This document shows, in pieces, positions 1 through 64,000 of a stretch of DNA of 64,000 bases. Position numbers and translations under genes: made by a program. The notes beneath the pieces were generated by a model that saw only the letters and a program-made list of their open reading frames with translations, was not told the origin of the DNA and did no database searches. Source of the stretch: a virus; IMG/VR virus record IMGVR_UViG_3300046820_000088, positions 38,424-102,423 of that record; one strand, written 5' to 3'. Within the stretch, counting starts at the first letter, position 1. Each line of letters starts with the position of its first letter.

Positions 1-1
1 C

Positions 2-274
2 ACATATCGTATACAGGCAAGATGTAATGTTGCTAACAACTCCGGCGGTACTGCAAATGTTATTACATTTACAGTCAGTTGGATTGACAACTATGTTGAC
101 TCCGGCCCAGCAACATCGGAAAATCCTGCTCCGGGCGATCTAGTTGATGGTACATTAACATTAGATGTTGACCAAATACGTGCAACTGGTACACTGCAAC
201 CAGCTCCTGCTACCGGTCCATTTACTATTTCTGGACCATCTGGTTACACAATCTCTGCAATCTCCGGAACTTAA
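2..274 (+). CDS. C-terminal part of a probable virion structural protein (5' truncated by window)
   Basis: Open frame from base 2 to TAA at 272-274 (TYRIQARCNVANNSGGTANVITFTVSWIDNY...TISAISGT); T/G/S-rich, beta-strand-like composition. Confidence 0.65.
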   Translation, partial: TYRIQARCNVANNSGGTANVITFTVSWIDNYVDSGPATSENPAPGDLVDGTLTLDVDQIRATGTLQPAPATGPFTISGPSGYTISAISGT

Positions 275-297
275 AATTTAACTCCTATTAAGTACCA

Positions 298-305
298 CAT
301 AAATA
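298..305 (+). promoter_or_regulatory. T4-like late promoter (CATAAATA)
   Basis: TAAATA motif upstream of AGGAG RBS and ORF 331. Confidence 0.55.
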
Positions 306-330
306 ATGTGCGTATTTAATAGGAGATCTC

Positions 331-681
331 ATGGACGAACGTCTACAAAAAGCCTTAGAATTTTCTAACTACAGGCAAACACTCTCAATCCAACGTAAGC
401 AACTTAAAGAAAAGATTGACGCTAGATTAACCTACGGATTTAACGGCGGTATCTTTAAGATTGATAGATCTCTGTTAACATTTGTACAGATGTTATTAGA
501 TCAAGGCAGAGCAACAGATGTTCCGTTGTTAGATTCTAATGAGAATCCAATATTGATTAATAATCTTGAAGCATTTAGGGATGAAATATTGGATAGATAT
601 TTTACATCAACGTATGAATATTACGAAGAATATCAAAAACTAAAACAGAGCAGGTCTGTTGAAAAGTTACTAGATTTATGA
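331..681 (+). CDS. hypothetical phage protein
   Basis: AGGAG RBS; ATGA overlap with next gene. Confidence 0.8.
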   Translation: MDERLQKALEFSNYRQTLSIQRKQLKEKIDARLTYGFNGGIFKIDRSLLTFVQMLLDQGRATDVPLLDSNENPILINNLEAFRDEILDRYFTSTYEYYEEYQKLKQSRSVEKLLDL

Positions 682-1541
682 ACAAAGGTGTATTAATATT
701 TGCTCATAACAATCCTAACATTGATTATGGTCTAATGGCGATTATTGCCGGAGGGCTTGCTAAGAAAAACTTAGGAGTTCCTGTGTCTGTTATTACGGAC
801 AAGTGGACAATCTCTTGGCTAAAAGAAACAGGTATGTACGACAAAGCTGTTGAGGTGTTTGATAAAATAATAGAAGTTGAAAAGCCTGTTACAAAGAATA
901 CTCGAAAGTTACACGACGGTTTTGACAGCAAGATTGTTCCATTTGAAAACTCTAACAGATATTCAGTATATGATTTAAGCCCTTATGATAAAACACTTAT
1001 GATTGACAGTGATTATCTAATCTTCACTGATACACTAAATGAGTATTGGGATGTTGATGCAAGTGTTATGATGAGCGAATCGATGAATGATATTATAGGA
1101 GATCGCGTAGGTATCCTTGACAAGCGTGTATCCGAAACAGGTATTCATATGTTTTGGGCCACAACTGTGATGTTTACAAAGAATGAAGAGAGTCGGTTCT
1201 TCTTTAAGCTAGTTGACTTTATTAAAGACAACTATAGATACTATGCAGATTTGTTTAGATTTAATCCTAAACAATATAGAAACGATATTGCGTTTAGTAT
1301 TGCAAAACATTTAATGAATGGTTTTGAAACTGAGTTTGTCTATACCTTACCGCCTGTGCTAACAGTTTCTGATAAAGATATGCTTCACTTAGTTAAAGAT
1401 AACGGCGACTTGATATTTTTATTAGATCAGCCACTCGATTGCGGCAGCTTTTGGTCGTCGGTTACACGTTCGGCAGATATACATGTAATCAATAAACAAA
1501 GTATCATTAGACATTCTAAACCTCTATTGGAGTTGATATGA
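678..1541 (+). CDS. GT-A fold glycosyltransferase-like protein
   Basis: LSPYDKTLMIDSDYLIF DxD motif; RNDIAFSIA motif. Confidence 0.7.
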   Translation: MNKGVLIFAHNNPNIDYGLMAIIAGGLAKKNLGVPVSVITDKWTISWLKETGMYDKAVEVFDKIIEVEKPVTKNTRKLHDGFDSKIVPFENSNRYSVYDLSPYDKTLMIDSDYLIFTDTLNEYWDVDASVMMSESMNDIIGDRVGILDKRVSETGIHMFWATTVMFTKNEESRFFFKLVDFIKDNYRYYADLFRFNPKQYRNDIAFSIAKHLMNGFETEFVYTLPPVLTVSDKDMLHLVKDNGDLIFLLDQPLDCGSFWSSVTRSADIHVINKQSIIRHSKPLLELI

Positions 1542-2380
1542 ACTTTGGGTACCTAATAGTTGTATCGTCAAACTCTGAAGTGGACTATCTCAAGTTAGCC
1601 TATGCTGCCGCATTGAGTATCAAGAATACACAAAAAGAAGGTTACGATAAGGTAGCGCTGGTCATCGATGACAACTCCAAACTATCTGATATAAAGAGTC
1701 CTTGGGTATTTGATCACGTTATTGAATGGAGTCAGGAAACATTTTGGGATGGCCGTAGTTGGATGGATCAGCTAAGTCCTTTCGAATACACAGTCTGTAT
1801 TGACGCAGATATGTTGTTCTTAAGAGATTACAGCCATTGGATAGATTATTTTATTGAAAACTCTGAGTTGTATGTTGCTAATAAAGCATACACCTTCCGA
1901 GGCGAAGTTATCACAAATGACTTTTATAGAAAAGCATTTACTAAAAATGATTTGCCTAATCTTTATTCAATGTTTACGTTCTTTAAAAAGGATGCAGCAA
2001 TTGTTAACGAGTTCTTTTCTTTAGGGAGATATATTGTTAAAAATCAAACAGAGTTTTCTAACTTGTTTTTAACAGCACACAAGCCAAAGATTATTGGAAC
2101 AGATGAAGCATTTGCATTGTCTGCAAAGTTGTTAGATATTACAGATGAGATTGCATATACTTTAGATTTTCCTAAACTAGTACATATGAAACCTATGGTA
2201 CAAAACTGGCCATGGCCTGCTGATCGAGTTACTGACCATGCAGGGTTTTACCTGTCAACAAATGGAAAGTTGAAGATAGGAAACTATCAACAACACGACA
2301 TTATTCATTATGTTGAAAAAGATATTATAACTGATGAGCTAGTTAGTATGTTAGAGGAGTTAGCATGGCACAAGAAATAA
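1538..2380 (+). CDS. GT-A fold glycosyltransferase-like protein (paralog of 678-1541)
   Basis: LSPFEYTVCIDADMLFL DxD motif; GTDEAFALS; LVHMKP. Confidence 0.7.
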   Translation: MNFGYLIVVSSNSEVDYLKLAYAAALSIKNTQKEGYDKVALVIDDNSKLSDIKSPWVFDHVIEWSQETFWDGRSWMDQLSPFEYTVCIDADMLFLRDYSHWIDYFIENSELYVANKAYTFRGEVITNDFYRKAFTKNDLPNLYSMFTFFKKDAAIVNEFFSLGRYIVKNQTEFSNLFLTAHKPKIIGTDEAFALSAKLLDITDEIAYTLDFPKLVHMKPMVQNWPWPADRVTDHAGFYLSTNGKLKIGNYQQHDIIHYVEKDIITDELVSMLEELAWHKK

Positions 2381-2949
2381 AAGACTTCGATGAGTGGCTA
2401 GCAACATTTCAGGCTCCAACAGTTGAGTACTTTTTTTCTTACGACGAGGAAGGAAAGGTAACGGCATTATATTCTACATTTAATGTAGGAGATTTGACTA
2501 ATATAGTAAAAGTTGATACTGAAGTTGCAGACGCAATCAACTCTGGATTAGAAACACTATTTTCCTATCGTGTAGATATTCGAACAAAGCAGTTGATAAA
2601 GATCAATAGATTTTTAACTCACGGACTTGTTAAGATTGACGATGTATTACATAGAGTAGTTGATAAAAAATGGTCAACAATAGATGATCCTGACCTTAAC
2701 ATCGTATATGATTCTGTAAGCAGTCAACTATCATTTGAGATCAACAAAAAATATAACTCTACCTACTGGGCAGGGGAAACTGAAATGATATTTTTAATCA
2801 CTGCCTATAACGATCCGAATCAGTTAAACGATATGATAAGTGTGAACGTTGCTGATTTATCAAAGAAAACATTTAAAATAACACCGCCTAAAAAGTTTAG
2901 CATTTATACTCGCAGAATCTTTGAGAACTACGTATTTGAAACATTATGA
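2365..2949 (+). CDS. hypothetical protein in glycosyltransferase operon
   Basis: GAGGAG RBS, overlaps both neighbours. Confidence 0.75.
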   Translation: MAQEIKDFDEWLATFQAPTVEYFFSYDEEGKVTALYSTFNVGDLTNIVKVDTEVADAINSGLETLFSYRVDIRTKQLIKINRFLTHGLVKIDDVLHRVVDKKWSTIDDPDLNIVYDSVSSQLSFEINKKYNSTYWAGETEMIFLITAYNDPNQLNDMISVNVADLSKKTFKITPPKKFSIYTRRIFENYVFETL

Positions 2950-3824
2950 AAACAGTTGAACTAGATATTGTATTTTTAAGTTACGATGAGCCCAACGCTG
3001 ATCTACACTACGCTGACCTATGTAATAAAGTACCATGGGCAAAACGTGTACACGGAGTCAAAGGAAGTGATCACGCACATAAAGCTGCCGCAGAGCTCAG
3101 TGAAACTGAATGGTTGATCACAGTTGATGCTGACAACATTGTTGATTCTAGATTCTTTAATCTTGATATAGACACATCAAATCCGAAAGTTGAAGTTTTT
3201 AGTTGGCTTGCAAGAAACAAGATTAACGGTCTTCTGTACGGAAATGGTGGATTAAAAATCTGGAAAAAAGACTTTATCCTTAACATGAAAAGTCATGAAG
3301 CTAGTGACAGCGAACGTGCTCAAGTTGACTTCTGTTGGGAAGATGGTTATGTACAGTTTAAAGATTGTTATAGCGAAACAGTTATAACAGGCAGTCCTTT
3401 CCAAGCATGGCGTGCAGGATTCCGTGAAGGCGTTAAGATGACCTTGCTCGACGGAATTAAAGTTCCTCCTCAAGAAATCAAAGAACGTATCTGGTGGCAT
3501 AATCTTCATAGACTAAAAATGTGGTCAACTGTTGGCGCTCATGAAGAAAACGGAAAGTATGCGATCCTTGGAGCACGCATGGGAACATGGATGACCAACT
3601 GTACAGATTGGAACTATGTAGATGTGCGTGACTTTGAAGTGTTAAAAAACATTTATGAACAAAATGTCAATCATACTTTCTTAGAACAGGACGCACAAGA
3701 TCTAGGAGTCAAAATTAAACAACAACTGGGTTTAGATTGGCCTTGGCTAGATGAAAAACAAAGTCAATATACATTAGACTTATACGAAGAAACAATCAAA
3801 CTCACAAACACATACCTAAGATGA
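2946..3824 (+). CDS. GT-A/GT2-like glycosyltransferase
   Basis: DIVFLSYDEPNAD, RVHGVKG, ITVDADN DxD, YGNGGLK. Confidence 0.7.
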   Translation: MKTVELDIVFLSYDEPNADLHYADLCNKVPWAKRVHGVKGSDHAHKAAAELSETEWLITVDADNIVDSRFFNLDIDTSNPKVEVFSWLARNKINGLLYGNGGLKIWKKDFILNMKSHEASDSERAQVDFCWEDGYVQFKDCYSETVITGSPFQAWRAGFREGVKMTLLDGIKVPPQEIKERIWWHNLHRLKMWSTVGAHEENGKYAILGARMGTWMTNCTDWNYVDVRDFEVLKNIYEQNVNHTFLEQDAQDLGVKIKQQLGLDWPWLDEKQSQYTLDLYEETIKLTNTYLR

Positions 3825-5473
3825 TTTATGATATCTTTTATGCTTCGAGGTCGTCTATAGACTCTGATGACTGGAATCAGTTTCATTCTAGATTTCCGTC
3901 TTCTCAAAAAATAGAAAATGTAAAAACATTTGCCGATATAAAGAAGAAAGCATTTACTAAGTTCTTTTGGGTAGTTTGGAACGATTTAACAATATCACCC
4001 GAGTTTGATTTTAGTTACAGGGTTCCTAAGTGGGACGAAGAGTACATACATATTTGGAAAAATGCAGAATATTTTGACGGGGTGTGTTTATTTTCTAAAG
4101 GAAATACTTTTTCTCAAAGAGAGTTTGACACACGATTCTTTGTTAATAACAAAAAAGAAATAGATGAAGTTGCTAGCTACCCAAAAGCATTTGAAATAGT
4201 AACCATCGATACCTATGAAGAATATCTAGAAACTATTGAGTCTGCAAAGACAAACATGTTCTGGATAGTTTGGAACGATCTAATGCCGTTAGACAGTTTT
4301 AAGTTTGATTTTCAGGTACCTTTTTATAATCAACATATTCCTCACATTTTTAAAAATGGAGAGTTTTTTGACGGTATTGTATTATTGTCTAAAACTAAAC
4401 CAGTTTCTAAAAAAGAGTTTGTACATAGATTTTTTATCAATAAAAAAGAAATCAATATACTGGCAAGCGTTCCAAAACAATATGAACAGTTTTCTTTAGA
4501 ATATTATGAAGACTATCTAGAAGCCAAAGAAAAGTCAAAGACTGAACTTTTCTATTTGGTACCTGAAGAAGTTGAAGTTAAAGATAACTTTAAGTTTGAT
4601 TTATATTTCAGCCATCATAATAGTTACGAGCGTAAGATAAATCACGTATTTAAAAATCAAGATATCGATGAAGACAAGTACAATGGTATAATGCTGTTGT
4701 CAAAATCTAGTGAACTTAGTAAGAGAGAGATTGATTTTAGATATCTGATCGAGAAGAAAGAATACGATGTTGTAGCAAGTACACTAAAGTATTACGACAT
4801 TATTTTTATCAGTTACAATGAGCCAAATGCTGACGAAAGCTATAAAACACTTTTAAAACGCTTTCCTGGGGCAAAACGTGTACACGGAGTCAAAGGTATA
4901 CATCAAGCGCATATAGAAGCTGCAAAGCTGTCTAAGACGCCAATGTTTTGGGTAGTAGATGCCGATGCAACTATTGTTGACGATTTTAACTTTGATTTGC
5001 GTTTGCACAAGTATGACAGAGACATTGTTCATATTTGGCACAGCCGTAATCCTGTCAACGATTTGGAATACGGATATGGCGGAGTTAAACTACTTCCAAA
5101 ATATCTAGCGTTATCTATGAGCACTGATACTGTAGACATGACAACATCTATCAGCAAAAAGATTAGAATAATGCCTACAGTTAGTAACTATACATCGTTT
5201 AATACTGATCCTTTCAGTACCTGGAAATCAGCATTTAGAGAATGTGTAAAACTTGCTAGCCGAGCTATTGATAGAGATTATCAAGCAGAGACTGAATCTA
5301 GATTAAGAACTTGGTGTACAGTTGGATCCGATAAACCATTTGGCAGCTATGCTATTGCCGGAGCAATAGCAGGAGCCAAATACGGATATAACAATATTAC
5401 TGATCCCGAAGCCTTGTCTAAGATTAACAACTTTGAATGGTTGTTAGAACAATATCAGTTGTCAATAAACTGA
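3821..5473 (+). CDS. glycosyltransferase-like protein with three degenerate N-terminal repeats and a C-terminal GT-A domain
   Basis: C-term DIIFISYNEPNAD...FWVVDAD...YGYGGVKL paralogous to 2946-3824; repeats FWVVWNDL/FWIVWNDL/FYLVPEEV. Confidence 0.7.
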   Translation: MIYDIFYASRSSIDSDDWNQFHSRFPSSQKIENVKTFADIKKKAFTKFFWVVWNDLTISPEFDFSYRVPKWDEEYIHIWKNAEYFDGVCLFSKGNTFSQREFDTRFFVNNKKEIDEVASYPKAFEIVTIDTYEEYLETIESAKTNMFWIVWNDLMPLDSFKFDFQVPFYNQHIPHIFKNGEFFDGIVLLSKTKPVSKKEFVHRFFINKKEINILASVPKQYEQFSLEYYEDYLEAKEKSKTELFYLVPEEVEVKDNFKFDLYFSHHNSYERKINHVFKNQDIDEDKYNGIMLLSKSSELSKREIDFRYLIEKKEYDVVASTLKYYDIIFISYNEPNADESYKTLLKRFPGAKRVHGVKGIHQAHIEAAKLSKTPMFWVVDADATIVDDFNFDLRLHKYDRDIVHIWHSRNPVNDLEYGYGGVKLLPKYLALSMSTDTVDMTTSISKKIRIMPTVSNYTSFNTDPFSTWKSAFRECVKLASRAIDRDYQAETESRLRTWCTVGSDKPFGSYAIAGAIAGAKYGYNNITDPEALSKINNFEWLLEQYQLSIN

Positions 5474-6702
5474 TCCCAGTTATCCTTATTAGGTCTTGGG
5501 TTATCTTTGTGAGACCAGATTTTGTCTATCTGACTATTTTCGCCACAGGTGTTTGCACAGAACATAAGTTTATTAGCACCTGTTTGATTCCAAGAATCGG
5601 CAAACACTCTGTTTAAGTGTCCTGCTTCTAATATTTCTTCTAAAGAATAGTTATTAAGATTAAAATATTGATTGCCGTAATCCTGTAGTTTTTTCTTTAG
5701 TTGTACGATTTCCGGAGTTGAATGTGTAGTTTCGATGTTAGTTCCGACATAGCAACACGGACTTACTCTTCCGGCTGAACTAACATATATTTCTCTACCG
5801 CCTCCCCAGGTTTCGGACTTGCATGAAATGTTTTTACAATCTGTATCTGTATAATCGATTTCGCGCTCTTTGAAAGATTTACCGTCAAACTTGTCAACAA
5901 GCTCGTTGTGCGGATCTAATACAGCATATTTGTAAAACTTGATTACTGATGGTTCAATATGGTCGAACCTTGGGATTGGATCTTTTGCAATATCGAAGTT
6001 TCTGTTATCAAGCTCAGTAGGTGGTTCTAACCAATACTTGAACTCTCCTTCTTTTCCTAGTGCTGCTACTTTGACTAGTTTTCCTTCGTTGTTAAATCCC
6101 AATGCTTTTTTAGGAGCAAAGGTTGCAAATCCAAGTTCTATGGATAAGTTCTTGGCTTCTTGGATCTGATGTTCGTTGTGACGAAATATTAAAAAGTCCC
6201 ACTCAGCCTTTCCTCCTGCATTAATAAATGCTTTGGAGTTTTTCATTAAAGTGTTCCAGTTTACATTTCTTCTGTAAAGATGGTTGGTATCTTCTAGACC
6301 ATCGATAGAAAATATAACTTTAAATCTTCGATTAAAACTGTTGGCTGAAAGATGTCCTAATCTAGTCCAATCCTTTTCTCCCCTCATCCCACCGTTAGTA
6401 TTAACAGTGATGTTAACCGTAGGATTGATTGTAAGAATGTGTTCAATGATATTGATAGCATCCTTTGCCATCATAGGATCACCGACAGTACCGCAGAATA
6501 TCCAATGATTAGTTTTCTTAACAATATCGTCAGAGAACCACTCTTTAAACTGTTCGAGAGTTATTTGATTTAACTCTATATCTGGTCGGAGTATTTCTGT
6601 GCCTTCGTAGTATCTAGGACATAGGGGACATGCAGCATTACAATAACTTGAAAGCTCGCAGTGTATTTGAAATAACTTTTCTTTAATCCAAAAATCTGTC
6701 AT
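5455..6702 (-). CDS. radical SAM protein with C-terminal SPASM/twitch Cys cluster
   Basis: CNAACPLC (CX3CX2C), FCGTVGDP, SIDG, VSPCC, C-terminal CANTC. Confidence 0.9.
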   Translation of the reverse strand: MTDFWIKEKLFQIHCELSSYCNAACPLCPRYYEGTEILRPDIELNQITLEQFKEWFSDDIVKKTNHWIFCGTVGDPMMAKDAINIIEHILTINPTVNITVNTNGGMRGEKDWTRLGHLSANSFNRRFKVIFSIDGLEDTNHLYRRNVNWNTLMKNSKAFINAGGKAEWDFLIFRHNEHQIQEAKNLSIELGFATFAPKKALGFNNEGKLVKVAALGKEGEFKYWLEPPTELDNRNFDIAKDPIPRFDHIEPSVIKFYKYAVLDPHNELVDKFDGKSFKEREIDYTDTDCKNISCKSETWGGGREIYVSSAGRVSPCCYVGTNIETTHSTPEIVQLKKKLQDYGNQYFNLNNYSLEEILEAGHLNRVFADSWNQTGANKLMFCANTCGENSQIDKIWSHKDNPRPNKDNWDQFIDN

Positions 6703-7874
6703 TTGTATTTTTTAATAAGTTCGCCGAACTCTTTGAATGTTTCGTAATAGTTTTCTTTTCGATAAGCATCATGTATATCGATCTGTTCTTTGAACTTATT
6801 CCAACGCCAGTCTGTAAATGTCCCGTCTTGAACAAACTTTATAATACCGGGAATCTGATGCCATTCTCTTTCAAACTTTTTATCGATGCTTTCTAGTTTT
6901 TTACATATTGCTTCTTTTATCTCATCTGGAAAGATATTAGAACAATAGTAGTCTGGATAGTGTACAAGATTTAGATATATATGCCAGTTTTCTTTTTCAA
7001 AGAATTCTAAAAACTCAGGCACATAGTAGACGTTCAATGCACTGATGGTATGACATATTCCGAATAAAATATTGTCTCGACCTTTAGCCCATTCTCTAGC
7101 TTTTTGCATATTTGCATATACTTCGTTCCACTTTGCAGGATGTCTCATAAATTCAAACTGTAGACCAATACCATCGATGCTGAAGCCAATATCGACAAAC
7201 TTGAAATGATCAAACAACTTAATATGTTCTTCATTCCATTGAGTTCCGTTGGTATTGTAGTGTAGAGTTTGATTCTTGCTCCAGCCGTTAGCTACAGACT
7301 TTTCAATAAACTCCCACTGCTGTTTTATAAGCCAAGGTTCTCCTCCGTAGAAATCTATTTGAATAACATCTTTACCGATGTCCTCTATTTCTGACCACAG
7401 CTTGCTTTCTTTTTCCCAGCTATCGTTATATATTTTAGCATTGATGAGATATTCTTTCTTTGGTAGCTTAACACCTTCGATCATTGTGTCGTAATATTCG
7501 TTAAGCCATAGGCTGCTGCTATATGGGTGACAAGTTCTGCATTTAATATTGCAGGTGTTGCCCATGTTTAGTTCTAGTGTTTTAATACCGTCTGTTTCTG
7601 CAAAGTCAAACTTTGCATTGTCTCGGATTCGTTTACTATCACGCCCGGCATCTTCTTCGTTCCAGCACTTAATACACGCAGGATGTCTTTCACCTTTTTT
7701 AAACGCCTCCCTAACATCTTCCATATAGGGATCTTTCCATAACTCTGTTAGTGTATGATCAACGACTCTATTTTTAGATGATCCGTCAATCATACAACAG
7801 TGTTTTATAGACCCCGTTGAATTTATGCTAAGATTATGAAATGCATTGACACAATAAAACTTTTTATTTTCCAT
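6699..7874 (-). CDS. radical SAM protein with N-terminal twitch domain
   Basis: CNIKCRTC, GGEP, SIDG; N-term CVNAF...KHCC...CIKC; start moved to MENKK. Confidence 0.9.
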   Translation of the reverse strand: MENKKFYCVNAFHNLSINSTGSIKHCCMIDGSSKNRVVDHTLTELWKDPYMEDVREAFKKGERHPACIKCWNEEDAGRDSKRIRDNAKFDFAETDGIKTLELNMGNTCNIKCRTCHPYSSSLWLNEYYDTMIEGVKLPKKEYLINAKIYNDSWEKESKLWSEIEDIGKDVIQIDFYGGEPWLIKQQWEFIEKSVANGWSKNQTLHYNTNGTQWNEEHIKLFDHFKFVDIGFSIDGIGLQFEFMRHPAKWNEVYANMQKAREWAKGRDNILFGICHTISALNVYYVPEFLEFFEKENWHIYLNLVHYPDYYCSNIFPDEIKEAICKKLESIDKKFEREWHQIPGIIKFVQDGTFTDWRWNKFKEQIDIHDAYRKENYYETFKEFGELIKKYK

Positions 7875-9258
7875 AGTTCTCGTACTCTGTTTTACATATA
7901 GCCATAAACTCACTATACTCTGGAAATAGGGTGTGAAAGTCTGTTCCTAATCTTTTGTCGTTTTCTGTAAAGAAACTATAGAAGTCTCTGCGTCCTTGTT
8001 TAATCTTTTCGTCGCTGACTGGATTTTCTCTCATGTAATCTACTACACGCTTGAACACTTCGTACTCTAGTTCGTTAAATCCTACAGCTAGTCCATTAGA
8101 CATCATGTTGTCTTTGATAAACTGTAGATTATCTGACATGTACTGATTGAAGCTTTCTGGTAAGATATTGATCATCCAGTGTGGAGGTTCTTTTAAGTAC
8201 GGAGTATCGAACTGCACACGTTGATGCCACGGAGTTCCTGGATAGTCTCTTCTAAGTTCTAAGATCTTTTCCAACAGTGTTCTAAAGTTTGCAACTGTTA
8301 GTACATTAAAGGTAATCATAAAACTGATATCTTGTTGAGGAAGATTATCTAGATAGTATCTAAGATTCTTTTCCCAAAGAACAATGTCTAACCCAGTGCG
8401 AATATATTCGGCTTGTGGCCCCCAGGTGTCGATACTGGTATACAACTTAAACCCTTTGATGGCTTTTTTCTCTAATAACACCTTAACATGATCAACTAGT
8501 TTTTGTACAAGTCTGTGTGTTACTCCTAGATTACTGTTAAGATGAATTTCTAAGTGCGGACTAGGATCGTTTTCCAACATCTCTAACATCTTAAATGTAT
8601 TCGGATTCATCAACGGCTCTCCGCCTGTGATACGGAACACACGTAGATCTTTCTTAAGACTAGGCCACCATTCCCAGAATGCATCTACATAGGGATTGGG
8701 GTCATCTTTATTAAAAAATTCGCTGTAATTTAAAAAATCGATACCATACTGATTGTATGTTAGATCGTAGTTGCCGTGTCTCTTTACTTCTTCCATCCAA
8801 CTACTAGATGCCTGAGGGCAGCAATATCCACATCTAAAGTTACAACCGTTTCCGAAACTAACTTCGAGATGTCTAGGATTCCAATCGGCTTCCCAACCAC
8901 CGGCAACAATATCGTCGATTGTAGAGTCGATATAGTTAGAACTGTGCTTCATGCGATCACTAATATGCTCGCCCGGCAAGTCTTCAATATTCCAGCAATA
9001 ATAACATTCTTGAGGTCTGCCACCCTCCATCATTTCTTTACGTTGTTGTTTTTTCCAAGGTGTATTATGTAATGCACTAGGATTGTCTTTCAGCAACGTT
9101 TTGTCAATTTTGTGTGGCCGTGGATGATAGCAGCTATGATTATCTCCCATGTGAAGATATAGCGTTTCCATATTCCATTTTGCTAGACAAAATCCTTTGC
9201 CTACTTTGTTTAACTGGTCTCGTGTATCCTGTATAATCTCGATGTATTTTCTTGTCAT
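7864..9258 (-). CDS. radical SAM protein with N-terminal twitch-like domain
   Basis: CNFRCGYC, TGGEPL, SIDT; N-term CLAKW...HSCYH...ECYYCW. Confidence 0.9.
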   Translation of the reverse strand: MTRKYIEIIQDTRDQLNKVGKGFCLAKWNMETLYLHMGDNHSCYHPRPHKIDKTLLKDNPSALHNTPWKKQQRKEMMEGGRPQECYYCWNIEDLPGEHISDRMKHSSNYIDSTIDDIVAGGWEADWNPRHLEVSFGNGCNFRCGYCCPQASSSWMEEVKRHGNYDLTYNQYGIDFLNYSEFFNKDDPNPYVDAFWEWWPSLKKDLRVFRITGGEPLMNPNTFKMLEMLENDPSPHLEIHLNSNLGVTHRLVQKLVDHVKVLLEKKAIKGFKLYTSIDTWGPQAEYIRTGLDIVLWEKNLRYYLDNLPQQDISFMITFNVLTVANFRTLLEKILELRRDYPGTPWHQRVQFDTPYLKEPPHWMINILPESFNQYMSDNLQFIKDNMMSNGLAVGFNELEYEVFKRVVDYMRENPVSDEKIKQGRRDFYSFFTENDKRLGTDFHTLFPEYSEFMAICKTEYENYGK

Positions 9259-10877
9259 TATTTTCCTAGATAGATATTTGGAAATGCTTTTTTAAAATCT
9301 GTTCCTCTTCGTTGATCGTGTTGTACAAAAAACTCAGATAGATTTTGAATATTAGTTTCTCTTATTTCAGCGGTGTATTTATTTTCTTCTATTAGCGCGA
9401 TGTTTCTTTTCAACTTCTCAACCTCGTAGGGTTTAAATCCAGTTAAAGATTTTTGATATATGTTTTCGTTGCAGTGTGTTTCCATCCATGTAAGTACTCC
9501 TTTCAAATGCTCTATATCTTTATCAGTAGCATTAAAAATATTAAGCCATTGGGGATTTCTTAATACTGGAATATCAAACCATACTCGTTGAAATGGTCTT
9601 ATTTTATATTTCATTTGAGCTAATACTGACCATTCTTTTCTCAACTGAAGAATCATTTCTAAGTATTCTTTTATATTAGGTATACTTAAAAGATTGAATG
9701 TATTGATAAAACTCACGCTGGTATTTCTGGTCTTACTTAAGAATGTTCTAGTATTTGTCAACATTCTATCAAAGTCAAGACCATTGCGTATATATTCGGC
9801 CTGCTCGCCTACGCTATCAACACTTACATAAAGTGTAAAATGTTTACAGGCTTTATCATTGTATTTGTAAAGATAAGTGAAGCTACCATCTTCAAGAGCG
9901 TGACCTATTACTGGAAATGTTTGAGGAATATCGAATCGTTCAATACTAGGAAGATCGCTGTTGTGATATTCTTTAGAGTCTTTACCGATGATAAAATGCT
10001 TCCACGAAGTCCAATCGCTTCCGTCTTTAGGATCAGGAACATAGCATTCTGCAGAATGTTCTACAGTATCTAATGCTTTAACTTTATCTACAAACTTATC
10101 AAACAGTTCCTGCTTCGGAGGGCACATGTTACTAGTAATGCTTAATTCTAGATTTTTATTAGGATTATCTTTTACGTAGTCTAGAACCTTAAAGGTATTT
10201 GCATCTAGCAAAGGTTCGCCGCCAGTCATGCGAAATACTTTGAGATTGGCGTATATGTCCGGCCACCATTTCCAGAAAGCTTCAACATAGGGATTATCTT
10301 TGTTTGCAAGACCGATTGGCATCAATCCAACATTTTTTAGAACAGCAATATTATTGTGTTCTTCTTTTCCTATGTTATAGGGACCGTATATTTCGATTTC
10401 GTTTTGCCATTCACTACTTAGGTGAGGACTACAGTAACTACATTTAAAGTTACATGTTTGATTGAAGTTTACTTCAACGTAAGTTGGCTTGACGTTAAAG
10501 TCAAACGGCTGACTGACAATCTCGTCGATTTTATCAACAGCCCAATGTTCGCTACTTCTGTAATATCTATCGCTAACGTGCCCGGCATCTTCAATCTTCC
10601 AGCAGTAATCACACCCTGTAGGTCGTTGACCTTCGAGCATCATTTTTCGTTCTTCGAACTTTTGATAGGTATTATGTAATGCACCAGGATCTAACTTTAG
10701 CTGATCTAAGTTAATCTGATGTGTGGGAGGGTGATAGCAACTATGTGTGCGACCATTAGTTAGATGCAAACTAACTTGAAGCCATTTGGCCGCACAGAAG
10801 CTCGGGCTTATACTGTCTATATGAGATTTTGATGAATCAAAACCTTTAACGTAAAAGTTGACTTTTTTTGTTTCCAC
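9258..10877 (-). CDS. radical SAM protein with N-terminal twitch-like domain (paralog of 7864-9258)
   Basis: CNFKCSYC, TGGEPL, SVDS; N-term CAAKW...HSCYH...CDYCW. Confidence 0.9.
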   Translation of the reverse strand: METKKVNFYVKGFDSSKSHIDSISPSFCAAKWLQVSLHLTNGRTHSCYHPPTHQINLDQLKLDPGALHNTYQKFEERKMMLEGQRPTGCDYCWKIEDAGHVSDRYYRSSEHWAVDKIDEIVSQPFDFNVKPTYVEVNFNQTCNFKCSYCSPHLSSEWQNEIEIYGPYNIGKEEHNNIAVLKNVGLMPIGLANKDNPYVEAFWKWWPDIYANLKVFRMTGGEPLLDANTFKVLDYVKDNPNKNLELSITSNMCPPKQELFDKFVDKVKALDTVEHSAECYVPDPKDGSDWTSWKHFIIGKDSKEYHNSDLPSIERFDIPQTFPVIGHALEDGSFTYLYKYNDKACKHFTLYVSVDSVGEQAEYIRNGLDFDRMLTNTRTFLSKTRNTSVSFINTFNLLSIPNIKEYLEMILQLRKEWSVLAQMKYKIRPFQRVWFDIPVLRNPQWLNIFNATDKDIEHLKGVLTWMETHCNENIYQKSLTGFKPYEVEKLKRNIALIEENKYTAEIRETNIQNLSEFFVQHDQRRGTDFKKAFPNIYLGK

Positions 10878-10878
10878 A

Positions 10879-11187
10879 TTATTCTAGTAAACTTTTACTT
10901 TTAGCAGTGACATCTTTTCTTAACCGTTCGACGTCCACTTTAAAATCTACTTTCTTGATTTCGTTTCTGTACTCGTAGAATGTTTCTAAAAGTTTATCTG
11001 CAACGACCTGTGCTTTTGTTTCTTGGATCTTATTCTTTATATCTATTTCCCAAACTCTACCGTTGGTAAACTCTAGACGAATATAATCTAGGTAAGCAAC
11101 CGGTAGAGTATTAATATAAAGGTCTTCAAAAATCTCAGGCCATTCTCTAACTAGGTCTAAAGGCGGTCTGAAGAAGTTTTTAGACAT
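10879..11187 (-). CDS. hypothetical phage protein
   Basis: Tightly packed in operon. Confidence 0.75.
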   Translation of the reverse strand: MSKNFFRPPLDLVREWPEIFEDLYINTLPVAYLDYIRLEFTNGRVWEIDIKNKIQETKAQVVADKLLETFYEYRNEIKKVDFKVDVERLRKDVTAKSKSLLE

Positions 11188-11839
11188 CAGCAGGTTCGTC
11201 GACCTTCTTAGTTACTTTCTTTACAGGTGGATCTAACGAATCTGCTTCTTTACGTAATCTAGCAGCTTCCTTATACATAGCATCTGCTTGACTACGATAT
11301 GATTTAGCAATGTCTTTGTCGCTTAACACTTCATTAGCCGCCGCCTTCAATGGCTCAACTCTTGTAGGAATGTTTGGCTCTCCGACATCTCTTCCTAGAT
11401 CTTTAACTTCTACGATTTCTTCTACAGAAGAATTCTTCTTAGGAGCACCTGCCACAAATGTATATAGATCATCTATAGCACAGTTTTTTTGTTCTGCAAT
11501 CAATACGTTTAGCTGATGAAGGTCGATAGCTGTTCCCGGAGTGGGGGTCATTTCGATAGAATCAGTAGGAACTTTTTGTAGAGCGCTGTCTGCATTTAAT
11601 GCCTGTAGCATCGGACGTCCGTCTGGAAATGTTCGTGTGAACATAATCTCGCCAAACTCAAATGCTTCTTGTGCTTGATCAGTTTCAACAACTTTCATGA
11701 TAGAATCATGATACTCATTTGAGAGTGGAGCAACTGGCAGTATCAATGCATAGTTTGATTCGCCGGGTAGTGTTCTAAACACTACTAATACTTTCGCCCC
11801 AGTTTTTTTAACCCTTCCAATGTGCTTTAACGATTTCAT
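11180..11839 (-). CDS. hypothetical phage protein with C-terminal coiled coil
   Basis: 219 aa ORF, ATGA overlap. Confidence 0.8.
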   Translation of the reverse strand: MKSLKHIGRVKKTGAKVLVVFRTLPGESNYALILPVAPLSNEYHDSIMKVVETDQAQEAFEFGEIMFTRTFPDGRPMLQALNADSALQKVPTDSIEMTPTPGTAIDLHQLNVLIAEQKNCAIDDLYTFVAGAPKKNSSVEEIVEVKDLGRDVGEPNIPTRVEPLKAAANEVLSDKDIAKSYRSQADAMYKEAARLRKEADSLDPPVKKVTKKVDEPADV

Positions 11840-12048
11840 TGTTGTTCCCTTTTAGCAACGGACTCTAAAAATGTATTGAGTTTGTTATAAACTTTACCTA
11901 CAGCTTCCATCTCAGCTGCTTTGAAAGCACCTCGTTGGCTTGCAATATCGATTACACTTTTTAATGCTACTAGATCAGAAATATTAAGATCTGGTGCAGC
12001 TTGTTGTGGAGCAGCTGGTGCAGCTTGCTCTTTTACTTCTTCGGTCAT
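11836..12048 (-). CDS. hypothetical phage protein
   Basis: AGGAG RBS; IDIASQRGAFKAAE motif. Confidence 0.75.
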   Translation of the reverse strand: MTEEVKEQAAPAAPQQAAPDLNISDLVALKSVIDIASQRGAFKAAEMEAVGKVYNKLNTFLESVAKREQQ

Positions 12049-12321
12049 TTAGTTTCTCCTTAAGTGAGGACAAGCTAACATAAAGTAGGTAAGTTCTTTC
12101 TGGTCCTCAAATCCAACAACTGTTGAAGATTTAAACTTTCCTTGTGAATCAACACCAGGATTTTTAAGAACAAAAAACCTGCCTTTTAGTTTGCTTTGAA
12201 TCCAGTTGATCATTTTCTCATTATAGTAATCGCTTTCGTGTAGCGTAGCTTTGTTAAAATGAACACATGCTACTTTTACACGACGTTGACCTAAAACATC
12301 TAATGGGTTTATATCAAACAT
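12049..12321 (-). CDS. hypothetical phage protein
   Basis: VGFEDQKELTYFML motif; TATAAATA upstream. Confidence 0.75.
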   Translation of the reverse strand: MFDINPLDVLGQRRVKVACVHFNKATLHESDYYNEKMINWIQSKLKGRFFVLKNPGVDSQGKFKSSTVVGFEDQKELTYFMLACPHLRRN

Positions 12322-12329
12322 AGTGTGAA

Positions 12330-12337
12330 TATTTATA
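12330..12337 (-). promoter_or_regulatory. T4-like late promoter TATAAATA
   Basis: Exact T4 late consensus 8 nt upstream of ATG 12321. Confidence 0.65.
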
Positions 12338-12345
12338 GAGTGGGG

Positions 12346-12747
12346 TTAATCTTGAGACGATTCTTGGTTTAATCGCTTGGATAATGCTTTGTTGTAGCCC
12401 ATTTTCCGTATATCTCCTGAAAACAGATATAACTCAAATGCTGCACGTTCTTTCATTACAGTGATAGATTTCTTTGTGATGTAAAAAGGGGATTCGATAT
12501 GTTGATCTAACCATACCAAGACTTGTGGAGTTATTCCAAAATCTGGAGGAAAGTCAACTTTGTATGTTTTTATTTTAGCATACTTTTCAATAAACTCCAA
12601 ACATTGATCAGTCATTCGGAGTCCGCCGCTGTGCTTGTCTCTGATGTTCCACCACCAAACGGCTTTGTATTTCTTTCTTAACTCTTCATTAGCTTCAATA
12701 CCAGCAGCTTTCAAAAAAACTGAAGTATAAGCATCTTTAAGTTCCAT
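12346..12747 (-). CDS. hypothetical phage protein
   Basis: Abuts the upstream gene; GGLRMT motif. Confidence 0.75.
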   Translation of the reverse strand: MELKDAYTSVFLKAAGIEANEELRKKYKAVWWWNIRDKHSGGLRMTDQCLEFIEKYAKIKTYKVDFPPDFGITPQVLVWLDQHIESPFYITKKSITVMKERAAFELYLFSGDIRKMGYNKALSKRLNQESSQD

Positions 12748-13032
12748 TTACTTAATTTCTTCACCTTGTGTCAACTTATATACTGCAAAATCATTAGTCT
12801 TAAACAGTTTGTTTAGTTTTTTGGCTAGATTATGAGCATGGCCTGGATTCGAAAAGCTGACCTTTTTATATTTTGGTCCAGGATAACTAGCAACTAAACT
12901 ACCACTTTTTAAATTAAATGGTTGCCCTTTATAAAAAACAGCCCAGATGGCTTCGCTTTCAAGGATCTGTTCGATCTTGAAGTTTTCCTTGTTAGCATAT
13001 TCGAGAATCACTCGAGGTTTTGGTCGACTCAT
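12748..13032 (-). CDS. hypothetical phage protein
   Basis: MSRPKP...YPGPKYKKVSFSNPGHA. Confidence 0.75.
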   Translation of the reverse strand: MSRPKPRVILEYANKENFKIEQILESEAIWAVFYKGQPFNLKSGSLVASYPGPKYKKVSFSNPGHAHNLAKKLNKLFKTNDFAVYKLTQGEEIK

Positions 13033-13061
13033 ATATACGTGTTCCTAATTAACCACGTATA

Positions 13062-13069
13062 TATTTATC
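13062..13069 (-). promoter_or_regulatory. late promoter-like GATAAATA
   Basis: Intergenic TAAATA motif upstream of ORF 13032. Confidence 0.55.
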
Positions 13070-13072
13070 TTT

Positions 13073-13321
13073 TTAGAACGCCCCGCCGTCGAACTTAACT
13101 TCTACACTAGATGTAGATGCTTTTATTTCGGACAACATTTGATGTATCTCTTGGACTGTCTTACCAAGTTTAGATGTCATAATAGCTAATTCATTAGTAA
13201 GATCTCTTGCCTCTTGAATAGATATTCGAATATCTTTCTGTTGGGACTTTTCGGCAGCATTTACTCGTTGAATGAGTTTTTCAACACTGGGTAGATTGTT
13301 TGGCAGATTACTTTGAGACAT
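13073..13321 (-). CDS. hypothetical phage protein (coiled coil)
   Basis: Operon packing. Confidence 0.7.
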   Translation of the reverse strand: MSQSNLPNNLPSVEKLIQRVNAAEKSQQKDIRISIQEARDLTNELAIMTSKLGKTVQEIHQMLSEIKASTSSVEVKFDGGAF

Positions 13322-13778
13322 TTGACAGTACCTGCTTCATTTCTATTTCAGTTTTAAACGGACCTTTGTAGTCATATCGTTGCAATGTAATCAGTTTAGG
13401 ACAGTGCGACTTAACCCACCCTTTTTCGAACTTAATAACATAGTAACCAGCACAATAAAGACTTTTACTATCTCCGCTTTTAGTAAATAACGGTAGTTTT
13501 CTTTTAACATCAAACATTGCGTTGTGCGGAGTAGCAGATGTAGAATATCCGTGTACTTCATTGGGTTCGGCGTTGTCTGCTTCTTTAACAATCTTAACTG
13601 TAAAAAAGTCTTTACCGAATTGATCTGTTAGACTTTCTTTATTGTCGTAGATCTTAATCCCTGACTCATTGCTGAGAACAAAACGATCATCTTCGTTCTT
13701 TCTAAGTGTTGCAAACTTTGAACCGTTTTGTTCTACAATCCAAAACTTATCTTGAATAATCGGTTTTGCTTGAATCAT
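13308..13778 (-). CDS. hypothetical phage protein
   Basis: GAGG RBS before MIQAKP; YCAGYY...CPKLITL. Confidence 0.75.
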   Translation of the reverse strand: MIQAKPIIQDKFWIVEQNGSKFATLRKNEDDRFVLSNESGIKIYDNKESLTDQFGKDFFTVKIVKEADNAEPNEVHGYSTSATPHNAMFDVKRKLPLFTKSGDSKSLYCAGYYVIKFEKGWVKSHCPKLITLQRYDYKGPFKTEIEMKQVLSNVSK

Positions 13779-13800
13779 TTCTGTTTCCTCGCATGTATCA

Positions 13801-14805
13801 TTATGCTGTAATACTTTCATTGTTGTATCTTGCATTTAGTGGTTCCGCATAGCTTTGAGCTTGTTCGGAGATTTTTTTCAGATCATATAAACCACAGAAC
13901 TTCATCAGTCTAAGACCAACTTGATTAATATTCTTGTTAAGAGAAGTTGCTTCGGCAATAGTTTCAGCAATACGCATTTTAATATCATCGGGTTGATGGT
14001 TTAAATCAATAAGTCTTCGATTTCGTTCGTAGTCATCGATTACTCTGTGTTCGACACCTTCGTGGTCAGTCCATCTCTGTAACATGAGATTGTTCCAGGC
14101 ATATCCTTTGCTTTTACGATCTTCGAACGCTTCAGTAAGACCCACTTTTTTGCTTGTGCCTTTAGTACGTACACCCGGATACGCCGAGAAGACATTATCA
14201 CTGGTATCACCGCGCATACATTTTTCGAACAAGAGCCACTCTGGATTTGGAGCTGCTTTTTCTTCTTGAGTTTTTTTGTCGATGATCGGTTTGCCTTTAT
14301 CATCAAAGTAGCCTTCGTGTGTAATAGTAGTTTCTTGAACACCGTTGTATTGTTTTACATTGGGCGCGATTAACTGCACAAAGTCTGTGTCTGTAGAGAT
14401 AATAACGTGATTATCGTTCGGATGACTTTGTATCCATCCTGCAATTAAATCATCAGCTTCTAAAGAAGCGTGTTGCATTACAGTGCAGTTAGTTTTTTCT
14501 TTGACAAAATCTTTGAATGTGTCAAATGCTTCCCAAAAAACTTTTTCTTCTTCAGCTTCTCGTTCTGTGTGTGCAGCGCGAGCATCTGATCGATTGCGTT
14601 TGTAAGGAGCATAGTAGTCTTTACGCCAGCTACGACCTTCTAAGCAAAAGATAACATGACTACCATTAAACTGATTCCATGCTTTTCGAATACTGTTTAA
14701 TGTAATATGAAAGGCCATGCCGAGTTTAATATCGGCGTCGCCGTTGATAACGTGTCTAGCACGAAAAAATGTATTAGCTGTGTCTACTAAAATGTATGTT
14801 TTCAT
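13801..14805 (-). CDS. rnh: T4-like RNase H / 5'-3' exonuclease (FEN family)
   Basis: LVDTAN, YKRNR, LEADDLI, STDTDF, GDTSDNV motifs. Confidence 0.9.
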   Translation of the reverse strand: MKTYILVDTANTFFRARHVINGDADIKLGMAFHITLNSIRKAWNQFNGSHVIFCLEGRSWRKDYYAPYKRNRSDARAAHTEREAEEEKVFWEAFDTFKDFVKEKTNCTVMQHASLEADDLIAGWIQSHPNDNHVIISTDTDFVQLIAPNVKQYNGVQETTITHEGYFDDKGKPIIDKKTQEEKAAPNPEWLLFEKCMRGDTSDNVFSAYPGVRTKGTSKKVGLTEAFEDRKSKGYAWNNLMLQRWTDHEGVEHRVIDDYERNRRLIDLNHQPDDIKMRIAETIAEATSLNKNINQVGLRLMKFCGLYDLKKISEQAQSYAEPLNARYNNESITA

Positions 14806-15263
14806 TGTTGTTCTTTTTTAAGGCGTTCTTTTAGACTACCAGAATCTATAGGACCGCCATAATCTCCGTCAACAACTACGTTTGCACATAGTTCTCGAAA
14901 CCATCGATCAACGATTTCTTCATCGGGATCTCCGTCGGAGCCGTAACCCTCTTGTTTTAATTTTAACACAAAATACTCATTCCAGTCAAGCTCTAAGAAC
15001 CCGTTGCGAATATTATCTTCGTTAACATGAGTATTAAGTACTCCTACCCAGGATTCTTTTTTACGAGTTGCACGTTCTTTTGGACTGAGTTTTGATAGTT
15101 CTTCAGCTTCTTTTGCTTTTTCAGCTTCTTGCCTAGCACGTTCTGCTTCACGCTGATGAGCTGCTGTTTCTTCTACAGCCTGCATTAGTTTCGATTCTGC
15201 ATCTGCAATAGTCTTTTCTAACTTATCTACACCAGTAATCTTTTTAAAGAATTTTCCTAACAT
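14802..15263 (-). CDS. hypothetical phage protein
   Basis: Coiled coil plus ELDWNEYFV motif. Confidence 0.75.
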   Translation of the reverse strand: MLGKFFKKITGVDKLEKTIADAESKLMQAVEETAAHQREAERARQEAEKAKEAEELSKLSPKERATRKKESWVGVLNTHVNEDNIRNGFLELDWNEYFVLKLKQEGYGSDGDPDEEIVDRWFRELCANVVVDGDYGGPIDSGSLKERLKKEQQ

Positions 15264-16102
15264 TATGTTCCCCACTCGTTTTTAAACAACGGCACTTGTA
15301 ATCGATCACTGTATCGTAAGCCATTCTTCATTGCTAAATCTGCCACTGTTCGATTGTTTAGTGTGTAAACACTTTCGACGCCACCTACTGGCATTAGATA
15401 AACGTGTCCTTTAAATCCAGCCGCACGATACGCACCAATAGCACACTCTGCATCAGCAAAGTCTTGTTCTGTAGCAATAACAAACTTTAGATAAGCTGTG
15501 CCAACTTGTTCGTATTCGCATACAACGTCTGGCAGGATGGCTTCTTCCCACTTCTCGCCACTGCATGGAAGTTTAGCACTTACACTGAATGTGATTTCTC
15601 TATCAGTTCTGCCAGCCCACATATTCAAATAAGATTTAAATTCTTCTGTTAGCTTTTGAGTACCGTTTGTTTCAAACGTAATTTCTTTAAGCCCACGCAT
15701 TTTATTGTGTTCTAGCAAATCTGGATAAGCACGTTGCCAACCCAGCAACGGCTCACCACCTGTAATTACAAGATGTTCGTCCCGCCATTCTTTGTACGGT
15801 AGCGTATCCACAATAGCATCGGCAATTGAATCAGAAGAAAGAACGGGAGATAGATGCTTAAAGCGAGGATCCCAGCTAGCGTAACTATCACAACCTGTAC
15901 TAACCAAAGGTAACGATTTGTACTCGGAGTAAAGAGACGGGTTAATATTTTCTGCTTCATTGCTAAGTTCTCCTCTAGTCATACCAAACCCTGCACATTT
16001 GAAGTTACACCCAAATGTACGTAAGAAAACAGAAGGAACTCCCATGTAACGTCCTTCGCCTTGTATGCTGTAGAACAGCTCTGCTATTTTAATTTTACTC
16101 AT
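15263..16102 (-). CDS. queE: 7-carboxy-7-deazaguanine synthase (radical SAM)
   Basis: ELFYSIQGEG, FLRTFGCNFKC, TGGEP, ETNGT, YLMP, SDRLQ; lies near folE. Confidence 0.88.
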   Translation of the reverse strand: MSKIKIAELFYSIQGEGRYMGVPSVFLRTFGCNFKCAGFGMTRGELSNEAENINPSLYSEYKSLPLVSTGCDSYASWDPRFKHLSPVLSSDSIADAIVDTLPYKEWRDEHLVITGGEPLLGWQRAYPDLLEHNKMRGLKEITFETNGTQKLTEEFKSYLNMWAGRTDREITFSVSAKLPCSGEKWEEAILPDVVCEYEQVGTAYLKFVIATEQDFADAECAIGAYRAAGFKGHVYLMPVGGVESVYTLNNRTVADLAMKNGLRYSDRLQVPLFKNEWGT

Positions 16103-16367
16103 AAATGTTTGACCACTTCTTTAGTTTTTCGATCTTAGCAGCCTTAGCAGATTCTAAGTGACTATTAGCAACAATGCCTTTTTCAAGAAGGATGTCGATC
16201 ATTGCTAACACATCGCCGATTTCTTCTTCTAGGTGTTCACGATTTGTTTTAGGTTTTCCTGGTTTGAGATTATCAATACCGAACCTGCTGATTTTGCTTA
16301 CAGCTTGAATAACCTCTGCACATTCTTCTTGCAGAATATCCATAACTTCTTTTGTTTGTGTATTCAT
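16095..16367 (-). CDS. MazG-like NTP pyrophosphohydrolase
   Basis: QEECAEVIQA...LEEEIGDVL. Confidence 0.8.
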   Translation of the reverse strand: MNTQTKEVMDILQEECAEVIQAVSKISRFGIDNLKPGKPKTNREHLEEEIGDVLAMIDILLEKGIVANSHLESAKAAKIEKLKKWSNIYE

Positions 16368-16555
16368 GTTGTTATTTTACTACCTTTCATATATTCTTGT
16401 CTACGTTTGCGACATTCTTCTTTTACTGCTGGAGGCACATCTGGATGCCATTCGGCTACTCTACAATCATATATTTTTTCTTCAGTGTCTGGTAAAATCC
16501 AAGCCAGACCAAAAATAAATGCAATACCGGCAATAAATCCTATGATATATTTCAT
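16364..16555 (-). CDS. small membrane protein
   Basis: N-terminal hydrophobic helix; ATGA overlap with upstream gene. Confidence 0.65.
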   Translation of the reverse strand: MKYIIGFIAGIAFIFGLAWILPDTEEKIYDCRVAEWHPDVPPAVKEECRKRRQEYMKGSKITT

Positions 16556-17022
16556 GTTGCCTTTGATTTGTTGTATCTTTCTTGTAGATACTGTTCGTGT
16601 TGAACCCATTTATTATTAACTAAAAATCCCCATTCTCTTTTCTTGGGGCCTGGCATGAACAGAGTCCATGCTGTCACGTTAGGATCAAGCTCAATACGAT
16701 GATAGCTGTTAGCCCCACATACACGAAAATGGCCGGGTCCTCGCCATACACATATTTCAGCAATCTTGTCGCCTTTGTTGTTAAACTGAGGAAGCCATTC
16801 ATAATATCCGCCCTTTAGAATAAGTGTTGCATACGGCCACGGATGGTCATGCACATCATCCGGGTCACCTTTTAAAAACTTATGTAGGAATACATTGAAC
16901 GGAAAGTTCTCTCGATCTTTTAAGAACAGATAATAACGTTCTAAGTACGGCTCGTCACTTTGACGGTCCATGACAATACGCTTACGACCCATGCGTTCTA
17001 AAAGATTGAGAAACCATTTCAT
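16552..17022 (-). CDS. cupin-fold (dioxygenase-like) phage protein
   Basis: HDHPW...GGYYE...HRIEL metal-binding pattern. Confidence 0.65.
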   Translation of the reverse strand: MKWFLNLLERMGRKRIVMDRQSDEPYLERYYLFLKDRENFPFNVFLHKFLKGDPDDVHDHPWPYATLILKGGYYEWLPQFNNKGDKIAEICVWRGPGHFRVCGANSYHRIELDPNVTAWTLFMPGPKKREWGFLVNNKWVQHEQYLQERYNKSKAT

Positions 17023-17234
17023 TTACATGTCTCCAGGTATTCATTAAGTCTGTGTGCAGCTTCGTCGAAATCAACAGCCCAAACTTTAGCTGCAATTTCT
17101 TCACCGTTGATCTGCATATCAAAAGGAACAACACCGTTGAATCTAAATCCCTCGGGTACCGTTGTAGTAACTACAAACTCGTTTAGATTCTTAGCTCTAA
17201 AGATAAGATTATTAGCCATGTCTACTGAGTTCAT
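17019..17234 (-). CDS. hypothetical protein
   Basis: GGAG RBS, operon packing. Confidence 0.7.
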   Translation of the reverse strand: MNSVDMANNLIFRAKNLNEFVVTTTVPEGFRFNGVVPFDMQINGEEIAAKVWAVDFDEAAHRLNEYLETCK

Positions 17235-17236
17235 AC

Positions 17237-17440
17237 TTACTCCCTAAAGTACTTTTCCATCATTTCTAGTTTGTCATGATATTCAGCAATCAGATCAACT
17301 TCTTTCTCGATAGCATCCATTAGATCTGAATGATCGTGAATAGCTGTAGGATTGTTTAACATAATGTCAACATTCATTTTATGTTTACGAATGTGTGCTT
17401 CGAAGTGCTGTTTAAGAACACTGATCATTTCATTTCTCAT
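17237..17440 (-). CDS. hypothetical protein
   Basis: AAGGA RBS. Confidence 0.7.
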   Translation of the reverse strand: MRNEMISVLKQHFEAHIRKHKMNVDIMLNNPTAIHDHSDLMDAIEKEVDLIAEYHDKLEMMEKYFRE

Positions 17441-17449
17441 AATATCCTT

Positions 17450-18274
17450 TTATCGTGGTGCAAACTCTTGTTGCAGTTTAATGTTATCAAAGAACTCTTT
17501 CTTAGTGTTACCGTCGTCTTTAAACGCACCTTTAAGCACAGTAGTCTGTGTAAGACTGGAGTGTGCCATAATGCCGCGATTCTCACAGCAACCATGCACT
17601 GCTTGAATGTAAACGCCTAAATCTTCTGCTCCAGTAGCCTTAGCAATTTCTCGAGCGATATCATTAGCCAGTTCTTCTTGAAGTGTACCACGGCGAGCGC
17701 ACCACTGAGCAATACGAGTGTACTTGCTAAGACCAATGAGCTTTTGAGCGGCAATAATCCCAATATAAGCAACGCCACTAACAGGCTGGTGGTGATGTGA
17801 ACACATACTACGAAGCTCACTACGTACCACCAGCATACCTTCGTATCGATCTTCGCTATCATTTGGAAAAGCCGTTGCATCCGGGGGTGCTTCATATCTA
17901 CCTGCCATTATTTCGTTGAAGTACATTTTCGCAAGACGTCTTGCAGTACCTTTAGAGTTGGGATCGTTGTCGCGATCAATCAGCAGACGATCAAGCACTA
18001 GTTCAAATGCTTCTGTTGCTTCGTCGATTAGTTTTTCTTTATCGCCTTCGCTTAGGTATTCACTAATGTTATCGCCCGCCCAGAAACGTTTATTATCACG
18101 TTTCATTTTAAAACGAAGTGTGTCTCCGAGATATGCTTCTTCGTAGCCTTTATCAGACATTGCATCTGAAGCCTTAACATATACTTCTTTCTTTAAGGGA
18201 ACGTATGTATCTTCTTTAAAATCTGGTTTAAGATTGGATTCTATTACTGGGTCTAGTTTAAATGTATTTGTCAA
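17450..18274 (-). CDS. folE: GTP cyclohydrolase I
   Basis: SMCSHH, IGLSK, LQEEL, HGCCENRG. Confidence 0.93.
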   Translation of the reverse strand: MTNTFKLDPVIESNLKPDFKEDTYVPLKKEVYVKASDAMSDKGYEEAYLGDTLRFKMKRDNKRFWAGDNISEYLSEGDKEKLIDEATEAFELVLDRLLIDRDNDPNSKGTARRLAKMYFNEIMAGRYEAPPDATAFPNDSEDRYEGMLVVRSELRSMCSHHHQPVSGVAYIGIIAAQKLIGLSKYTRIAQWCARRGTLQEELANDIAREIAKATGAEDLGVYIQAVHGCCENRGIMAHSSLTQTTVLKGAFKDDGNTKKEFFDNIKLQQEFAPR

Positions 18275-18315
18275 TTATTATTCTCCGAGTTAGTGTCGTG
18301 GATGACATCATATAG

Positions 18316-19416
18316 TTATTTTAACAGTTCTAAGAGTTTATTACAACTGAAGAACTGTTCAGTTAGATCACTTACCTGTTTATTTAGGCTTGGTAAAAAC
18401 TTTTCGTAACTATTCATGTATTGAATGATTTTATTGCAGACATCTGGTCTATGCACAGTATATGCTTCATAACTTTCAGTCCACTCACTAGGATACTTAA
18501 AAGTATCAAATGCCATTTCACTGTAGCTTAGTCGATCCGGAACCATAGGAATAGCATCAACTACTGAGCCTTCATACCAACTGATGCCCAGTGTTTCTTG
18601 CAAGTTTGCACTAAAGACTAGTTTTGCTTCGCCTAATAAGTTATGGTATTCATTCTTTGTTAGTTGTTGATCTTGGCACACAACAAATTCATATTGTGGC
18701 AAGTGTTCTTTTAAATCTCTAAAGATTTCAACTTGCTTCTCTGGAGCGATGCGATGTGGGAATAATATAAGGTCACGCTTAGGCATATTCTTATACATCA
18801 TTAATGTATCGGACATGTACTCCATCGGCCAACCTGTACGTACAATTTTACTAGCTGATACCCACTCCTTAACGTCAGCCCTTTCTAGTACAGGTGTACT
18901 AGATTGGATACCATTGTTAAGCAGATTAATGAAAAACATTTCGATGTGAAAGTTTGTAGCAAAGTGGTTGTGATCAAATGCATGGAAGAAACTCTTCTCA
19001 GCGTGTCTAACCCAAGGCTTATTTCCAACAAGACGCCCTAAAAAGTCCTGAGGATCATAACTGCCAGCATGCCATAAGCCGTGTGTAACTACTGGAATAT
19101 TCAGTAGTTCACTCATATACTTTAGATTAATGATACCTGGGTGCCAAGCATCAGTAAAGATAAAATGATCGCCAGTCTTGACGGATCCTGAACAAAAAAG
19201 TCTTCCAAGCTGCTCAACTTGGTTTGCCTTATAGATATTAGTGCCCCCAAAATTGAGAAATGCACCAGGAGTAGTGGCGCTAGGGATGTCGCTAGGGCCC
19301 GATATAACATGAACTTCATGTCCTGCCTTTTGTAAGAGATTAGGTACATGGGACTTCCATTGTCCCGTGTACCTTGTTTCTACGCTTTCTAGATCAACGA
19401 GAAAAATTTTGCTCAT
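18316..19416 (-). CDS. GT-B fold glycosyltransferase-like protein
   Basis: FPHRIAPEK and QETLGISWYE (EX7E-like) GT4-type motifs. Confidence 0.7.
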   Translation of the reverse strand: MSKIFLVDLESVETRYTGQWKSHVPNLLQKAGHEVHVISGPSDIPSATTPGAFLNFGGTNIYKANQVEQLGRLFCSGSVKTGDHFIFTDAWHPGIINLKYMSELLNIPVVTHGLWHAGSYDPQDFLGRLVGNKPWVRHAEKSFFHAFDHNHFATNFHIEMFFINLLNNGIQSSTPVLERADVKEWVSASKIVRTGWPMEYMSDTLMMYKNMPKRDLILFPHRIAPEKQVEIFRDLKEHLPQYEFVVCQDQQLTKNEYHNLLGEAKLVFSANLQETLGISWYEGSVVDAIPMVPDRLSYSEMAFDTFKYPSEWTESYEAYTVHRPDVCNKIIQYMNSYEKFLPSLNKQVSDLTEQFFSCNKLLELLK

Positions 19417-19630
19417 TGTAGCGTGGCTTGAAGTTTCTGTGGCCGTTATTATTAAATCTACGACCGCCTCTCTTGTTGGCTAGATAGGCTTGATAGTTTG
19501 CAGAATCCTTACGATAAAGATCTGCGGGATTAAACTCGCACAATTCAAAACGACAGTAGTCGTGATATGCATCTAGGTCGTCAAAGACCTTAGTAGCTTC
19601 GGAACGGTGATCGTTGTAATGTTTAGCCAT
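19394..19630 (-). CDS. hypothetical protein
   Basis: AAGGA RBS. Confidence 0.7.
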   Translation of the reverse strand: MAKHYNDHRSEATKVFDDLDAYHDYCRFELCEFNPADLYRKDSANYQAYLANKRGGRRFNNNGHRNFKPRYNEQNFSR

Positions 19631-19645
19631 TATAGCTTTCCTTAA

Positions 19646-20035
19646 TTAATATTTGATGAAAGAACCATTTTCTCCGTCTTCGGAGACCTCAATCCAAACC
19701 TCACGGCCTGGATACTTGCTGGAAATGCTGTCATATAAATCTTGTGACATCATCTCGCAACTCTTGTAGTCTAGTTGTAGTGTGCCTTCTTTATAAAGGT
19801 TTTCCAACCAGCGCTTAAACTGAATAAACTCAATATCACGATCGTCATGTGTAACACCAATCCACACAGTAAAGTGGAAGATATGACGATGCGGATGACC
19901 TAAAAAACTTACATCATATTCATCACCTGTAGCAAGTGCCGGGTCTGTCAATGCCGCTGGGTATTTGTGCATACCCTCTTTGCGAAATGTAACCCAGATC
20001 ATTTTGTTAGGGCGAACGTCTTGTTTAATATTCAT
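19646..20035 (-). CDS. QueD-paralog T-fold protein, DpdL-type (putative CDG decarboxylase)
   Basis: LGHPHRHIF replaces QueD CxxxHGH; SCE and EVSEDGEN motifs; in folE/queE/dpdA cluster. Confidence 0.7.
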   Translation of the reverse strand: MNIKQDVRPNKMIWVTFRKEGMHKYPAALTDPALATGDEYDVSFLGHPHRHIFHFTVWIGVTHDDRDIEFIQFKRWLENLYKEGTLQLDYKSCEMMSQDLYDSISSKYPGREVWIEVSEDGENGSFIKY

Positions 20036-20259
20036 ACTGATAGTAATCCTTTGCACAGTTCTCCAATCTCTTCTTTGGTAAGATGAAAGTTGTATGTGCT
20101 AGTGAAGTCTACTTCACCGTCTTTATTTAGGCATTCCTGAACAAAGTCTACATTATGAAGACCCTCGGGACTAGTTACTTCCCAAGAACGTACTTTCATT
20201 CTAAATGCTTTATCTTCTTTAACGACAAACTCGTTAACGGTTAAACTTTCGTGAATCAT
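20032..20259 (-). CDS. hypothetical protein
   Basis: ATGA overlaps on both sides. Confidence 0.7.
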   Translation of the reverse strand: MIHESLTVNEFVVKEDKAFRMKVRSWEVTSPEGLHNVDFVQECLNKDGEVDFTSTYNFHLTKEEIGELCKGLLSV

Positions 20260-20621
20260 CTTAGACTCTCCATTGTAATAATTTTACCAAGCTCTTCTCC
20301 AAGATCTTGATTCTCGGTAACAATATGCAGTTTGTTAATGTTACGATCATTGCGTTCATCATACAACCGAGTTTCAACGACAAAACCACCATTTGCTTTG
20401 TATAGATTAAATCTCATACCATTGCTGTTGATAGTCTCAGTCTCCTGAGCAACTGGATTGAGATATTGATCGTCGTTACTAGAACTAGTGAGCCAGTTAG
20501 CTAGTCGCTGTTTCCATGTTAGTTTCATTTCTTTTTTTAATCCTATTCGTCGTACGGGGGTAACTCGTCCTCTGCTAAGAGTTGAAGCAGACTTTGCTTG
20601 TGCGTAACCAGTTGAACTCAT
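20256..20621 (-). CDS. hypothetical protein
   Basis: ATGA overlaps. Confidence 0.7.
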   Translation of the reverse strand: MSSTGYAQAKSASTLSRGRVTPVRRIGLKKEMKLTWKQRLANWLTSSSNDDQYLNPVAQETETINSNGMRFNLYKANGGFVVETRLYDERNDRNINKLHIVTENQDLGEELGKIITMESLR

Positions 20622-21130
20622 TTTATAATCTCATCATTTTTGTAAGCGTCCCAAGAAGTAAACTTTGAACGATTAGTTAGGTCATGAAGACTATGTGACC
20701 ATACACCTGGATTTGTTGCTTTAAAATCTTTATCGTCAATCTTAACCATAGTGTTATAGTTCCATAGTTTGACGTATGGAATAGGAACTCTAATCTGCGG
20801 AATAAAGTTGTCGTAGGAGTTTAAACTACCGTCATTAAATTGTTCAACAGCACTTAGCGGAATATCTAGACTGCAAAGATAATCTTTTTGTAGAAAGAAC
20901 TCGATCATTTCTTCCCAGTCATGCCACTCTTGCCATGTAGTAGGGTTAAAGCTGTGATTGGCACCAAAAAAGATGTGCTCACAACCATTTAGTTTTGAAG
21001 CAATATTATCGTATGTTTGTACCCCAGTTACAAACAGAGTCTTTTTTCCGTATGCAGGAGTATGCTCAACTTCGATACCTGTAAAGAACGTAACATTGCC
21101 GTGCTCGCCTGTATTATAATCACGAATCAT
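20618..21130 (-). CDS. hypothetical protein in deazaguanine cluster
   Basis: EVEHTPAYGKKTLFV, HIFFGANHSF; enzyme-like alpha/beta pattern. Confidence 0.75.
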   Translation of the reverse strand: MIRDYNTGEHGNVTFFTGIEVEHTPAYGKKTLFVTGVQTYDNIASKLNGCEHIFFGANHSFNPTTWQEWHDWEEMIEFFLQKDYLCSLDIPLSAVEQFNDGSLNSYDNFIPQIRVPIPYVKLWNYNTMVKIDDKDFKATNPGVWSHSLHDLTNRSKFTSWDAYKNDEIIK

Positions 21131-21563
21131 GATTTTCCTTATTTGCTGACATAGCTTCTTTTTCTATAATGTGAAAGTCGCACAATGTTTGTACCCAACC
21201 CCCACTTGTGCGTTTTCCAACATTGCCACATTCTTCGCAACTGTGTGACGCCCATGCTTCGGCCATACGTACCATTCCGTAAATGGTATCATCGCCGCCT
21301 TCGTAGTAAAACCGCAAACCGCCAAACTTTTCTTTAATCTGATCTACAGTTACCTGTCGAATAGGTTTATGTTGATCGGGGTATTGACTTGCAAGTAAGT
21401 TTCGGTGTTTAAGATGAGCCTGTATATTATCGCACAGACTAGCAATAATCGGCCACCAGCCTGCACCAACAGCGACTCCGCCGTATTCTTTGGAAAACAT
21501 TTCGGGATACTTACGATGCAATGTATCTACAAATACATCGTAGTTTTGTTCAACGGTTACCAT
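21120..21563 (-). CDS. hypothetical phage protein with Zn-ribbon
   Basis: QIKEKFGGLRFY motif; CEECG...TLCDFH. Confidence 0.75.
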   Translation of the reverse strand: MVTVEQNYDVFVDTLHRKYPEMFSKEYGGVAVGAGWWPIIASLCDNIQAHLKHRNLLASQYPDQHKPIRQVTVDQIKEKFGGLRFYYEGGDDTIYGMVRMAEAWASHSCEECGNVGKRTSGGWVQTLCDFHIIEKEAMSANKENHDS

Positions 21564-21745
21564 GAGCTTACGTCGGTGATATCAACAGTTACTTCGTTTC
21601 CAGACATTTGGAATGATACCGTTGTTGTTGGTCCAATACCGCTAGAATTGTTCAAAAGTATTTCAAACGATTCCACTTCTTTGAATCGAGTTGTTAGCTC
21701 GGCTAGTGTTTTGATCTGTGTAGGTGTAAGTGAAAATGACTTCAT
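21557..21745 (-). CDS. hypothetical protein
   Basis: ATGA overlap; SSGIG...DITDVSSW. Confidence 0.65.
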   Translation of the reverse strand: MKSFSLTPTQIKTLAELTTRFKEVESFEILLNNSSGIGPTTTVSFQMSGNEVTVDITDVSSW

Positions 21746-21927
21746 TTATTTTGCAATAGTTGTTGCTTATTCTTAAGTATAGAGATCTCATCTCGCAAAT
21801 GCAACCTTTGCTTCTTCAAATCTGCAAGTTCGTTGTCGTTAAAATGTCCATTACTTTCTAACTCATCAACTTTTTTATCTAGAACTCTGTGAGATTCTTC
21901 TAAATGCTTTATTCGATTTTCGTACAT
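21742..21927 (-). CDS. DUF465/YdcH-like small coiled-coil protein
   Basis: HRVLDKKV...LKKQRLHLRDEI. Confidence 0.65.
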   Translation of the reverse strand: MYENRIKHLEESHRVLDKKVDELESNGHFNDNELADLKKQRLHLRDEISILKNKQQLLQNK

Positions 21928-23469
21928 TTATTCCTCCACAATATTAGATTCGAGATTGCGAAGTTGATCATCGTCTGGATTACTGAAATCAATTTCTTTT
22001 TGTTTTTTGCCGTCTTCGAACTCGACCAAAGATTTATTTCCATAGGTAACAGGACCGCCTTGCAAACGAGTACCGTCTAAACTGGTTAAGAACTGAGATG
22101 CAGTGTCAATCATTGCAAACGCTTCTTCTTTATTTTTTGTGTTAAACAGTTCTTCAATAAAGTTTCTAAAGTACAAAATCTTATTAGGCACCCAGTCGCT
22201 GTAATCTTTTTCTTTCTTTCCTTCAACACCCCAAGATCTCCAGTTTGGATTATATTTTGCACACTCAGTATCCATTAACTGTTGAGCACGTTGTACAGCC
22301 TTGATATGACATTCTACATTATGACCCATCATTAAAGCATAGGCAAAACTATCCCAAGAAGTTTTACCTTCTTTACCGATCTTGTTTAACATGCCAGGAG
22401 CATAGTAACAGATATCGCCCATAGTTAATCTACTACCAAACTCACTTTCGAAAGGAAACGGAATATCTGATCCTGCAAGTGCTTTTGTATCCGGTGCCTT
22501 GTCCATGATAACTGACCAACGCTTGTTAGTGTGTTGTGCATTTGTATAAACAAGACCGTGTGCTGTTGCAATAAACGGACTTGCACAGTCAAAACTAATA
22601 GTAAGTTCGGGATTAATATGCTTCTTGATCTGTCTTTGTATTAAGGTTAAGAAACAACTCCAATCTAACTGAGCAGTACCTAGAAAGTGAATCCAGTTCT
22701 TGCCAGTTAACATTCCTTCATCACGCATTACCATGAGACGCTTTAGTGTAATATTCATCTTACACATGTTTGCACCACCAAAGGCCCAACCTTCAGCTTC
22801 ACGCCCTGCGTATTTGCCCTTAGGATCGCTAAACTCTTTTACACCTTCGTACCACTTTTCAGCGGTATCCCAGTCACTGCCCTGCAAGACGTTTAGCCAC
22901 TTAGTTTGGCCTAATCGATTCATCAAAAAGTAGTCGTTGTTGTAACGAGTCTTCTCAAGACAGTCTTCAAATGTCTTTAACCCTGTCTTTGGACTATGAA
23001 TATGATCACACGCCCATGTCGGAACGTCAAGCATCATAGACCAGTCAGCAGTTACTTCTAACCATTCGAGAATCTTTTGACGAGTCTTAGTTGCTTCGGG
23101 ACCTTCAAAGTTTAACCAGTCAAACTTAAGAACACCCTTACCAATCTGGTATCCGCCTGAGTCGCCTAGAATCATTGTGTTTCCGCGATCTCTTTGTTGG
23201 ATCATTGATTCTTGTGTTTGTGCTTTAACAACATCGAGTTGTGCATGACCTGCAGAGTATAGACCATACTTATAGGTAAAATATCCTTGTTCAGGATTTA
23301 AGAAGTTCATTCCCTCAATACCGCGATCAAAGCCTTTAGGAATACGCTCATCTGGGATAAACTTTTCTAATCTTTGTTTTGCTACATATGTGGAATAAAA
23401 AGAACTGATAGCAGGCAAATATACTGCATAGTCTTTTTGTAATGGTGTTAAGTTAACTTGTCGTGTCAT
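21928..23469 (-). CDS. dpdA: tRNA-guanine transglycosylase-fold protein, DpdA-like DNA deazaguanine transglycosylase
   Basis: LGDSGGYQ, MMLDVP, LNVLQG, IHFLGT, ISFDCAS TGT motifs; clustered with folE/queE. Confidence 0.75.
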   Translation of the reverse strand: MTRQVNLTPLQKDYAVYLPAISSFYSTYVAKQRLEKFIPDERIPKGFDRGIEGMNFLNPEQGYFTYKYGLYSAGHAQLDVVKAQTQESMIQQRDRGNTMILGDSGGYQIGKGVLKFDWLNFEGPEATKTRQKILEWLEVTADWSMMLDVPTWACDHIHSPKTGLKTFEDCLEKTRYNNDYFLMNRLGQTKWLNVLQGSDWDTAEKWYEGVKEFSDPKGKYAGREAEGWAFGGANMCKMNITLKRLMVMRDEGMLTGKNWIHFLGTAQLDWSCFLTLIQRQIKKHINPELTISFDCASPFIATAHGLVYTNAQHTNKRWSVIMDKAPDTKALAGSDIPFPFESEFGSRLTMGDICYYAPGMLNKIGKEGKTSWDSFAYALMMGHNVECHIKAVQRAQQLMDTECAKYNPNWRSWGVEGKKEKDYSDWVPNKILYFRNFIEELFNTKNKEEAFAMIDTASQFLTSLDGTRLQGGPVTYGNKSLVEFEDGKKQKEIDFSNPDDDQLRNLESNIVEE

Positions 23470-23824
23470 AGTTTCTCGCTAGTTTGGCTGTTATGTCCAG
23501 CTGACGTTTTGCATTTTCTAAATTTTCTAATGCTATTCTAACTGCTTCGTTTTCCAACGCTAAAGATTGCCAGACTAGTTCTTCGTCACGTCTTTGACGT
23601 GCCCAATCAAGAAGGCTTTCGGCTTCTCCTGTTAGTCCTACGGATGCAGACCCCATATTAAGTGTAATCCAACTACTTCCGTCGTAGACTTCTATATTTT
23701 GATTAGAAGTATTGTATCGCATATTACCGGTACCTATAGCACCTGAGTAGTTGTTTACATAGGTGCTGGCAGTACCGCCAGCTACCTGTGTGTATCTTCC
23801 ACTGGGAAAAATAGTCTTAATCAT
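23453..23824 (-). CDS. hypothetical protein
   Basis: Operon packing. Confidence 0.7.
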   Translation of the reverse strand: MIKTIFPSGRYTQVAGGTASTYVNNYSGAIGTGNMRYNTSNQNIEVYDGSSWITLNMGSASVGLTGEAESLLDWARQRRDEELVWQSLALENEAVRIALENLENAKRQLDITAKLARNYDTTS

Positions 23825-23826
23825 AT

Positions 23827-24564
23827 TTAGGTTGTTACAGCAAGAATAATATATTTGTAAGTTGCCAAACCGCTATCAAGAGTAATCTGAATAGCACCTT
23901 CGTTACTTAGACTCATCTTAGCATTGTTTGCATCAGCAATATTTAGAATGCTCAAGATTGGCAGTACCGGCCAAGTCCAGCCTCGATCTAACTTTCCTGT
24001 AACACCGCTAGCAAATACAAACTCACCTGCATGTGAACCTGCATTACCGAAGATAAACTTTAGATTTCCACCATCTGTCTTAGCTAAGAAGGTTGGAGAT
24101 TCGTTATTAGCACCAGCCTGGAACTTAAATCGTTGGATAGATTCAACAGTTGGCTCAATCTCAACATCCCACTTAACTCCACGAAACTTTACAGTCTTCA
24201 TTTTTTCAACAATGATTTCTTGACTCATGAAACCGTAATCGTTTTTAACATCGCCGTCTTTGTTCTCAAAGCGAATGCCTACTGGTACAGTTTTATCGTT
24301 TCGTGGTTCAAACTTAACTTCGATCTTTGCTCCTTCTTTGTAGACAGCACCGTCTAACAAATACTTGAGCTTGTTAAGTTGTGGCATACCAAAGATGCCG
24401 ATCATGTCCGGATATGGATTTGCAGTTTCTGCCTCCATAATAACACTGCGATCGTCTGCAATGCTATTGATGATTGTTTTTTCTTCTGTGCCTGTTACTT
24501 TAACTGTAGTAATGAAGCCTAGATTCTGTGTATGACTTACAATGTCTTGTAAAATATCTTTCAT
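23827..24564 (-). CDS. DNA polymerase sliding clamp (gp45-like)
   Basis: About 245 aa beta-rich protein next to PolB; AGGAG RBS before MKDILQD; C-term ATYKYII. Confidence 0.65.
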   Translation of the reverse strand: MKDILQDIVSHTQNLGFITTVKVTGTEEKTIINSIADDRSVIMEAETANPYPDMIGIFGMPQLNKLKYLLDGAVYKEGAKIEVKFEPRNDKTVPVGIRFENKDGDVKNDYGFMSQEIIVEKMKTVKFRGVKWDVEIEPTVESIQRFKFQAGANNESPTFLAKTDGGNLKFIFGNAGSHAGEFVFASGVTGKLDRGWTWPVLPILSILNIADANNAKMSLSNEGAIQITLDSGLATYKYIILAVTT

Positions 24565-24586
24565 TAAAGATTCTCCTGTTATTAAG

Positions 24587-24615
24587 ATTATATTTAGATC
24601 GTTGGTAAAATGCAA
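24587..24615 (-). promoter_or_regulatory. sigma70-type promoter TTGCAT-N17-TATAAT overlapping late TAAATA
   Basis: Exact 17-nt spacer, perfect -10. Confidence 0.7.
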
Positions 24616-24622
24616 CAGCAAT

Positions 24623-27289
24623 TTACTCAAAGTCGAATAGTTTGTTAAATGTGTTATCACTTCTAGTAGAAGCAATATCCCATTCCAGCACACCGATTAA
24701 GTTTTCTAACTTTTCGTCGATAACTGTAGTTTCCATTAGGCCATCGTCGAATGGTAAGTCCTTAAACCATTGCGGTAATCGCAACTCGTCTACTGGATAG
24801 GCCACTGACGTATAGGCCATCGGGTTATCTTTGAGTTTACAGACAATAACTTTTGCACCGTCTGTAATGTTCATTGAATACTTGTCGTCCATCATACGCT
24901 TTAAAGTGTTCCAGTTAAGGCTTGCACGAACATGCCCTGGCATATTTGCCTTACCTGCTTTCTTCTCTTTATCGCGATACTGAGAAATATTGTTAGCACG
25001 TTTAGGACTACCTTTCTCCCAGCCCGGGCGAGTCTTAAACTCTGTTCGGAAGTTAGTGATGTATTCTAAGACAACTTCTTTCTCAACACCGTTTAGGACC
25101 TGTGTTAATACTTCGCTTAAAAAGTCTTGGATAACAACCGGGGTATCTGAGCGCTTGAGGTCCAACCCCATCGCTTTAATCTTTCCTGGCTTTCCGTCAA
25201 TGTCTGATCTCTTTCCTTCTTTGTCGTAGTAAAGAACTGCATATCTCTTCTTAGTAATAAACAAACCTTTTGATGCGACAATTTCTCGTCCTGCTTTGAT
25301 AACTTCTCCTCTGCTTTTTGGGCAGTGGAAAGTGTCCTGCATGAATTTTGGAAATGTTCCATTAACTTCTTCTCCTATGGTATCGTAAAGTTCAATAACT
25401 GCTTCTTTGCTCCACGGAATAAGACCTTTATCAATGTCTTTCTTCAGGGTACTGTATGCACTAAAATAACAAGAGTCAGTGTCACCATAAATGATAGACT
25501 TACCTCTGTAATCATAGTCGCCTGTAATGATTTCATTTACTTTACCTGCCATGTGTTTAACAATCTGGCGACCGGTAAGAGTTGTACTTTGTCCAATGCG
25601 GTTATCGAAAAATCTACAACCGGGGTTAAGAATAGCACCATACAAGCTGTTCAAGTTAATCTTCTTGACCAGTTGTCGCTTGTCCCAGTATTCTTCTTCA
25701 ATTTTATTTCCTGCTTTGATACATTCTTTAAGTTTAGCCTGCATCTCTTTACGTTCAGCATACCAACGCTTTAACAGTCCAGGAATAATACCTTCTTTTT
25801 CGTAGGTAAAAATAGTGCCGTTAGCACTGAGCATCCAAGGTTGATTACTATCAAAGATTAGATCGTAGATTTGTGCTCCACTAAGTGTATCATTTCCGCC
25901 ATCTTCCCAGTCAATAGTAATCTCACGCCCAACTTCACGTGCCATTACACTTTCGTATTCGTCGCTACCAAATCTACCTTCCCATGAACTTGCAAATGAT
26001 TTGCCTTTGGCAATTTCTGCTTCAATAGACGCCTTGGTTCCGTCTTGACGTAACTGTCCAACAATAGTCTCTGGCCCCATGTTCAAGGCACGAATCGCAC
26101 TAGGATACAGCGAGTTAATATCTAGTGAACCGATCCATTCGTGAATGCCTTTCTTGGGATATGCAACATACGCACCCGCAGCCTGTGTATCTAGTCCATC
26201 GCGATTTACACGGTTAGGAACAATAAATCCACGTCTGTGTGCTTCGTTAATAATCGCCTGTTCAGTAACAGCCACTGCACCCATTGTGGTCTGTAGAAGC
26301 ACTGTGTTTTCATGAGCAATGCTGTTAGCAAGGTCAATAAACTTTAGTTTTTTATCTAGTTTATCTAACAGCGCACAATCCTGTCTGTTGTACTCAATGA
26401 ACTTGCGGAAGTCGTTGTTGTAAAGCTGATCCAATGTACCTTCGTACACAGTCTTGCTTTCGCCAACCTCCATTTCTCCAATGGCATCCAGTCGGTATGT
26501 GTGTCGTTCTTCATAGGTGTATTTGCGGTACAGCTCGAGACTGTCTAGATGAACACGACCAACCAGATCGTAAGTAACAGCGGCTTTTCCATATTTTTCG
26601 TATTCTCTCTTTTTAGGAAACTGATTCCACAAGCAGAATCTGCGAGTATCTTCTTTGCTCAGCACCTTAACAACGCGATTAACTGTATAGGGAATATCGA
26701 AACCTTCGCTGTTCCACCCACTTAGAATATCTGCTTCTTCGATCAAGTTTAAAAACGTGTCTAGCATGTCCCCTTCATTGTCGAATAACATTGTATTAGG
26801 AAACTCGGCAACAGCTTTAGTTGCTTCTTCCATGCTCATAGTTTTTGGAGGAATCGCAAGACACACAAGGGTGTCTAACCATTGCAGATGAACCGCGATC
26901 GCAGTAATGGGCATAAATGGATCGTCTGGCGATGCATAGCCACGTTCTGGATCAAAGTCCACCTCAATATCAAAAAATGCTACATTTAGTTTCGGAGCAT
27001 CGATATTAAGATAGTTGTCTTCAAGACAGCGATAGATGGGGTTTATGTCACTTTCAAACAGTCGTTTGTTTGAGTTGATTGCAAGTTCTTTGCGATGTTC
27101 TTTAAGATTCTTAGATGTTACTCTAGTTAAAGTTTCGCCTTTGATACTTTGGAACTTGCCTCTGGGGTCGGGATAATAAAATATATGACGGGCTGGATAT
27201 TCTTTATAGTGTCTTTGACCTTTGTTATCTCGCTCGACAACATTGATCATATCCTGCTCTCGGTCATAGAAAGCGTCTACGTAACTCAT
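24623..27289 (-). CDS. family B DNA polymerase (T4 gp43-like)
   Basis: ExoI FDIEV, GWNSEGFDIPY, DINSLYPS, KKINLNSLYG, YGDTDS, KKRYA; AGGAG RBS before MSYVDA. Confidence 0.96.
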   Translation of the reverse strand: MSYVDAFYDREQDMINVVERDNKGQRHYKEYPARHIFYYPDPRGKFQSIKGETLTRVTSKNLKEHRKELAINSNKRLFESDINPIYRCLEDNYLNIDAPKLNVAFFDIEVDFDPERGYASPDDPFMPITAIAVHLQWLDTLVCLAIPPKTMSMEEATKAVAEFPNTMLFDNEGDMLDTFLNLIEEADILSGWNSEGFDIPYTVNRVVKVLSKEDTRRFCLWNQFPKKREYEKYGKAAVTYDLVGRVHLDSLELYRKYTYEERHTYRLDAIGEMEVGESKTVYEGTLDQLYNNDFRKFIEYNRQDCALLDKLDKKLKFIDLANSIAHENTVLLQTTMGAVAVTEQAIINEAHRRGFIVPNRVNRDGLDTQAAGAYVAYPKKGIHEWIGSLDINSLYPSAIRALNMGPETIVGQLRQDGTKASIEAEIAKGKSFASSWEGRFGSDEYESVMAREVGREITIDWEDGGNDTLSGAQIYDLIFDSNQPWMLSANGTIFTYEKEGIIPGLLKRWYAERKEMQAKLKECIKAGNKIEEEYWDKRQLVKKINLNSLYGAILNPGCRFFDNRIGQSTTLTGRQIVKHMAGKVNEIITGDYDYRGKSIIYGDTDSCYFSAYSTLKKDIDKGLIPWSKEAVIELYDTIGEEVNGTFPKFMQDTFHCPKSRGEVIKAGREIVASKGLFITKKRYAVLYYDKEGKRSDIDGKPGKIKAMGLDLKRSDTPVVIQDFLSEVLTQVLNGVEKEVVLEYITNFRTEFKTRPGWEKGSPKRANNISQYRDKEKKAGKANMPGHVRASLNWNTLKRMMDDKYSMNITDGAKVIVCKLKDNPMAYTSVAYPVDELRLPQWFKDLPFDDGLMETTVIDEKLENLIGVLEWDIASTRSDNTFNKLFDFE

Positions 27290-27300
27290 TTTTCTCCTAA

Positions 27301-27347
27301 TGTCATTTGTGGCTGACAAACACCTATATTGCGGCTTATGGCCCGCC
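27301..27347 (-). promoter_or_regulatory. structured polB leader (hairpins next to the RBS)
   Basis: TGTCA-GCCACAAA-TGACA immediately before TTAGGAG; second GCGG-N8-CCGC hairpin. Confidence 0.45.
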
Positions 27348-27356
27348 GACCTTCTC

Positions 27357-27647
27357 TTAGATATTTAGTAACCGTATATAGCCTATAAGATCGATAGTGA
27401 CTAATAAAATATAGTTAGCCACCATGCCTGTACTTTTTCGAGTCCAAGCGGCCCACCCAAAAATAGCACATTGAGTAATAAAGATCGGATACAACCATAT
27501 AAACAGTGGATCTGTGGCACCGGCTGCTAAAACAAGAGAGCATGTTAGACTCATAAACCAGGCAGCAATTTCTAGAATGAACCGAAGAGGCCATTCTTTG
27601 AAATCGTGATGTGCCCAGTTATAGACACCTTTAAAGAAGTTAATCAT
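27357..27647 (-). CDS. small multi-pass membrane protein
   Basis: Three hydrophobic segments. Confidence 0.75.
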   Translation of the reverse strand: MINFFKGVYNWAHHDFKEWPLRFILEIAAWFMSLTCSLVLAAGATDPLFIWLYPIFITQCAIFGWAAWTRKSTGMVANYILLVTIDLIGYIRLLNI

Positions 27648-27904
27648 TCGGGTAGACGCTTAGTAACTCCGAGGATCATTTCGATTTCATCCCATTCTTC
27701 TTCATGAGCCTTCCAGTTATCTTTATGTGCAATACGAATTGCTTTATTAATAATGCTAGGCTTAACCTGTAGCTCTTCTGCTACTGCTTTTACAGTTTCT
27801 TTAAGACCTTCTTGCAGATCTTCAACTTCTCGCAATACATTTGATCCTTCGTTGATAAGTCTCTCTAGTTTTGCTTTTTCTTCTGGTCCGTACATTTTAG
27901 ACAT
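27644..27904 (-). CDS. T4 DsbA-like dsDNA-binding protein
   Basis: LKETVKAVAEELQVKPSIINKAIRIAHK helical pattern; AGGAG RBS. Confidence 0.65.
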   Translation of the reverse strand: MSKMYGPEEKAKLERLINEGSNVLREVEDLQEGLKETVKAVAEELQVKPSIINKAIRIAHKDNWKAHEEEWDEIEMILGVTKRLPE

Positions 27905-27925
27905 ATGTTTCTCCTGTAAGCTGAT

Positions 27926-27954
27926 ATTATACAGGGATAAAAAAAGCCGGTCAA
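27926..27954 (-). promoter_or_regulatory. sigma70 promoter TTGACC-N17-TATAAT
   Basis: Near-consensus hexamers with 17-nt spacer; drives dsbA-polB. Confidence 0.8.
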
Positions 27955-27971
27955 CTTAGTTGCCGGCTTTT
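27939..27971 (-). terminator. intrinsic terminator
   Basis: AAAAGCCGG...CCGGCTTTTTTT stem with U-tract after ORF 27989. Confidence 0.85.
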
Positions 27972-27988
27972 GATAGTAAATGGTAATA

Positions 27989-29002
27989 TTACTTTTTAGA
28001 TTCGCTTAGTACGTCAAACATTTCAAACTGACCACCCATGCGCTCGTATACCATACCTGCATAGACTTCTGCCTTCATGCTTTCTGTAAACTTGCTTTGA
28101 GCAACTCTTGTGGCCCAGTCAAACAAATCTTTGTCTAATGGATCGATAGCTTGTTGTCCGCCGCTTTCTACAACTAACTTCATCATTTCTTTAAAAGTTA
28201 GTTTTTGTTCAACACTTTCTTTAACTGGACGCTTCTTGCCCTTTGGCATCATTTTGCTTTCGTCTTTTTTCTTTTCCCCACCTAGTACCTTGTCGCGTCC
28301 AGTGAAGTAATCGTAATCGTCTTTATCATTTCCACTAGATGGCATATTTTTGCCTTTGTTAGCCGCGTGGAACGCAGCATTCTTCTCGGCAGTTGTTGCT
28401 GGCTTCTTCTTTCCTAGACCAACGGCATTCTTTACAGTGTCTATAACACCTTCAGTTTTCTTGCCGCCAACGGCCTTACTAACTGCGGCACGACGATTCT
28501 TTAGATAGTCGTCCGTCTTATCTTTCTTACCATCGTTGTTAACATCGTCGTCTTCTTTGCCAACTGGATCCATTGCTTCTTCCATTTTCTTTTTCTTGGC
28601 ATCGGCTTTTTTCTTGTCTTCTTTTTCAGTTTTCTTAGCTTCGACCATCTTCATGAACTTGGACTTAAACTGTGGCTCAATACTTTCGTCTTTCTTTTTG
28701 GCTTTCTTTTCTTCAGAATCAGCTTCGTCGCCTTTGTACTTGTCGCCCTTGACAGCCATACCAGGATGCTTTTTACCTGACTTATCGGTCCAAGGCTTGT
28801 CTGTTTTTTCAGCAGCTTCGTCTACTTTTTCTTCTGCTTCTGCTTTCTTTTTAGCTTCAGCAACATATGTAGAAGCTCCGCTAAGAACACGTAACTGTGC
28901 GTCTTCGTTTAGTTGAACAGCTTGCGGTAGCTTTGGAGCAGCTGGAGTAGCAACTGGCGGTTCCATGCTATCTAGTTTATTGAGTAGTGATTTGAAGTCC
29001 AT
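27989..29002 (-). CDS. charged low-complexity protein, probable internal head/scaffold-type protein
   Basis: K/E/D-rich; many hydrophobic-x-E sites (LNE, VDE, MEE, VKE, LSE); late promoter upstream. Confidence 0.7.
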
Positions 29003-29034
29003 TTTAAATTCCTTGATCCTTAAGGTTCATATTA

Positions 29035-29042
29035 TATTTATC
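29035..29042 (-). promoter_or_regulatory. late promoter-like GATAAATA
   Basis: TAAATA upstream of ORF 29002. Confidence 0.55.
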
Positions 29043-29283
29043 TTTTGAGTGCTACACCTGCACCAAATAAACTGACATTAGAATCTAATGCGTTTGTACC
29101 TGGTTTTTGCATTACTGGTTTTGGTTGCGGAGGAGATTTAGTTCCTGATTTTCCAGGACTTCCTATGTAGCTTTTCTTTCCTCTAGCAGGACCCGGGCTT
29201 AGGTGCGGATTAGGAACAGTAGCAATATTACCTGCTGAAGTTGCTCCTGCGCTAGCGGTTTCGAATAGTTCGTGTAATCTCAT
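29038..29283 (-). CDS. small basic putative internal virion protein
   Basis: MRLHELFE N-terminus; ETASAGATSAGNIA. Confidence 0.7.
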   Translation of the reverse strand: MRLHELFETASAGATSAGNIATVPNPHLSPGPARGKKSYIGSPGKSGTKSPPQPKPVMQKPGTNALDSNVSLFGAGVALKR

Positions 29284-29288
29284 GCTAA

Positions 29289-29296
29289 TATTTATC
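29289..29296 (-). promoter_or_regulatory. late promoter-like GATAAATA (leaderless)
   Basis: 5 nt upstream of ATG 29283, no SD. Confidence 0.55.
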
Positions 29297-30143
29297 GTAT
29301 TGCAACTTTAAAATCTTGGAACTTGTCTTGTCGTTGGTCCAAATGTTTTAATCCAGGATTAATGCCTTTTGTAACATCTTTGACATTATCAAAGTTTTTA
29401 ACTTTATTGCTGACTCTGTTTTGCCAGAACCAAACTGATGTTTTAGCGGCAATTTCTGGCCTTTCAACAAGTTCTGGATTTTGGACTAATCTGTTATCGC
29501 CAAATAAGGCTTTAGATGCCTCGGCATAGTTGTATTTGCCTGTTAGTTGAATGTAACCCCTACCAGAATATCTTGCTCCGTCGCCGGGCTTAGTATTACC
29601 TAATCGTTTGGCTTTTGCTGGAGCAAATCTAATATCGTATTTTTTAAAGTCTAGTTTGCCCCCTATTTCTTTCATGTGTTTGAAATCCATAGTTTCGTGA
29701 GCACACTGACTTAAGAAGGCTGCAAGTTCTTGCCCTTTTATTCCTGCTTTCTCTGCTGTTTTTCTTAACAAAACTTCGTGCGGATTGCCTGTTACAGATT
29801 TTTCTATTTCTTTTTTACTAATCTGTTTTAAGGGATCAACTTTCTTAACGTCTTGTTTAACTTGTTGAACAACGGCTGGTTTTTCTGTAGGTTTCTTTTT
29901 GGCTGCTTCTGCATCTCCAGAAGCTCCTAGTGCGGCTGCACCCATAGCAGCACCTGCTACCCAATCTTTCCAACCTTCTTGTTCGATACTTTCGCTTCCG
30001 CCTTCCCCGACAGATTCCCCGCCATCACCACTATATCCAGCATAGTATCCGTATCCGCCGTAAGGACCTGGACCATATGCTGCCCAACGAGGTTTACGTT
30101 TCTTTTTTCTTTTTCTTTCTGAAACAAACTCGTGAGCTCTCAT
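29292..30143 (-). CDS. GH19 (chitinase/lysozyme-like) hydrolase with capsid-targeting-like N-terminus
   Basis: AAFLSQCAHET, GDGARYSGRGYIQLTGKYNY; N-term MRAHEFVSE. Confidence 0.85.
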   Translation of the reverse strand: MRAHEFVSERKRKKKRKPRWAAYGPGPYGGYGYYAGYSGDGGESVGEGGSESIEQEGWKDWVAGAAMGAAALGASGDAEAAKKKPTEKPAVVQQVKQDVKKVDPLKQISKKEIEKSVTGNPHEVLLRKTAEKAGIKGQELAAFLSQCAHETMDFKHMKEIGGKLDFKKYDIRFAPAKAKRLGNTKPGDGARYSGRGYIQLTGKYNYAEASKALFGDNRLVQNPELVERPEIAAKTSVWFWQNRVSNKVKNFDNVKDVTKGINPGLKHLDQRQDKFQDFKVAIR

Positions 30144-30334
30144 TTCTTTTTACCTGATTTCATGTTTGCACACCAGTGTGCCATGCGTGCTTTTTCACCA
30201 GAGCTATTTTTAGCAGTTTTTCTTAGACTACTAACGCTAGCCTTACAATTTACTCCACTGCGTTTGGCCAAACCTTTGCGACCTGGCTTTTTGCCGTCAG
30301 CAAAGTTTTCGATGATAAACTCGCTTGCTCTCAT
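30140..30334 (-). CDS. small basic putative internal virion protein
   Basis: MRASEFIIE N-terminus; ATGA overlaps. Confidence 0.7.
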   Translation of the reverse strand: MRASEFIIENFADGKKPGRKGLAKRSGVNCKASVSSLRKTAKNSSGEKARMAHWCANMKSGKKK

Positions 30335-30408
30335 ACTGGACTGTAGGGGTTGCGAAAACGATCATACCCGTCGTCTTCTGGATATACTGGATAATCATCT
30401 GGACCCAT
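30331..30408 (-). CDS. 25-aa micro-ORF MGPDDYPVYPEDDGYDRFRNPYSPV
   Basis: GGAG RBS; fills the gap; TGA overlaps next ATG. Confidence 0.5.
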   Translation of the reverse strand: MGPDDYPVYPEDDGYDRFRNPYSPV

Positions 30409-30691
30409 ATTTCTTCTCCCCAGTAAGGTAAGGCTTACTAAACCATAACTGAAACCATTCCGGAGTTCCGGGTTTGATATTATGCTCTTTCTCGATCTTT
30501 TGGTTTTCCATTCCAGTAACACTGATATTGCTACCTTGATCCACTCGATATTCGTGTAGTCTAGCTGAATGCCCTAGACCTGCGAGATATTGAATAGATT
30601 TTAATTCGTAGATAGGATCACTTGGATCAAGGACACAGTCATCTGGGCTGTCTTGATTTAAGTTTTCAGTAGTGATCTTATATTGCTTCAT
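30395..30691 (-). CDS. hypothetical protein
   Basis: TAATG coupling; IKPGTPEWFQLWF motif. Confidence 0.7.
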   Translation of the reverse strand: MKQYKITTENLNQDSPDDCVLDPSDPIYELKSIQYLAGLGHSARLHEYRVDQGSNISVTGMENQKIEKEHNIKPGTPEWFQLWFSKPYLTGEKKYGSR

Positions 30692-31320
30692 TACATTCCA
30701 CCGCCGACTAGTTTTCCTTTTGGATAACCTTTAGGATCTTTTCCTTTAAGTTGTCCTGCTGGACCTTCTTTCTGACCAACTTTTTTTCCTGCAAATGGAA
30801 TATCGGCAGCTTCTTCAACACTGCCAAATCTAGATTCGTATTGCTCTTCGTCTCTAGCATCATCTAGTGCATAGTTAGCAAACTTGATTAAACTTTTTAA
30901 TGTTTTTTCGATATTATAAACTGCACCATTAGCTGCTCTAATCGCTTGAACAGCTTCTTCAATAGAATCGGTCATGTCAACTTTGGCGCTATCGTCCGCA
31001 ATACTGTTAATGCCTTCCATCATAGAAGTAAGCTCGTCTTCAATAGCTTCGAACTCGTAGTGATTTTTTTGTGCTTTAAGGACGGCAGGCATTAACTGTT
31101 CTAGTTGAGCAATCATAGATTCTATTTGCTGAACTTTGCTTCCCTGAGCGGCTTCTTCAGCAACGGCTTTTTGTTTGTGTTTTGTATCGCCTTGCTTCTG
31201 TGCTTTCTTTTTATCTTTATGTGCGCCAGCGCCGCCCATCTTTGCATTTTTAGCAACAAAGTTTCTTGGTTTTGATGCGTCGATCTTTTTAGATTCTGTA
31301 AGTATTTCTATTGCTCTCAT
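30691..31320 (-). CDS. putative internal virion protein
   Basis: MRAIEILTE N-terminus; alternating basic and acidic segments. Confidence 0.7.
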   Translation of the reverse strand: MRAIEILTESKKIDASKPRNFVAKNAKMGGAGAHKDKKKAQKQGDTKHKQKAVAEEAAQGSKVQQIESMIAQLEQLMPAVLKAQKNHYEFEAIEDELTSMMEGINSIADDSAKVDMTDSIEEAVQAIRAANGAVYNIEKTLKSLIKFANYALDDARDEEQYESRFGSVEEAADIPFAGKKVGQKEGPAGQLKGKDPKGYPKGKLVGGGM

Positions 31321-31997
31321 TTTGATTTCCTTGTTTGCTTTGGACCTTTCCTAGTCTTCCATTTCTTGTCGGTTGAACACCAGTAACGTCCGTAGCCTTC
31401 TTCTACAGTGTCTTTTACACCTAGACCTTGTTTAACAGCACTAAACAGCTTTTCTGCATGTTGTCCAGCACCTGTGGATTCTTTAAACTTTTCGAAGTCG
31501 TTATTTGCAGCAGCAGATCTAGCATTACTTGCACTAACACCAGACACTCCCTCGGCACCATCTTCTCTCTCGCCGCTGGATTTAAAATCTAATACTTCAA
31601 AGTTATAAAAACCGTGGCTCTTGCCTTCTACATTATTATAGTCTTTGAGTAGTTTAGACATTTCTTCGATACGATCGCTGCCTGCAACAAATGTAGCATT
31701 TCTGTAACCTAGATCGTGTAGATGACTTGCAACTTTAAGAACAGTATTAAGACTTGCATCGTCTACAATATTTTTGGCATGTTCGGGAAACATGGACTTC
31801 ATGAATCCTATTTTAGTAGAATAGTCCAGAGGATTTTTCTTTTTGTCTTGAGTTTGACTGAGAAATATTTTGTACTCTCCGCCGATACCTTTGAGAGTAT
31901 CTAGCAATAACTTATGACCTACCGTAGGAGGATTCATTCTACCGAAGCAGAATGAAACATGAGAGTTAGAAGATTCGAAAAGTTCACTGATCCTCAT
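31317..31997 (-). CDS. HxGH-family nucleotidyl/cytidylyltransferase-like protein with capsid-targeting-like N-terminus
   Basis: FGRMNPPTVGH, VAGSDR, GVSAS; N-term MRISELFE. Confidence 0.8.
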   Translation of the reverse strand: MRISELFESSNSHVSFCFGRMNPPTVGHKLLLDTLKGIGGEYKIFLSQTQDKKKNPLDYSTKIGFMKSMFPEHAKNIVDDASLNTVLKVASHLHDLGYRNATFVAGSDRIEEMSKLLKDYNNVEGKSHGFYNFEVLDFKSSGEREDGAEGVSGVSASNARSAAANNDFEKFKESTGAGQHAEKLFSAVKQGLGVKDTVEEGYGRYWCSTDKKWKTRKGPKQTRKSK

Positions 31998-32325
31998 AGT
32001 CACCGTTTGACATATGTTTTTCTTGTTCTTCTGCGATCTTTTTCGCTAGCTCGATAAGTCCCTCTTTAGAAAACTTATTTTCTTTTTCATCTATTTCAAA
32101 TTTTGAGCAATACTGTTCTACACACTGTTCAAGAGGTCTGATATAGAGTTTAAATGCACTTGGATTACCTTTGTACTCTTTATGTTTTTTAACAGCAGGA
32201 AAGAATACATTGGTTAGAAGTTTATCATCATTGTCGATGAAAAACTTCAAATCTCCCATCCAGTCAACGTCTGATTTTTCTTCAGTTGGCGCACCGATGG
32301 GGCTAAACATTTCTCTTAATAGCAT
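31984..32325 (-). CDS. putative internal virion protein
   Basis: MLLREMF N-terminus; TAATG coupling. Confidence 0.7.
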   Translation of the reverse strand: MLLREMFSPIGAPTEEKSDVDWMGDLKFFIDNDDKLLTNVFFPAVKKHKEYKGNPSAFKLYIRPLEQCVEQYCSKFEIDEKENKFSKEGLIELAKKIAEEQEKHMSNGDYEDQ

Positions 32326-33452
32326 TACCAGCTCCTACAAGACCAGTAACGTGCTTTCCAACGTGGTCCTGGATTTTTACAGTTATGGCGAGCACGGAAA
32401 GATTTTCTACGTGCTGGATTTGATTTCTTAATACGCATTTTCTTATCGCCAAAGTTTACCTTGACAATCTTGCCGTTGGGCTTGCGTACATATACTTTTG
32501 ATTTCTTTACATCGCCTGGTAGTTTTTTACCTAGCGGAACATTCTTGCCATGATACTCGGCTTCGTCTACATTTTCGTCATAGTTGTTGGCTTTCATGTA
32601 GTCTCTAGCAGTATCGATGTAATCCATAGCCTTGGTGATTTTAGATTGAACCCACTCTGGTAAATTGTCGTCTGTATCTAAAATGTCATATAACTCTTGA
32701 GCAGCATCGTTAATGGTACGTAGATCGTCTTTGGCCATGTCGCCTTCGTTATCGTACTCTGCATAGTTTTCTGGATCTTCTGGATTCTCAGAATGATCTT
32801 CTTTCTTAAACTTGTCTTTAATTTTGCCTAGCTCTTCTTCTGAAGCACCATCACGTCCGGCCTGTGCTAGTGCAGACATGCCGTCTTTACCGTATTTCTT
32901 TTTACCTGTGTAGTATTGCAAACCACTTTCGTCAAGATCTTCGCCAATCTTTTCGCAGTCGTTTACACGTTTGCCAGCATTTTTACCTGTTCCGGGCTTT
33001 GTGCCTACTTTACGATAACCTTTCCAGCAGCTCTTTGGTCCTGCTACGCCTTCTACAAGTTCACCTTCTAAGAAACTTAATCCTTCGTTGGTTAACATTT
33101 CCATAGCTGCATCGTCTAGATCAATAACAATCCCGTCAGCAACAAATCCTACGATCTCTGTTGATATTTCTAAATCTTCAGAGAAGCTAATACCAAAGTC
33201 GTCTCCAACTACAAACGTACTTTCGTTAGCGGTATCTTTACCAGCAAGTCCTTTCTTTCCGTAGTTGATTTCGTAATCGTCGTCTGTCGGCTCCATATTG
33301 GTCTTAACTCCGCTAGGACTAACATGTTCTTTTTCTTTATCTGCAATAGCTTTTTTGATTACAGGGTCTTGGGCAGCAGGCATCTTTTTTAGATCCTGCA
33401 AGGTGGCTTCTTCTGATAGAATTTTGTCCAGTTTAGATATAATGTCTCTCAT
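32325..33452 (-). CDS. modular putative internal head polyprotein
   Basis: Small modules separated by LSE/LVE/IGE/LDE/VDE; C-term KVNFGD...RKSFRARHNC...ARYWSC domain. Confidence 0.75.
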   Translation of the reverse strand: MRDIISKLDKILSEEATLQDLKKMPAAQDPVIKKAIADKEKEHVSPSGVKTNMEPTDDDYEINYGKKGLAGKDTANESTFVVGDDFGISFSEDLEISTEIVGFVADGIVIDLDDAAMEMLTNEGLSFLEGELVEGVAGPKSCWKGYRKVGTKPGTGKNAGKRVNDCEKIGEDLDESGLQYYTGKKKYGKDGMSALAQAGRDGASEEELGKIKDKFKKEDHSENPEDPENYAEYDNEGDMAKDDLRTINDAAQELYDILDTDDNLPEWVQSKITKAMDYIDTARDYMKANNYDENVDEAEYHGKNVPLGKKLPGDVKKSKVYVRKPNGKIVKVNFGDKKMRIKKSNPARRKSFRARHNCKNPGPRWKARYWSCRSW

Positions 33453-33476
33453 AGTACGATTCCAAAGGTCATACTA

Positions 33477-33483
33477 TATTTAG
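33477..33483 (-). promoter_or_regulatory. late promoter-like CTAAATA
   Basis: Intergenic, upstream of the internal protein cluster. Confidence 0.55.
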
Positions 33484-33496
33484 CGTTTTTGAAAAC

Positions 33497-33853
33497 TTAG
33501 TAATTATAACGTATTTGAACGATCTTTCCGTTCTCGAGATTGTATGCTGCGCGAATCCACACAAAGTTACCGGTAAAGTTGCCAGTATACACTGTGATTT
33601 CGTTGGAGATAGTGCTGTCTCCGCCCTCGTTTGTGCCTACAATATCTATCCAGTCTGCATCACCTGGATAAGATTCTAGACTTCCTTGTAGTTTAATAGA
33701 ACCCGAAAATGCTTCTACTTCGTATATGTAGGTGTGCAAGCCACCGTTTTTCTTATGATACCCTGCACCTACTTGTTTTGTAGAATACGAAAATGCAGAA
33801 CTTCCTGCTTCTGCAGAAGTTTCATCTAATAAAATAACGCTTTTTGTGGACAT
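33497..33853 (-). CDS. hypothetical beta-rich (possibly virion) protein
   Basis: LQGSL...DWIDI...NFTGNFVWIRA; GATAAATA at 33858-33865. Confidence 0.7.
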   Translation of the reverse strand: MSTKSVILLDETSAEAGSSAFSYSTKQVGAGYHKKNGGLHTYIYEVEAFSGSIKLQGSLESYPGDADWIDIVGTNEGGDSTISNEITVYTGNFTGNFVWIRAAYNLENGKIVQIRYNY

Positions 33854-33856
33854 CAA

Positions 33857-34534
33857 CTATTTATCGACTAAAACATAATTATAAACTCGGCCCATAACTT
33901 CTGGGTTTCGCAGTTTCAGCAATAATAACGTTTTATCGTCCTCAACTAGCACATATCTTCTATCCCAGTTCCAATCAGTAGCCATAAACCAGTGCTGAAT
34001 AGCTGGAGTGCAGGTTATTTTATCACCTTGACCTAAAATCCATTCTAGATATTTGGTTTTGCTCTCTGGATCTTTTGCTAGTTTATGTGGTAAAAGAAAG
34101 ACCTTGTGTCGGTATTTCTTATGCGGAAACTTCTTAACCAGTATAACTTCTTCATTTTCGAGACTGTCTATAGTGTTAACTGCTGGTTCATATTGATGAA
34201 CTACTATAGATTGAAACTTTGAAGATAGCTCTAGGTAGAAATCTCGATCATTTGTATAGAAATCAACACATTTACTTTCGATTCGTTTGGTCCATGTATT
34301 AGAATCTTTGCTTAACAAGAACTCTGTAAGATCATGTATTGAATCTCGATTAAACCATGCCTTATAGTGCATAGAATAGGGTTGATAATATGCACCCGTA
34401 TTAGACAAACAAAACTTTTTAATCTCTTCAAGAGGCAGCAATCGAAAGATTCCCGCCCCTTGAATGATTAATGTTGTTTTATAAAGCCACTTATTGTAAA
34501 ACTTACGGTTAGTTACCTTCGTTTTCTGTGACAT
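33857..34534 (-). CDS. hypothetical phage protein
   Basis: Long ORF in operon. Confidence 0.75.
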   Translation of the reverse strand: MSQKTKVTNRKFYNKWLYKTTLIIQGAGIFRLLPLEEIKKFCLSNTGAYYQPYSMHYKAWFNRDSIHDLTEFLLSKDSNTWTKRIESKCVDFYTNDRDFYLELSSKFQSIVVHQYEPAVNTIDSLENEEVILVKKFPHKKYRHKVFLLPHKLAKDPESKTKYLEWILGQGDKITCTPAIQHWFMATDWNWDRRYVLVEDDKTLLLLKLRNPEVMGRVYNYVLVDK

Positions 34535-36854
34535 CAACGGTTGTTTCCTTCTCAGCATTGGCCTTCTTAAGGGCTTTACGCTCTTCTTTGGTCAACGGTT
34601 TGGGCATATCTTCTACAGTAAATGCCAGCTCGTTATTTACAACAGACACTGTAACACGACCGCCATTGACTAGATCACCAAACAATACTCGGCGGCTTAG
34701 TGGACTCTTGATGTTGTTATCGATCATTCGAGCAAGTGGTCTCGCACCCATCTTGCTGTCGTATCCTTTTTCTGATAACCATTTTAGTGCATCAGCATCA
34801 GCAACGATTTCGATGTTTTTGTCCTTGAGCTGCGAGTTAAGTTCGTTGATAAACTTTTTCACAATCTGAACAACTACCTCTTCACCCAACTTACGGAACT
34901 TGATAACAGCGTCTAAGCGATTACGAAACTCTGGTGCAAAAAACTTTTTAATAGCTTTGTCATCCTCACCGTCTTTACCTAGATCACCAAAGCCGATAGT
35001 ATTCTTTTCGTTATCGGCAGCTCCTAAGTTACTGGTCATGATCAAGATAGTGTTGCGACCATCGGCCTGCTTTCCATTTGATCCTGTTACAAAACCGTTA
35101 TCCATGAACTGCAACAAGATATTCGAAACATCTGGATGTGCTTTTTCAATCTCGTCTAACAACAGAATACTGTTAGGATGCTCTTGTAACTTTGTGATCA
35201 GTTGTCCTGCATTATCTTCGTATCCAACATAACCAGGAGGAGAACCAATCAGTTTTGCTACGCTGTGTTTTTCTTGATACTCACTCATATCGAATCTGAT
35301 TAGATTCATACCCATCTTTTCAGACAATGCACGAGCTGTTTCAGTCTTACCGCAACCTGTTGGGCCGAGGAATAAGAAACTGCCGATTGGTTTATTTGGA
35401 TGCTTCATGCCAGCTTGTGCTACAAAGATCTTATCTAGCAATGTATCTACAGCAGTATCTTGACCGTAGACAGCAGTCTTCATACCTTTTTCAAGCTCTG
35501 CAAGATTCTTAGATTCTTTCTGAGCAACAGCCTCCAACGGCATATTGATCATCTTGCTAAGTTCGTAAGTAATCTGCTCGATGTCGACAATCTGTTCAAC
35601 ACCCTCCATACCTTCTTCATCTTTGACTTTGTATCGTGCAGATGCACAGTCGATAATGTCAATAGCCTTGTCGGGCAACTTTTTATCTGCCATATATTTG
35701 ACAGATAGTTTAACTGCCTGCTCAATAGCACCGTCGGTAATCTTAACGTTATGATGTTTCTCGTAATACTTTTTAAGACCTTTGATGATCTTTACAGTCA
35801 TTTCTGAACTTGGCTCGTCAACTGTAACACGTTGGAATCGACGCATTAGAGCACGATCCTTTTCAAAGTGCTTGCGATACTCTTCCCATGTTGTTGAAGC
35901 AATCAGTTTCAGAACACCTTTTGTCAACATAGGTTTAAGCATATTGCTCATATCGTTGCTGGATTGATTGGCAGCACCTGCACCTTGCATCATATGAGCT
36001 TCGTCGATAAACAGGATGATCTTGCCTTTCTTTTCAAGTGCAGCAAGAACCGCTTTTAGACGTTCTTCAAAATCACCACGATATTTACTGCCTGCAAGCA
36101 ATGCACTAATGTCTAGTGTGTAAACTTGATGATCCTGAATAAACTTAGGAACTTTCTTTTCAAAGATTTTACGTGCAAGGCCTTCTGCGATAGCAGTTTT
36201 ACCGACACCTGGATCACCAACTAGCAATACGTTTGACTTGTTGCGACGAGCAAGTACTAGTTGAATCTTTTCTAGTTCTTCGTCACGACCGATAACTGGA
36301 TCGATCTGACGTTGTTTAGCTCTAAGACTAAGGTTAGTACAGAACTGATTCAATACTCGTTCGATTTGATTAGAGTTTGCAACTTGAGCAGGAACTTGTT
36401 CCTCGTCATCTGACTCTTCCACTTGCATATTTTCTTGGAAGTATTTGACAAACTTTTCTTTAGATAGTCCGCCTTTAGTAAGGAAGTAGTAACTAAAGCT
36501 GTTCTTTTCACTCAAGATGCTAATAATAACATCGGCGATTTCAATACGCTGTCTGCCACTAAACAGTACCTGTGTAAATGCACGATTCAATGCACGTTCG
36601 ATAGAGTTTGTTTTCTTGGGCTTTGCGCCAGAATCTGTTACAATATCTGCCAGATTATTTTTTAGATAATGATCGAGATTTGATTTAATAAAGTTAGCAT
36701 CTGCTCCGAAGCTTTCTACAAACGAGTAAGATTCTTCGTGACACATAATACTATATGTCAGATGCTCGATAGTAATGTATTCGTGCTTCAGATCTTTTGC
36801 AACACCAATGGCGTGTTCAAAGATTGAATGTAACGTGCTGCTAGGTTCGATCAT
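34509..36854 (-). CDS. clpA: ATP-dependent Clp protease ATPase subunit ClpA
   Basis: Clp N-domain, GDPGVGKT and GPTGCGKT Walker A, KYRGDFEER, GSPPGYVG, IGF loop, MGARPL. Confidence 0.93.
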   Translation of the reverse strand: MIEPSSTLHSIFEHAIGVAKDLKHEYITIEHLTYSIMCHEESYSFVESFGADANFIKSNLDHYLKNNLADIVTDSGAKPKKTNSIERALNRAFTQVLFSGRQRIEIADVIISILSEKNSFSYYFLTKGGLSKEKFVKYFQENMQVEESDDEEQVPAQVANSNQIERVLNQFCTNLSLRAKQRQIDPVIGRDEELEKIQLVLARRNKSNVLLVGDPGVGKTAIAEGLARKIFEKKVPKFIQDHQVYTLDISALLAGSKYRGDFEERLKAVLAALEKKGKIILFIDEAHMMQGAGAANQSSNDMSNMLKPMLTKGVLKLIASTTWEEYRKHFEKDRALMRRFQRVTVDEPSSEMTVKIIKGLKKYYEKHHNVKITDGAIEQAVKLSVKYMADKKLPDKAIDIIDCASARYKVKDEEGMEGVEQIVDIEQITYELSKMINMPLEAVAQKESKNLAELEKGMKTAVYGQDTAVDTLLDKIFVAQAGMKHPNKPIGSFLFLGPTGCGKTETARALSEKMGMNLIRFDMSEYQEKHSVAKLIGSPPGYVGYEDNAGQLITKLQEHPNSILLLDEIEKAHPDVSNILLQFMDNGFVTGSNGKQADGRNTILIMTSNLGAADNEKNTIGFGDLGKDGEDDKAIKKFFAPEFRNRLDAVIKFRKLGEEVVVQIVKKFINELNSQLKDKNIEIVADADALKWLSEKGYDSKMGARPLARMIDNNIKSPLSRRVLFGDLVNGGRVTVSVVNNELAFTVEDMPKPLTKEERKALKKANAEKETTVDVTENEGN

Positions 36855-37348
36855 TATTTCTTTTTCCTTAGTTTCTTCATTGCTAATTGTAACTTTAACG
36901 GTGATACTTTGTCAACAAAACACACGCCGTTAAGGTGATCTAGCTCATGCTGAAAGCACTTTGCTAGATATCCGTCTACACGAATTTCTTTGAGATTGCC
37001 CTTGCTGTCTTGATATTCAGCAACAATCCAGCTTGGCCTCTTTAGTTTTAAGTAAAGATCCGGATAGCTTAAACATCCTTCTTCATCAAGCACCTCTTCT
37101 GTGCTTGACTCTTTAATCACGGGATTGAATACAGCAAAGGGCTCTGGGAAGCCTTCAAGGTTTCGACTGCCCATTACAAAGACTCTACGAGCAATACCGA
37201 TTTGATTTGCTGCTAGTCCTATGCCTCTGTTCGTTTCCATGAATGAAATCATGTCTGCTTCTAGTTGAGCAGCATCCCCGTCTGTTTCGAAGTTCCAGGG
37301 CTCGCTAACTTCGACAAGGGTATTGTGTGGTCCTAGTTTAAAATCCAT
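36854..37348 (-). CDS. def: peptide deformylase
   Basis: GIGLAANQ, EEGCLS, QHELDHL. Confidence 0.95.
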   Translation of the reverse strand: MDFKLGPHNTLVEVSEPWNFETDGDAAQLEADMISFMETNRGIGLAANQIGIARRVFVMGSRNLEGFPEPFAVFNPVIKESSTEEVLDEEGCLSYPDLYLKLKRPSWIVAEYQDSKGNLKEIRVDGYLAKCFQHELDHLNGVCFVDKVSPLKLQLAMKKLRKKK

Positions 37349-38165
37349 CTTTTATTTTTTTGATTTGGTCTTTTTGCTCTTGTGTGAGATTCTTAGGAAT
37401 AGACACTTTAACTCTAACTAACAGATTTCCTCTCTGTCTAGTACGCATATCCGGCAAGCCTTCTCCTTTACAACTAAGGACAGTGTCTGGCTGAGTGCCT
37501 GAAGGAATAGTTATATTTAAAGTTCTCTTGTCGATGTTGTCAATCTCTATTTTAGATCCTAACAGTGCATCCCATGCAGAGATAGTAGTTTCGTATATTA
37601 AAGAACTACCTTCTCTTCTAAAAGTTCTATGAGGTCTTACAATAACATTAACAATGAGATCACCTGGGCGAAGATCGCTAATCGAATCATCCCCCATTCC
37701 TGTATATTTGATCTGTTGACCCGATTCTATTCCGGGTGGAATAGCAATGTTAACTACTTTAGTTTTACCGCCAGGGATTCCAACTTCTGCGCTGATGTCC
37801 TTGCCATTGAGTACATCTTCTAGAGTTATCTCTATATTAACACTTAGGCTTCTGTTTCTTCTAGCAGGTCTTCCAAACCCAAAGTTGCCAAAGATATCTT
37901 CGAAGTTTCCTGAGTTAAAGTGAAACTCAAATGGTCCCTGACCAAACCCATGATGACCTGGTTGTGCATTTGGATCGCCACCCATGTCAATGATACGTTT
38001 CTTTTCGGGATTTGACAGTGACTCGTATGCTGTTGAAATCTCTTTAAACTTTTGTTCATCGCCCCCACGATCGGGGTGATGTTTCATTGCAAGACTACGG
38101 TATGCCTTTTTTATTTCAGCGTCAGACGCACCTCTTTGTAAACCTAATGTAGAATAGTAATCCAT
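37338..38165 (-). CDS. dnaJ: DnaJ-class chaperone (CbpA-like, no Zn finger)
   Basis: J domain HPD, G/F region, C-terminal domain. Confidence 0.92.
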   Translation of the reverse strand: MDYYSTLGLQRGASDAEIKKAYRSLAMKHHPDRGGDEQKFKEISTAYESLSNPEKKRIIDMGGDPNAQPGHHGFGQGPFEFHFNSGNFEDIFGNFGFGRPARRNRSLSVNIEITLEDVLNGKDISAEVGIPGGKTKVVNIAIPPGIESGQQIKYTGMGDDSISDLRPGDLIVNVIVRPHRTFRREGSSLIYETTISAWDALLGSKIEIDNIDKRTLNITIPSGTQPDTVLSCKGEGLPDMRTRQRGNLLVRVKVSIPKNLTQEQKDQIKKIKDGF

Positions 38166-38171
38166 TTTATT

Positions 38172-38200
38172 ATTATACGAAAAAAATAGGACTACGTCAA
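38172..38200 (-). promoter_or_regulatory. sigma70 promoter TTGACG-N17-TATAAT
   Basis: Near-consensus; -10 ends 6 nt before dnaJ ATG. Confidence 0.8.
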
Positions 38201-38210
38201 GTAGTCCTAT
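38180..38210 (-). terminator. intrinsic terminator after lysis operon
   Basis: ATAGGACTAC-TTGAC-GTAGTCCTAT followed by T run. Confidence 0.8.
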
Positions 38211-38235
38211 GTATTTACTGAGTAAGTGTCAGTGA

Positions 38236-38457
38236 TTATTTTTTCTTTTCGTCTTTCTTAGCGGGAGCCTTTTCTGGAACAGCAGTTCCTTCGTGCTTCT
38301 TGTGTATCTTAACGTTTTTACAAACTTCTTTTTCTTTGCCTGTCTTTGCGTCTTTTTGTGTTACACATGCCTTTTTAACTTCTGGCTTAGCATCGTCAGC
38401 AGCCATTGCTGGCATAACAAATGCTGTTGCTAGTAATAATGCAAATAGTTTTTTCAT
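38236..38457 (-). CDS. small secreted Lys-rich protein
   Basis: Signal peptide MKKLFALLLATAFVMPAMA; two Cys. Confidence 0.75.
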   Translation of the reverse strand: MKKLFALLLATAFVMPAMAADDAKPEVKKACVTQKDAKTGKEKEVCKNVKIHKKHEGTAVPEKAPAKKDEKKK

Positions 38458-38466
38458 AGTGGTTCC

Positions 38467-39003
38467 TTATAGTTCCTCGTCTTCGGGTTGAACTGGCATT
38501 GGCTTTCCAGTTGATGAAGTTAATACAGGTGCCGCAACTGCCGGAGCACTGAAGCTCGGTGTTGGTGCTGGTGCGCTTGCTGCTGGTGCTGTTGGAGCAC
38601 TAAAACTTGGTCTTGGTGCTGATGGAGCACTGAAGCTCTGTGCTGGTACTGCTGGAGAAGGGCTAAATGCTGCTGGCCCGCCTGCTGGTAAGGTTGGTGC
38701 TGAAATGCCGCCATTGTTTGCTCCGTTTAGTTTTTCCTGTGTACGACCCCATGCTGCAAGGCCTAATACTGCACCCATTGCAATATGGTATAGACCAGCA
38801 CCCTGTAGTGTAAGTGGTTGCCATTGGGTAACAGGCATTTTTAACATGGCTTGTAATAGACTCCATAATATTGGGAATAGAACAAAGTCACAAATACAAG
38901 TGCCCATGTAAATCCACCCCATCATCGGACGCCATTTACTGTTCATCCAATCTTCTTTTTTCTTTTCTGAATCACTCATTTTTGCATATTCTTCTGCTGT
39001 CAT
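38467..39003 (-). CDS. putative holin-like membrane protein with Pro/Ala-rich tail
   Basis: WRPMMGWIY motif, 2 TM helices, GRTQEK; in lysis cassette. Confidence 0.6.
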   Translation of the reverse strand: MTAEEYAKMSDSEKKKEDWMNSKWRPMMGWIYMGTCICDFVLFPILWSLLQAMLKMPVTQWQPLTLQGAGLYHIAMGAVLGLAAWGRTQEKLNGANNGGISAPTLPAGGPAAFSPSPAVPAQSFSAPSAPRPSFSAPTAPAASAPAPTPSFSAPAVAAPVLTSSTGKPMPVQPEDEEL

Positions 39004-39022
39004 TGTTCGCTCCTACTTATTT

Positions 39023-39586
39023 TTAAAACCAAAGGAATAAGCCGTTTAGACTTAACAGTATTCCTATACCTGCGACAGCAAAACTGCCCCAGAACATTGC
39101 CATACTAACTGCAAGAATACTTGCCGATAGAACAACAATTGCCAGCTGATAAGCTGTACTTGCATAGCCGATCCACGGACTAGATTTCTTTGCTACTTCA
39201 CGTTCTGCTTCCATCTTACGTGCTTTAACTGCAATCTCTTTCTTGTCAGCTTCCATTCGATCTGCTTCTGCACGAAACTCTGCTTTAAGTTTAGAATCGC
39301 TAGTAGTTTTAGCAGCAATATCAAAACTAACTAATCTATTATTCTTTGCTTGATATTGTGACCACTCGTTGTTAGCACCCAGTGTATTGTTTAATACTGT
39401 GCTAGATAACTTACCACCATACCATGCGTTTACTGCTAGCAATAGAGCAAATACGGAAATAACCATACCTGCTTTGTCTTTTAGTTTTGCTTCACGTTCG
39501 CTACGTGATCCAACTGGTGGCTTTGGTGCATTTGGGTCTTTGGGTTCTTTATTGATTAATTTTAAAATCGAGTCGTGTAATGCCAT
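39023..39586 (-). CDS. DUF4337-like membrane protein
   Basis: TM helices flanking WSQYQAK and a coiled coil; QLAIVVLSASIL. Confidence 0.6.
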   Translation of the reverse strand: MALHDSILKLINKEPKDPNAPKPPVGSRSEREAKLKDKAGMVISVFALLLAVNAWYGGKLSSTVLNNTLGANNEWSQYQAKNNRLVSFDIAAKTTSDSKLKAEFRAEADRMEADKKEIAVKARKMEAEREVAKKSSPWIGYASTAYQLAIVVLSASILAVSMAMFWGSFAVAGIGILLSLNGLFLWF

Positions 39587-39611
39587 ACTGATTTTTTGCT
39601 CCTTCTATATT

Positions 39612-39872
39612 TTATTTAACTGCTTCGTTAAATATTTGCTTTTGACGTTTGTGCCATTCTAACCATGCATCAACCTTAACTCTGCACTCGTAGTATGTGC
39701 TGTAGTTAACAACTACTACATCTAGCAGTTTGCTGAGCTCTTGTGTATCTTTCGAGGCTTCTTTAAGTTCTGGACACGCAGTCTGTAACTCCGGAGGAAT
39801 CTCTGGAAACTTAGGTGCAGTTGACAAACAACCTGTTAAGAACAAGGCTAATGAAATAACTAGATATCTCAT
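39612..39872 (-). CDS. o-spanin lipoprotein (Rz1-like)
   Basis: Lipobox LTGC, Pro-rich, NYSTYYEC. Confidence 0.8.
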   Translation of the reverse strand: MRYLVISLALFLTGCLSTAPKFPEIPPELQTACPELKEASKDTQELSKLLDVVVVNYSTYYECRVKVDAWLEWHKRQKQIFNEAVK

Positions 39873-40339
39873 TTCTTTTCCTCTGGTTTTCTATTTTTTG
39901 CTGCATCGTTATGGATGTCTATTGCAATGCCGGGTACTTTACAGTCTTTGTCGATAAACTCTTTTTCTTTTATGATTCTATCTTGATTGACTACCTGAAC
40001 TTCCTTAACTACTTTTACTCTTTCGACTATCTTTGTCTGTATTTGAACATTGGTTTCTTTTGCTTTTTCTTCAGCAACAGCAGCACGTTCTTCCGCAACT
40101 TTTAGTTTTTCACGCCATTCCATTTCAACACTATATCCGCCTTTGAGATAAATGCCTGAAACTAGTAGCAGAGCACTTACTATCTGTAATATCAAATAAT
40201 AAGGTGCGATTGCTGGAAAATATCTCAGTAATCTGTTGATAGCAAAAAAAGTAAGGAATGAACTAATAGCTCCTGCAATCAATATAGTGTTAACTATATA
40301 GATCAAAAAAGAATCAGGAACAAAAGAAAAAGCCCACAT
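39869..40339 (-). CDS. i-spanin (Rz-like)
   Basis: N-terminal TM helices plus periplasmic coiled coil and late Cys. Confidence 0.7.
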   Translation of the reverse strand: MWAFSFVPDSFLIYIVNTILIAGAISSFLTFFAINRLLRYFPAIAPYYLILQIVSALLLVSGIYLKGGYSVEMEWREKLKVAEERAAVAEEKAKETNVQIQTKIVERVKVVKEVQVVNQDRIIKEKEFIDKDCKVPGIAIDIHNDAAKNRKPEEKK

Positions 40340-40340
40340 T

Positions 40341-40967
40341 TTATAAACCTAGAACGTGTAGTGCGTGATTGTAATGCTTAATGCGATCTTCAAGACCAAT
40401 AGTACCGCCGTTAATACGCTTAGTCATTGTTAGGATGTCGCCCTTATCAGCCCATTGGTTTAGGTTGTTTGTTTCCCAGAACCAGCAAGCTGATTGAACA
40501 GCACCTTCAAAGGTTGCTAGGTATTCCGGAACATCTTCAACAGGCATTTCTAAACTTGCTGCAAACCAGCTATAGTTGTCCTTACCGGTCAGCTGAATAA
40601 GTCCACGACCACAGTAACGGAAGCCGTCTCCCGATGCTTCGTCTCCGTTGCCCATACGATTACCGTAAACACGGTTAGCAATCATTTCTTGTTTGTTTGC
40701 ATATGCAGCGGCAATAGCATCGTCGGGGAAATATTTAGGAAACACTTTTCTCAAACTAGCGGCCTTATAGTTTAGATTTTCTTTAAGCAATCTAAAGTTT
40801 CCAGATTCGTGAGCACACTGAGCAATAAATGATGCTACACGTTGTGGAGTATTGATTTCGTATTCCGGTAAGATTTCGCTTAAAGCACTGTACCAGTTAT
40901 CCAAGTAAGGATTACCTGGAATCATCTGTGCTAGTTGTTCTTTTGTAAAATCAAATGTGAAACTCAT
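40341..40967 (-). CDS. GH19 endolysin
   Basis: FIAQCAHES, ENLNY, GDGFRYCGRGLIQLTG, TKRINGG. Confidence 0.9.
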   Translation of the reverse strand: MSFTFDFTKEQLAQMIPGNPYLDNWYSALSEILPEYEINTPQRVASFIAQCAHESGNFRLLKENLNYKAASLRKVFPKYFPDDAIAAAYANKQEMIANRVYGNRMGNGDEASGDGFRYCGRGLIQLTGKDNYSWFAASLEMPVEDVPEYLATFEGAVQSACWFWETNNLNQWADKGDILTMTKRINGGTIGLEDRIKHYNHALHVLGL

Positions 40968-40969
40968 TG

Positions 40970-41722
40970 TTATATCCTTTGTAGTAACATTGCTTGACCG
41001 TTATTGTCAAACATAAAGTTGTCGCCTACCTTATTAATGTTGTAGTCGCCTAAAACTTTTGTGAGCCAAAATATTTCGCTCATAGCATCTTGATCCATCG
41101 TGATAGCATCTGTAACACCTTCTAAGATGGATTCGGTTGTTGCTTCCTTGACCATGCGCAATTGAACTTTTTTATCAAATGCTTTATGTATTGTGATAAT
41201 ATCGTTTTCGATAGTTAGGTCATCCATCAGAGTCTTGTTGAAAAACTTTTTGATACCTTCAGTCTTGATGTTTAGCATTAGTCCGTCGTAGTCTCTTGGA
41301 GTTTGAGGAATAACTGATCTAAGTGTTTCTTCAGAGACTTCGTGTTCTCCGCTTTTCTTATGATACTTAAACTTAAAGTCCTCAATGCCTGTTAACTTTT
41401 TAATACCGTAGGTTAACTCTCTAATATTCTCTGCAAGTTTGCCCGACCTATCTAGTTCGACGAACACGTGATATTCACCTTTGTCATTTTCTCCGGAGCT
41501 TACATCGGAGTCAAGAACAAAGTGATATCCTTTCTCGATAAACTCCATGAGGTCATTTGCTGGAGCACGATCTTTAACATAGAAACTTAAAACGCAGACA
41601 TCTCTATCTTCGCCCATCTTTGATCTAAATGTATCTACGTCGAACATAGGATGTACCATTTCTTTTAGATCCAACGGACGCAGACCTTCATTAAGCTGCT
41701 GGTGCTGATTGTTCTTCTGCAT
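40970..41722 (-). CDS. hypothetical phage protein
   Basis: 250 aa ORF; LNEG site near N-term; YHVFVELDR. Confidence 0.75.
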   Translation of the reverse strand: MQKNNQHQQLNEGLRPLDLKEMVHPMFDVDTFRSKMGEDRDVCVLSFYVKDRAPANDLMEFIEKGYHFVLDSDVSSGENDKGEYHVFVELDRSGKLAENIRELTYGIKKLTGIEDFKFKYHKKSGEHEVSEETLRSVIPQTPRDYDGLMLNIKTEGIKKFFNKTLMDDLTIENDIITIHKAFDKKVQLRMVKEATTESILEGVTDAITMDQDAMSEIFWLTKVLGDYNINKVGDNFMFDNNGQAMLLQRI

Positions 41723-42230
41723 TTGTCATGTCCTGTACTTGTTCGTCGGCCGCTTGTATCTCTCCAGATCTATTATTTTGATTTAATAGATCGTCAACCT
41801 TGTTCTTATCTAATTCTGTATAGCCTCTGTTGATATCGTTCATCAACTTCTTAGGCATTGCAATCTTAACCATCCATATTGGCTTGTGGTCAATCTTGCC
41901 TTTTCGTGTTCCTGGTCTGATATCGCCTGGTGTTTTAATTTTTCTTACAGATGCTATTTCAGATTCTGCAAACTGTACTTTGCATCCGTACTCTAATAAT
42001 CTCATGCCGCCCTTGGGTTCGGGCATTTTTTCTTTAGGCCACATAAAAGTACATTCTACCCAGTACTTTGTTTCCTTGGGCCCTTCTACTAGCTCGCCGT
42101 CGATCCAGTTATCGTAAACATAGGTGTCTAGTTCGTCAATAACACGTTCGAAGTCTTTGAGTAAATTTAGGCTGTTGTTAGAACCGTAAACCTGTTCTAT
42201 ATTTGCTATAATGTCTTTAATGTCTGCCAT
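41691..42230 (-). CDS. hypothetical phage protein
   Basis: GGAG RBS; late promoter GATAAATA at 42245-42252. Confidence 0.75.
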   Translation of the reverse strand: MADIKDIIANIEQVYGSNNSLNLLKDFERVIDELDTYVYDNWIDGELVEGPKETKYWVECTFMWPKEKMPEPKGGMRLLEYGCKVQFAESEIASVRKIKTPGDIRPGTRKGKIDHKPIWMVKIAMPKKLMNDINRGYTELDKNKVDDLLNQNNRSGEIQAADEQVQDMTNAEEQSAPAA

Positions 42231-42302
42231 GATATCTCCCATTGTATTTATCGTCAAAACTTAAACATAACTTATATCTTTTTGAATCTCGTCTTAAATA
42301 CA

Positions 42303-42372
42303 AATGTGTTCGGACACGGACACAAGCGGTTTGAGGTCCGTGCCTAACACGTTAAAGGAGGGCTAACCTTAA
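42303..42372 (+). promoter_or_regulatory. structured phoH 5' leader
   Basis: GTGTT/AACAC, GG/CC and CACGGAC/GTCCGTG nested stems after TTAAATA (42294-42300). Confidence 0.5.
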
Positions 42373-42373
42373 T

Positions 42374-43117
42374 ATGAAGCGAAAAAAAGCGCAACAGCAG
42401 CAATCAAGTCAGCATTATGACCCACGTTTTCAAGATAACGTTATAAATATTGATCAACGTCTAAATGAAAAGCGCAAGCGAGTCCAGATATATCCCAAGA
42501 ATCTAAGTCAAGAGACTTACTTACTCAAACTAAACGATCCCCAGAAAATGATAGTTTTTGCTATCGGCCCAGCCGGTACAGGAAAAACCATGCTGGCCGT
42601 TCAGTGGGCAGTTGATCAGTTGAAGTATGGAGATGTTGATAAGATCATTGTTACAAGACCTGCTGTTTCCGTAGACGAGGAACATGGATTCCTCCCAGGC
42701 GATCTAAATGAAAAAATGGCGCCTTGGACCAAGCCTATTTTTGATGTATTTTCTGAAAACTTCAATGCTAGAGAAATCGAAAACTTTGTACGAGAAGGAG
42801 TGATTGAAACTAGCCCTCTAGCATATATGAGAGGAAGAACATTCAAAAACGCGATAGTTATTGCTGACGAGATGCAGAATGCAACGCCAAGCCAAATGAA
42901 GATGTTACTTACTAGATTAGGAACCGGATCAAGAATGGTTGTAACTGGAGACCTACAACAAGCAGACCGCCCAAGTAACAATGGACTTCTAGAATTTTTG
43001 AAGTTGTATAATGACTTTGATGCACATAGATATGTAGATCTATGTAAGTTTACAGTGCAAGACGTAGAACGTCATGAAGCAGTTAAGGAGATACTAGCTA
43101 TATACGGTGACAAATAA
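42374..43117 (+). CDS. phoH: PhoH-family ATPase
   Basis: GPAGTGKT, GFLPG, LAYMRGRT, DEMQN, TGDLQQ. Confidence 0.95.
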   Translation: MKRKKAQQQQSSQHYDPRFQDNVINIDQRLNEKRKRVQIYPKNLSQETYLLKLNDPQKMIVFAIGPAGTGKTMLAVQWAVDQLKYGDVDKIIVTRPAVSVDEEHGFLPGDLNEKMAPWTKPIFDVFSENFNAREIENFVREGVIETSPLAYMRGRTFKNAIVIADEMQNATPSQMKMLLTRLGTGSRMVVTGDLQQADRPSNNGLLEFLKLYNDFDAHRYVDLCKFTVQDVERHEAVKEILAIYGDK

Positions 43118-43143
43118 AAAGTGGGGGATCACTCCCCCACTTT
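43118..43143. terminator. bidirectional terminator-like hairpin between convergent genes
   Basis: AAAGTGGGGGA-TCAC-TCCCCCACTTT. Confidence 0.75.
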
Positions 43144-43572
43144 GTTTACTTCTATCCCTGACTTTTTAAGAAACTCTAATCCCGCCATGTCCCTATAACT
43201 ATTGCGGTAGTATACATTAGATATGCCGCTTTGGTATATAAGTTTGGCACAATCAAGACAAGGAGCATGAGTAATAAAAACACTAGCATTACTACCACTT
43301 TGGCTCGAACGGGCCAACTTTGCAATCGCATTAGATTCAGCATGAAGTACCTCTGGTCTTGTTTTAAGTTCTGTTGTGTAGTCGTTATCTTCTTCTACAA
43401 GAACTTCATATTCGCAATTATTATCCCACCCAGCAGGCATACCATTGTACCCGTAGCTGATAACACTATCGTCTTTGACAATGACGGCCCCAACCTGTAA
43501 TCTTTTAGCATGACTAAGCTGGGCTGCTCTTTCCGCCCAATCCATGTACATGTTAACAAACTTTTCTTTCAT
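43129..43572 (-). CDS. dCMP deaminase
   Basis: VGAVIV, GYNG, HAESNA, PCLDC. Confidence 0.93.
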   Translation of the reverse strand: MKEKFVNMYMDWAERAAQLSHAKRLQVGAVIVKDDSVISYGYNGMPAGWDNNCEYEVLVEEDNDYTTELKTRPEVLHAESNAIAKLARSSQSGSNASVFITHAPCLDCAKLIYQSGISNVYYRNSYRDMAGLEFLKKSGIEVNKVGE

Positions 43573-44495
43573 TATAGTCTTGCTAATCTAGCTAATGTTG
43601 CGCTGAGATTAATTTCTGGATCGATTACCAAGGTATGGTCGACCATACCTTGTTTTAGGATCTGAATAGCTTTAAACTGCTTCTCGTCGTCACCGAAGAC
43701 TTCGATGTTATCATACAGCCATCTATAGATATCTCCCATATCATCGGCCTGTACTTTACCGCAAAGCATTTTTCTAGCCTCATTAATTTTGCCTGCTTTA
43801 AAAAGTTCAACCATGTCGAACTTCCATTCGGCAAGCCCCGAGTCACTCTTAGCAGGAGGATGCAGTTTTCCTTCACTGCAATTTTGTTGCAGTAGATTGA
43901 TACATTTTCTTAAATCTGGATATGTAGTTGACACATAGAGATCGAGATTGTCGAGATCGAACTCTATATTTTCTTCTACTAAGATAGTTGCGGCTCTTGC
44001 AGTAAACTCAGTTTGATCAAGTTTAGTAAAATGAAACTGCTGGCAGCGACTATGCAGTGCAGGAACAATACGACTAGGAGTGTTGCATGTTAAAATGAAT
44101 CTAGCAAATCTAGAATATTCTTCCATAACACCTTTGAGAGCATCTTGTGCCTCAGGGCTCAATCGATCAGCCTCGTCGAGTAGTACAACCTTAAACGGAC
44201 CATATGGAATCATCTGTACAAAGTTTGTAATTTTTTCACGTACAACAACACCGATACCCGTTTCTCGACTGGCGTTAATCTCTAACACATCGAATGGTTC
44301 AATACCAATCTCGTGTACTAACATTTTAGCCATAGTAGTTTTTCCAATACCAGGTGTTCCGCTCAGCAGTAGGTGAGGAATACTTTTGTCAGTAACCCAC
44401 GAACTAACCTGCCTTCTTTGTCCTTCGTCTCTCCAGACATATTCATCTAATGTTTTAGGTCTATATTTTTCAACCCATAGTTCTTTTATGCTCAT
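43572..44495 (-). CDS. clamp loader AAA+ subunit (gp44/RFC-like)
   Basis: WVEKYRP, GTPGIGKT, INAS, LDEAD, SRC. Confidence 0.93.
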   Translation of the reverse strand: MSIKELWVEKYRPKTLDEYVWRDEGQRRQVSSWVTDKSIPHLLLSGTPGIGKTTMAKMLVHEIGIEPFDVLEINASRETGIGVVVREKITNFVQMIPYGPFKVVLLDEADRLSPEAQDALKGVMEEYSRFARFILTCNTPSRIVPALHSRCQQFHFTKLDQTEFTARAATILVEENIEFDLDNLDLYVSTTYPDLRKCINLLQQNCSEGKLHPPAKSDSGLAEWKFDMVELFKAGKINEARKMLCGKVQADDMGDIYRWLYDNIEVFGDDEKQFKAIQILKQGMVDHTLVIDPEINLSATLARLARL

Positions 44496-44659
44496 ACCAT
44501 CTCCTCTAAAATACCAAGTCCCTCAGCAACAATAAGACTGGCACCACATAACACAGGAAACCCCATGATCAAAGCAATACCCGCGCCAATGCGGATAACA
44601 CTTTTTGCCAAGCTAACATAAAAATGTCCTCGGCTTGTATCCTTAGGTTGTATTTCCAT
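44492..44659 (-). CDS. small membrane protein
   Basis: SLAKSVIRI...AEGLGILEE. Confidence 0.65.
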   Translation of the reverse strand: MEIQPKDTSRGHFYVSLAKSVIRIGAGIALIMGFPVLCGASLIVAEGLGILEEMV

Positions 44660-45077
44660 TTTTAATCCTTTCTGCATCAACTACTCGTTGACGTAATTCT
44701 GTTGTTGAGAAACTATGCCTGCGTTCGTTAAAATGTAGGATTACATTATTATCGATACATTGGTATTTGCCAGTAAATTCAACATCTCGGTATTCTGCAC
44801 CTAGTATTCTAACATTTATAGGGTAACTAAGCAATATGTCAACTAGTTCTTTTTCCGTAGCATATACAACTACTTCGTCTACGTACTTACAAGCCTGTAG
44901 CTGTACATATCTTTCAAACACTGATTGTACAGGTTTGTTTTTATTAGGGCGATCGATAGTTGGATCAGTTTGTAATCCTACTATTAGATAGTCACATTGT
45001 TCTTTAGCTTCTTTGAGCATCATAATATGACCTGCGTGAAACAAGTCAAAGGTCGAACATGTAAATCCAGTCTTCAT
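44643..45077 (-). CDS. glycerol-3-phosphate cytidylyltransferase-like (TagD family)
   Basis: FDLFHAGH, SFSTTELR. Confidence 0.88.
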   Translation of the reverse strand: MKTGFTCSTFDLFHAGHIMMLKEAKEQCDYLIVGLQTDPTIDRPNKNKPVQSVFERYVQLQACKYVDEVVVYATEKELVDILLSYPINVRILGAEYRDVEFTGKYQCIDNNVILHFNERRHSFSTTELRQRVVDAERIKNGNTT

Positions 45078-45373
45078 TCTTCTTCCTCTGGTAACATTTT
45101 GTCAATAATAGGCTCGTCGCTGCCTGGAAAGTATGTAACATGATATTCTGTTTCACCTATCATGTAATAGTCAGTCCAGCTTTGCTGATTGTTAGTTTGT
45201 TTGTAAGGCTTAGTTAAATTTAGTAGAAGCATTGTATGCTGTTTCTCATCGCCCTCTAACGTCTTATGGGGAGGACCCATAACCCTACGCATGAACTCTT
45301 TGAGCTTTACAGGATCTTTCCGTAGCTCGGCTCCGTGAGCTCGTATACGTTTTAAATATTCTTCGTTAGTCAT
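45074..45373 (-). CDS. hypothetical protein
   Basis: Operon packing. Confidence 0.65.
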   Translation of the reverse strand: MTNEEYLKRIRAHGAELRKDPVKLKEFMRRVMGPPHKTLEGDEKQHTMLLLNLTKPYKQTNNQQSWTDYYMIGETEYHVTYFPGSDEPIIDKMLPEEEE

Positions 45374-45737
45374 TCTTTTTAAGGAACGGTGCAAGTTCAG
45401 GAGCCGTCCAACCTAATGGTTTGAGCACCTTGCCATCTTCGCGTTTGCGAACCTTACCTGTTTCACTATCGATCTTAGCAAAGTTAGTACGCATAACTTC
45501 TTTCCATGCGCCTTCGCCGTCTGCGCCCATTGAATGAATAGCACCAATAGTAACAACTAGAATATCGATTAGTGCATCAAGTGTTTCTACTTCATCACCT
45601 GCTGCCAATGCTTCTAGCAATTCTTTGTTTTCTTCTTGAATCAGTTTAACGTACATGTCAAACTGTGGGGTATCACCAGTGACGCTTTGGTCACAGGCTT
45701 TCATAAACTTCGCTTGATCACGGAACGGATTTGTCAT
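45366..45737 (-). CDS. MazG/PRA-PH-like nucleotide pyrophosphohydrolase
   Basis: LIQEENKE, LDALID, REDGKVLKP. Confidence 0.85.
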   Translation of the reverse strand: MTNPFRDQAKFMKACDQSVTGDTPQFDMYVKLIQEENKELLEALAAGDEVETLDALIDILVVTIGAIHSMGADGEGAWKEVMRTNFAKIDSETGKVRKREDGKVLKPLGWTAPELAPFLKKND

Positions 45738-46543
45738 TATAATTTCCTATGTTTTTTATTAATAGTTTCGACTTGTTGCATTAATTCAAAGTCGATATTT
45801 TTATCTAATGCTTCTGTTATTATAGCAGCTATGTCCTTAGGAAAACAAGCACCGCCCCAACCTTTCTGACCATCTGTTCCCGGAACATTTATATGAGTTT
45901 GTCCGATCCTGTTATCTAACGTTAATAGGTATTTGATGTCGTTCCAACTGGTATCCTGGGCATCGGCGAGTTCTTTAAACTCGTTCATAAAGGTTACCTT
46001 CATTGCTAGGTAACTATTCATCATGTATTTGAACAATGCCGCAGTCTGAATTGGAACATTAACAAATCTCTGGCCGCCTGGATTAACACATCTTCCCCTA
46101 CGCACGGTTACCTCGGCCTTAGAAGTCCAGTTGGGATGACCTCCCATTACTTGATACTCGGCAGTCTGGTAGTCAACGATATTATTAGCAGCCGTTAGGA
46201 ATTCAGGAATGTGAACAATGTTTGGATATTGTTGTTGTAAACGTACATACACGCTCGGAGGTGCAGTTGTTTTGCAGATGATTGGGATTTGTTTGTTGAT
46301 CAGAACAAACAAAAGATCTTTAAGAACTTGTTCTAAGATCGATGTATCGCATCGACCGTCTTCTAATGTAGGATCTACACACGGACTAGGAACGCAGACA
46401 AAAATAGCATCACATTTAGTTAGGTCTGCGTAGTTAACACTATCTGGATATTTTGGATCTTTGATTAGAATCTCATCGCTGTACTTATGAGCTTCTCTTA
46501 CGGCCTGTCCAACATATCCGTACCCTACAATGCCAATAATCAT
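45737..46543 (-). CDS. ugd: UDP-glucose/GDP-mannose 6-dehydrogenase (short form)
   Basis: GYGYVG, CVPSP, PEFL, KYMMNSYLA, GWGGACFPKD. Confidence 0.88.
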   Translation of the reverse strand: MIIGIVGYGYVGQAVREAHKYSDEILIKDPKYPDSVNYADLTKCDAIFVCVPSPCVDPTLEDGRCDTSILEQVLKDLLFVLINKQIPIICKTTAPPSVYVRLQQQYPNIVHIPEFLTAANNIVDYQTAEYQVMGGHPNWTSKAEVTVRRGRCVNPGGQRFVNVPIQTAALFKYMMNSYLAMKVTFMNEFKELADAQDTSWNDIKYLLTLDNRIGQTHINVPGTDGQKGWGGACFPKDIAAIITEALDKNIDFELMQQVETINKKHRKL

Positions 46544-46546
46544 ATA

Positions 46547-46786
46547 TTAAGACTTTAAAATCTTAATTATACGCTTTTGTTCTAGGTCTTTCAACCATGC
46601 ATCTTCCATTTCTCCGAAGTTTGGAGACTTCTCTAGTTCTCTATCTAAAACTTCTTTGATTAGATACAGGTCTTGTTTGCAGCCCCATTGGGTAAATCCG
46701 TCGTTGTATGAGCTGTTAGTTTCACGAGAGATACTGCGAATAGCATTCGCAATATCCCCAATGTCCCAGTTTTTTCTAAAGCCCAT
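46547..46786 (-). CDS. hypothetical protein
   Basis: TAATG coupling. Confidence 0.7.
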   Translation of the reverse strand: MGFRKNWDIGDIANAIRSISRETNSSYNDGFTQWGCKQDLYLIKEVLDRELEKSPNFGEMEDAWLKDLEQKRIIKILKS

Positions 46787-47181
46787 TACCTTGCACCAAA
46801 ATCCTCGGGACGGACTGTAATACTATCTCCGTTCTTAATTTCATTGCCTATATAGAAATCATTGGGCTCTTCGTCTGTTACTGCTAAAATAGCATTGACA
46901 TCGACTCTTTGTACTACTTTTGTGCCAGACCCGTCATCAATAGTGATTCCCCTGGTCCATCGTCCGTGTTCTACTAAAATCCATTGTCCAACATTAACAT
47001 CTTTTTGGTCAGGGCCTATACAATAGACCTTACCCCATCTAGGTTTAATACCGTGAGATTTTGCATTGTCACTTTGCACTACAATGCCACTAGCAGTTTT
47101 CATTTCTCCAAACTCCATGTCAGTGATGATAACATGGTCGTGCAGAGCTCGAATCTTGATATGCTTTACGTTGTAGGACAT
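46786..47181 (-). CDS. groES: GroES/Cpn10-like co-chaperonin
   Basis: IRALHDHVII, KTASGIVV, IGP, VNVGQ, ILAV. Confidence 0.85.
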   Translation of the reverse strand: MSYNVKHIKIRALHDHVIITDMEFGEMKTASGIVVQSDNAKSHGIKPRWGKVYCIGPDQKDVNVGQWILVEHGRWTRGITIDDGSGTKVVQRVDVNAILAVTDEEPNDFYIGNEIKNGDSITVRPEDFGAR

Positions 47182-47183
47182 TA

Positions 47184-47411
47184 TTAACCTTTCTTTCTAG
47201 GAGCTGTTTCTTCTGGTACTGCTCTTGGATTTGCAGAATAATAATCTTGTAGCAACTGTTCTCTGGTCTTAACAATCTGTCCGCCTGGTCCTAACTGGTC
47301 ACCACGAGCATTTACTTTCATGTTTCCCACTGCCGGCAACAGCTCGTTTTGAATGCTCAACTTTTCCATGTCTACTTGTTTGCCACGAAGGCTTGTGTAT
47401 GTCTTACCCAT
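47184..47411 (-). CDS. hypothetical phage protein
   Basis: AVGNMKVNARGD motif; GGAG RBS. Confidence 0.75.
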   Translation of the reverse strand: MGKTYTSLRGKQVDMEKLSIQNELLPAVGNMKVNARGDQLGPGGQIVKTREQLLQDYYSANPRAVPEETAPRKKG

Positions 47412-47883
47412 TTGTTTCTCCTTTGAAGAATTCTTCTATTGGTATGCTGTATTTAATACTGTCGATCTTATGGACCCCTATCAAATAGAGTGCATAACTA
47501 GCTACACTTGATCCACGCCCAACTCCCCAAACTATTTTATTTTTACGCAGAATATCTACAATATATTTCATGACATTTAGTACTTCAAACATATTGTGGT
47601 CTTTAAAGAGTGCGATCTCTTTAATAAGACGTTGACGATTTTCTTCCGGGCATTGCTCGTGTAAAAACTTTTCAATGTCGAGTGTTTTATAATCGTTTGG
47701 AATAAACCAGTTTTTTGAGTTGATAGAATCTGTTGGTACTGGATAATCTAAACGCTCTGTGAAGATTCTCTGTATATATGATTCTATTATTTGGGGATCT
47801 GTAACAGCATAGTTTAAAATATCAGGACCGTGACGCATCACACCTGCTACTAAATCATCTACGCTGTTAAGTTTAATCGACAT
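47404..47883 (-). CDS. DNA polymerase III alpha (DnaE)-like fragment
   Basis: RLIKEIALF...WGVGRGSSVASYALYLIGVHKID...IEEFF. Confidence 0.75.
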   Translation of the reverse strand: MSIKLNSVDDLVAGVMRHGPDILNYAVTDPQIIESYIQRIFTERLDYPVPTDSINSKNWFIPNDYKTLDIEKFLHEQCPEENRQRLIKEIALFKDHNMFEVLNVMKYIVDILRKNKIVWGVGRGSSVASYALYLIGVHKIDSIKYSIPIEEFFKGETNG

Positions 47884-48106
47884 TAATTAATTGATCCAAA
47901 TCGCCGCTGTCATTGCCTTGCATTTTTTGTCTGTAACGCTTTGACAGCTCTTCTTTATATATTGTAATGAATGTAGCGATTTGTGTCAATAGTTCAGGTT
48001 TACCTAAACGACTGGCAGTATAGTACTTCCTATTAAGTTCATTTAGCTTATCTTCAACTTCGTTATCTTTCAATAAGCTAAGATCACCTTCAAATGGATG
48101 TATCAT
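47873..48106 (-). CDS. hypothetical protein
   Basis: ATGA overlap. Confidence 0.7.
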   Translation of the reverse strand: MIHPFEGDLSLLKDNEVEDKLNELNRKYYTASRLGKPELLTQIATFITIYKEELSKRYRQKMQGNDSGDLDQLINVD

Positions 48107-48678
48107 TCAAAAGTACCGAGGTATCGAGCAAAGATATAATCAGTGCTGTGTTGCCAAACTTCAATAAATGTAGGATTGGTTGACGATGTTACTGATAGTG
48201 TAGTTGGAAATCCGGGAGACTTCATTAGTACAGTTCCTCCGGTAGTGATTAGGGACAGGACTCTTTCAGTATCATCTCCGTAGAGTTCTAATGTAACTTT
48301 ACCAACCCCATATCCGGGAACTAATGGATCAGAAGTTGTTGGAAAGTTTAAGAAATCGATATTGATACTTGAACCGATTCTATAAATCTGATAAGGCCCG
48401 TTTTCTAAATCTACTGTTAAAGTAGAAGTAATAGCCCCGCCGTCGAACTTTTTATCAACATTATTTTGAAATACAGCTCTACTGATAATTTTATTTTCAA
48501 AATCGTTGTCTTCGTTTAACTTTGCTGCGTTGGCCTGAAGGTCTGAAATTTCAGAAGCAGCAGATTGGAGACTTGATTTGATTGTATCAAAGTTATCTCT
48601 AAAGGTTTGAGTATCGTTGTCTTGTCCTGCTACAGGAAAAGTTTCGTCAATACTTGCGTAGTTAATAGCACTGGTCAT
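48103..48678 (-). CDS. virion structural protein
   Basis: FPVAGQDNDTQTFRDNF motif; in structural operon. Confidence 0.7.
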   Translation of the reverse strand: MTSAINYASIDETFPVAGQDNDTQTFRDNFDTIKSSLQSAASEISDLQANAAKLNEDNDFENKIISRAVFQNNVDKKFDGGAITSTLTVDLENGPYQIYRIGSSINIDFLNFPTTSDPLVPGYGVGKVTLELYGDDTERVLSLITTGGTVLMKSPGFPTTLSVTSSTNPTFIEVWQHSTDYIFARYLGTFE

Positions 48679-51143
48679 GGTAGTTTTTCTCCGCGTTGTG
48701 GAAACGCTAGGTATTTATTTTCTATCTCTCCGTCCAACACATCAATCAGATATCTGTCTGCTGTGAAGTTTAGAGATTTAAAATCGTATTCGCTGGCTTT
48801 AATCCTAGCAATAATGCCAGCTGATGTTCCAGGATTGCAATAGCATAATACAAGTGCTTTTACAAAACCAGTTTCGACAAAGTTGTTACTTTGGATACTT
48901 CTCATCCAAAGCGGTAGGAATTCTCGATCTCTTTCGCCTACAGCACGGATACGAGAACGCATATTTTTGATACTATTTGGAAATATTCGTTGATGATCGC
49001 TATCGCTAACTAACGGAATATCGCTGTCAATACTGATAGCATCGTAGCTGACCAAAACCTTACTATTGATGTTATTCGCTAACAAGACTGTGGACTGAAC
49101 ACTAGTTCCGTTTTTTTCAAGATCGTCGATAACATCGATGTAGACAACTTCGTAAATAGTTTCTTGAGTGTTTGGATCTTTTGCTTCTGCAGATTTGATA
49201 TTGCCGAACTTTAGTTGTTTTCTATAATGATTACGACTCATGGCCTGTACGTACTTAACAGCTTCGACACTTTCGATACCTGCAAAAACTAGAGTCTTTA
49301 ATTCTGTTTGGATTCCAAAGTTCGGATCGCCGTAACGATACAGTTCCGTACTTCTAAAAATATTAGCATTAGTAATAAAATCAAACCATTCTAATCTTTT
49401 TTCTTTTGTTTGGAATGCCTTAAGATATAGGTTGGCAAAAGTTTTGGTGTTGTCAGCAACTACGGTTACTGAAAACTCTTTTATAGATTCTGCAAAGTTT
49501 GCACCGTCTCTTGCTTTGATTAAAAATGTGTATTTTTTGTCAAAGCTAGTTGAACTTCCGTCGAAGGTAGTATTGTAGCTAAATGATCCGACCGAATCAG
49601 ATAGACTAGAATCTCTATCGACAAATCTAGTAAGACCACTACTGGTTGCATCTGCAAATTGCTTTACTTTACCTTCAATGACTCCGGTTGATAATAGCGT
49701 TAGTCCAGGTGGTAGTGTTCCACTAACAAACTCATAGGATGTTCGTCCTCCATAGAATAGACTATTTGCCTTAACAAACAGTCTACTTGGCTGATTGGGT
49801 TTTATTGTTCCTAAATCACTATCGCTTACCCATTCAATAGAACTTTCAATCTCTCCAATGATTTCGAGATTGAATGTTTTTTCTGCGCTTGAAACACCTA
49901 ATGTCCAATACTCCTCGTTGTTTTGCGGGGTTTGGTTTCTGTGTATTTTAACGCAAACATACAATAGATTTAGAAACTTAACAACATCGTTGACTTGATA
50001 AATCGTATAAGTATTCCAATCTCCTAACACATTGTAACCGGAGGTAGATAGTGTTGGGGGAAAGTTAATGGCCTGTAATGTAAACTGATATGATTTTGAT
50101 ACAGCACTTTGATAAGGAACACGACCTGCAATCTCTCCGGTAGATTGGTCTAATGTCATTCCTGGCGGTAGAATACTAGCAGACAAATCTGGATTTGTCG
50201 GCAATAACAAATAGGTAATCAGTCCGGTTAGTGAAGGAGGGTCGTATACGTCAAGGTATAGAGTTATATAGTTGTTGGCTCTATAACGACCTAAGTTGCT
50301 GTCAGTAATCCAAAGTGGCTTTCTATCGCTTGATGAGTCAGCTTGGAATATGTTGGTATCAACTTGTACAATACTGTTGTCTGCTTGTAGAAACTCTTCT
50401 GTAACTACATATATTCTAAACAATCTTCGAACTTCGTTTATACCGTCTGAAACACCTACTACAAATGAATAGAATCGACTAACTCTTTTAGGAGACTGGC
50501 TAGGTTCGTTGTAATCGAATGTAGTGTTATCATATAAGAATGTGTCAAAGCCGTTCGATTTTGATTCGGCTTTGTCTAATGGAAGTATGTCAAAGGCCTG
50601 CGCATCATATGAACCGGATGCACTGTTGTTAAAGTTGACAGCAAATATTGGATCAGTGAATCCGCTGATTCTCCCGTCCTTGCTAAGACTTAGTCCAGGA
50701 GGTAGTTCTCCTCCGCTAGGTACAATATAATATTCTAATGATTCGCCAGCAGTAAGGTCTGTATCAGTTGCCGACAGTTGAAAATCGACATGGGCATTGT
50801 CTAGTACAAAATAGGCATCTCCCGGGCCCACATTAAGAAATCCTTCTGGAGTTAGCCATCTAGGTAGGTCCGCACCATCTACGGATATTCCGAATGTTCT
50901 GTCTAGTACACTGATACCATCAGATGCTCTTATAACAAATCTGCTGTCTGTAAACTTTCTAACTTCGACCGGGCTTCCTTTGATAACTCCGTTATCTAAT
51001 CTTAATCCAGTTGGTAGATTTCCTGCAATGAGAGAAAAGGTTACATCACCTACCGTAGAAGTTGCTTCAAGTGGTATGCTAAGAATATTTCTCTCTATAA
51101 CAAGTCCCAGGTTACCTGCAGGAGTAATCCATGTAATGGCCAT
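48675..51143 (-). CDS. virion structural protein with putative Ig-like repeats (baseplate-associated)
   Basis: Repeated GxLPxGL/LPPGM Ig-like motifs. Confidence 0.75.
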   Translation of the reverse strand: MAITWITPAGNLGLVIERNILSIPLEATSTVGDVTFSLIAGNLPTGLRLDNGVIKGSPVEVRKFTDSRFVIRASDGISVLDRTFGISVDGADLPRWLTPEGFLNVGPGDAYFVLDNAHVDFQLSATDTDLTAGESLEYYIVPSGGELPPGLSLSKDGRISGFTDPIFAVNFNNSASGSYDAQAFDILPLDKAESKSNGFDTFLYDNTTFDYNEPSQSPKRVSRFYSFVVGVSDGINEVRRLFRIYVVTEEFLQADNSIVQVDTNIFQADSSSDRKPLWITDSNLGRYRANNYITLYLDVYDPPSLTGLITYLLLPTNPDLSASILPPGMTLDQSTGEIAGRVPYQSAVSKSYQFTLQAINFPPTLSTSGYNVLGDWNTYTIYQVNDVVKFLNLLYVCVKIHRNQTPQNNEEYWTLGVSSAEKTFNLEIIGEIESSIEWVSDSDLGTIKPNQPSRLFVKANSLFYGGRTSYEFVSGTLPPGLTLLSTGVIEGKVKQFADATSSGLTRFVDRDSSLSDSVGSFSYNTTFDGSSTSFDKKYTFLIKARDGANFAESIKEFSVTVVADNTKTFANLYLKAFQTKEKRLEWFDFITNANIFRSTELYRYGDPNFGIQTELKTLVFAGIESVEAVKYVQAMSRNHYRKQLKFGNIKSAEAKDPNTQETIYEVVYIDVIDDLEKNGTSVQSTVLLANNINSKVLVSYDAISIDSDIPLVSDSDHQRIFPNSIKNMRSRIRAVGERDREFLPLWMRSIQSNNFVETGFVKALVLCYCNPGTSAGIIARIKASEYDFKSLNFTADRYLIDVLDGEIENKYLAFPQRGEKLP

Positions 51144-51153
51144 TCTAGTTTCC

Positions 51154-51729
51154 TTAAATAGAACCCATATCTAAACTTGTATTGCTAGATGGTTGTTCCT
51201 CTCCGTCAACGATATTAATAAGACCAAAATCAATGTTAGCAGATGCTACTGCAAACTGAACAGGACCAATATGATTACCACTAAGTGGACCAAAATCGTA
51301 TGACTGTAATATAGTGTTGAGATCTAGTATTGAGTCAACGGTAACTACTCTCCCGGTAGCTGTTACTCTTAGATTATCTCCACCTTGAATAGTGATGTCT
51401 GTAGTTAGACTGTTAGCATCTGCAACTATTACGCCGGCATTAGTTGTAATGGATGTAAATGCGTCAGGTGCTGTCGAGCTAATAATAACAGCGTCTGAGG
51501 TTCCTGATAAAGAAACTTTAGTACCTGCTAACAGAGATTTAAACTCTAGATTATTCCCTGTCTTTTGTTTGAATAGCCCTTCGCCAGTTGCGCTTAGATT
51601 AGAAGCCGTAACAGTTATGCTATTGCCTAGTTCTGTAAAGTTGTCATTGACTTTTTGAAACGCTGTTCTTAGGTTATCGCCTAGTCCGTCATTGACCAGA
51701 TTACCGATGTTTATTGTTTGTATAGCCAT
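51154..51729 (-). CDS. baseplate/tail fibre connector-like protein
   Basis: INIGNLVNDGLGDNLRTAFQKVNDNF resembles T4 gp9/gp10 N-terminus; GTAAATA upstream. Confidence 0.7.
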   Translation of the reverse strand: MAIQTINIGNLVNDGLGDNLRTAFQKVNDNFTELGNSITVTASNLSATGEGLFKQKTGNNLEFKSLLAGTKVSLSGTSDAVIISSTAPDAFTSITTNAGVIVADANSLTTDITIQGGDNLRVTATGRVVTVDSILDLNTILQSYDFGPLSGNHIGPVQFAVASANIDFGLINIVDGEEQPSSNTSLDMGSI

Positions 51730-51755
51730 ATTGTTCGCTCTTTTAAATATTTACC

Positions 51756-53996
51756 TTAACTAATAAACCCTGTACTTGGCGTCCATGCACCGTCTACAAA
51801 CACAGCAGTTGCTAATGCAGGTGTCATTAATCCTGCAGAGTTATATCTGGTTTTATCAAAAGGATTCCAATCGGCAGTAGTTGATACACTGACTACTCCT
51901 GTAGTCCCGTTTATCTTTCTGCCGTCAGATAGTCTTACCACTATCAAATCTACATCAGCACTTGACTGTGGAACAAAATGCATAATCTGTCCTTCAACTC
52001 CGTCTGCTAAAGAGAAGTTGCCTGAAGCTAACTTTTGAATAGATTTTGTTAGATCCAGTGCTGTGAATGTTTGTGTTATTGCAGTTACAGTTACAGTTAG
52101 GTCGTGTGTTGGAGTTAGACCGCCCAATGCTGTTCCTAGTACTGTAATGTTTTGAGATACTGAGAAGCCTGAACCACCGTTAATGATCGACGAACTAATG
52201 TTTCCAGATCCGTCAACAGTAAACTGCACACTGGCATTTGTTGTACCACCAGTTAGATCTAGAACATAGACACCTTCGTCCCAGTTAACGTTAGCTGTGG
52301 GGTTTAATGAGATAGTGGATATTACACCACTTGCTCCGCCTGTCTTCGAAACAAATGATCGAACATTTGGATCCACCCAACTTGCAGTTCCTAAACCATT
52401 AGTTGCTAACACAGCATTAGCACTTCCATCTGTAGCAGGTAGACTAAATCCAGGGGTACTTAGAGTTCCGTTGGCATTGAATGTCCACTCATAACCAGTA
52501 CCTTGTGCATCAGCAACGATACTAACAATACCTTCTGCTTCTAGATTAACATCAGTAATACCACGTACTTCGAAGTTACTATCTGCTGAATCGAGTATAG
52601 CACCGCCGGGAAGTGTTAAAAGTCCAGTAGGACCAAACACCCATCCATGAACAGTTCCGCTAAAATTACCAGCTGAGATCTTTACACCTTCGAGTGCATC
52701 ACCGTCAGTATTAAATCCAATAGTTGCTAGTTTAAGACCACTAGTAGACGACCATCCTAAAAGTGCATGAGAATTATCACCCGGAGTTAGTATGTGAATT
52801 GATTCATTAGCAGCTTGAATCATCATGGTTCCGAGACTTGGGCTATAATCACTTAACAGAGCAACTTTTAAACCAGTAGGAGTATCCAATGCACCGTTAT
52901 CACCAAACTGCCATTCATAACCTGTACCTTGTGAATCTGAGATTAAGCTGATAATACTTTCTGCTTCAAAGTTAACATTGGTAACACCACGCACTTCAAA
53001 ATTGCTGTCCGAAGAATCTAAGATAGCTCCACCAACCATTGATATTGTTTCTGCAAGAGGCCCAACGATTTGTCCACCAGTAGCGTCGACTAGCATTGAT
53101 GAGTTGTCTGCAAAAATAGAACCAACGATATCTACATGATTGTCGAATCCTATTGTGACAGTATCAGAACTAGCGTCTGTTGCTAGGGTGATAGCACCTG
53201 TTCTTGCGATGTTTAGTGTATCGGAGTTATTATCTGCTCTGATTGAAGGTTGACCAGATACTGATACATATTCAAAACTTCTAATAGTTGATGCAGGAGA
53301 ACCATTGGTAACTGTAACGACTCCTGTAGATACGTCAACAATCATTCCGTTGCCAGCTTCTAATCTCGTAACACCTGAGTTAGTTAGTGTTACTGCGCCT
53401 ACGCCTGCGTTTATTCCGATACCATTTCCAGCGGTTAAGGAAGTTACACCTGCATTGGTAATAGTAACGTTTCCAGTACCTACACCACTAACAGCAATAC
53501 CTGTCCCTGCAATGTTTCTCAAGACACCTGTATTAGAAATACTTAATGTATCGGTTGCATCATTGGTAGTGATTTCCACCCCAGATCCTGCGGAAAAGTT
53601 TAATGTGTCAGTTCCCTCATCAGCTTCGATTGTAGTTTGTCCTGCAACTGCAACAAATTTGAAGTAGTTCTCGTCTACCCTGAGTCCGTCAATAGTTGAA
53701 CCGGCTGGAAGATTAATAGTTGAACCAGTGGATGTAATCTGGGCGTTGCCTACATACAATGAGTTACCGCTCAGATAAAGATCTTTCCATCTTTTGGTAG
53801 GAGATCCTAAATCGTATACTTCACTGTTTCTAGGGATAAGACTAGTACCCAGAGTTGTAAAGTCTACAACAGCACCCCCGCTTCCTTCTACAGTAGAGTA
53901 AAGTTCTGTAAAGTTATCATTTATTTTTTCAAACTCTTGCTGTACCTTACTCCACACTAATGGAGGAACTCCTGGATTTATTGTTTTTTGTGTCAT
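51756..53996 (-). CDS. tail fibre-like virion protein
   Basis: KINDNFTELY, YDLGSPTKRWKDLYL, G/T-rich repeats. Confidence 0.75.
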   Translation of the reverse strand: MTQKTINPGVPPLVWSKVQQEFEKINDNFTELYSTVEGSGGAVVDFTTLGTSLIPRNSEVYDLGSPTKRWKDLYLSGNSLYVGNAQITSTGSTINLPAGSTIDGLRVDENYFKFVAVAGQTTIEADEGTDTLNFSAGSGVEITTNDATDTLSISNTGVLRNIAGTGIAVSGVGTGNVTITNAGVTSLTAGNGIGINAGVGAVTLTNSGVTRLEAGNGMIVDVSTGVVTVTNGSPASTIRSFEYVSVSGQPSIRADNNSDTLNIARTGAITLATDASSDTVTIGFDNHVDIVGSIFADNSSMLVDATGGQIVGPLAETISMVGGAILDSSDSNFEVRGVTNVNFEAESIISLISDSQGTGYEWQFGDNGALDTPTGLKVALLSDYSPSLGTMMIQAANESIHILTPGDNSHALLGWSSTSGLKLATIGFNTDGDALEGVKISAGNFSGTVHGWVFGPTGLLTLPGGAILDSADSNFEVRGITDVNLEAEGIVSIVADAQGTGYEWTFNANGTLSTPGFSLPATDGSANAVLATNGLGTASWVDPNVRSFVSKTGGASGVISTISLNPTANVNWDEGVYVLDLTGGTTNASVQFTVDGSGNISSSIINGGSGFSVSQNITVLGTALGGLTPTHDLTVTVTAITQTFTALDLTKSIQKLASGNFSLADGVEGQIMHFVPQSSADVDLIVVRLSDGRKINGTTGVVSVSTTADWNPFDKTRYNSAGLMTPALATAVFVDGAWTPSTGFIS
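52452..53033 (-). repeat. internal ~52-aa duplication (about 52878-53033 and 52452-52607)
   Basis: GGAILDSSDSNFEVRGVTNV...QGTGYEW vs GGAILDSADSNFEVRGITDV...QGTGYEW. Confidence 0.8.
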
Positions 53997-56900
53997 TATG
54001 CTCTTCCTACGGCAACTTCGATTGTGCCAATATGATCTGAATCAAAGTTTGATAAAGATTTACCTATGATAGTTCCTGCTTTAACATCTCCTTTGGCAGC
54101 AACAGCTACACCAGGAATATTGGAAGTTACCAACAGATCTCCCTTACTAACTTTTCCTACTACCTTACAAGGTACTCGACCCTGTAAAGCAATACATGCT
54201 CTAGTTCCTTCGCAGCCGCTGTTCATAACATATGCAGGATCTGTAGTAACAACACCTGCTACTCTTGAATCACCATATGTATTTCCTGTTGTAACTTCTT
54301 CAGAACCACCAAATACCAACACGGTACCTGGTGCATAGTCCTTGTCTGCCTTGTAGTACTCTGCCAAGTCGGCATAAGTTGCTTGCAATCTACTACCAGC
54401 TGATAGACCCCAGTTTCCTGTAATAGTTCCCGCTGTACTAGTACCACCAGTAGTCAGTGCAGTAACTTGAATACTTGATGCTGTGATAGGAGAATAACCA
54501 ACGCCGTTCTGCGGACGGAAGATATGTCCTTCGTTATCATAATAGTTACGTTTGTCTGATGATAGACTTCCGTCGCCTAGTAAGATAGCTGCCTGCCCGG
54601 AATAACCGTAAAGCTGCATAACACCACCACCACCGGAGGTTGTTGTATCTGCAAATAGTTTAGTATCTAGTTTAAACTGCTCACCGGTAATAACACGACC
54701 TGCAAAGTCGCCGTTGCTGTCTCTCTTGACTAGCGTACTGACAGTGTTAGTTGAAGATTCTTCAACCATTTCATAACTGTCGCCAATACCGTTTCCGGTA
54801 TCACCTGCAGATGTCAACGAGTTCTTTCTGCGTAGATAACCTGTTGTAGTATAGTTGGACTTCTTGATTGCAAGACCTTCGTTAACAACAGTTGCAAACG
54901 TTACACTAGTTACGTTAGCTGTACTAGCAGATGAGTTACCTAATACAGTATCTGCACCTAGTTGAGGCAATGCACTTAGTGGAGTTCCATTATCTTTTAA
55001 TGTTACCCAACCGTTAGTAACTGTAAACTCTGCACTGTCAAAACTTGCTAGTCCTCTGTCAGCTTGTGTAATACCGGTAGCATTTGCTCTAGTACTTGCT
55101 GCTGTCATGTTTAGCTTACTTTGAGCAATTGCAGCAGCGGAGTTAATATCTGCATCAATAATTGTGTTTGGAACAATCTGAGCATCTATTGTATGCGCTG
55201 TACTGTCAATGCTTAGACTAATATCACCTACTACTGTAGAGTTTTGAATATTGTTACCGGCACCGGTAAATGTTACCAAGTCTGCAGATTGTATGTTTCC
55301 AAAATCTGAATCTTGGAAGTTAGCCCATGTTAAACTTCTTAGGTTTACTGCATCCTGTGCATCGACTGGATCACTTACATTTATAACTCTATTGTTATCT
55401 AGGTTCAACGCTCCCTTCATAGCCAGTTGACCATCAAGGGCCATGTAGCCGCCTGTGATTGAAGGTATTAAACTTTCTGCCGGAACAATAGAACCAGTAT
55501 GACTTAGGCCCAACCTACGTTCGATATAGGTTCTTGCTGCATTTTCTGTTGGTACTGTATCTGTTGCGTTGTCAGAGAATGCAGAGTCTGTTGAGAACTC
55601 AGCAATCGGAACACCACGTTTGAAACCAATACCGTCTAGGTTACTTAAGGCAATAGCTGCGGAGAATGTTACTCGACCAGTACCTTGGTCAACACGGAAA
55701 TATGGACCAACGTTGAAGTTACCAAACTGGTCAGTAGTTACATAGAAGCATCGTCCTACTCCGCGTTCTTCGGTTTCGGCAGCAGCATTAAGCGCATTGA
55801 CCGCGGCACCGTAGATTTCGTTCGGATAGTTGGTATCGGCATAAGAACCAGTACCGATTTCTAGCAAGTCATGGCCTGTAACACGAGTTAAAGAAATACG
55901 AATTGTAAGAGTTCCTGGCTCGTCTTTAGGTACCGCTGATTTTAAAGTTGGCATAGAGTTGTATAGCACAACACTGTCTACTAACGCAGGATTAAGCGTT
56001 AGCATTGAATACGGTTGTCCAGTTACAGATTCGTTATCATATGCAACAACTTCATATTCCTCACCAATCCAAACTAACTTACTTCCTAAGATCCTTGCCT
56101 CTTCGTCGGGCCCAACAGGAACCACAGCAAACTGATTGTCTCCAGCATTTCCAATAACCTTACCTATAGTATGAACTCCGCTTTGTGTTCCTGTAGTCTC
56201 AATAGGCGACCCGCCGACTGATGCTGTAACCCTAAATGTGCTACCGGATAGAATTGCCTCAACAAAATACATTCTGGTAACAGTTAATCCAGAAGGCAGA
56301 CTTCCAGTAGTCTCGAATCTGACAACATCATTAACACTTAACCCGTGACTTGCTTTGGTAACAACAGCAGGGTTGGCAATAGAAATAGTACAGGTACCTG
56401 AAGATTCGTATGGCTGAGTTGGCCATACTGTTAGATCTACATAATTGTAGTTTTCTCTTAGTGTTGTTCTTGCTAATCCTTCTACAGTGTATGAATGAAC
56501 TCCACTCTGTGAACCAGAAGTTGCAATAGCAAGCCCGCCCTTAGTAGATCCTATTTGGAAACTATTTTCAGTCCAGTTGTCTGCCAATACATAATAAATG
56601 TCAGAAGTACTTACCCCCGTAGGCAAGCTACCGGTAGTTGCAAATGAGATTTGATACCCTGGTTGAAGTCCGTGTCCTACTTTGGATACCACCGCCGGAT
56701 CAGCAATACTGATGGTAAATGTTCTAGCACCTTCTGGGTCGTTATATGCTTCAAACTGTAGAATACGATAAACGTCCGGACTTTCTCTTAAGACCAAACC
56801 AGTTGATGGTCTTGTAGCAACTTCAACAACATCACCGGTTAAGACTGTTTGAGAATTTTGTCTGATTGTTAGTTTAGTACCGTCAGGTATCACATCAAAC

Positions 56901-59900
56901 AATCCATCAACGCCGGCACCTTCAGATGCTGACAAGTTTAGTTTAGCAACACCAGCAGGTAGATCGTCAGTGCTTACAGATGTGATAGGATATCTATAGA
57001 TTGCATATCCGTGATCGACTTCGAGTTCTCCGTTGTTTAATGGAGCATAGGTATAGTTGGTTACATAAAGTTGTAGTCCGCCGGCAACGTTGGTATATGT
57101 ACCACCATCGTTATAACATTCGGCACCCTGCGCTAGATCGTAGTATAGTGTAACAGGAGTTGGAATCTCTAACGGGTCAGCTCCCTCGGCAACTAGAGCA
57201 TAAACACCGTGTGCTGATGAGCTAGCAACAGAACGAATCTGTCCGCCGTTTAACGAATACATTGAAATATAGCAGTAGTATGAGAACATACTAACAGCTT
57301 CGCATAATCCGCCGTTTGTAACAATAACACCATAACCCATGTCGTTAATCTGTGTGTAGTCGTTACCTAACATAGATCTGTTACCAGGCATCAATACTTC
57401 ATATATGTTGGCATTGTCTTCAACAAATGCAATAGTTCCAGATTGTATTGCAGACTTCTCAGTGTCAAGAATATCTTTAGCAGACTTCAGTGTTGCTGAA
57501 TATGCATAAGCATCAAGATCTGGATATACTGCTGTAGGAATAGACCCAGTGCCTCCAGTAATAACACTGGAAATCACAGTCATCAAATTGCTAATAATTG
57601 TGGCTTCAGCGGAACTGGCTGCTGTACCTGTTACTCTAGGAGTTGAACTGTAAGTAGATGCTGGTGCAAGATTTTGCACAACACGTTGCGCTAGATAACT
57701 GGCATAGTTTACCGCAGCAGCAGTTTCTTCTTCCTGACCAGCGGCGAGTTGTAGTTCTTCGGCAGATCCTACACCATCATAGTATTTTAATGCAGCGTCT
57801 CTAGTTTGACTGTTACCACCGTATAACAAGTCGTAGATTACGGCTTCGATAATGTAACCAACATCGCGAGCACATCTTACAGAGTCGTATGTAAACAGTG
57901 TAGAAAATGGAGCAATATTTCCAGCAATCTGTGCGTTCATCCAGCCAATAGTCTCATCTTTAATAAATGCGATATTACTGAATAATAAAGACTTAGCATT
58001 AGCTACGTTTGTAGAAACTCCAGTAGGGTTTGTAAATGTTAACGAAGGAGCAAAGGTTGCTCCATTCTGAACAACGTTAGCAATACTGGTCTTGCTAGTT
58101 TGAACAACTAACTGTGCAGAACTGTAACCGTCCAACAATCCGCTGGCAATGTCGTGTGCTTCTTCGATAGCAGCAACAGTTAAGGTCAACTGATCGTTAA
58201 TAACTACCGCAGCATTGGCCTGTCTATAGGTCAATCCTGCTTTGCGGGCATTGTAGTTTGTGCCCAACACCATGTCGTATCCTAGACCGTCGATAATGTA
58301 ACCTACGTCTCTAGAACAGATATCTGGATCATATGTAAACAGATCAAAAGTCCAAGGTGTTGTCTCGTCTAGAATAAACGATGCTGTCGATCCTGAGGTA
58401 TTAAATGTCCAATCTCTAATGTAGTTAATACGATAGATGTTGTCATTAACAATAAAGCTACATGGTACGTTAGGCATTCTCTTTAGGCCGCCAACACGTA
58501 GGAATGTATTTGAATCTTTACTTAGGATTTCAAACTTTAAGTTACCGGTAAAACCGTCAATGAACTGACCACCGGCAAACGTGTGAACACCTGTACTCTT
58601 AGTAAAGCTCGCACACTCTTGAGCATACGGAGATTTAGCAAGGATTTGGCCTTCTGGGTCAAGTACCATACCAAAACCACCATGGCCTTGGAAAGTTAGT
58701 GCTTGGAAACGAACAGCATCGTTACACAAGAACATGTCCATCTGATCGTTATCTTTTGGATAGTTAACGCTACCGGAGCCATCAATTACATCAATCAGCG
58801 CATCAATCAATGCACCAACAACACCTCTTGGTTCTGTTACAGTACCGCCACTTGCATAAACTCCGAAGTCGCTACTGTCGATTTGATCAGATCTATCAGC
58901 TAGTTCATGAATAGTAAACGATGTTGATGTTAGTACTGTAACATAATAGTCGTTACCATTTATTTCAGTAGTACCATTTATACCGCCGATAACAACTTGA
59001 TCGCCGTTTGATAATCCATGGTCTGTAGATGTTGTAACAACAATAGGATCAGCATTTGATACATTAGTAATATTGATACTGGTTCCAACAGCTCCTACTT
59101 CGGCAATATATGCACCGTCAACAATCTGTGGAAGTATACCGCCGTACAGTTCTGTTACTTGAATATTCTTGATGACTAGCTGTGCTAGAGTATTGATTCT
59201 TCTTATAGCAGCAGTTGTTTCGGAAAGCTGAGTTGTAATGGCTAGTCGTCCGCTAGCATTACCGTAATACTTTAAACCTGCTGATACAGTTCTATTGCTT
59301 CCACCCCACTTTAAGTCGAAGATCATAGAATCTAAAATCAATCCTACATCTCTTTCGCATAGTGAAGAATCGTATTGGAAAGCACTAGTATATGGAGCAA
59401 TGTTATTTGCAATCTGATGATTGATCCAACCAATGACCTGTTGTTGAATGAACTGTCTGTTCAATCTTAACAGTTCGGCAGCAGATCTGTAATATCCCTT
59501 GTTGTTTACTAATGGATATACAGGTGCAGTTGAATCGGTCAGATAATGATAACCGTAGAGTTGAGTTGCAACAGTTAAACCGTTGATTTCTGGTTCTCTT
59601 CTGAAATAGGTAAACGCCCAAGGGCTTGAACTTACGCCCGGCTTTGGACGAATAATACAGCGTCTAAACTCGTTACCAACAATAGAAACGTTTTGTGGCA
59701 CACGTAGCGGTAAGTTTTCTTCATAGATACCACTTTCTACAAGAATTGTTATCTGGGTAGTCTTTGTAAAGTCACCATAAGAGATTGTTTCTCCTAGTTC
59801 AAATGTCCCGTATAAAATGTCAACGTCAAATATTTCATTGCCTAGACTGTCTAGTTCGCCGGAGTGAGATAAGATTTGTGCAAGAGCTCCGGAATTTTCA

Positions 59901-61384
59901 CCTCGAAGATATAGACCTTCTCTAATATCTCTTCCTCTGATAGCAGTAGGAGTTCCTGTAGTTACATCGCCTGTAAAGTCTGTTCTGTAACCGTCCGTTT
60001 TGATCAAGAAGCGAGGCAAGTTAACAACAACGTTTGGAAGATTAGTAAAGCCACTACCACCGTCGGTGATTGTAATACTTTGAATAACACCTCCGATAAC
60101 GTCAGCAGTACCGAACGCACCACTACCGCCTCCTCCTTCGATACGTACAGACACCAGTCCATACCCGCTACCGCCATCTAATACCTGTGCATTGTTTACT
60201 CTGTAGGTAACATTAAATGTAGCACCTGCCCCAAAGTCGCTATCAGATACAGTTGCAACAGATGCACTGCCGGGTAAGGCCGTATAAACACCAGAACTTA
60301 GTTGCCTAAAGGAAATAACAGGACCCTTAGAAGTCCCCGGTAATGCACCAACGGACAGAACTTCGTATCTAGCAGGCTCGCTAAATGTTCCACCGCTTAG
60401 TGTAATGATGTCACCGACACTGTAGTTTGTACCAGGAGCAGAAAGACTGATAGTATTAACACTCATCAATACCTGACCGCTAAATCCTGCACCGGAACTC
60501 GGAGCAACATCGATATCTTGTAGTTCGCAGAAACCAACTCCGTTGTTGTAGGTTAATACCTTTTTATATGGTCCTATTTCTTTTCTTGATTCTAAAACAA
60601 TCTCTTCAGCTCTTTTTAGAGCAGCTTCCAACGATCTGTAAGCATAGGCCAATGCTCGACCTTGTAATGCTATGCTAACACCTACTCGGTCATCTTCACC
60701 GGATGTTGCAACATATAAGTTAACTGTGCTACCGAACGCAGAGTTATCAACATATCGTTTTGTGGCGGCAATCATTCCTCCGTAGACTTCGTCGTCGTCG
60801 GGTACAGGATCTCTAGCTAAGATCAAGGGCCCGGTCATTGTACCAAATGCACTGTTAGTAGTTCCAGTTGCTGGGTCAATGGCGTTTACACCGGCTCTAG
60901 CAAGTTTAGAATCTGCGTATGCTTTGTTAACAGCTTCATGTGAATATATTGGTTCTAACGGTGCTCCGCTAGTTCCTAAATCTAAAATACGATATTGATT
61001 ACCACCGGATTTTGCACTTAGATTTCCGCCAAGTTGCGGGCTAGGATCTCCCGATATTTCGGAAAATTCTGAGTTGATTAAGATTTCATTTTCGTTAGAA
61101 GTAAAATCTAACGAAACACCTGTGCCTGCTCTAAGGTGTTTAAACTGTATTCCAGATTCTGTACTGTTAATAGTTAATACAGGAGTGGCTCCTGTTTCTG
61201 GATCATTTTGTCCAACATAAGATAGTGGAGTATCGTCTAGACCGATGAATGTTAGTTTTTCACCTAGTCCTAACGAACTGTATAACTCTCTGAAGTTATC
61301 GTTTACTTTTCTAAACGAGTCACGAATACTATCTCCGGTACCGTCATTACCAACGGTACCAATGTCTATTACTTTTCTTGCCAT
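53996..61384 (-). CDS. giant (2462 aa) tail fibre/virion structural protein
   Basis: gp9/gp10-like N-term NDGTGDSIRDSF; GGSGY repeats; three CxRDVG helical repeats; HGL beta modules; C-term ADLAEYY chaperone-like domain. Confidence 0.85.
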   Translation of the reverse strand: MARKVIDIGTVGNDGTGDSIRDSFRKVNDNFRELYSSLGLGEKLTFIGLDDTPLSYVGQNDPETGATPVLTINSTESGIQFKHLRAGTGVSLDFTSNENEILINSEFSEISGDPSPQLGGNLSAKSGGNQYRILDLGTSGAPLEPIYSHEAVNKAYADSKLARAGVNAIDPATGTTNSAFGTMTGPLILARDPVPDDDEVYGGMIAATKRYVDNSAFGSTVNLYVATSGEDDRVGVSIALQGRALAYAYRSLEAALKRAEEIVLESRKEIGPYKKVLTYNNGVGFCELQDIDVAPSSGAGFSGQVLMSVNTISLSAPGTNYSVGDIITLSGGTFSEPARYEVLSVGALPGTSKGPVISFRQLSSGVYTALPGSASVATVSDSDFGAGATFNVTYRVNNAQVLDGGSGYGLVSVRIEGGGGSGAFGTADVIGGVIQSITITDGGSGFTNLPNVVVNLPRFLIKTDGYRTDFTGDVTTGTPTAIRGRDIREGLYLRGENSGALAQILSHSGELDSLGNEIFDVDILYGTFELGETISYGDFTKTTQITILVESGIYEENLPLRVPQNVSIVGNEFRRCIIRPKPGVSSSPWAFTYFRREPEINGLTVATQLYGYHYLTDSTAPVYPLVNNKGYYRSAAELLRLNRQFIQQQVIGWINHQIANNIAPYTSAFQYDSSLCERDVGLILDSMIFDLKWGGSNRTVSAGLKYYGNASGRLAITTQLSETTAAIRRINTLAQLVIKNIQVTELYGGILPQIVDGAYIAEVGAVGTSINITNVSNADPIVVTTSTDHGLSNGDQVVIGGINGTTEINGNDYYVTVLTSTSFTIHELADRSDQIDSSDFGVYASGGTVTEPRGVVGALIDALIDVIDGSGSVNYPKDNDQMDMFLCNDAVRFQALTFQGHGGFGMVLDPEGQILAKSPYAQECASFTKSTGVHTFAGGQFIDGFTGNLKFEILSKDSNTFLRVGGLKRMPNVPCSFIVNDNIYRINYIRDWTFNTSGSTASFILDETTPWTFDLFTYDPDICSRDVGYIIDGLGYDMVLGTNYNARKAGLTYRQANAAVVINDQLTLTVAAIEEAHDIASGLLDGYSSAQLVVQTSKTSIANVVQNGATFAPSLTFTNPTGVSTNVANAKSLLFSNIAFIKDETIGWMNAQIAGNIAPFSTLFTYDSVRCARDVGYIIEAVIYDLLYGGNSQTRDAALKYYDGVGSAEELQLAAGQEEETAAAVNYASYLAQRVVQNLAPASTYSSTPRVTGTAASSAEATIISNLMTVISSVITGGTGSIPTAVYPDLDAYAYSATLKSAKDILDTEKSAIQSGTIAFVEDNANIYEVLMPGNRSMLGNDYTQINDMGYGVIVTNGGLCEAVSMFSYYCYISMYSLNGGQIRSVASSSAHGVYALVAEGADPLEIPTPVTLYYDLAQGAECYNDGGTYTNVAGGLQLYVTNYTYAPLNNGELEVDHGYAIYRYPITSVSTDDLPAGVAKLNLSASEGAGVDGLFDVIPDGTKLTIRQNSQTVLTGDVVEVATRPSTGLVLRESPDVYRILQFEAYNDPEGARTFTISIADPAVVSKVGHGLQPGYQISFATTGSLPTGVSTSDIYYVLADNWTENSFQIGSTKGGLAIATSGSQSGVHSYTVEGLARTTLRENYNYVDLTVWPTQPYESSGTCTISIANPAVVTKASHGLSVNDVVRFETTGSLPSGLTVTRMYFVEAILSGSTFRVTASVGGSPIETTGTQSGVHTIGKVIGNAGDNQFAVVPVGPDEEARILGSKLVWIGEEYEVVAYDNESVTGQPYSMLTLNPALVDSVVLYNSMPTLKSAVPKDEPGTLTIRISLTRVTGHDLLEIGTGSYADTNYPNEIYGAAVNALNAAAETEERGVGRCFYVTTDQFGNFNVGPYFRVDQGTGRVTFSAAIALSNLDGIGFKRGVPIAEFSTDSAFSDNATDTVPTENAARTYIERRLGLSHTGSIVPAESLIPSITGGYMALDGQLAMKGALNLDNNRVINVSDPVDAQDAVNLRSLTWANFQDSDFGNIQSADLVTFTGAGNNIQNSTVVGDISLSIDSTAHTIDAQIVPNTIIDADINSAAAIAQSKLNMTAASTRANATGITQADRGLASFDSAEFTVTNGWVTLKDNGTPLSALPQLGADTVLGNSSASTANVTSVTFATVVNEGLAIKKSNYTTTGYLRRKNSLTSAGDTGNGIGDSYEMVEESSTNTVSTLVKRDSNGDFAGRVITGEQFKLDTKLFADTTTSGGGGVMQLYGYSGQAAILLGDGSLSSDKRNYYDNEGHIFRPQNGVGYSPITASSIQVTALTTGGTSTAGTITGNWGLSAGSRLQATYADLAEYYKADKDYAPGTVLVFGGSEEVTTGNTYGDSRVAGVVTTDPAYVMNSGCEGTRACIALQGRVPCKVVGKVSKGDLLVTSNIPGVAVAAKGDVKAGTIIGKSLSNFDSDHIGTIEVAVGRA

Positions 61385-61414
61385 AATATATCCTGGTTAA
61401 ATGGATTGCTCGAG

Positions 61415-61450
61415 TATTTACCTTAAAATTTTATAAGCCTAATGTAAATA
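61415..61450. promoter_or_regulatory. divergent late promoters (GTAAATA on each strand)
   Basis: 61415-61421 (-) and 61444-61450 (+). Confidence 0.55.
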
Positions 61451-61455
61451 AACGT

Positions 61456-61743
61456 ATGTTCTTAAAAACAGAAATAGAGCAGTCAGAGTATACCCGTACC
61501 AGCAAAAACAACTTACAGCACACTTATAAGCGTTCTAAGACGGTGGCTGTGTTTCGTTGTGACAACTGTGATGCAGAGTTTAGGCGAGAGTTAAAGAAAG
61601 TACATCGTAAGAGATTGAGCAATAACTATTTTCATGTTTGCTCAAACTGTGATGCAAAGAGATTTGCCCAACGTAAGGGTGTTGAGCGGAAGCAGATATG
61701 GGATTTACCCGCTAGTGTTACTCTTCCTGTGGGGAAGTATTAA
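61456..61743 (+). CDS. Zn-finger-like hypothetical protein
   Basis: CDNC...CSNC. Confidence 0.75.
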   Translation: MFLKTEIEQSEYTRTSKNNLQHTYKRSKTVAVFRCDNCDAEFRRELKKVHRKRLSNNYFHVCSNCDAKRFAQRKGVERKQIWDLPASVTLPVGKY

Positions 61744-61966
61744 GAAGCTTAGTTAAACTATCAATAGCGTCTTGTACCGTTTTGATCTGTTCTGTATCAG
61801 AATCAGGAATCACAACATTAAATCGGTCTTCTATTGCTAGTACGATTTCAACAGTGTCTAAACTGTCTGCACCGAGGTGTGCAAACTTTTGAACATTGTT
61901 TATTCTTTCTACTTGTGTGTATAACTTTTCTGCAATAATTTTTTTGATTTCGAACTCGATATCCAT
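61718..61966 (-). CDS. acpP: acyl carrier protein
   Basis: LGADSLDTVEIV phosphopantetheine site; IKTVQDAID. Confidence 0.85.
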   Translation of the reverse strand: MDIEFEIKKIIAEKLYTQVERINNVQKFAHLGADSLDTVEIVLAIEDRFNVVIPDSDTEQIKTVQDAIDSLTKLLNTSPQEE

Positions 61967-61983
61967 ATTTTACTCTAGGTTAA

Positions 61984-62011
61984 TGTAGGGAACCTACTGT
62001 AGGAAACCTAC
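61984..62011. repeat. tandem palindromic 14-bp repeat TGTAGG(G/A)AACCTAC x2
   Basis: Read directly in intergenic DNA. Confidence 0.75.
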
Positions 62012-62116
62012 ACTGTATGTATTCCTATAAACAGCATAGAGTTTTAAGTCTGATTTGACTCATAATATACCTATATTACTATTTCTGAGTTAAATAAATC
62101 ACAAGGAGGAATCCAC

Positions 62117-62383
62117 ATGTTAGGATTTTTAAAGAAACTATTTGGCGGTACACCAGCAGAAAAAACTGCGGAAGCCCCATATAAAGTAGAGGCACCAGTT
62201 GTTGAAGTCAAGCCAGTCGTTGAGTCTGCGCCCGAAGTTGCCCCAGTTGAAGCTAAAGCACCCGAAGCAAAACAACCAGCGCCAAAGAAACGACAGTATG
62301 CTAAAAAGCCTGCTGCTGAGAAGAAACCAGCCGCCGCTAAAAAGCCAGCCGGTCGTAAGCCAAAAGCAAAACCAGCAGTTTAA
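62117..62383 (+). CDS. K/A/P-rich histone H1-like protein with amphipathic N-terminus
   Basis: AGGAGG RBS; MLGFLKKLFG; AKKP repeats; TTAAATA upstream. Confidence 0.75.
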   Translation: MLGFLKKLFGGTPAEKTAEAPYKVEAPVVEVKPVVESAPEVAPVEAKAPEAKQPAPKKRQYAKKPAAEKKPAAAKKPAGRKPKAKPAV

Positions 62384-62393
62384 TGTTGGTCGT

Positions 62394-62423
62394 AAGAAAG
62401 CGGGCCCGGCCCGCTTTTCTTTT
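62394..62423. terminator. bidirectional intrinsic terminator
   Basis: AAAGCGGGC-CCG-GCCCGCTTTT between convergent genes. Confidence 0.85.
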
Positions 62424-62434
62424 GGCTAAACTGT

Positions 62435-63454
62435 TTAAATAGTTTTCGAGTACTCGTAAAGAGCAGAACTAGCCAAGTTCTTGGCCTTACTCTCACACAT
62501 GATATCGAACTGATCTCGGAATCCCAGCGCCCATTTATTAACCTCATTATTCCAGTAGAAGTCTGAGTGTGCCCGCATCTTTTGTTTTTTGTAGCCTGCT
62601 GTAATCAAGCTGTCGCGGCATGGAAGAGTATTAGGGCAATGACCAACAAGGCAATCTTCACGTGAAACACTGTAATGTAGAGTAGGGCGAAGACCGCGCC
62701 AAGAATCAACAACCCGCTGAACCCGCTCGCTGGATGGCACCAAGTATTCGCCTTCTCGCACCCAATGATGATGTATATCCAAAACAATTGGAAGCAGATT
62801 AGATAAAGTAAGGCAATCGTCGAGTCCCCAAGCATTTTCTTCGTTCTCGATAGTAATACAGTTACGTGCTTCGGGGCTTAACCGTTGATAGGCCTTGCGG
62901 ATACCGTCTGGACCTTGCTGACCTGAAATGTGTACATTGATTTTTAGATCCTGGAATGTTTGACCGTAGCCCATCCACCGGGCCATTGTGGCGTGGTACT
63001 CGAACTCTTCGATGGAACGCTCTACAATACCTGGATTAGCAGATGCAAGCACAGTAAACTGGCCGGGATGAAAACTAAGGCGAACACTATTCTTGCGAGC
63101 CAGATCTCCCACCTCTCTAAATGCTCTTTCGCAATATGATCGAACATCGGATAGCCCATAAAAGAACCCCCAACGAGGCTCAGTGAAAACAGGAAGTATA
63201 TCGCTACTGAGTCGTACCATTCTAAGATTTTCATCTAATCCGCTTACCTTTTCTACCAGCTTGCGTGTAGATTCGATGTTACCTTTTACTAGGTCCCACA
63301 GCTTTTCTTCTGCAACCTGCTGGCTCTGTCTATTTAACCAGGCAACAGTTGTGCTGCCTGTATTATAGATTTTAGCAGGATCGGTAGCCTTAATACCGTT
63401 CACTTGATCAGGAGTATCGATCCATTTGCAGGCAAAGCCTATGCGTTTATGCAC
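62435..63454 (-). CDS. uvsE: UV damage endonuclease
   Basis: RIGFAC, RLSSDILP, SFHPGQF, IENEE, LDIHHH, RAHSD, MCESKAK; GTG start likely. Confidence 0.93.
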   Translation of the reverse strand: MHKRIGFACKWIDTPDQVNGIKATDPAKIYNTGSTTVAWLNRQSQQVAEEKLWDLVKGNIESTRKLVEKVSGLDENLRMVRLSSDILPVFTEPRWGFFYGLSDVRSYCERAFREVGDLARKNSVRLSFHPGQFTVLASANPGIVERSIEEFEYHATMARWMGYGQTFQDLKINVHISGQQGPDGIRKAYQRLSPEARNCITIENEENAWGLDDCLTLSNLLPIVLDIHHHWVREGEYLVPSSERVQRVVDSWRGLRPTLHYSVSREDCLVGHCPNTLPCRDSLITAGYKKQKMRAHSDFYWNNEVNKWALGFRDQFDIMCESKAKNLASSALYEYSKTI

Positions 63455-63662
63455 TTTTAATAACCTTAAAGATTTTGTAATAAGAATTTTGACATTGTTG
63501 TAGTGCCCATTGTAACTGCTTTGCTGGCATGTCGTCAACTACAAAGTTAATGTCTTTAGTTATATCTAGATGAGAATACATTCTTTTGAACGTTAAGCGA
63601 TTGTGTTCGTCTAGTAAAGACAGTAGACGCTTGATTTCGGTACGCTTCTGTTTTGGGGTCAT
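63447..63662 (-). CDS. hypothetical protein
   Basis: GGAG RBS; ATGA overlap. Confidence 0.7.
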   Translation of the reverse strand: MTPKQKRTEIKRLLSLLDEHNRLTFKRMYSHLDITKDINFVVDDMPAKQLQWALQQCQNSYYKIFKVIKSA

Positions 63663-63880
63663 TTGTAGTCCAACTCCACTTCTCGTTCAACATAGGTTGT
63701 TGTAGCCATCTTCAACACGATAGCGGCACTATGACGCCACATGTCCTCACGCATACCAAGATAACTTAGTCCAAGTGCCTCGAAAGCATTGTCTAGTCCA
63801 TCGTAGTCCAGTGTGGGTGCGGCTTCGTGAAACTCACGAGCACGGTGCTTAAACTCTTCCCAGGAACATTCAAGCGTCAT
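63659..63880 (-). CDS. hypothetical protein
   Basis: GGAG RBS; ATGA overlap. Confidence 0.7.
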   Translation of the reverse strand: MTLECSWEEFKHRAREFHEAAPTLDYDGLDNAFEALGLSYLGMREDMWRHSAAIVLKMATTTYVEREVELDYK

Positions 63881-63999
63881 TCTTTAACTCCGAAATGTTG
63901 TTTAATCTTATCTACAATGTGTTCACTTTGTTGTATTCTTGCCCGGTTCCAGACCTCATCCTGAAGGTTATACACTTCCATTTCCTCCACCTGTTTCTT
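63877..63999 (-). CDS. C-terminal part of hypothetical protein (truncated by window)
   Basis: Open frame ...KIKQHFGVKE*; TGA overlaps ATG 63880. Confidence 0.6.
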   Translation of the reverse strand, partial: KKQVEEMEVYNLQDEVWNRARIQQSEHIVDKIKQHFGVKE

Positions 64000-64000
64000 C

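Follow-up and report, generated by a model that had tools for sequence, protein, structure and literature searches.

The question raised by this locus is why nine minus-strand genes (27989-33452 of the window, the 64,000-nucleotide stretch analysed here) encode dissimilar proteins, six of which nevertheless begin alike. The sequence comes from an uncultured giant T4-related phage and lies on a 102-kb contig, a fragment estimated by CheckV to be 29% complete. An initial annotation had proposed that a T4-like leader marks a set of head-packaged proteins. We give a probability of about 0.7 to the reading that a T4-related jumbo phage here carries, on the minus strand at 27935-33482, a late operon of predicted head-cargo genes. 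Its six leader-bearing products, enzymes and small basic proteins, are probably packed with the DNA.

The eight ORFs and the N-termini listed in the initial annotation were recovered, all on the minus strand, and the genes form a single operon of nine (Table 1). The statement that all lie under TAAATA promoters did not hold. Only three genes, those at 32325-33452, 29038-29283, and 27989-29002, have the box ahead of them, and the other six overlap or abut their upstream neighbor; the arrangement is therefore one operon with two internal boxes. In the window, TAAATA is rarer than expected (39 copies versus 75 +/- 8) and is enriched ahead of genes; of the 60 copies on the full 102-kb contig, 22 stand no more than 60 nt ahead of an ORF, and some of these ORFs are long and structural-looking. 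The cluster is surrounded by replication and chaperone genes with no adjoining head genes, which counts against a head-cargo function, but the ip genes of T4 are likewise not beside head genes.

Table 1. Genes and transcription signals in and around the leader-bearing operon (positions in the window).
Feature	Position	Strand	N-terminus	Remarks
DnaJ-like and ClpA-like genes	34509-38165			just upstream of cluster
TAAATA box, late-promoter-like	33477..33482	-		24 nt 5' of operon's first gene
375-aa multi-module protein	32325..33452	-	MRDIISKLD; 14-aa leader (MRDIISKLDKILSE)	operon's first gene
113-aa acidic protein	31984..32325	-	leader MLLREMF	family in 44/54 loci, 96% leader-bearing
226-aa predicted HxGH nucleotidyltransferase (NMNAT/cytidylyltransferase-like)	31317..31997	-	leader MRISELFE	phrog_3041, E 1.5e-50
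209-aa protein	30691..31320	-	leader MRAIEILTE	basic DUF7230 motif, then helical region
98-aa protein	30395..30691	-	leaderless (MKQYKITTE)	small 'LAG..EF' family
64-aa basic peptide	30140..30334	-	leader MRASEFIIE	pI 10.7
283-aa GH19 hydrolase protein	29292..30143	-	leader MRAHEFVSE	PF00182, E 8.5e-14; phrog_181 endolysin, E 8e-40
TAAATA box, internal	29289..29294	-		5 nt ahead of 81-aa gene
81-aa basic peptide	29038..29283	-	leader MRLHELFE	pI 10.5; leader followed by copy of capsid protein's predicted mature N-terminus
TAAATA box, internal	29035..29040	-		32 nt ahead of last (337-aa) gene
337-aa Lys/Glu-rich protein	27989..29002	-	MDFKSL...	cluster's last gene
Terminator-like hairpin and U run	27942..27971	-		immediately 3' of last stop codon; -17.1 kcal/mol, z -4.1
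Sigma-70-like promoter of next gene	27954-27926

The shared start, M-R/L-x-x-E-hydrophobic, is present in six of the nine genes, with the 8-9-residue consensus M-(R/K/L)-(A/L/I)-x-E-(F/I/L/M)-(F/I/L/V)-x-E. When N-termini were searched for M-[RKL]-x-x-[ED]-hydrophobic, no match came from the ~100 remaining ORFs of the 102-kb contig (6/9 versus 0/100, p = 4e-8). Across 54 related IMG/VR loci, the motif occurred in 259 of 383 cluster ORFs and in 1 of 894 ORFs outside (p = 4e-173). The leader is kept at the amino-acid level, with synonymous codons varying. As had been claimed, the ORFs are otherwise unrelated: without their first 10 residues, the nine proteins showed no mutual similarity (best E 0.14). 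Their supposed richness in hydrophobic-x-E sites proved uninformative. The density (2.41 per 100 aa versus 1.83 in the rest of the contig) tracks Glu content (8.3% versus 6.1%) and therefore gives no separate signal. Members of the MLLxEMFSPIGAP family lack Glu at both position 8 and position 9, which counts against the head-cargo reading and leaves the place of any cut ambiguous. The description of the cluster as modular was only partly right: relatives share most cargo families, and extra cassettes and domain fusions carry most of the variation. The 'LAG..EF' family occurs in 39 loci, with the leader in none.

In T4, the capsid targeting sequence MKTYQEFIAE is carried by IPI, IPII, IPIII, Alt, and gp24 and is removed by the prohead protease gp21 (Mullaney and Black 1996; reviewed in PMC9026906 and PMC5694885). 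Targeting depends on positions 4 and 7 of the tag, and processing on positions 8 and 10 (PMC9026906). The core of the leader described here, E-F-I-x-E, corresponds to E6-F7-I8-A9-E10 of T4. As in T4, a short N-terminal leader stands on unrelated proteins, the genes lie away from head genes, and the cargo combines small basic proteins with an enzyme (Alt in T4). The leader core, E-aromatic-aliphatic-x-E, has an end like the (L/I)-x-E cut motif, the promoters resemble late ones, and larger relatives of the lineage encode a protease of the gp21 family together with a capsid protein of the gp23 family. Counting against the head-cargo reading, the leader is one residue shorter than that of T4 (8-9 rather than 10 residues) and has an aliphatic Ala, Leu, or Ile at the place of Tyr4; it also differs in having Arg at position 2 and in lacking the terminal Glu in the MLLxEMFSP class. 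Also unlike T4, all nine genes are united in a conserved operon, and one product consists of chained modules whose joints are conserved and cut-like. No cargo matched a T4 internal-protein family in Pfam or NCBIfam, and no cluster protein matched a known internal-protein, anti-defence, or defence family in Pfam, NCBIfam, or PADLOC, in each case by family search rather than by comparison with Alt itself. The suggestion in the initial annotation that the cargo likely includes anti-defence factors thus found no backing in the sequence. The only Pfam or NCBIfam matches in the cluster were GH19 and weak ones to nucleotidyltransferase and DUF7230 families, the latter being that of the 209-aa protein to PF23876 (E 9e-5, below the cut-off). 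The jumbo phages phiKZ and SPN3US also load their heads with many proteins, among them ejection proteins, with the aid of N-terminal propeptides removed by a protease, but these exceed 100 residues, belong to another lineage, and are cut at S/A/G-x-E, whereas the leader here is short and T4-like (PMC5694885).

Neither a gp21-type protease gene nor a gp23-type capsid gene was found on this 102-kb fragment. Three larger relatives that share the synteny of this cluster, namely G001 (281 kb), G002, and G003, encode both a Peptidase_S77 protein (gp21 family, 85-88 bits) and a gp23-type capsid protein. In relatives, a scaffold-like protein starts with MLDIVKQLFE, and an 83-aa ORF starting with MLLNEFF sits between the portal and protease genes. 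The family of the 81-aa peptide was present in 52 of 54 loci, with the leader in all, and the peptide matched residues 39-56 of the capsid protein of a relative (L090; 13/18 identical, E 1e-5). The junction in that capsid protein, YLAE/SATAGATSAGNVATL, lies at the site of the T4 gp23 maturation region, and the junction in the 81-aa cargo, ELFE/TASAGATSAGNIATV, resembles it. A copy of a capsid N-terminal arm was also seen in the S-CREM2 virion protein gp160.

The 226-aa protein is predicted to belong to the HxGH nucleotidyltransferase class, with a Rossmann-like fold and an (H/T)xGH motif. Its MRISELFE start is an ATG two codons inside a GTG ORF, and the leader lies ~6 residues ahead of the first strand of the enzyme. 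The AF2 model (pLDDT 82) gave NadM NMNAT, PPAT, and NaMNAT as best Foldseek matches (E 4e-5 to 1e-3), and in the motif FGRMNPPTVGH, columns G27 and H28 were invariant across 30 homologues. Identity to the homologues of the cyanophages S-CREM2 and S-SCSM1 was 39-42%. Homologues carry a T4-type tag in Syn9, S-CREM2, S-SCSM1, and Melnitz and have no leader in the Rak2-like K64-1 and Pseudomonas phage 30-2. The likeness to S-CREM2 and S-SCSM1 covers the nucleotidyltransferase, a late-type promoter, and the N-terminal tag, but the cyanophage tags keep the 10-residue T4 pattern (MKNFSSFLTE, MKSFLQFLKE). In the 283-aa protein, the leader is followed by a patch of Lys and Arg, a segment rich in Gly and Tyr, a hydrophobic segment, and the GH19 domain. 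This domain shares 42% identity with a portion of ORF208 of S-CREM2, which mass spectrometry places in virions.

In S-CREM2, all five ORFs with an N-terminal T4-type tag are published mass-spectrometry virion proteins, compared with 45 of 213 others (p = 5e-4). The virion-protein sections of the S-CREM2 (PMC10665884) and S-SCSM1 (tagged NMNAT; PMC9602691) papers list homologues of the nucleotidyltransferase, and those papers also place GH19-bearing proteins in virions of T4-like cyanophages. The same sections draw no link between virion association and a targeting leader, and passages of these papers allow for carry-over of abundant proteins. The NMNAT of S-SCSM2R is not listed in the virion proteome of that phage.

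The 375-aa family keeps hydrophobic-x-Glu at residues 14 (48/48), 92, 129/134, and 297 (32/48), and these conserved sites coincide with module borders. The later modules are stand-alone small genes in other marine phages. The C-terminal basic module of 80 aa matches phrog_7595; in podo- and siphoviruses, it begins at Met (MAKYKG...), leaderless, at the predicted cut, and in T4-like phages, it is preceded by a leader and an L-x-E/AE(Y/F) junction. At the other end, the 337-aa gene is the conserved final gene of the cluster, and its protein, as judged by eye, shares a module with Syn9 gp185. Cleavage after Glu14, at the end of its N-terminus, is doubtful because this residue is not kept in relatives.

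The proposal that the leader marks head-packaged proteins is supported, indirectly, by the leader core, the head genes of relatives, the capsid-junction copy, the leaderless state of the non-T4 homologues, and the detection of T4-tagged homologues in virions by mass spectrometry; the lack of a protease or capsid gene on the fragment counts against it. From this evidence, we infer a path of docking, cutting, packaging, and ejection. The leader would dock each protein on the scaffolding core during prohead assembly, and a gp21-type head protease would cut after the Glu of its hydrophobic-x-Glu end. The mature nucleotidyltransferase, the GH19 wall hydrolase, the basic peptides, and the modules of the 375-aa protein would then remain in the head and would probably exit together with the DNA at infection.

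The leader could instead target the prohead core on proteins that serve as assembly or scaffold helpers and are degraded or expelled at maturation rather than delivered. This is unlikely. Although cleavage reduces gp67 and gp68 of the T4 core to fragments (PMC5694885), and the scaffold-like protein and the 83-aa ORF of relatives have starts that would suit such helpers, a purely scaffolding role is improbable for enzymes whose active-site motifs (HxGH, GH19) are intact. In addition, homologues are present in mature virions. Quite improbable is a handle for a phage chaperone or unfoldase set, serving folding, timed degradation, or regulation with no packaging. Clp systems recognise short N-terminal signals, and DnaJ-like, 164-aa, and ClpA-like genes lie upstream of the cluster in every related locus. 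However, Kyanoviridae clusters with the same tag type are not beside Clp genes, and this explanation would leave the capsid-junction copy and the virion mass-spectrometry data unaccounted for.

The four tandem radical-SAM genes at 5455-10877 of the window, and the 19 Radical_SAM matches in G001, suggest another possibility, namely that the leader is a recognition tag for a different phage enzyme, such as one of the lineage's many radical-SAM/SPASM proteins, which would modify tagged proteins in the manner of RiPP-like systems with a single enzyme for many precursors. We regard this as very unlikely: the radical-SAM genes are >20 kb away from the cluster, whole enzymes of 226-375 aa are among the tagged proteins, and the leader end resembles the cleavage junction of the capsid protein itself. 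Moreover, S-CREM2 and Melnitz have equivalent tags and no Radical_SAM match, and S-CREM2 already suggests packaging of tagged proteins without any such gene. Least credible is that the shared start is a nucleic-acid feature, either a translation-initiation or coupling signal or a cassette recombination joint. Synonymous variation is free at every leader position (Ala is GCA, GCC, GCT, or GCG), position 2 alternates between AGA, AAA, and Leu codons, the sequences ahead of the genes show no conservation, and leaderless genes occur within the same operon, even though most operon genes overlap or abut, suggesting translational coupling, and cassette content varies among relatives.

Beyond head packaging itself, we tentatively consider, as a rather doubtful extension, that the operon supplies a first-strike kit loaded in advance. 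Both the leaders and the joints of the 375-aa chain would be cut by the head protease, yielding several DNA-binding peptides, and the 81-aa peptide would use its copy of the capsid N-terminal arm to dock on the inside of the capsid wall. Ahead of any phage gene expression, an injected NMNAT-like enzyme might restore NAD+ or adenylylate a target in the host, and such activity could counter NAD-depleting defences; the GH19 protein might aid passage of the DNA across the cell wall. If this were true, a T4-type tag would be a predictor of injected effectors throughout the T4-like and jumbo phages of the sea.

No description of such a module was found in the searchable literature. T4 specialists would in principle expect such an extension of T4 tagging; what is new is how broad the pattern is, together with the enzyme cargoes, the module chain, and the capsid-arm copies. 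Should the tag act as its T4 counterpart does, the head-packed proteins of abundant marine T4-like and jumbo phages could be listed by a simple sequence rule, and the recurrent appearance of enzymes such as NMNAT in cyanophage virion proteomes would be accounted for. The packed proteins would act before any phage gene is read, and counter-defence and entry functions would therefore most likely be found among them.

The window is the final 64 kb of a 102,423-bp IMG/VR viral contig, whose completeness was estimated by CheckV at 29%, indicating a jumbo phage with a genome near 350 kb. The cultured phages with the closest family-B DNA polymerases were Sinorhizobium phage Phosso, Agrobacterium phage Atu_ph07, Vibrio phage 2.275.O, and Rak2-like coliphages. 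A near-identity DNA search with the region returned zero matches in cultured phages, and the cluster was absent from the syntenic position in Phosso and Vibrio phage 2.275.O, the two phages checked.

Nine co-oriented genes fill the interval 27989–33452 on the minus strand. The initial annotation had described a common N-terminus in otherwise unrelated ORFs of this interval, and this was borne out. Six genes start with M-R/L-x-x-E-hydrophobic (MRLHELFE, MRAHEFVSE, MRASEFIIE, MRAIEILTE, MRISELFE, and MLLREMF); for MRISELFE, the ATG at 31997 was chosen on the basis of homologues. The first and last genes begin with MRDIISKLDKILSE and [11 protein letters not shown], respectively, and one gene (30395–30691) has no leader. 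When the ORF starts of the contig were scanned, the motif was found in 0 of ~100 ORFs outside the cluster (P = 4e-8). No similarity was detected among the nine proteins past residue 10.

Coordinates of features in the window and in the loci compared with it
Feature	Sequence	Position	Strand	Remarks
DnaJ-like protein (275 aa), 164-aa ORF, and ClpA-like ATPase (781 aa)	Window	34509–38165	minus	Upstream neighbours of the cluster
TAAATA boxes	Window	33477–33482; 29289–29294; 29035–29040		Each precedes a cluster gene
375-aa protein	Window	32325–33452	minus	First cluster gene
Basic module of the 375-aa protein	Window	32325–32567	minus	Residues 296–375 (80 residues); phrog_7595
226-aa protein	Window	31317–31997	minus
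283-aa GH19 protein	Window	29292–30143	minus
81-aa protein	Window	29038–29283	minus
337-aa Lys/Glu-rich protein	Window	27989–29002	minus	Last cluster gene
Terminator-like hairpin + U run	Window	After last stop codon	minus	−17.1 kcal/mol, z −4.1
Overlap of hairpin and sigma-70-type promoter	Window	27926–27971	minus	TTGACC, 17 nt, TATAAT
Next gene	Window	27644–27904		Served by the sigma-70-type promoter
Family-B DNA polymerase	Window	24623–27319	minus	43–51% identity to closest cultured phages' polymerases
gp160	S-CREM2 (L111)	9343–10236
gp185	Syn9 (L127)	3911–5500
Peptidase_S77 gene	Relative G001 (L090)	Within 12482–13114	minus
IscA/HesB-like gene	Relatives L004; L009	9006–9332; 12715–13038		Examples
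Radical-SAM genes	Relative G001 (281 kb)	145–151 kb; 230–262 kb		Examples

The initial annotation had also placed all of these genes under TAAATA promoters and taken their richness in hydrophobic-x-Glu sites as a signal, and neither point held. The box precedes three genes only, and the remaining genes overlap or abut their upstream neighbour; a TAAATA promoter for each gene was thus rejected. Together with the hairpin after the last stop codon, this arrangement points to a single operon preceded by a late-type box. TAAATA was half as frequent in the window as expected (39 copies versus 75 ± 8), and 22 of the 60 copies on the contig lie ≤60 nt upstream of ORFs, including long structural-looking ones. 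Such rarity combined with enrichment upstream of genes is expected of a promoter motif avoided within genes, and the pattern is consistent with a T4-type late promoter. Hydrophobic-x-Glu sites were denser in the cluster than in the rest of the contig (2.41 versus 1.83 per 100 aa), a difference explained by higher Glu content. The near-consensus sigma-70-type promoter overlapping the hairpin appears to mark a switch from the late unit to an early-type unit.

Relatives of the 375-aa protein numbered 317 in IMG/VR. Gene order was conserved: DnaJ-like, 164 aa, ClpA-like, two small genes, the cluster, two small genes, and DNA polymerase. The ClpA-like/164-aa/DnaJ-like trio lies directly upstream of the cluster in every related locus inspected. 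In the 54 loci containing both end genes of the cluster, the motif was present in 259 of 383 ORFs within it versus 1 of 894 outside (P = 4e-173), with the consensus M-(R/K/L)-(A/L/I)-x-E-(F/I/L/M)-(F/I/L/V)-x-E. Synonymous codons of the leader vary freely, indicating that selection acts on the peptide. The tagged families comprised a nucleotidyltransferase of 195–818 aa, commonly fused to extra domains; a basic module rich in Gly and Tyr, joined to GH19 in some cases; a small peptide with a capsid-protein-like start; an MLLxEMFSPIGAP protein; a HAD-like protein; and several singletons. No leader was present on the small 'LAG..EF' gene or the IscA-like gene of the cluster. The latter, encoding an IscA/HesB-like iron-sulfur carrier (107 aa), was found inside the cluster in 44 of the 54 relatives and is absent from this window. 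Extra cassettes and fusions do vary, but the core gene set is conserved, making the locus less hypervariable than at first implied.

For the 226-aa protein, the AlphaFold model (pLDDT 82) matched NadM-type NMNAT, PPAT, and NaMNAT folds (E 4e-5 to 1e-3, TM about 0.5); this fold search was needed because a PDB sequence search gave nothing useful. The protein is an HxGH nucleotidyltransferase that may belong to any one of these types. The 283-aa protein consists of a Lys/Arg patch, a Gly/Tyr-rich stretch, a hydrophobic stretch, and a GH19 domain, and the 64-aa (pI 10.7) and 81-aa (pI 10.5) peptides are strongly basic. The 375-aa protein is built of successive modules, and hydrophobic-x-Glu sites conserved at its residues 14 (48/48), 92, 129/134, and 297 coincide with the borders between them. 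In pelagiphage Kolga, two of these modules are adjacent separate genes, and the organization of the 375-aa protein fits that of a putative protease-cut chain. ESM Atlas searches linked the basic module to unnamed viral clusters only and yielded nothing usable for the 113-aa protein.

Homologues of two cargoes were found with and without a leader. In pelagiphages HTVC026P and Kolga and Roseobacter phage CRP-902, the basic module that ends the 375-aa protein has a gene of its own, whose product begins MAKYKG... and carries no leader. C48C1 and HTVC008M, both T4-like, have a T4-type tag followed by an L-x-E/AE(Y/F) junction ahead of the module, exactly at the stand-alone start. Similarly, the nucleotidyltransferase lacks a leader in Rak2-like K64-1 and Pseudomonas phage 30-2 and is tagged in Syn9 (MKKFSAFLSE), Melnitz, S-CREM2, and S-SCSM1. 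The 375-aa protein's C-terminal module is very basic and nearly invariant, and it stands alone in pelagiphage podo- and siphoviruses and Roseobacter phages; tblastn further detected it in a Nitrosopumilaceae spindle-shaped virus.

Published cyanophage virion data were compared with the leader. The proteins detected in S-CREM2 virions (PMC10665884, Table 3) include cytidylyltransferase ORF154 (MKNFSSFLTE), SAM hydrolase ORF6 (MKDFDSFLEE), kinase-like ORF14 ((V)KRFDAFLTE), ORF13 (MKDLHSFLTE), and ORF136 (MQTFSMFFSE). A T4-pattern regular expression recovered four of these five tags at the N-terminus, and ORF14, which has a GTG start, was added from its N-terminal sequence; no further S-CREM2 ORF starts with the pattern, and one extra hit lies 17 residues inside an ORF. 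By the proteome table, all five tagged ORFs were in virions versus 45 of the 213 others (P = 5e-4, or 0.003 when the internal hit is counted as tagged). The S-SCSM1 NMNAT, a virion protein (PMC9602691), starts with MKSFLQFLKE; the NMNAT of S-SCSM2R is not listed in that phage's smaller virion proteome. The authors of the virion studies concede possible carry-over of abundant proteins. Part of ORF208, listed as an S-CREM2 virion protein, shares 42% identity with the window's GH19 domain. The virion-protein sections of the S-CREM2 and S-SCSM1 papers do not tie virion association to a leader, and no description of such leaders outside T-even phages was found in the literature searched on cyanophages, pelagiphages, and this jumbo lineage.

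In the T4 tag MKTYQEFIAE, residues 4 and 7 serve targeting and residues 8 and 10 processing (PMC9026906). The leader shares its E-F-I-x-E core but has one residue fewer ahead of it. No protease gene was found on this contig fragment; three larger relatives (281, 238, and 195 kb) encode a Peptidase_S77 of the T4 gp21 family (85–88 bits) and a gp23-type capsid protein. Their head module is ordered portal, small ORFs, acidic protein, protease, scaffold-like protein (363 aa, starting MLDIVKQLFE), and capsid protein; one has an 83-aa ORF starting MLLNEFF between portal and protease, and the 281-kb relative has further tagged ORFs beside the head module and at a second site. Alignment of the capsid protein with T4 gp23 maps the T4 maturation cut (E65/A66) a few residues upstream of the sequence YLAE/SATAGATSAGNVATL, whose junction is predicted from the L-x-E rule rather than from exact alignment of cut sites. 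The 81-aa cargo reads ELFE/TASAGATSAGNIATV and shares 13 of 18 residues with the capsid protein across the latter's predicted cut (E 1e-5). In S-CREM2 gp160, reported as a virion protein in the published proteome, 18 of 24 residues match residues 61–84 of its own capsid protein. Small tagged proteins of two distant T4-like phages, both with a basic tail, thus carry just past the leader a copy of the mature N-terminal arm of their own capsid protein; such proteins may bind the inner wall of the capsid. The clusters of Melnitz, C48C1, and HTVC008M yielded no arm copies when searched, indicating that the feature is not general.

The leader might instead be a recognition tag for radical-SAM enzymes, in which this lineage is unusually rich (19 Radical_SAM matches in the 281-kb relative). 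S-CREM2 and Melnitz are tagged yet have zero such matches, making this unlikely. A handle for Clp or chaperones and a nucleic-acid signal at the shared start are likewise unlikely. The copied capsid junction, the variable codons, and the virion findings agree less well with either of these, or with a purely scaffolding role of the tagged proteins, than with capsid targeting.

Directly observed were the leader itself, which is conserved and confined to the cluster, along with the operon signals and the T4-type head genes of relatives; published data add the detection of tagged homologues in cyanophage virions. We consider a T4-like capsid-targeting mechanism probable (about 70%). An anti-defence role for the cargoes is doubtful; searches of NCBIfam and PADLOC added nothing, and no known defence or anti-defence family was matched. 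By eye, about residues 135–180 of the last protein and Syn9 gp185, which adjoins the tagged nucleotidyltransferase of Syn9, have a common DPVGKED..NDG..D.YL.NRR module. The whole cluster seems common to this jumbo lineage and Kyanoviridae. Under capsid targeting, the tagged proteins would dock to the prohead core, the leader would be removed by cleavage, and the mature proteins would reside in the head and be injected.
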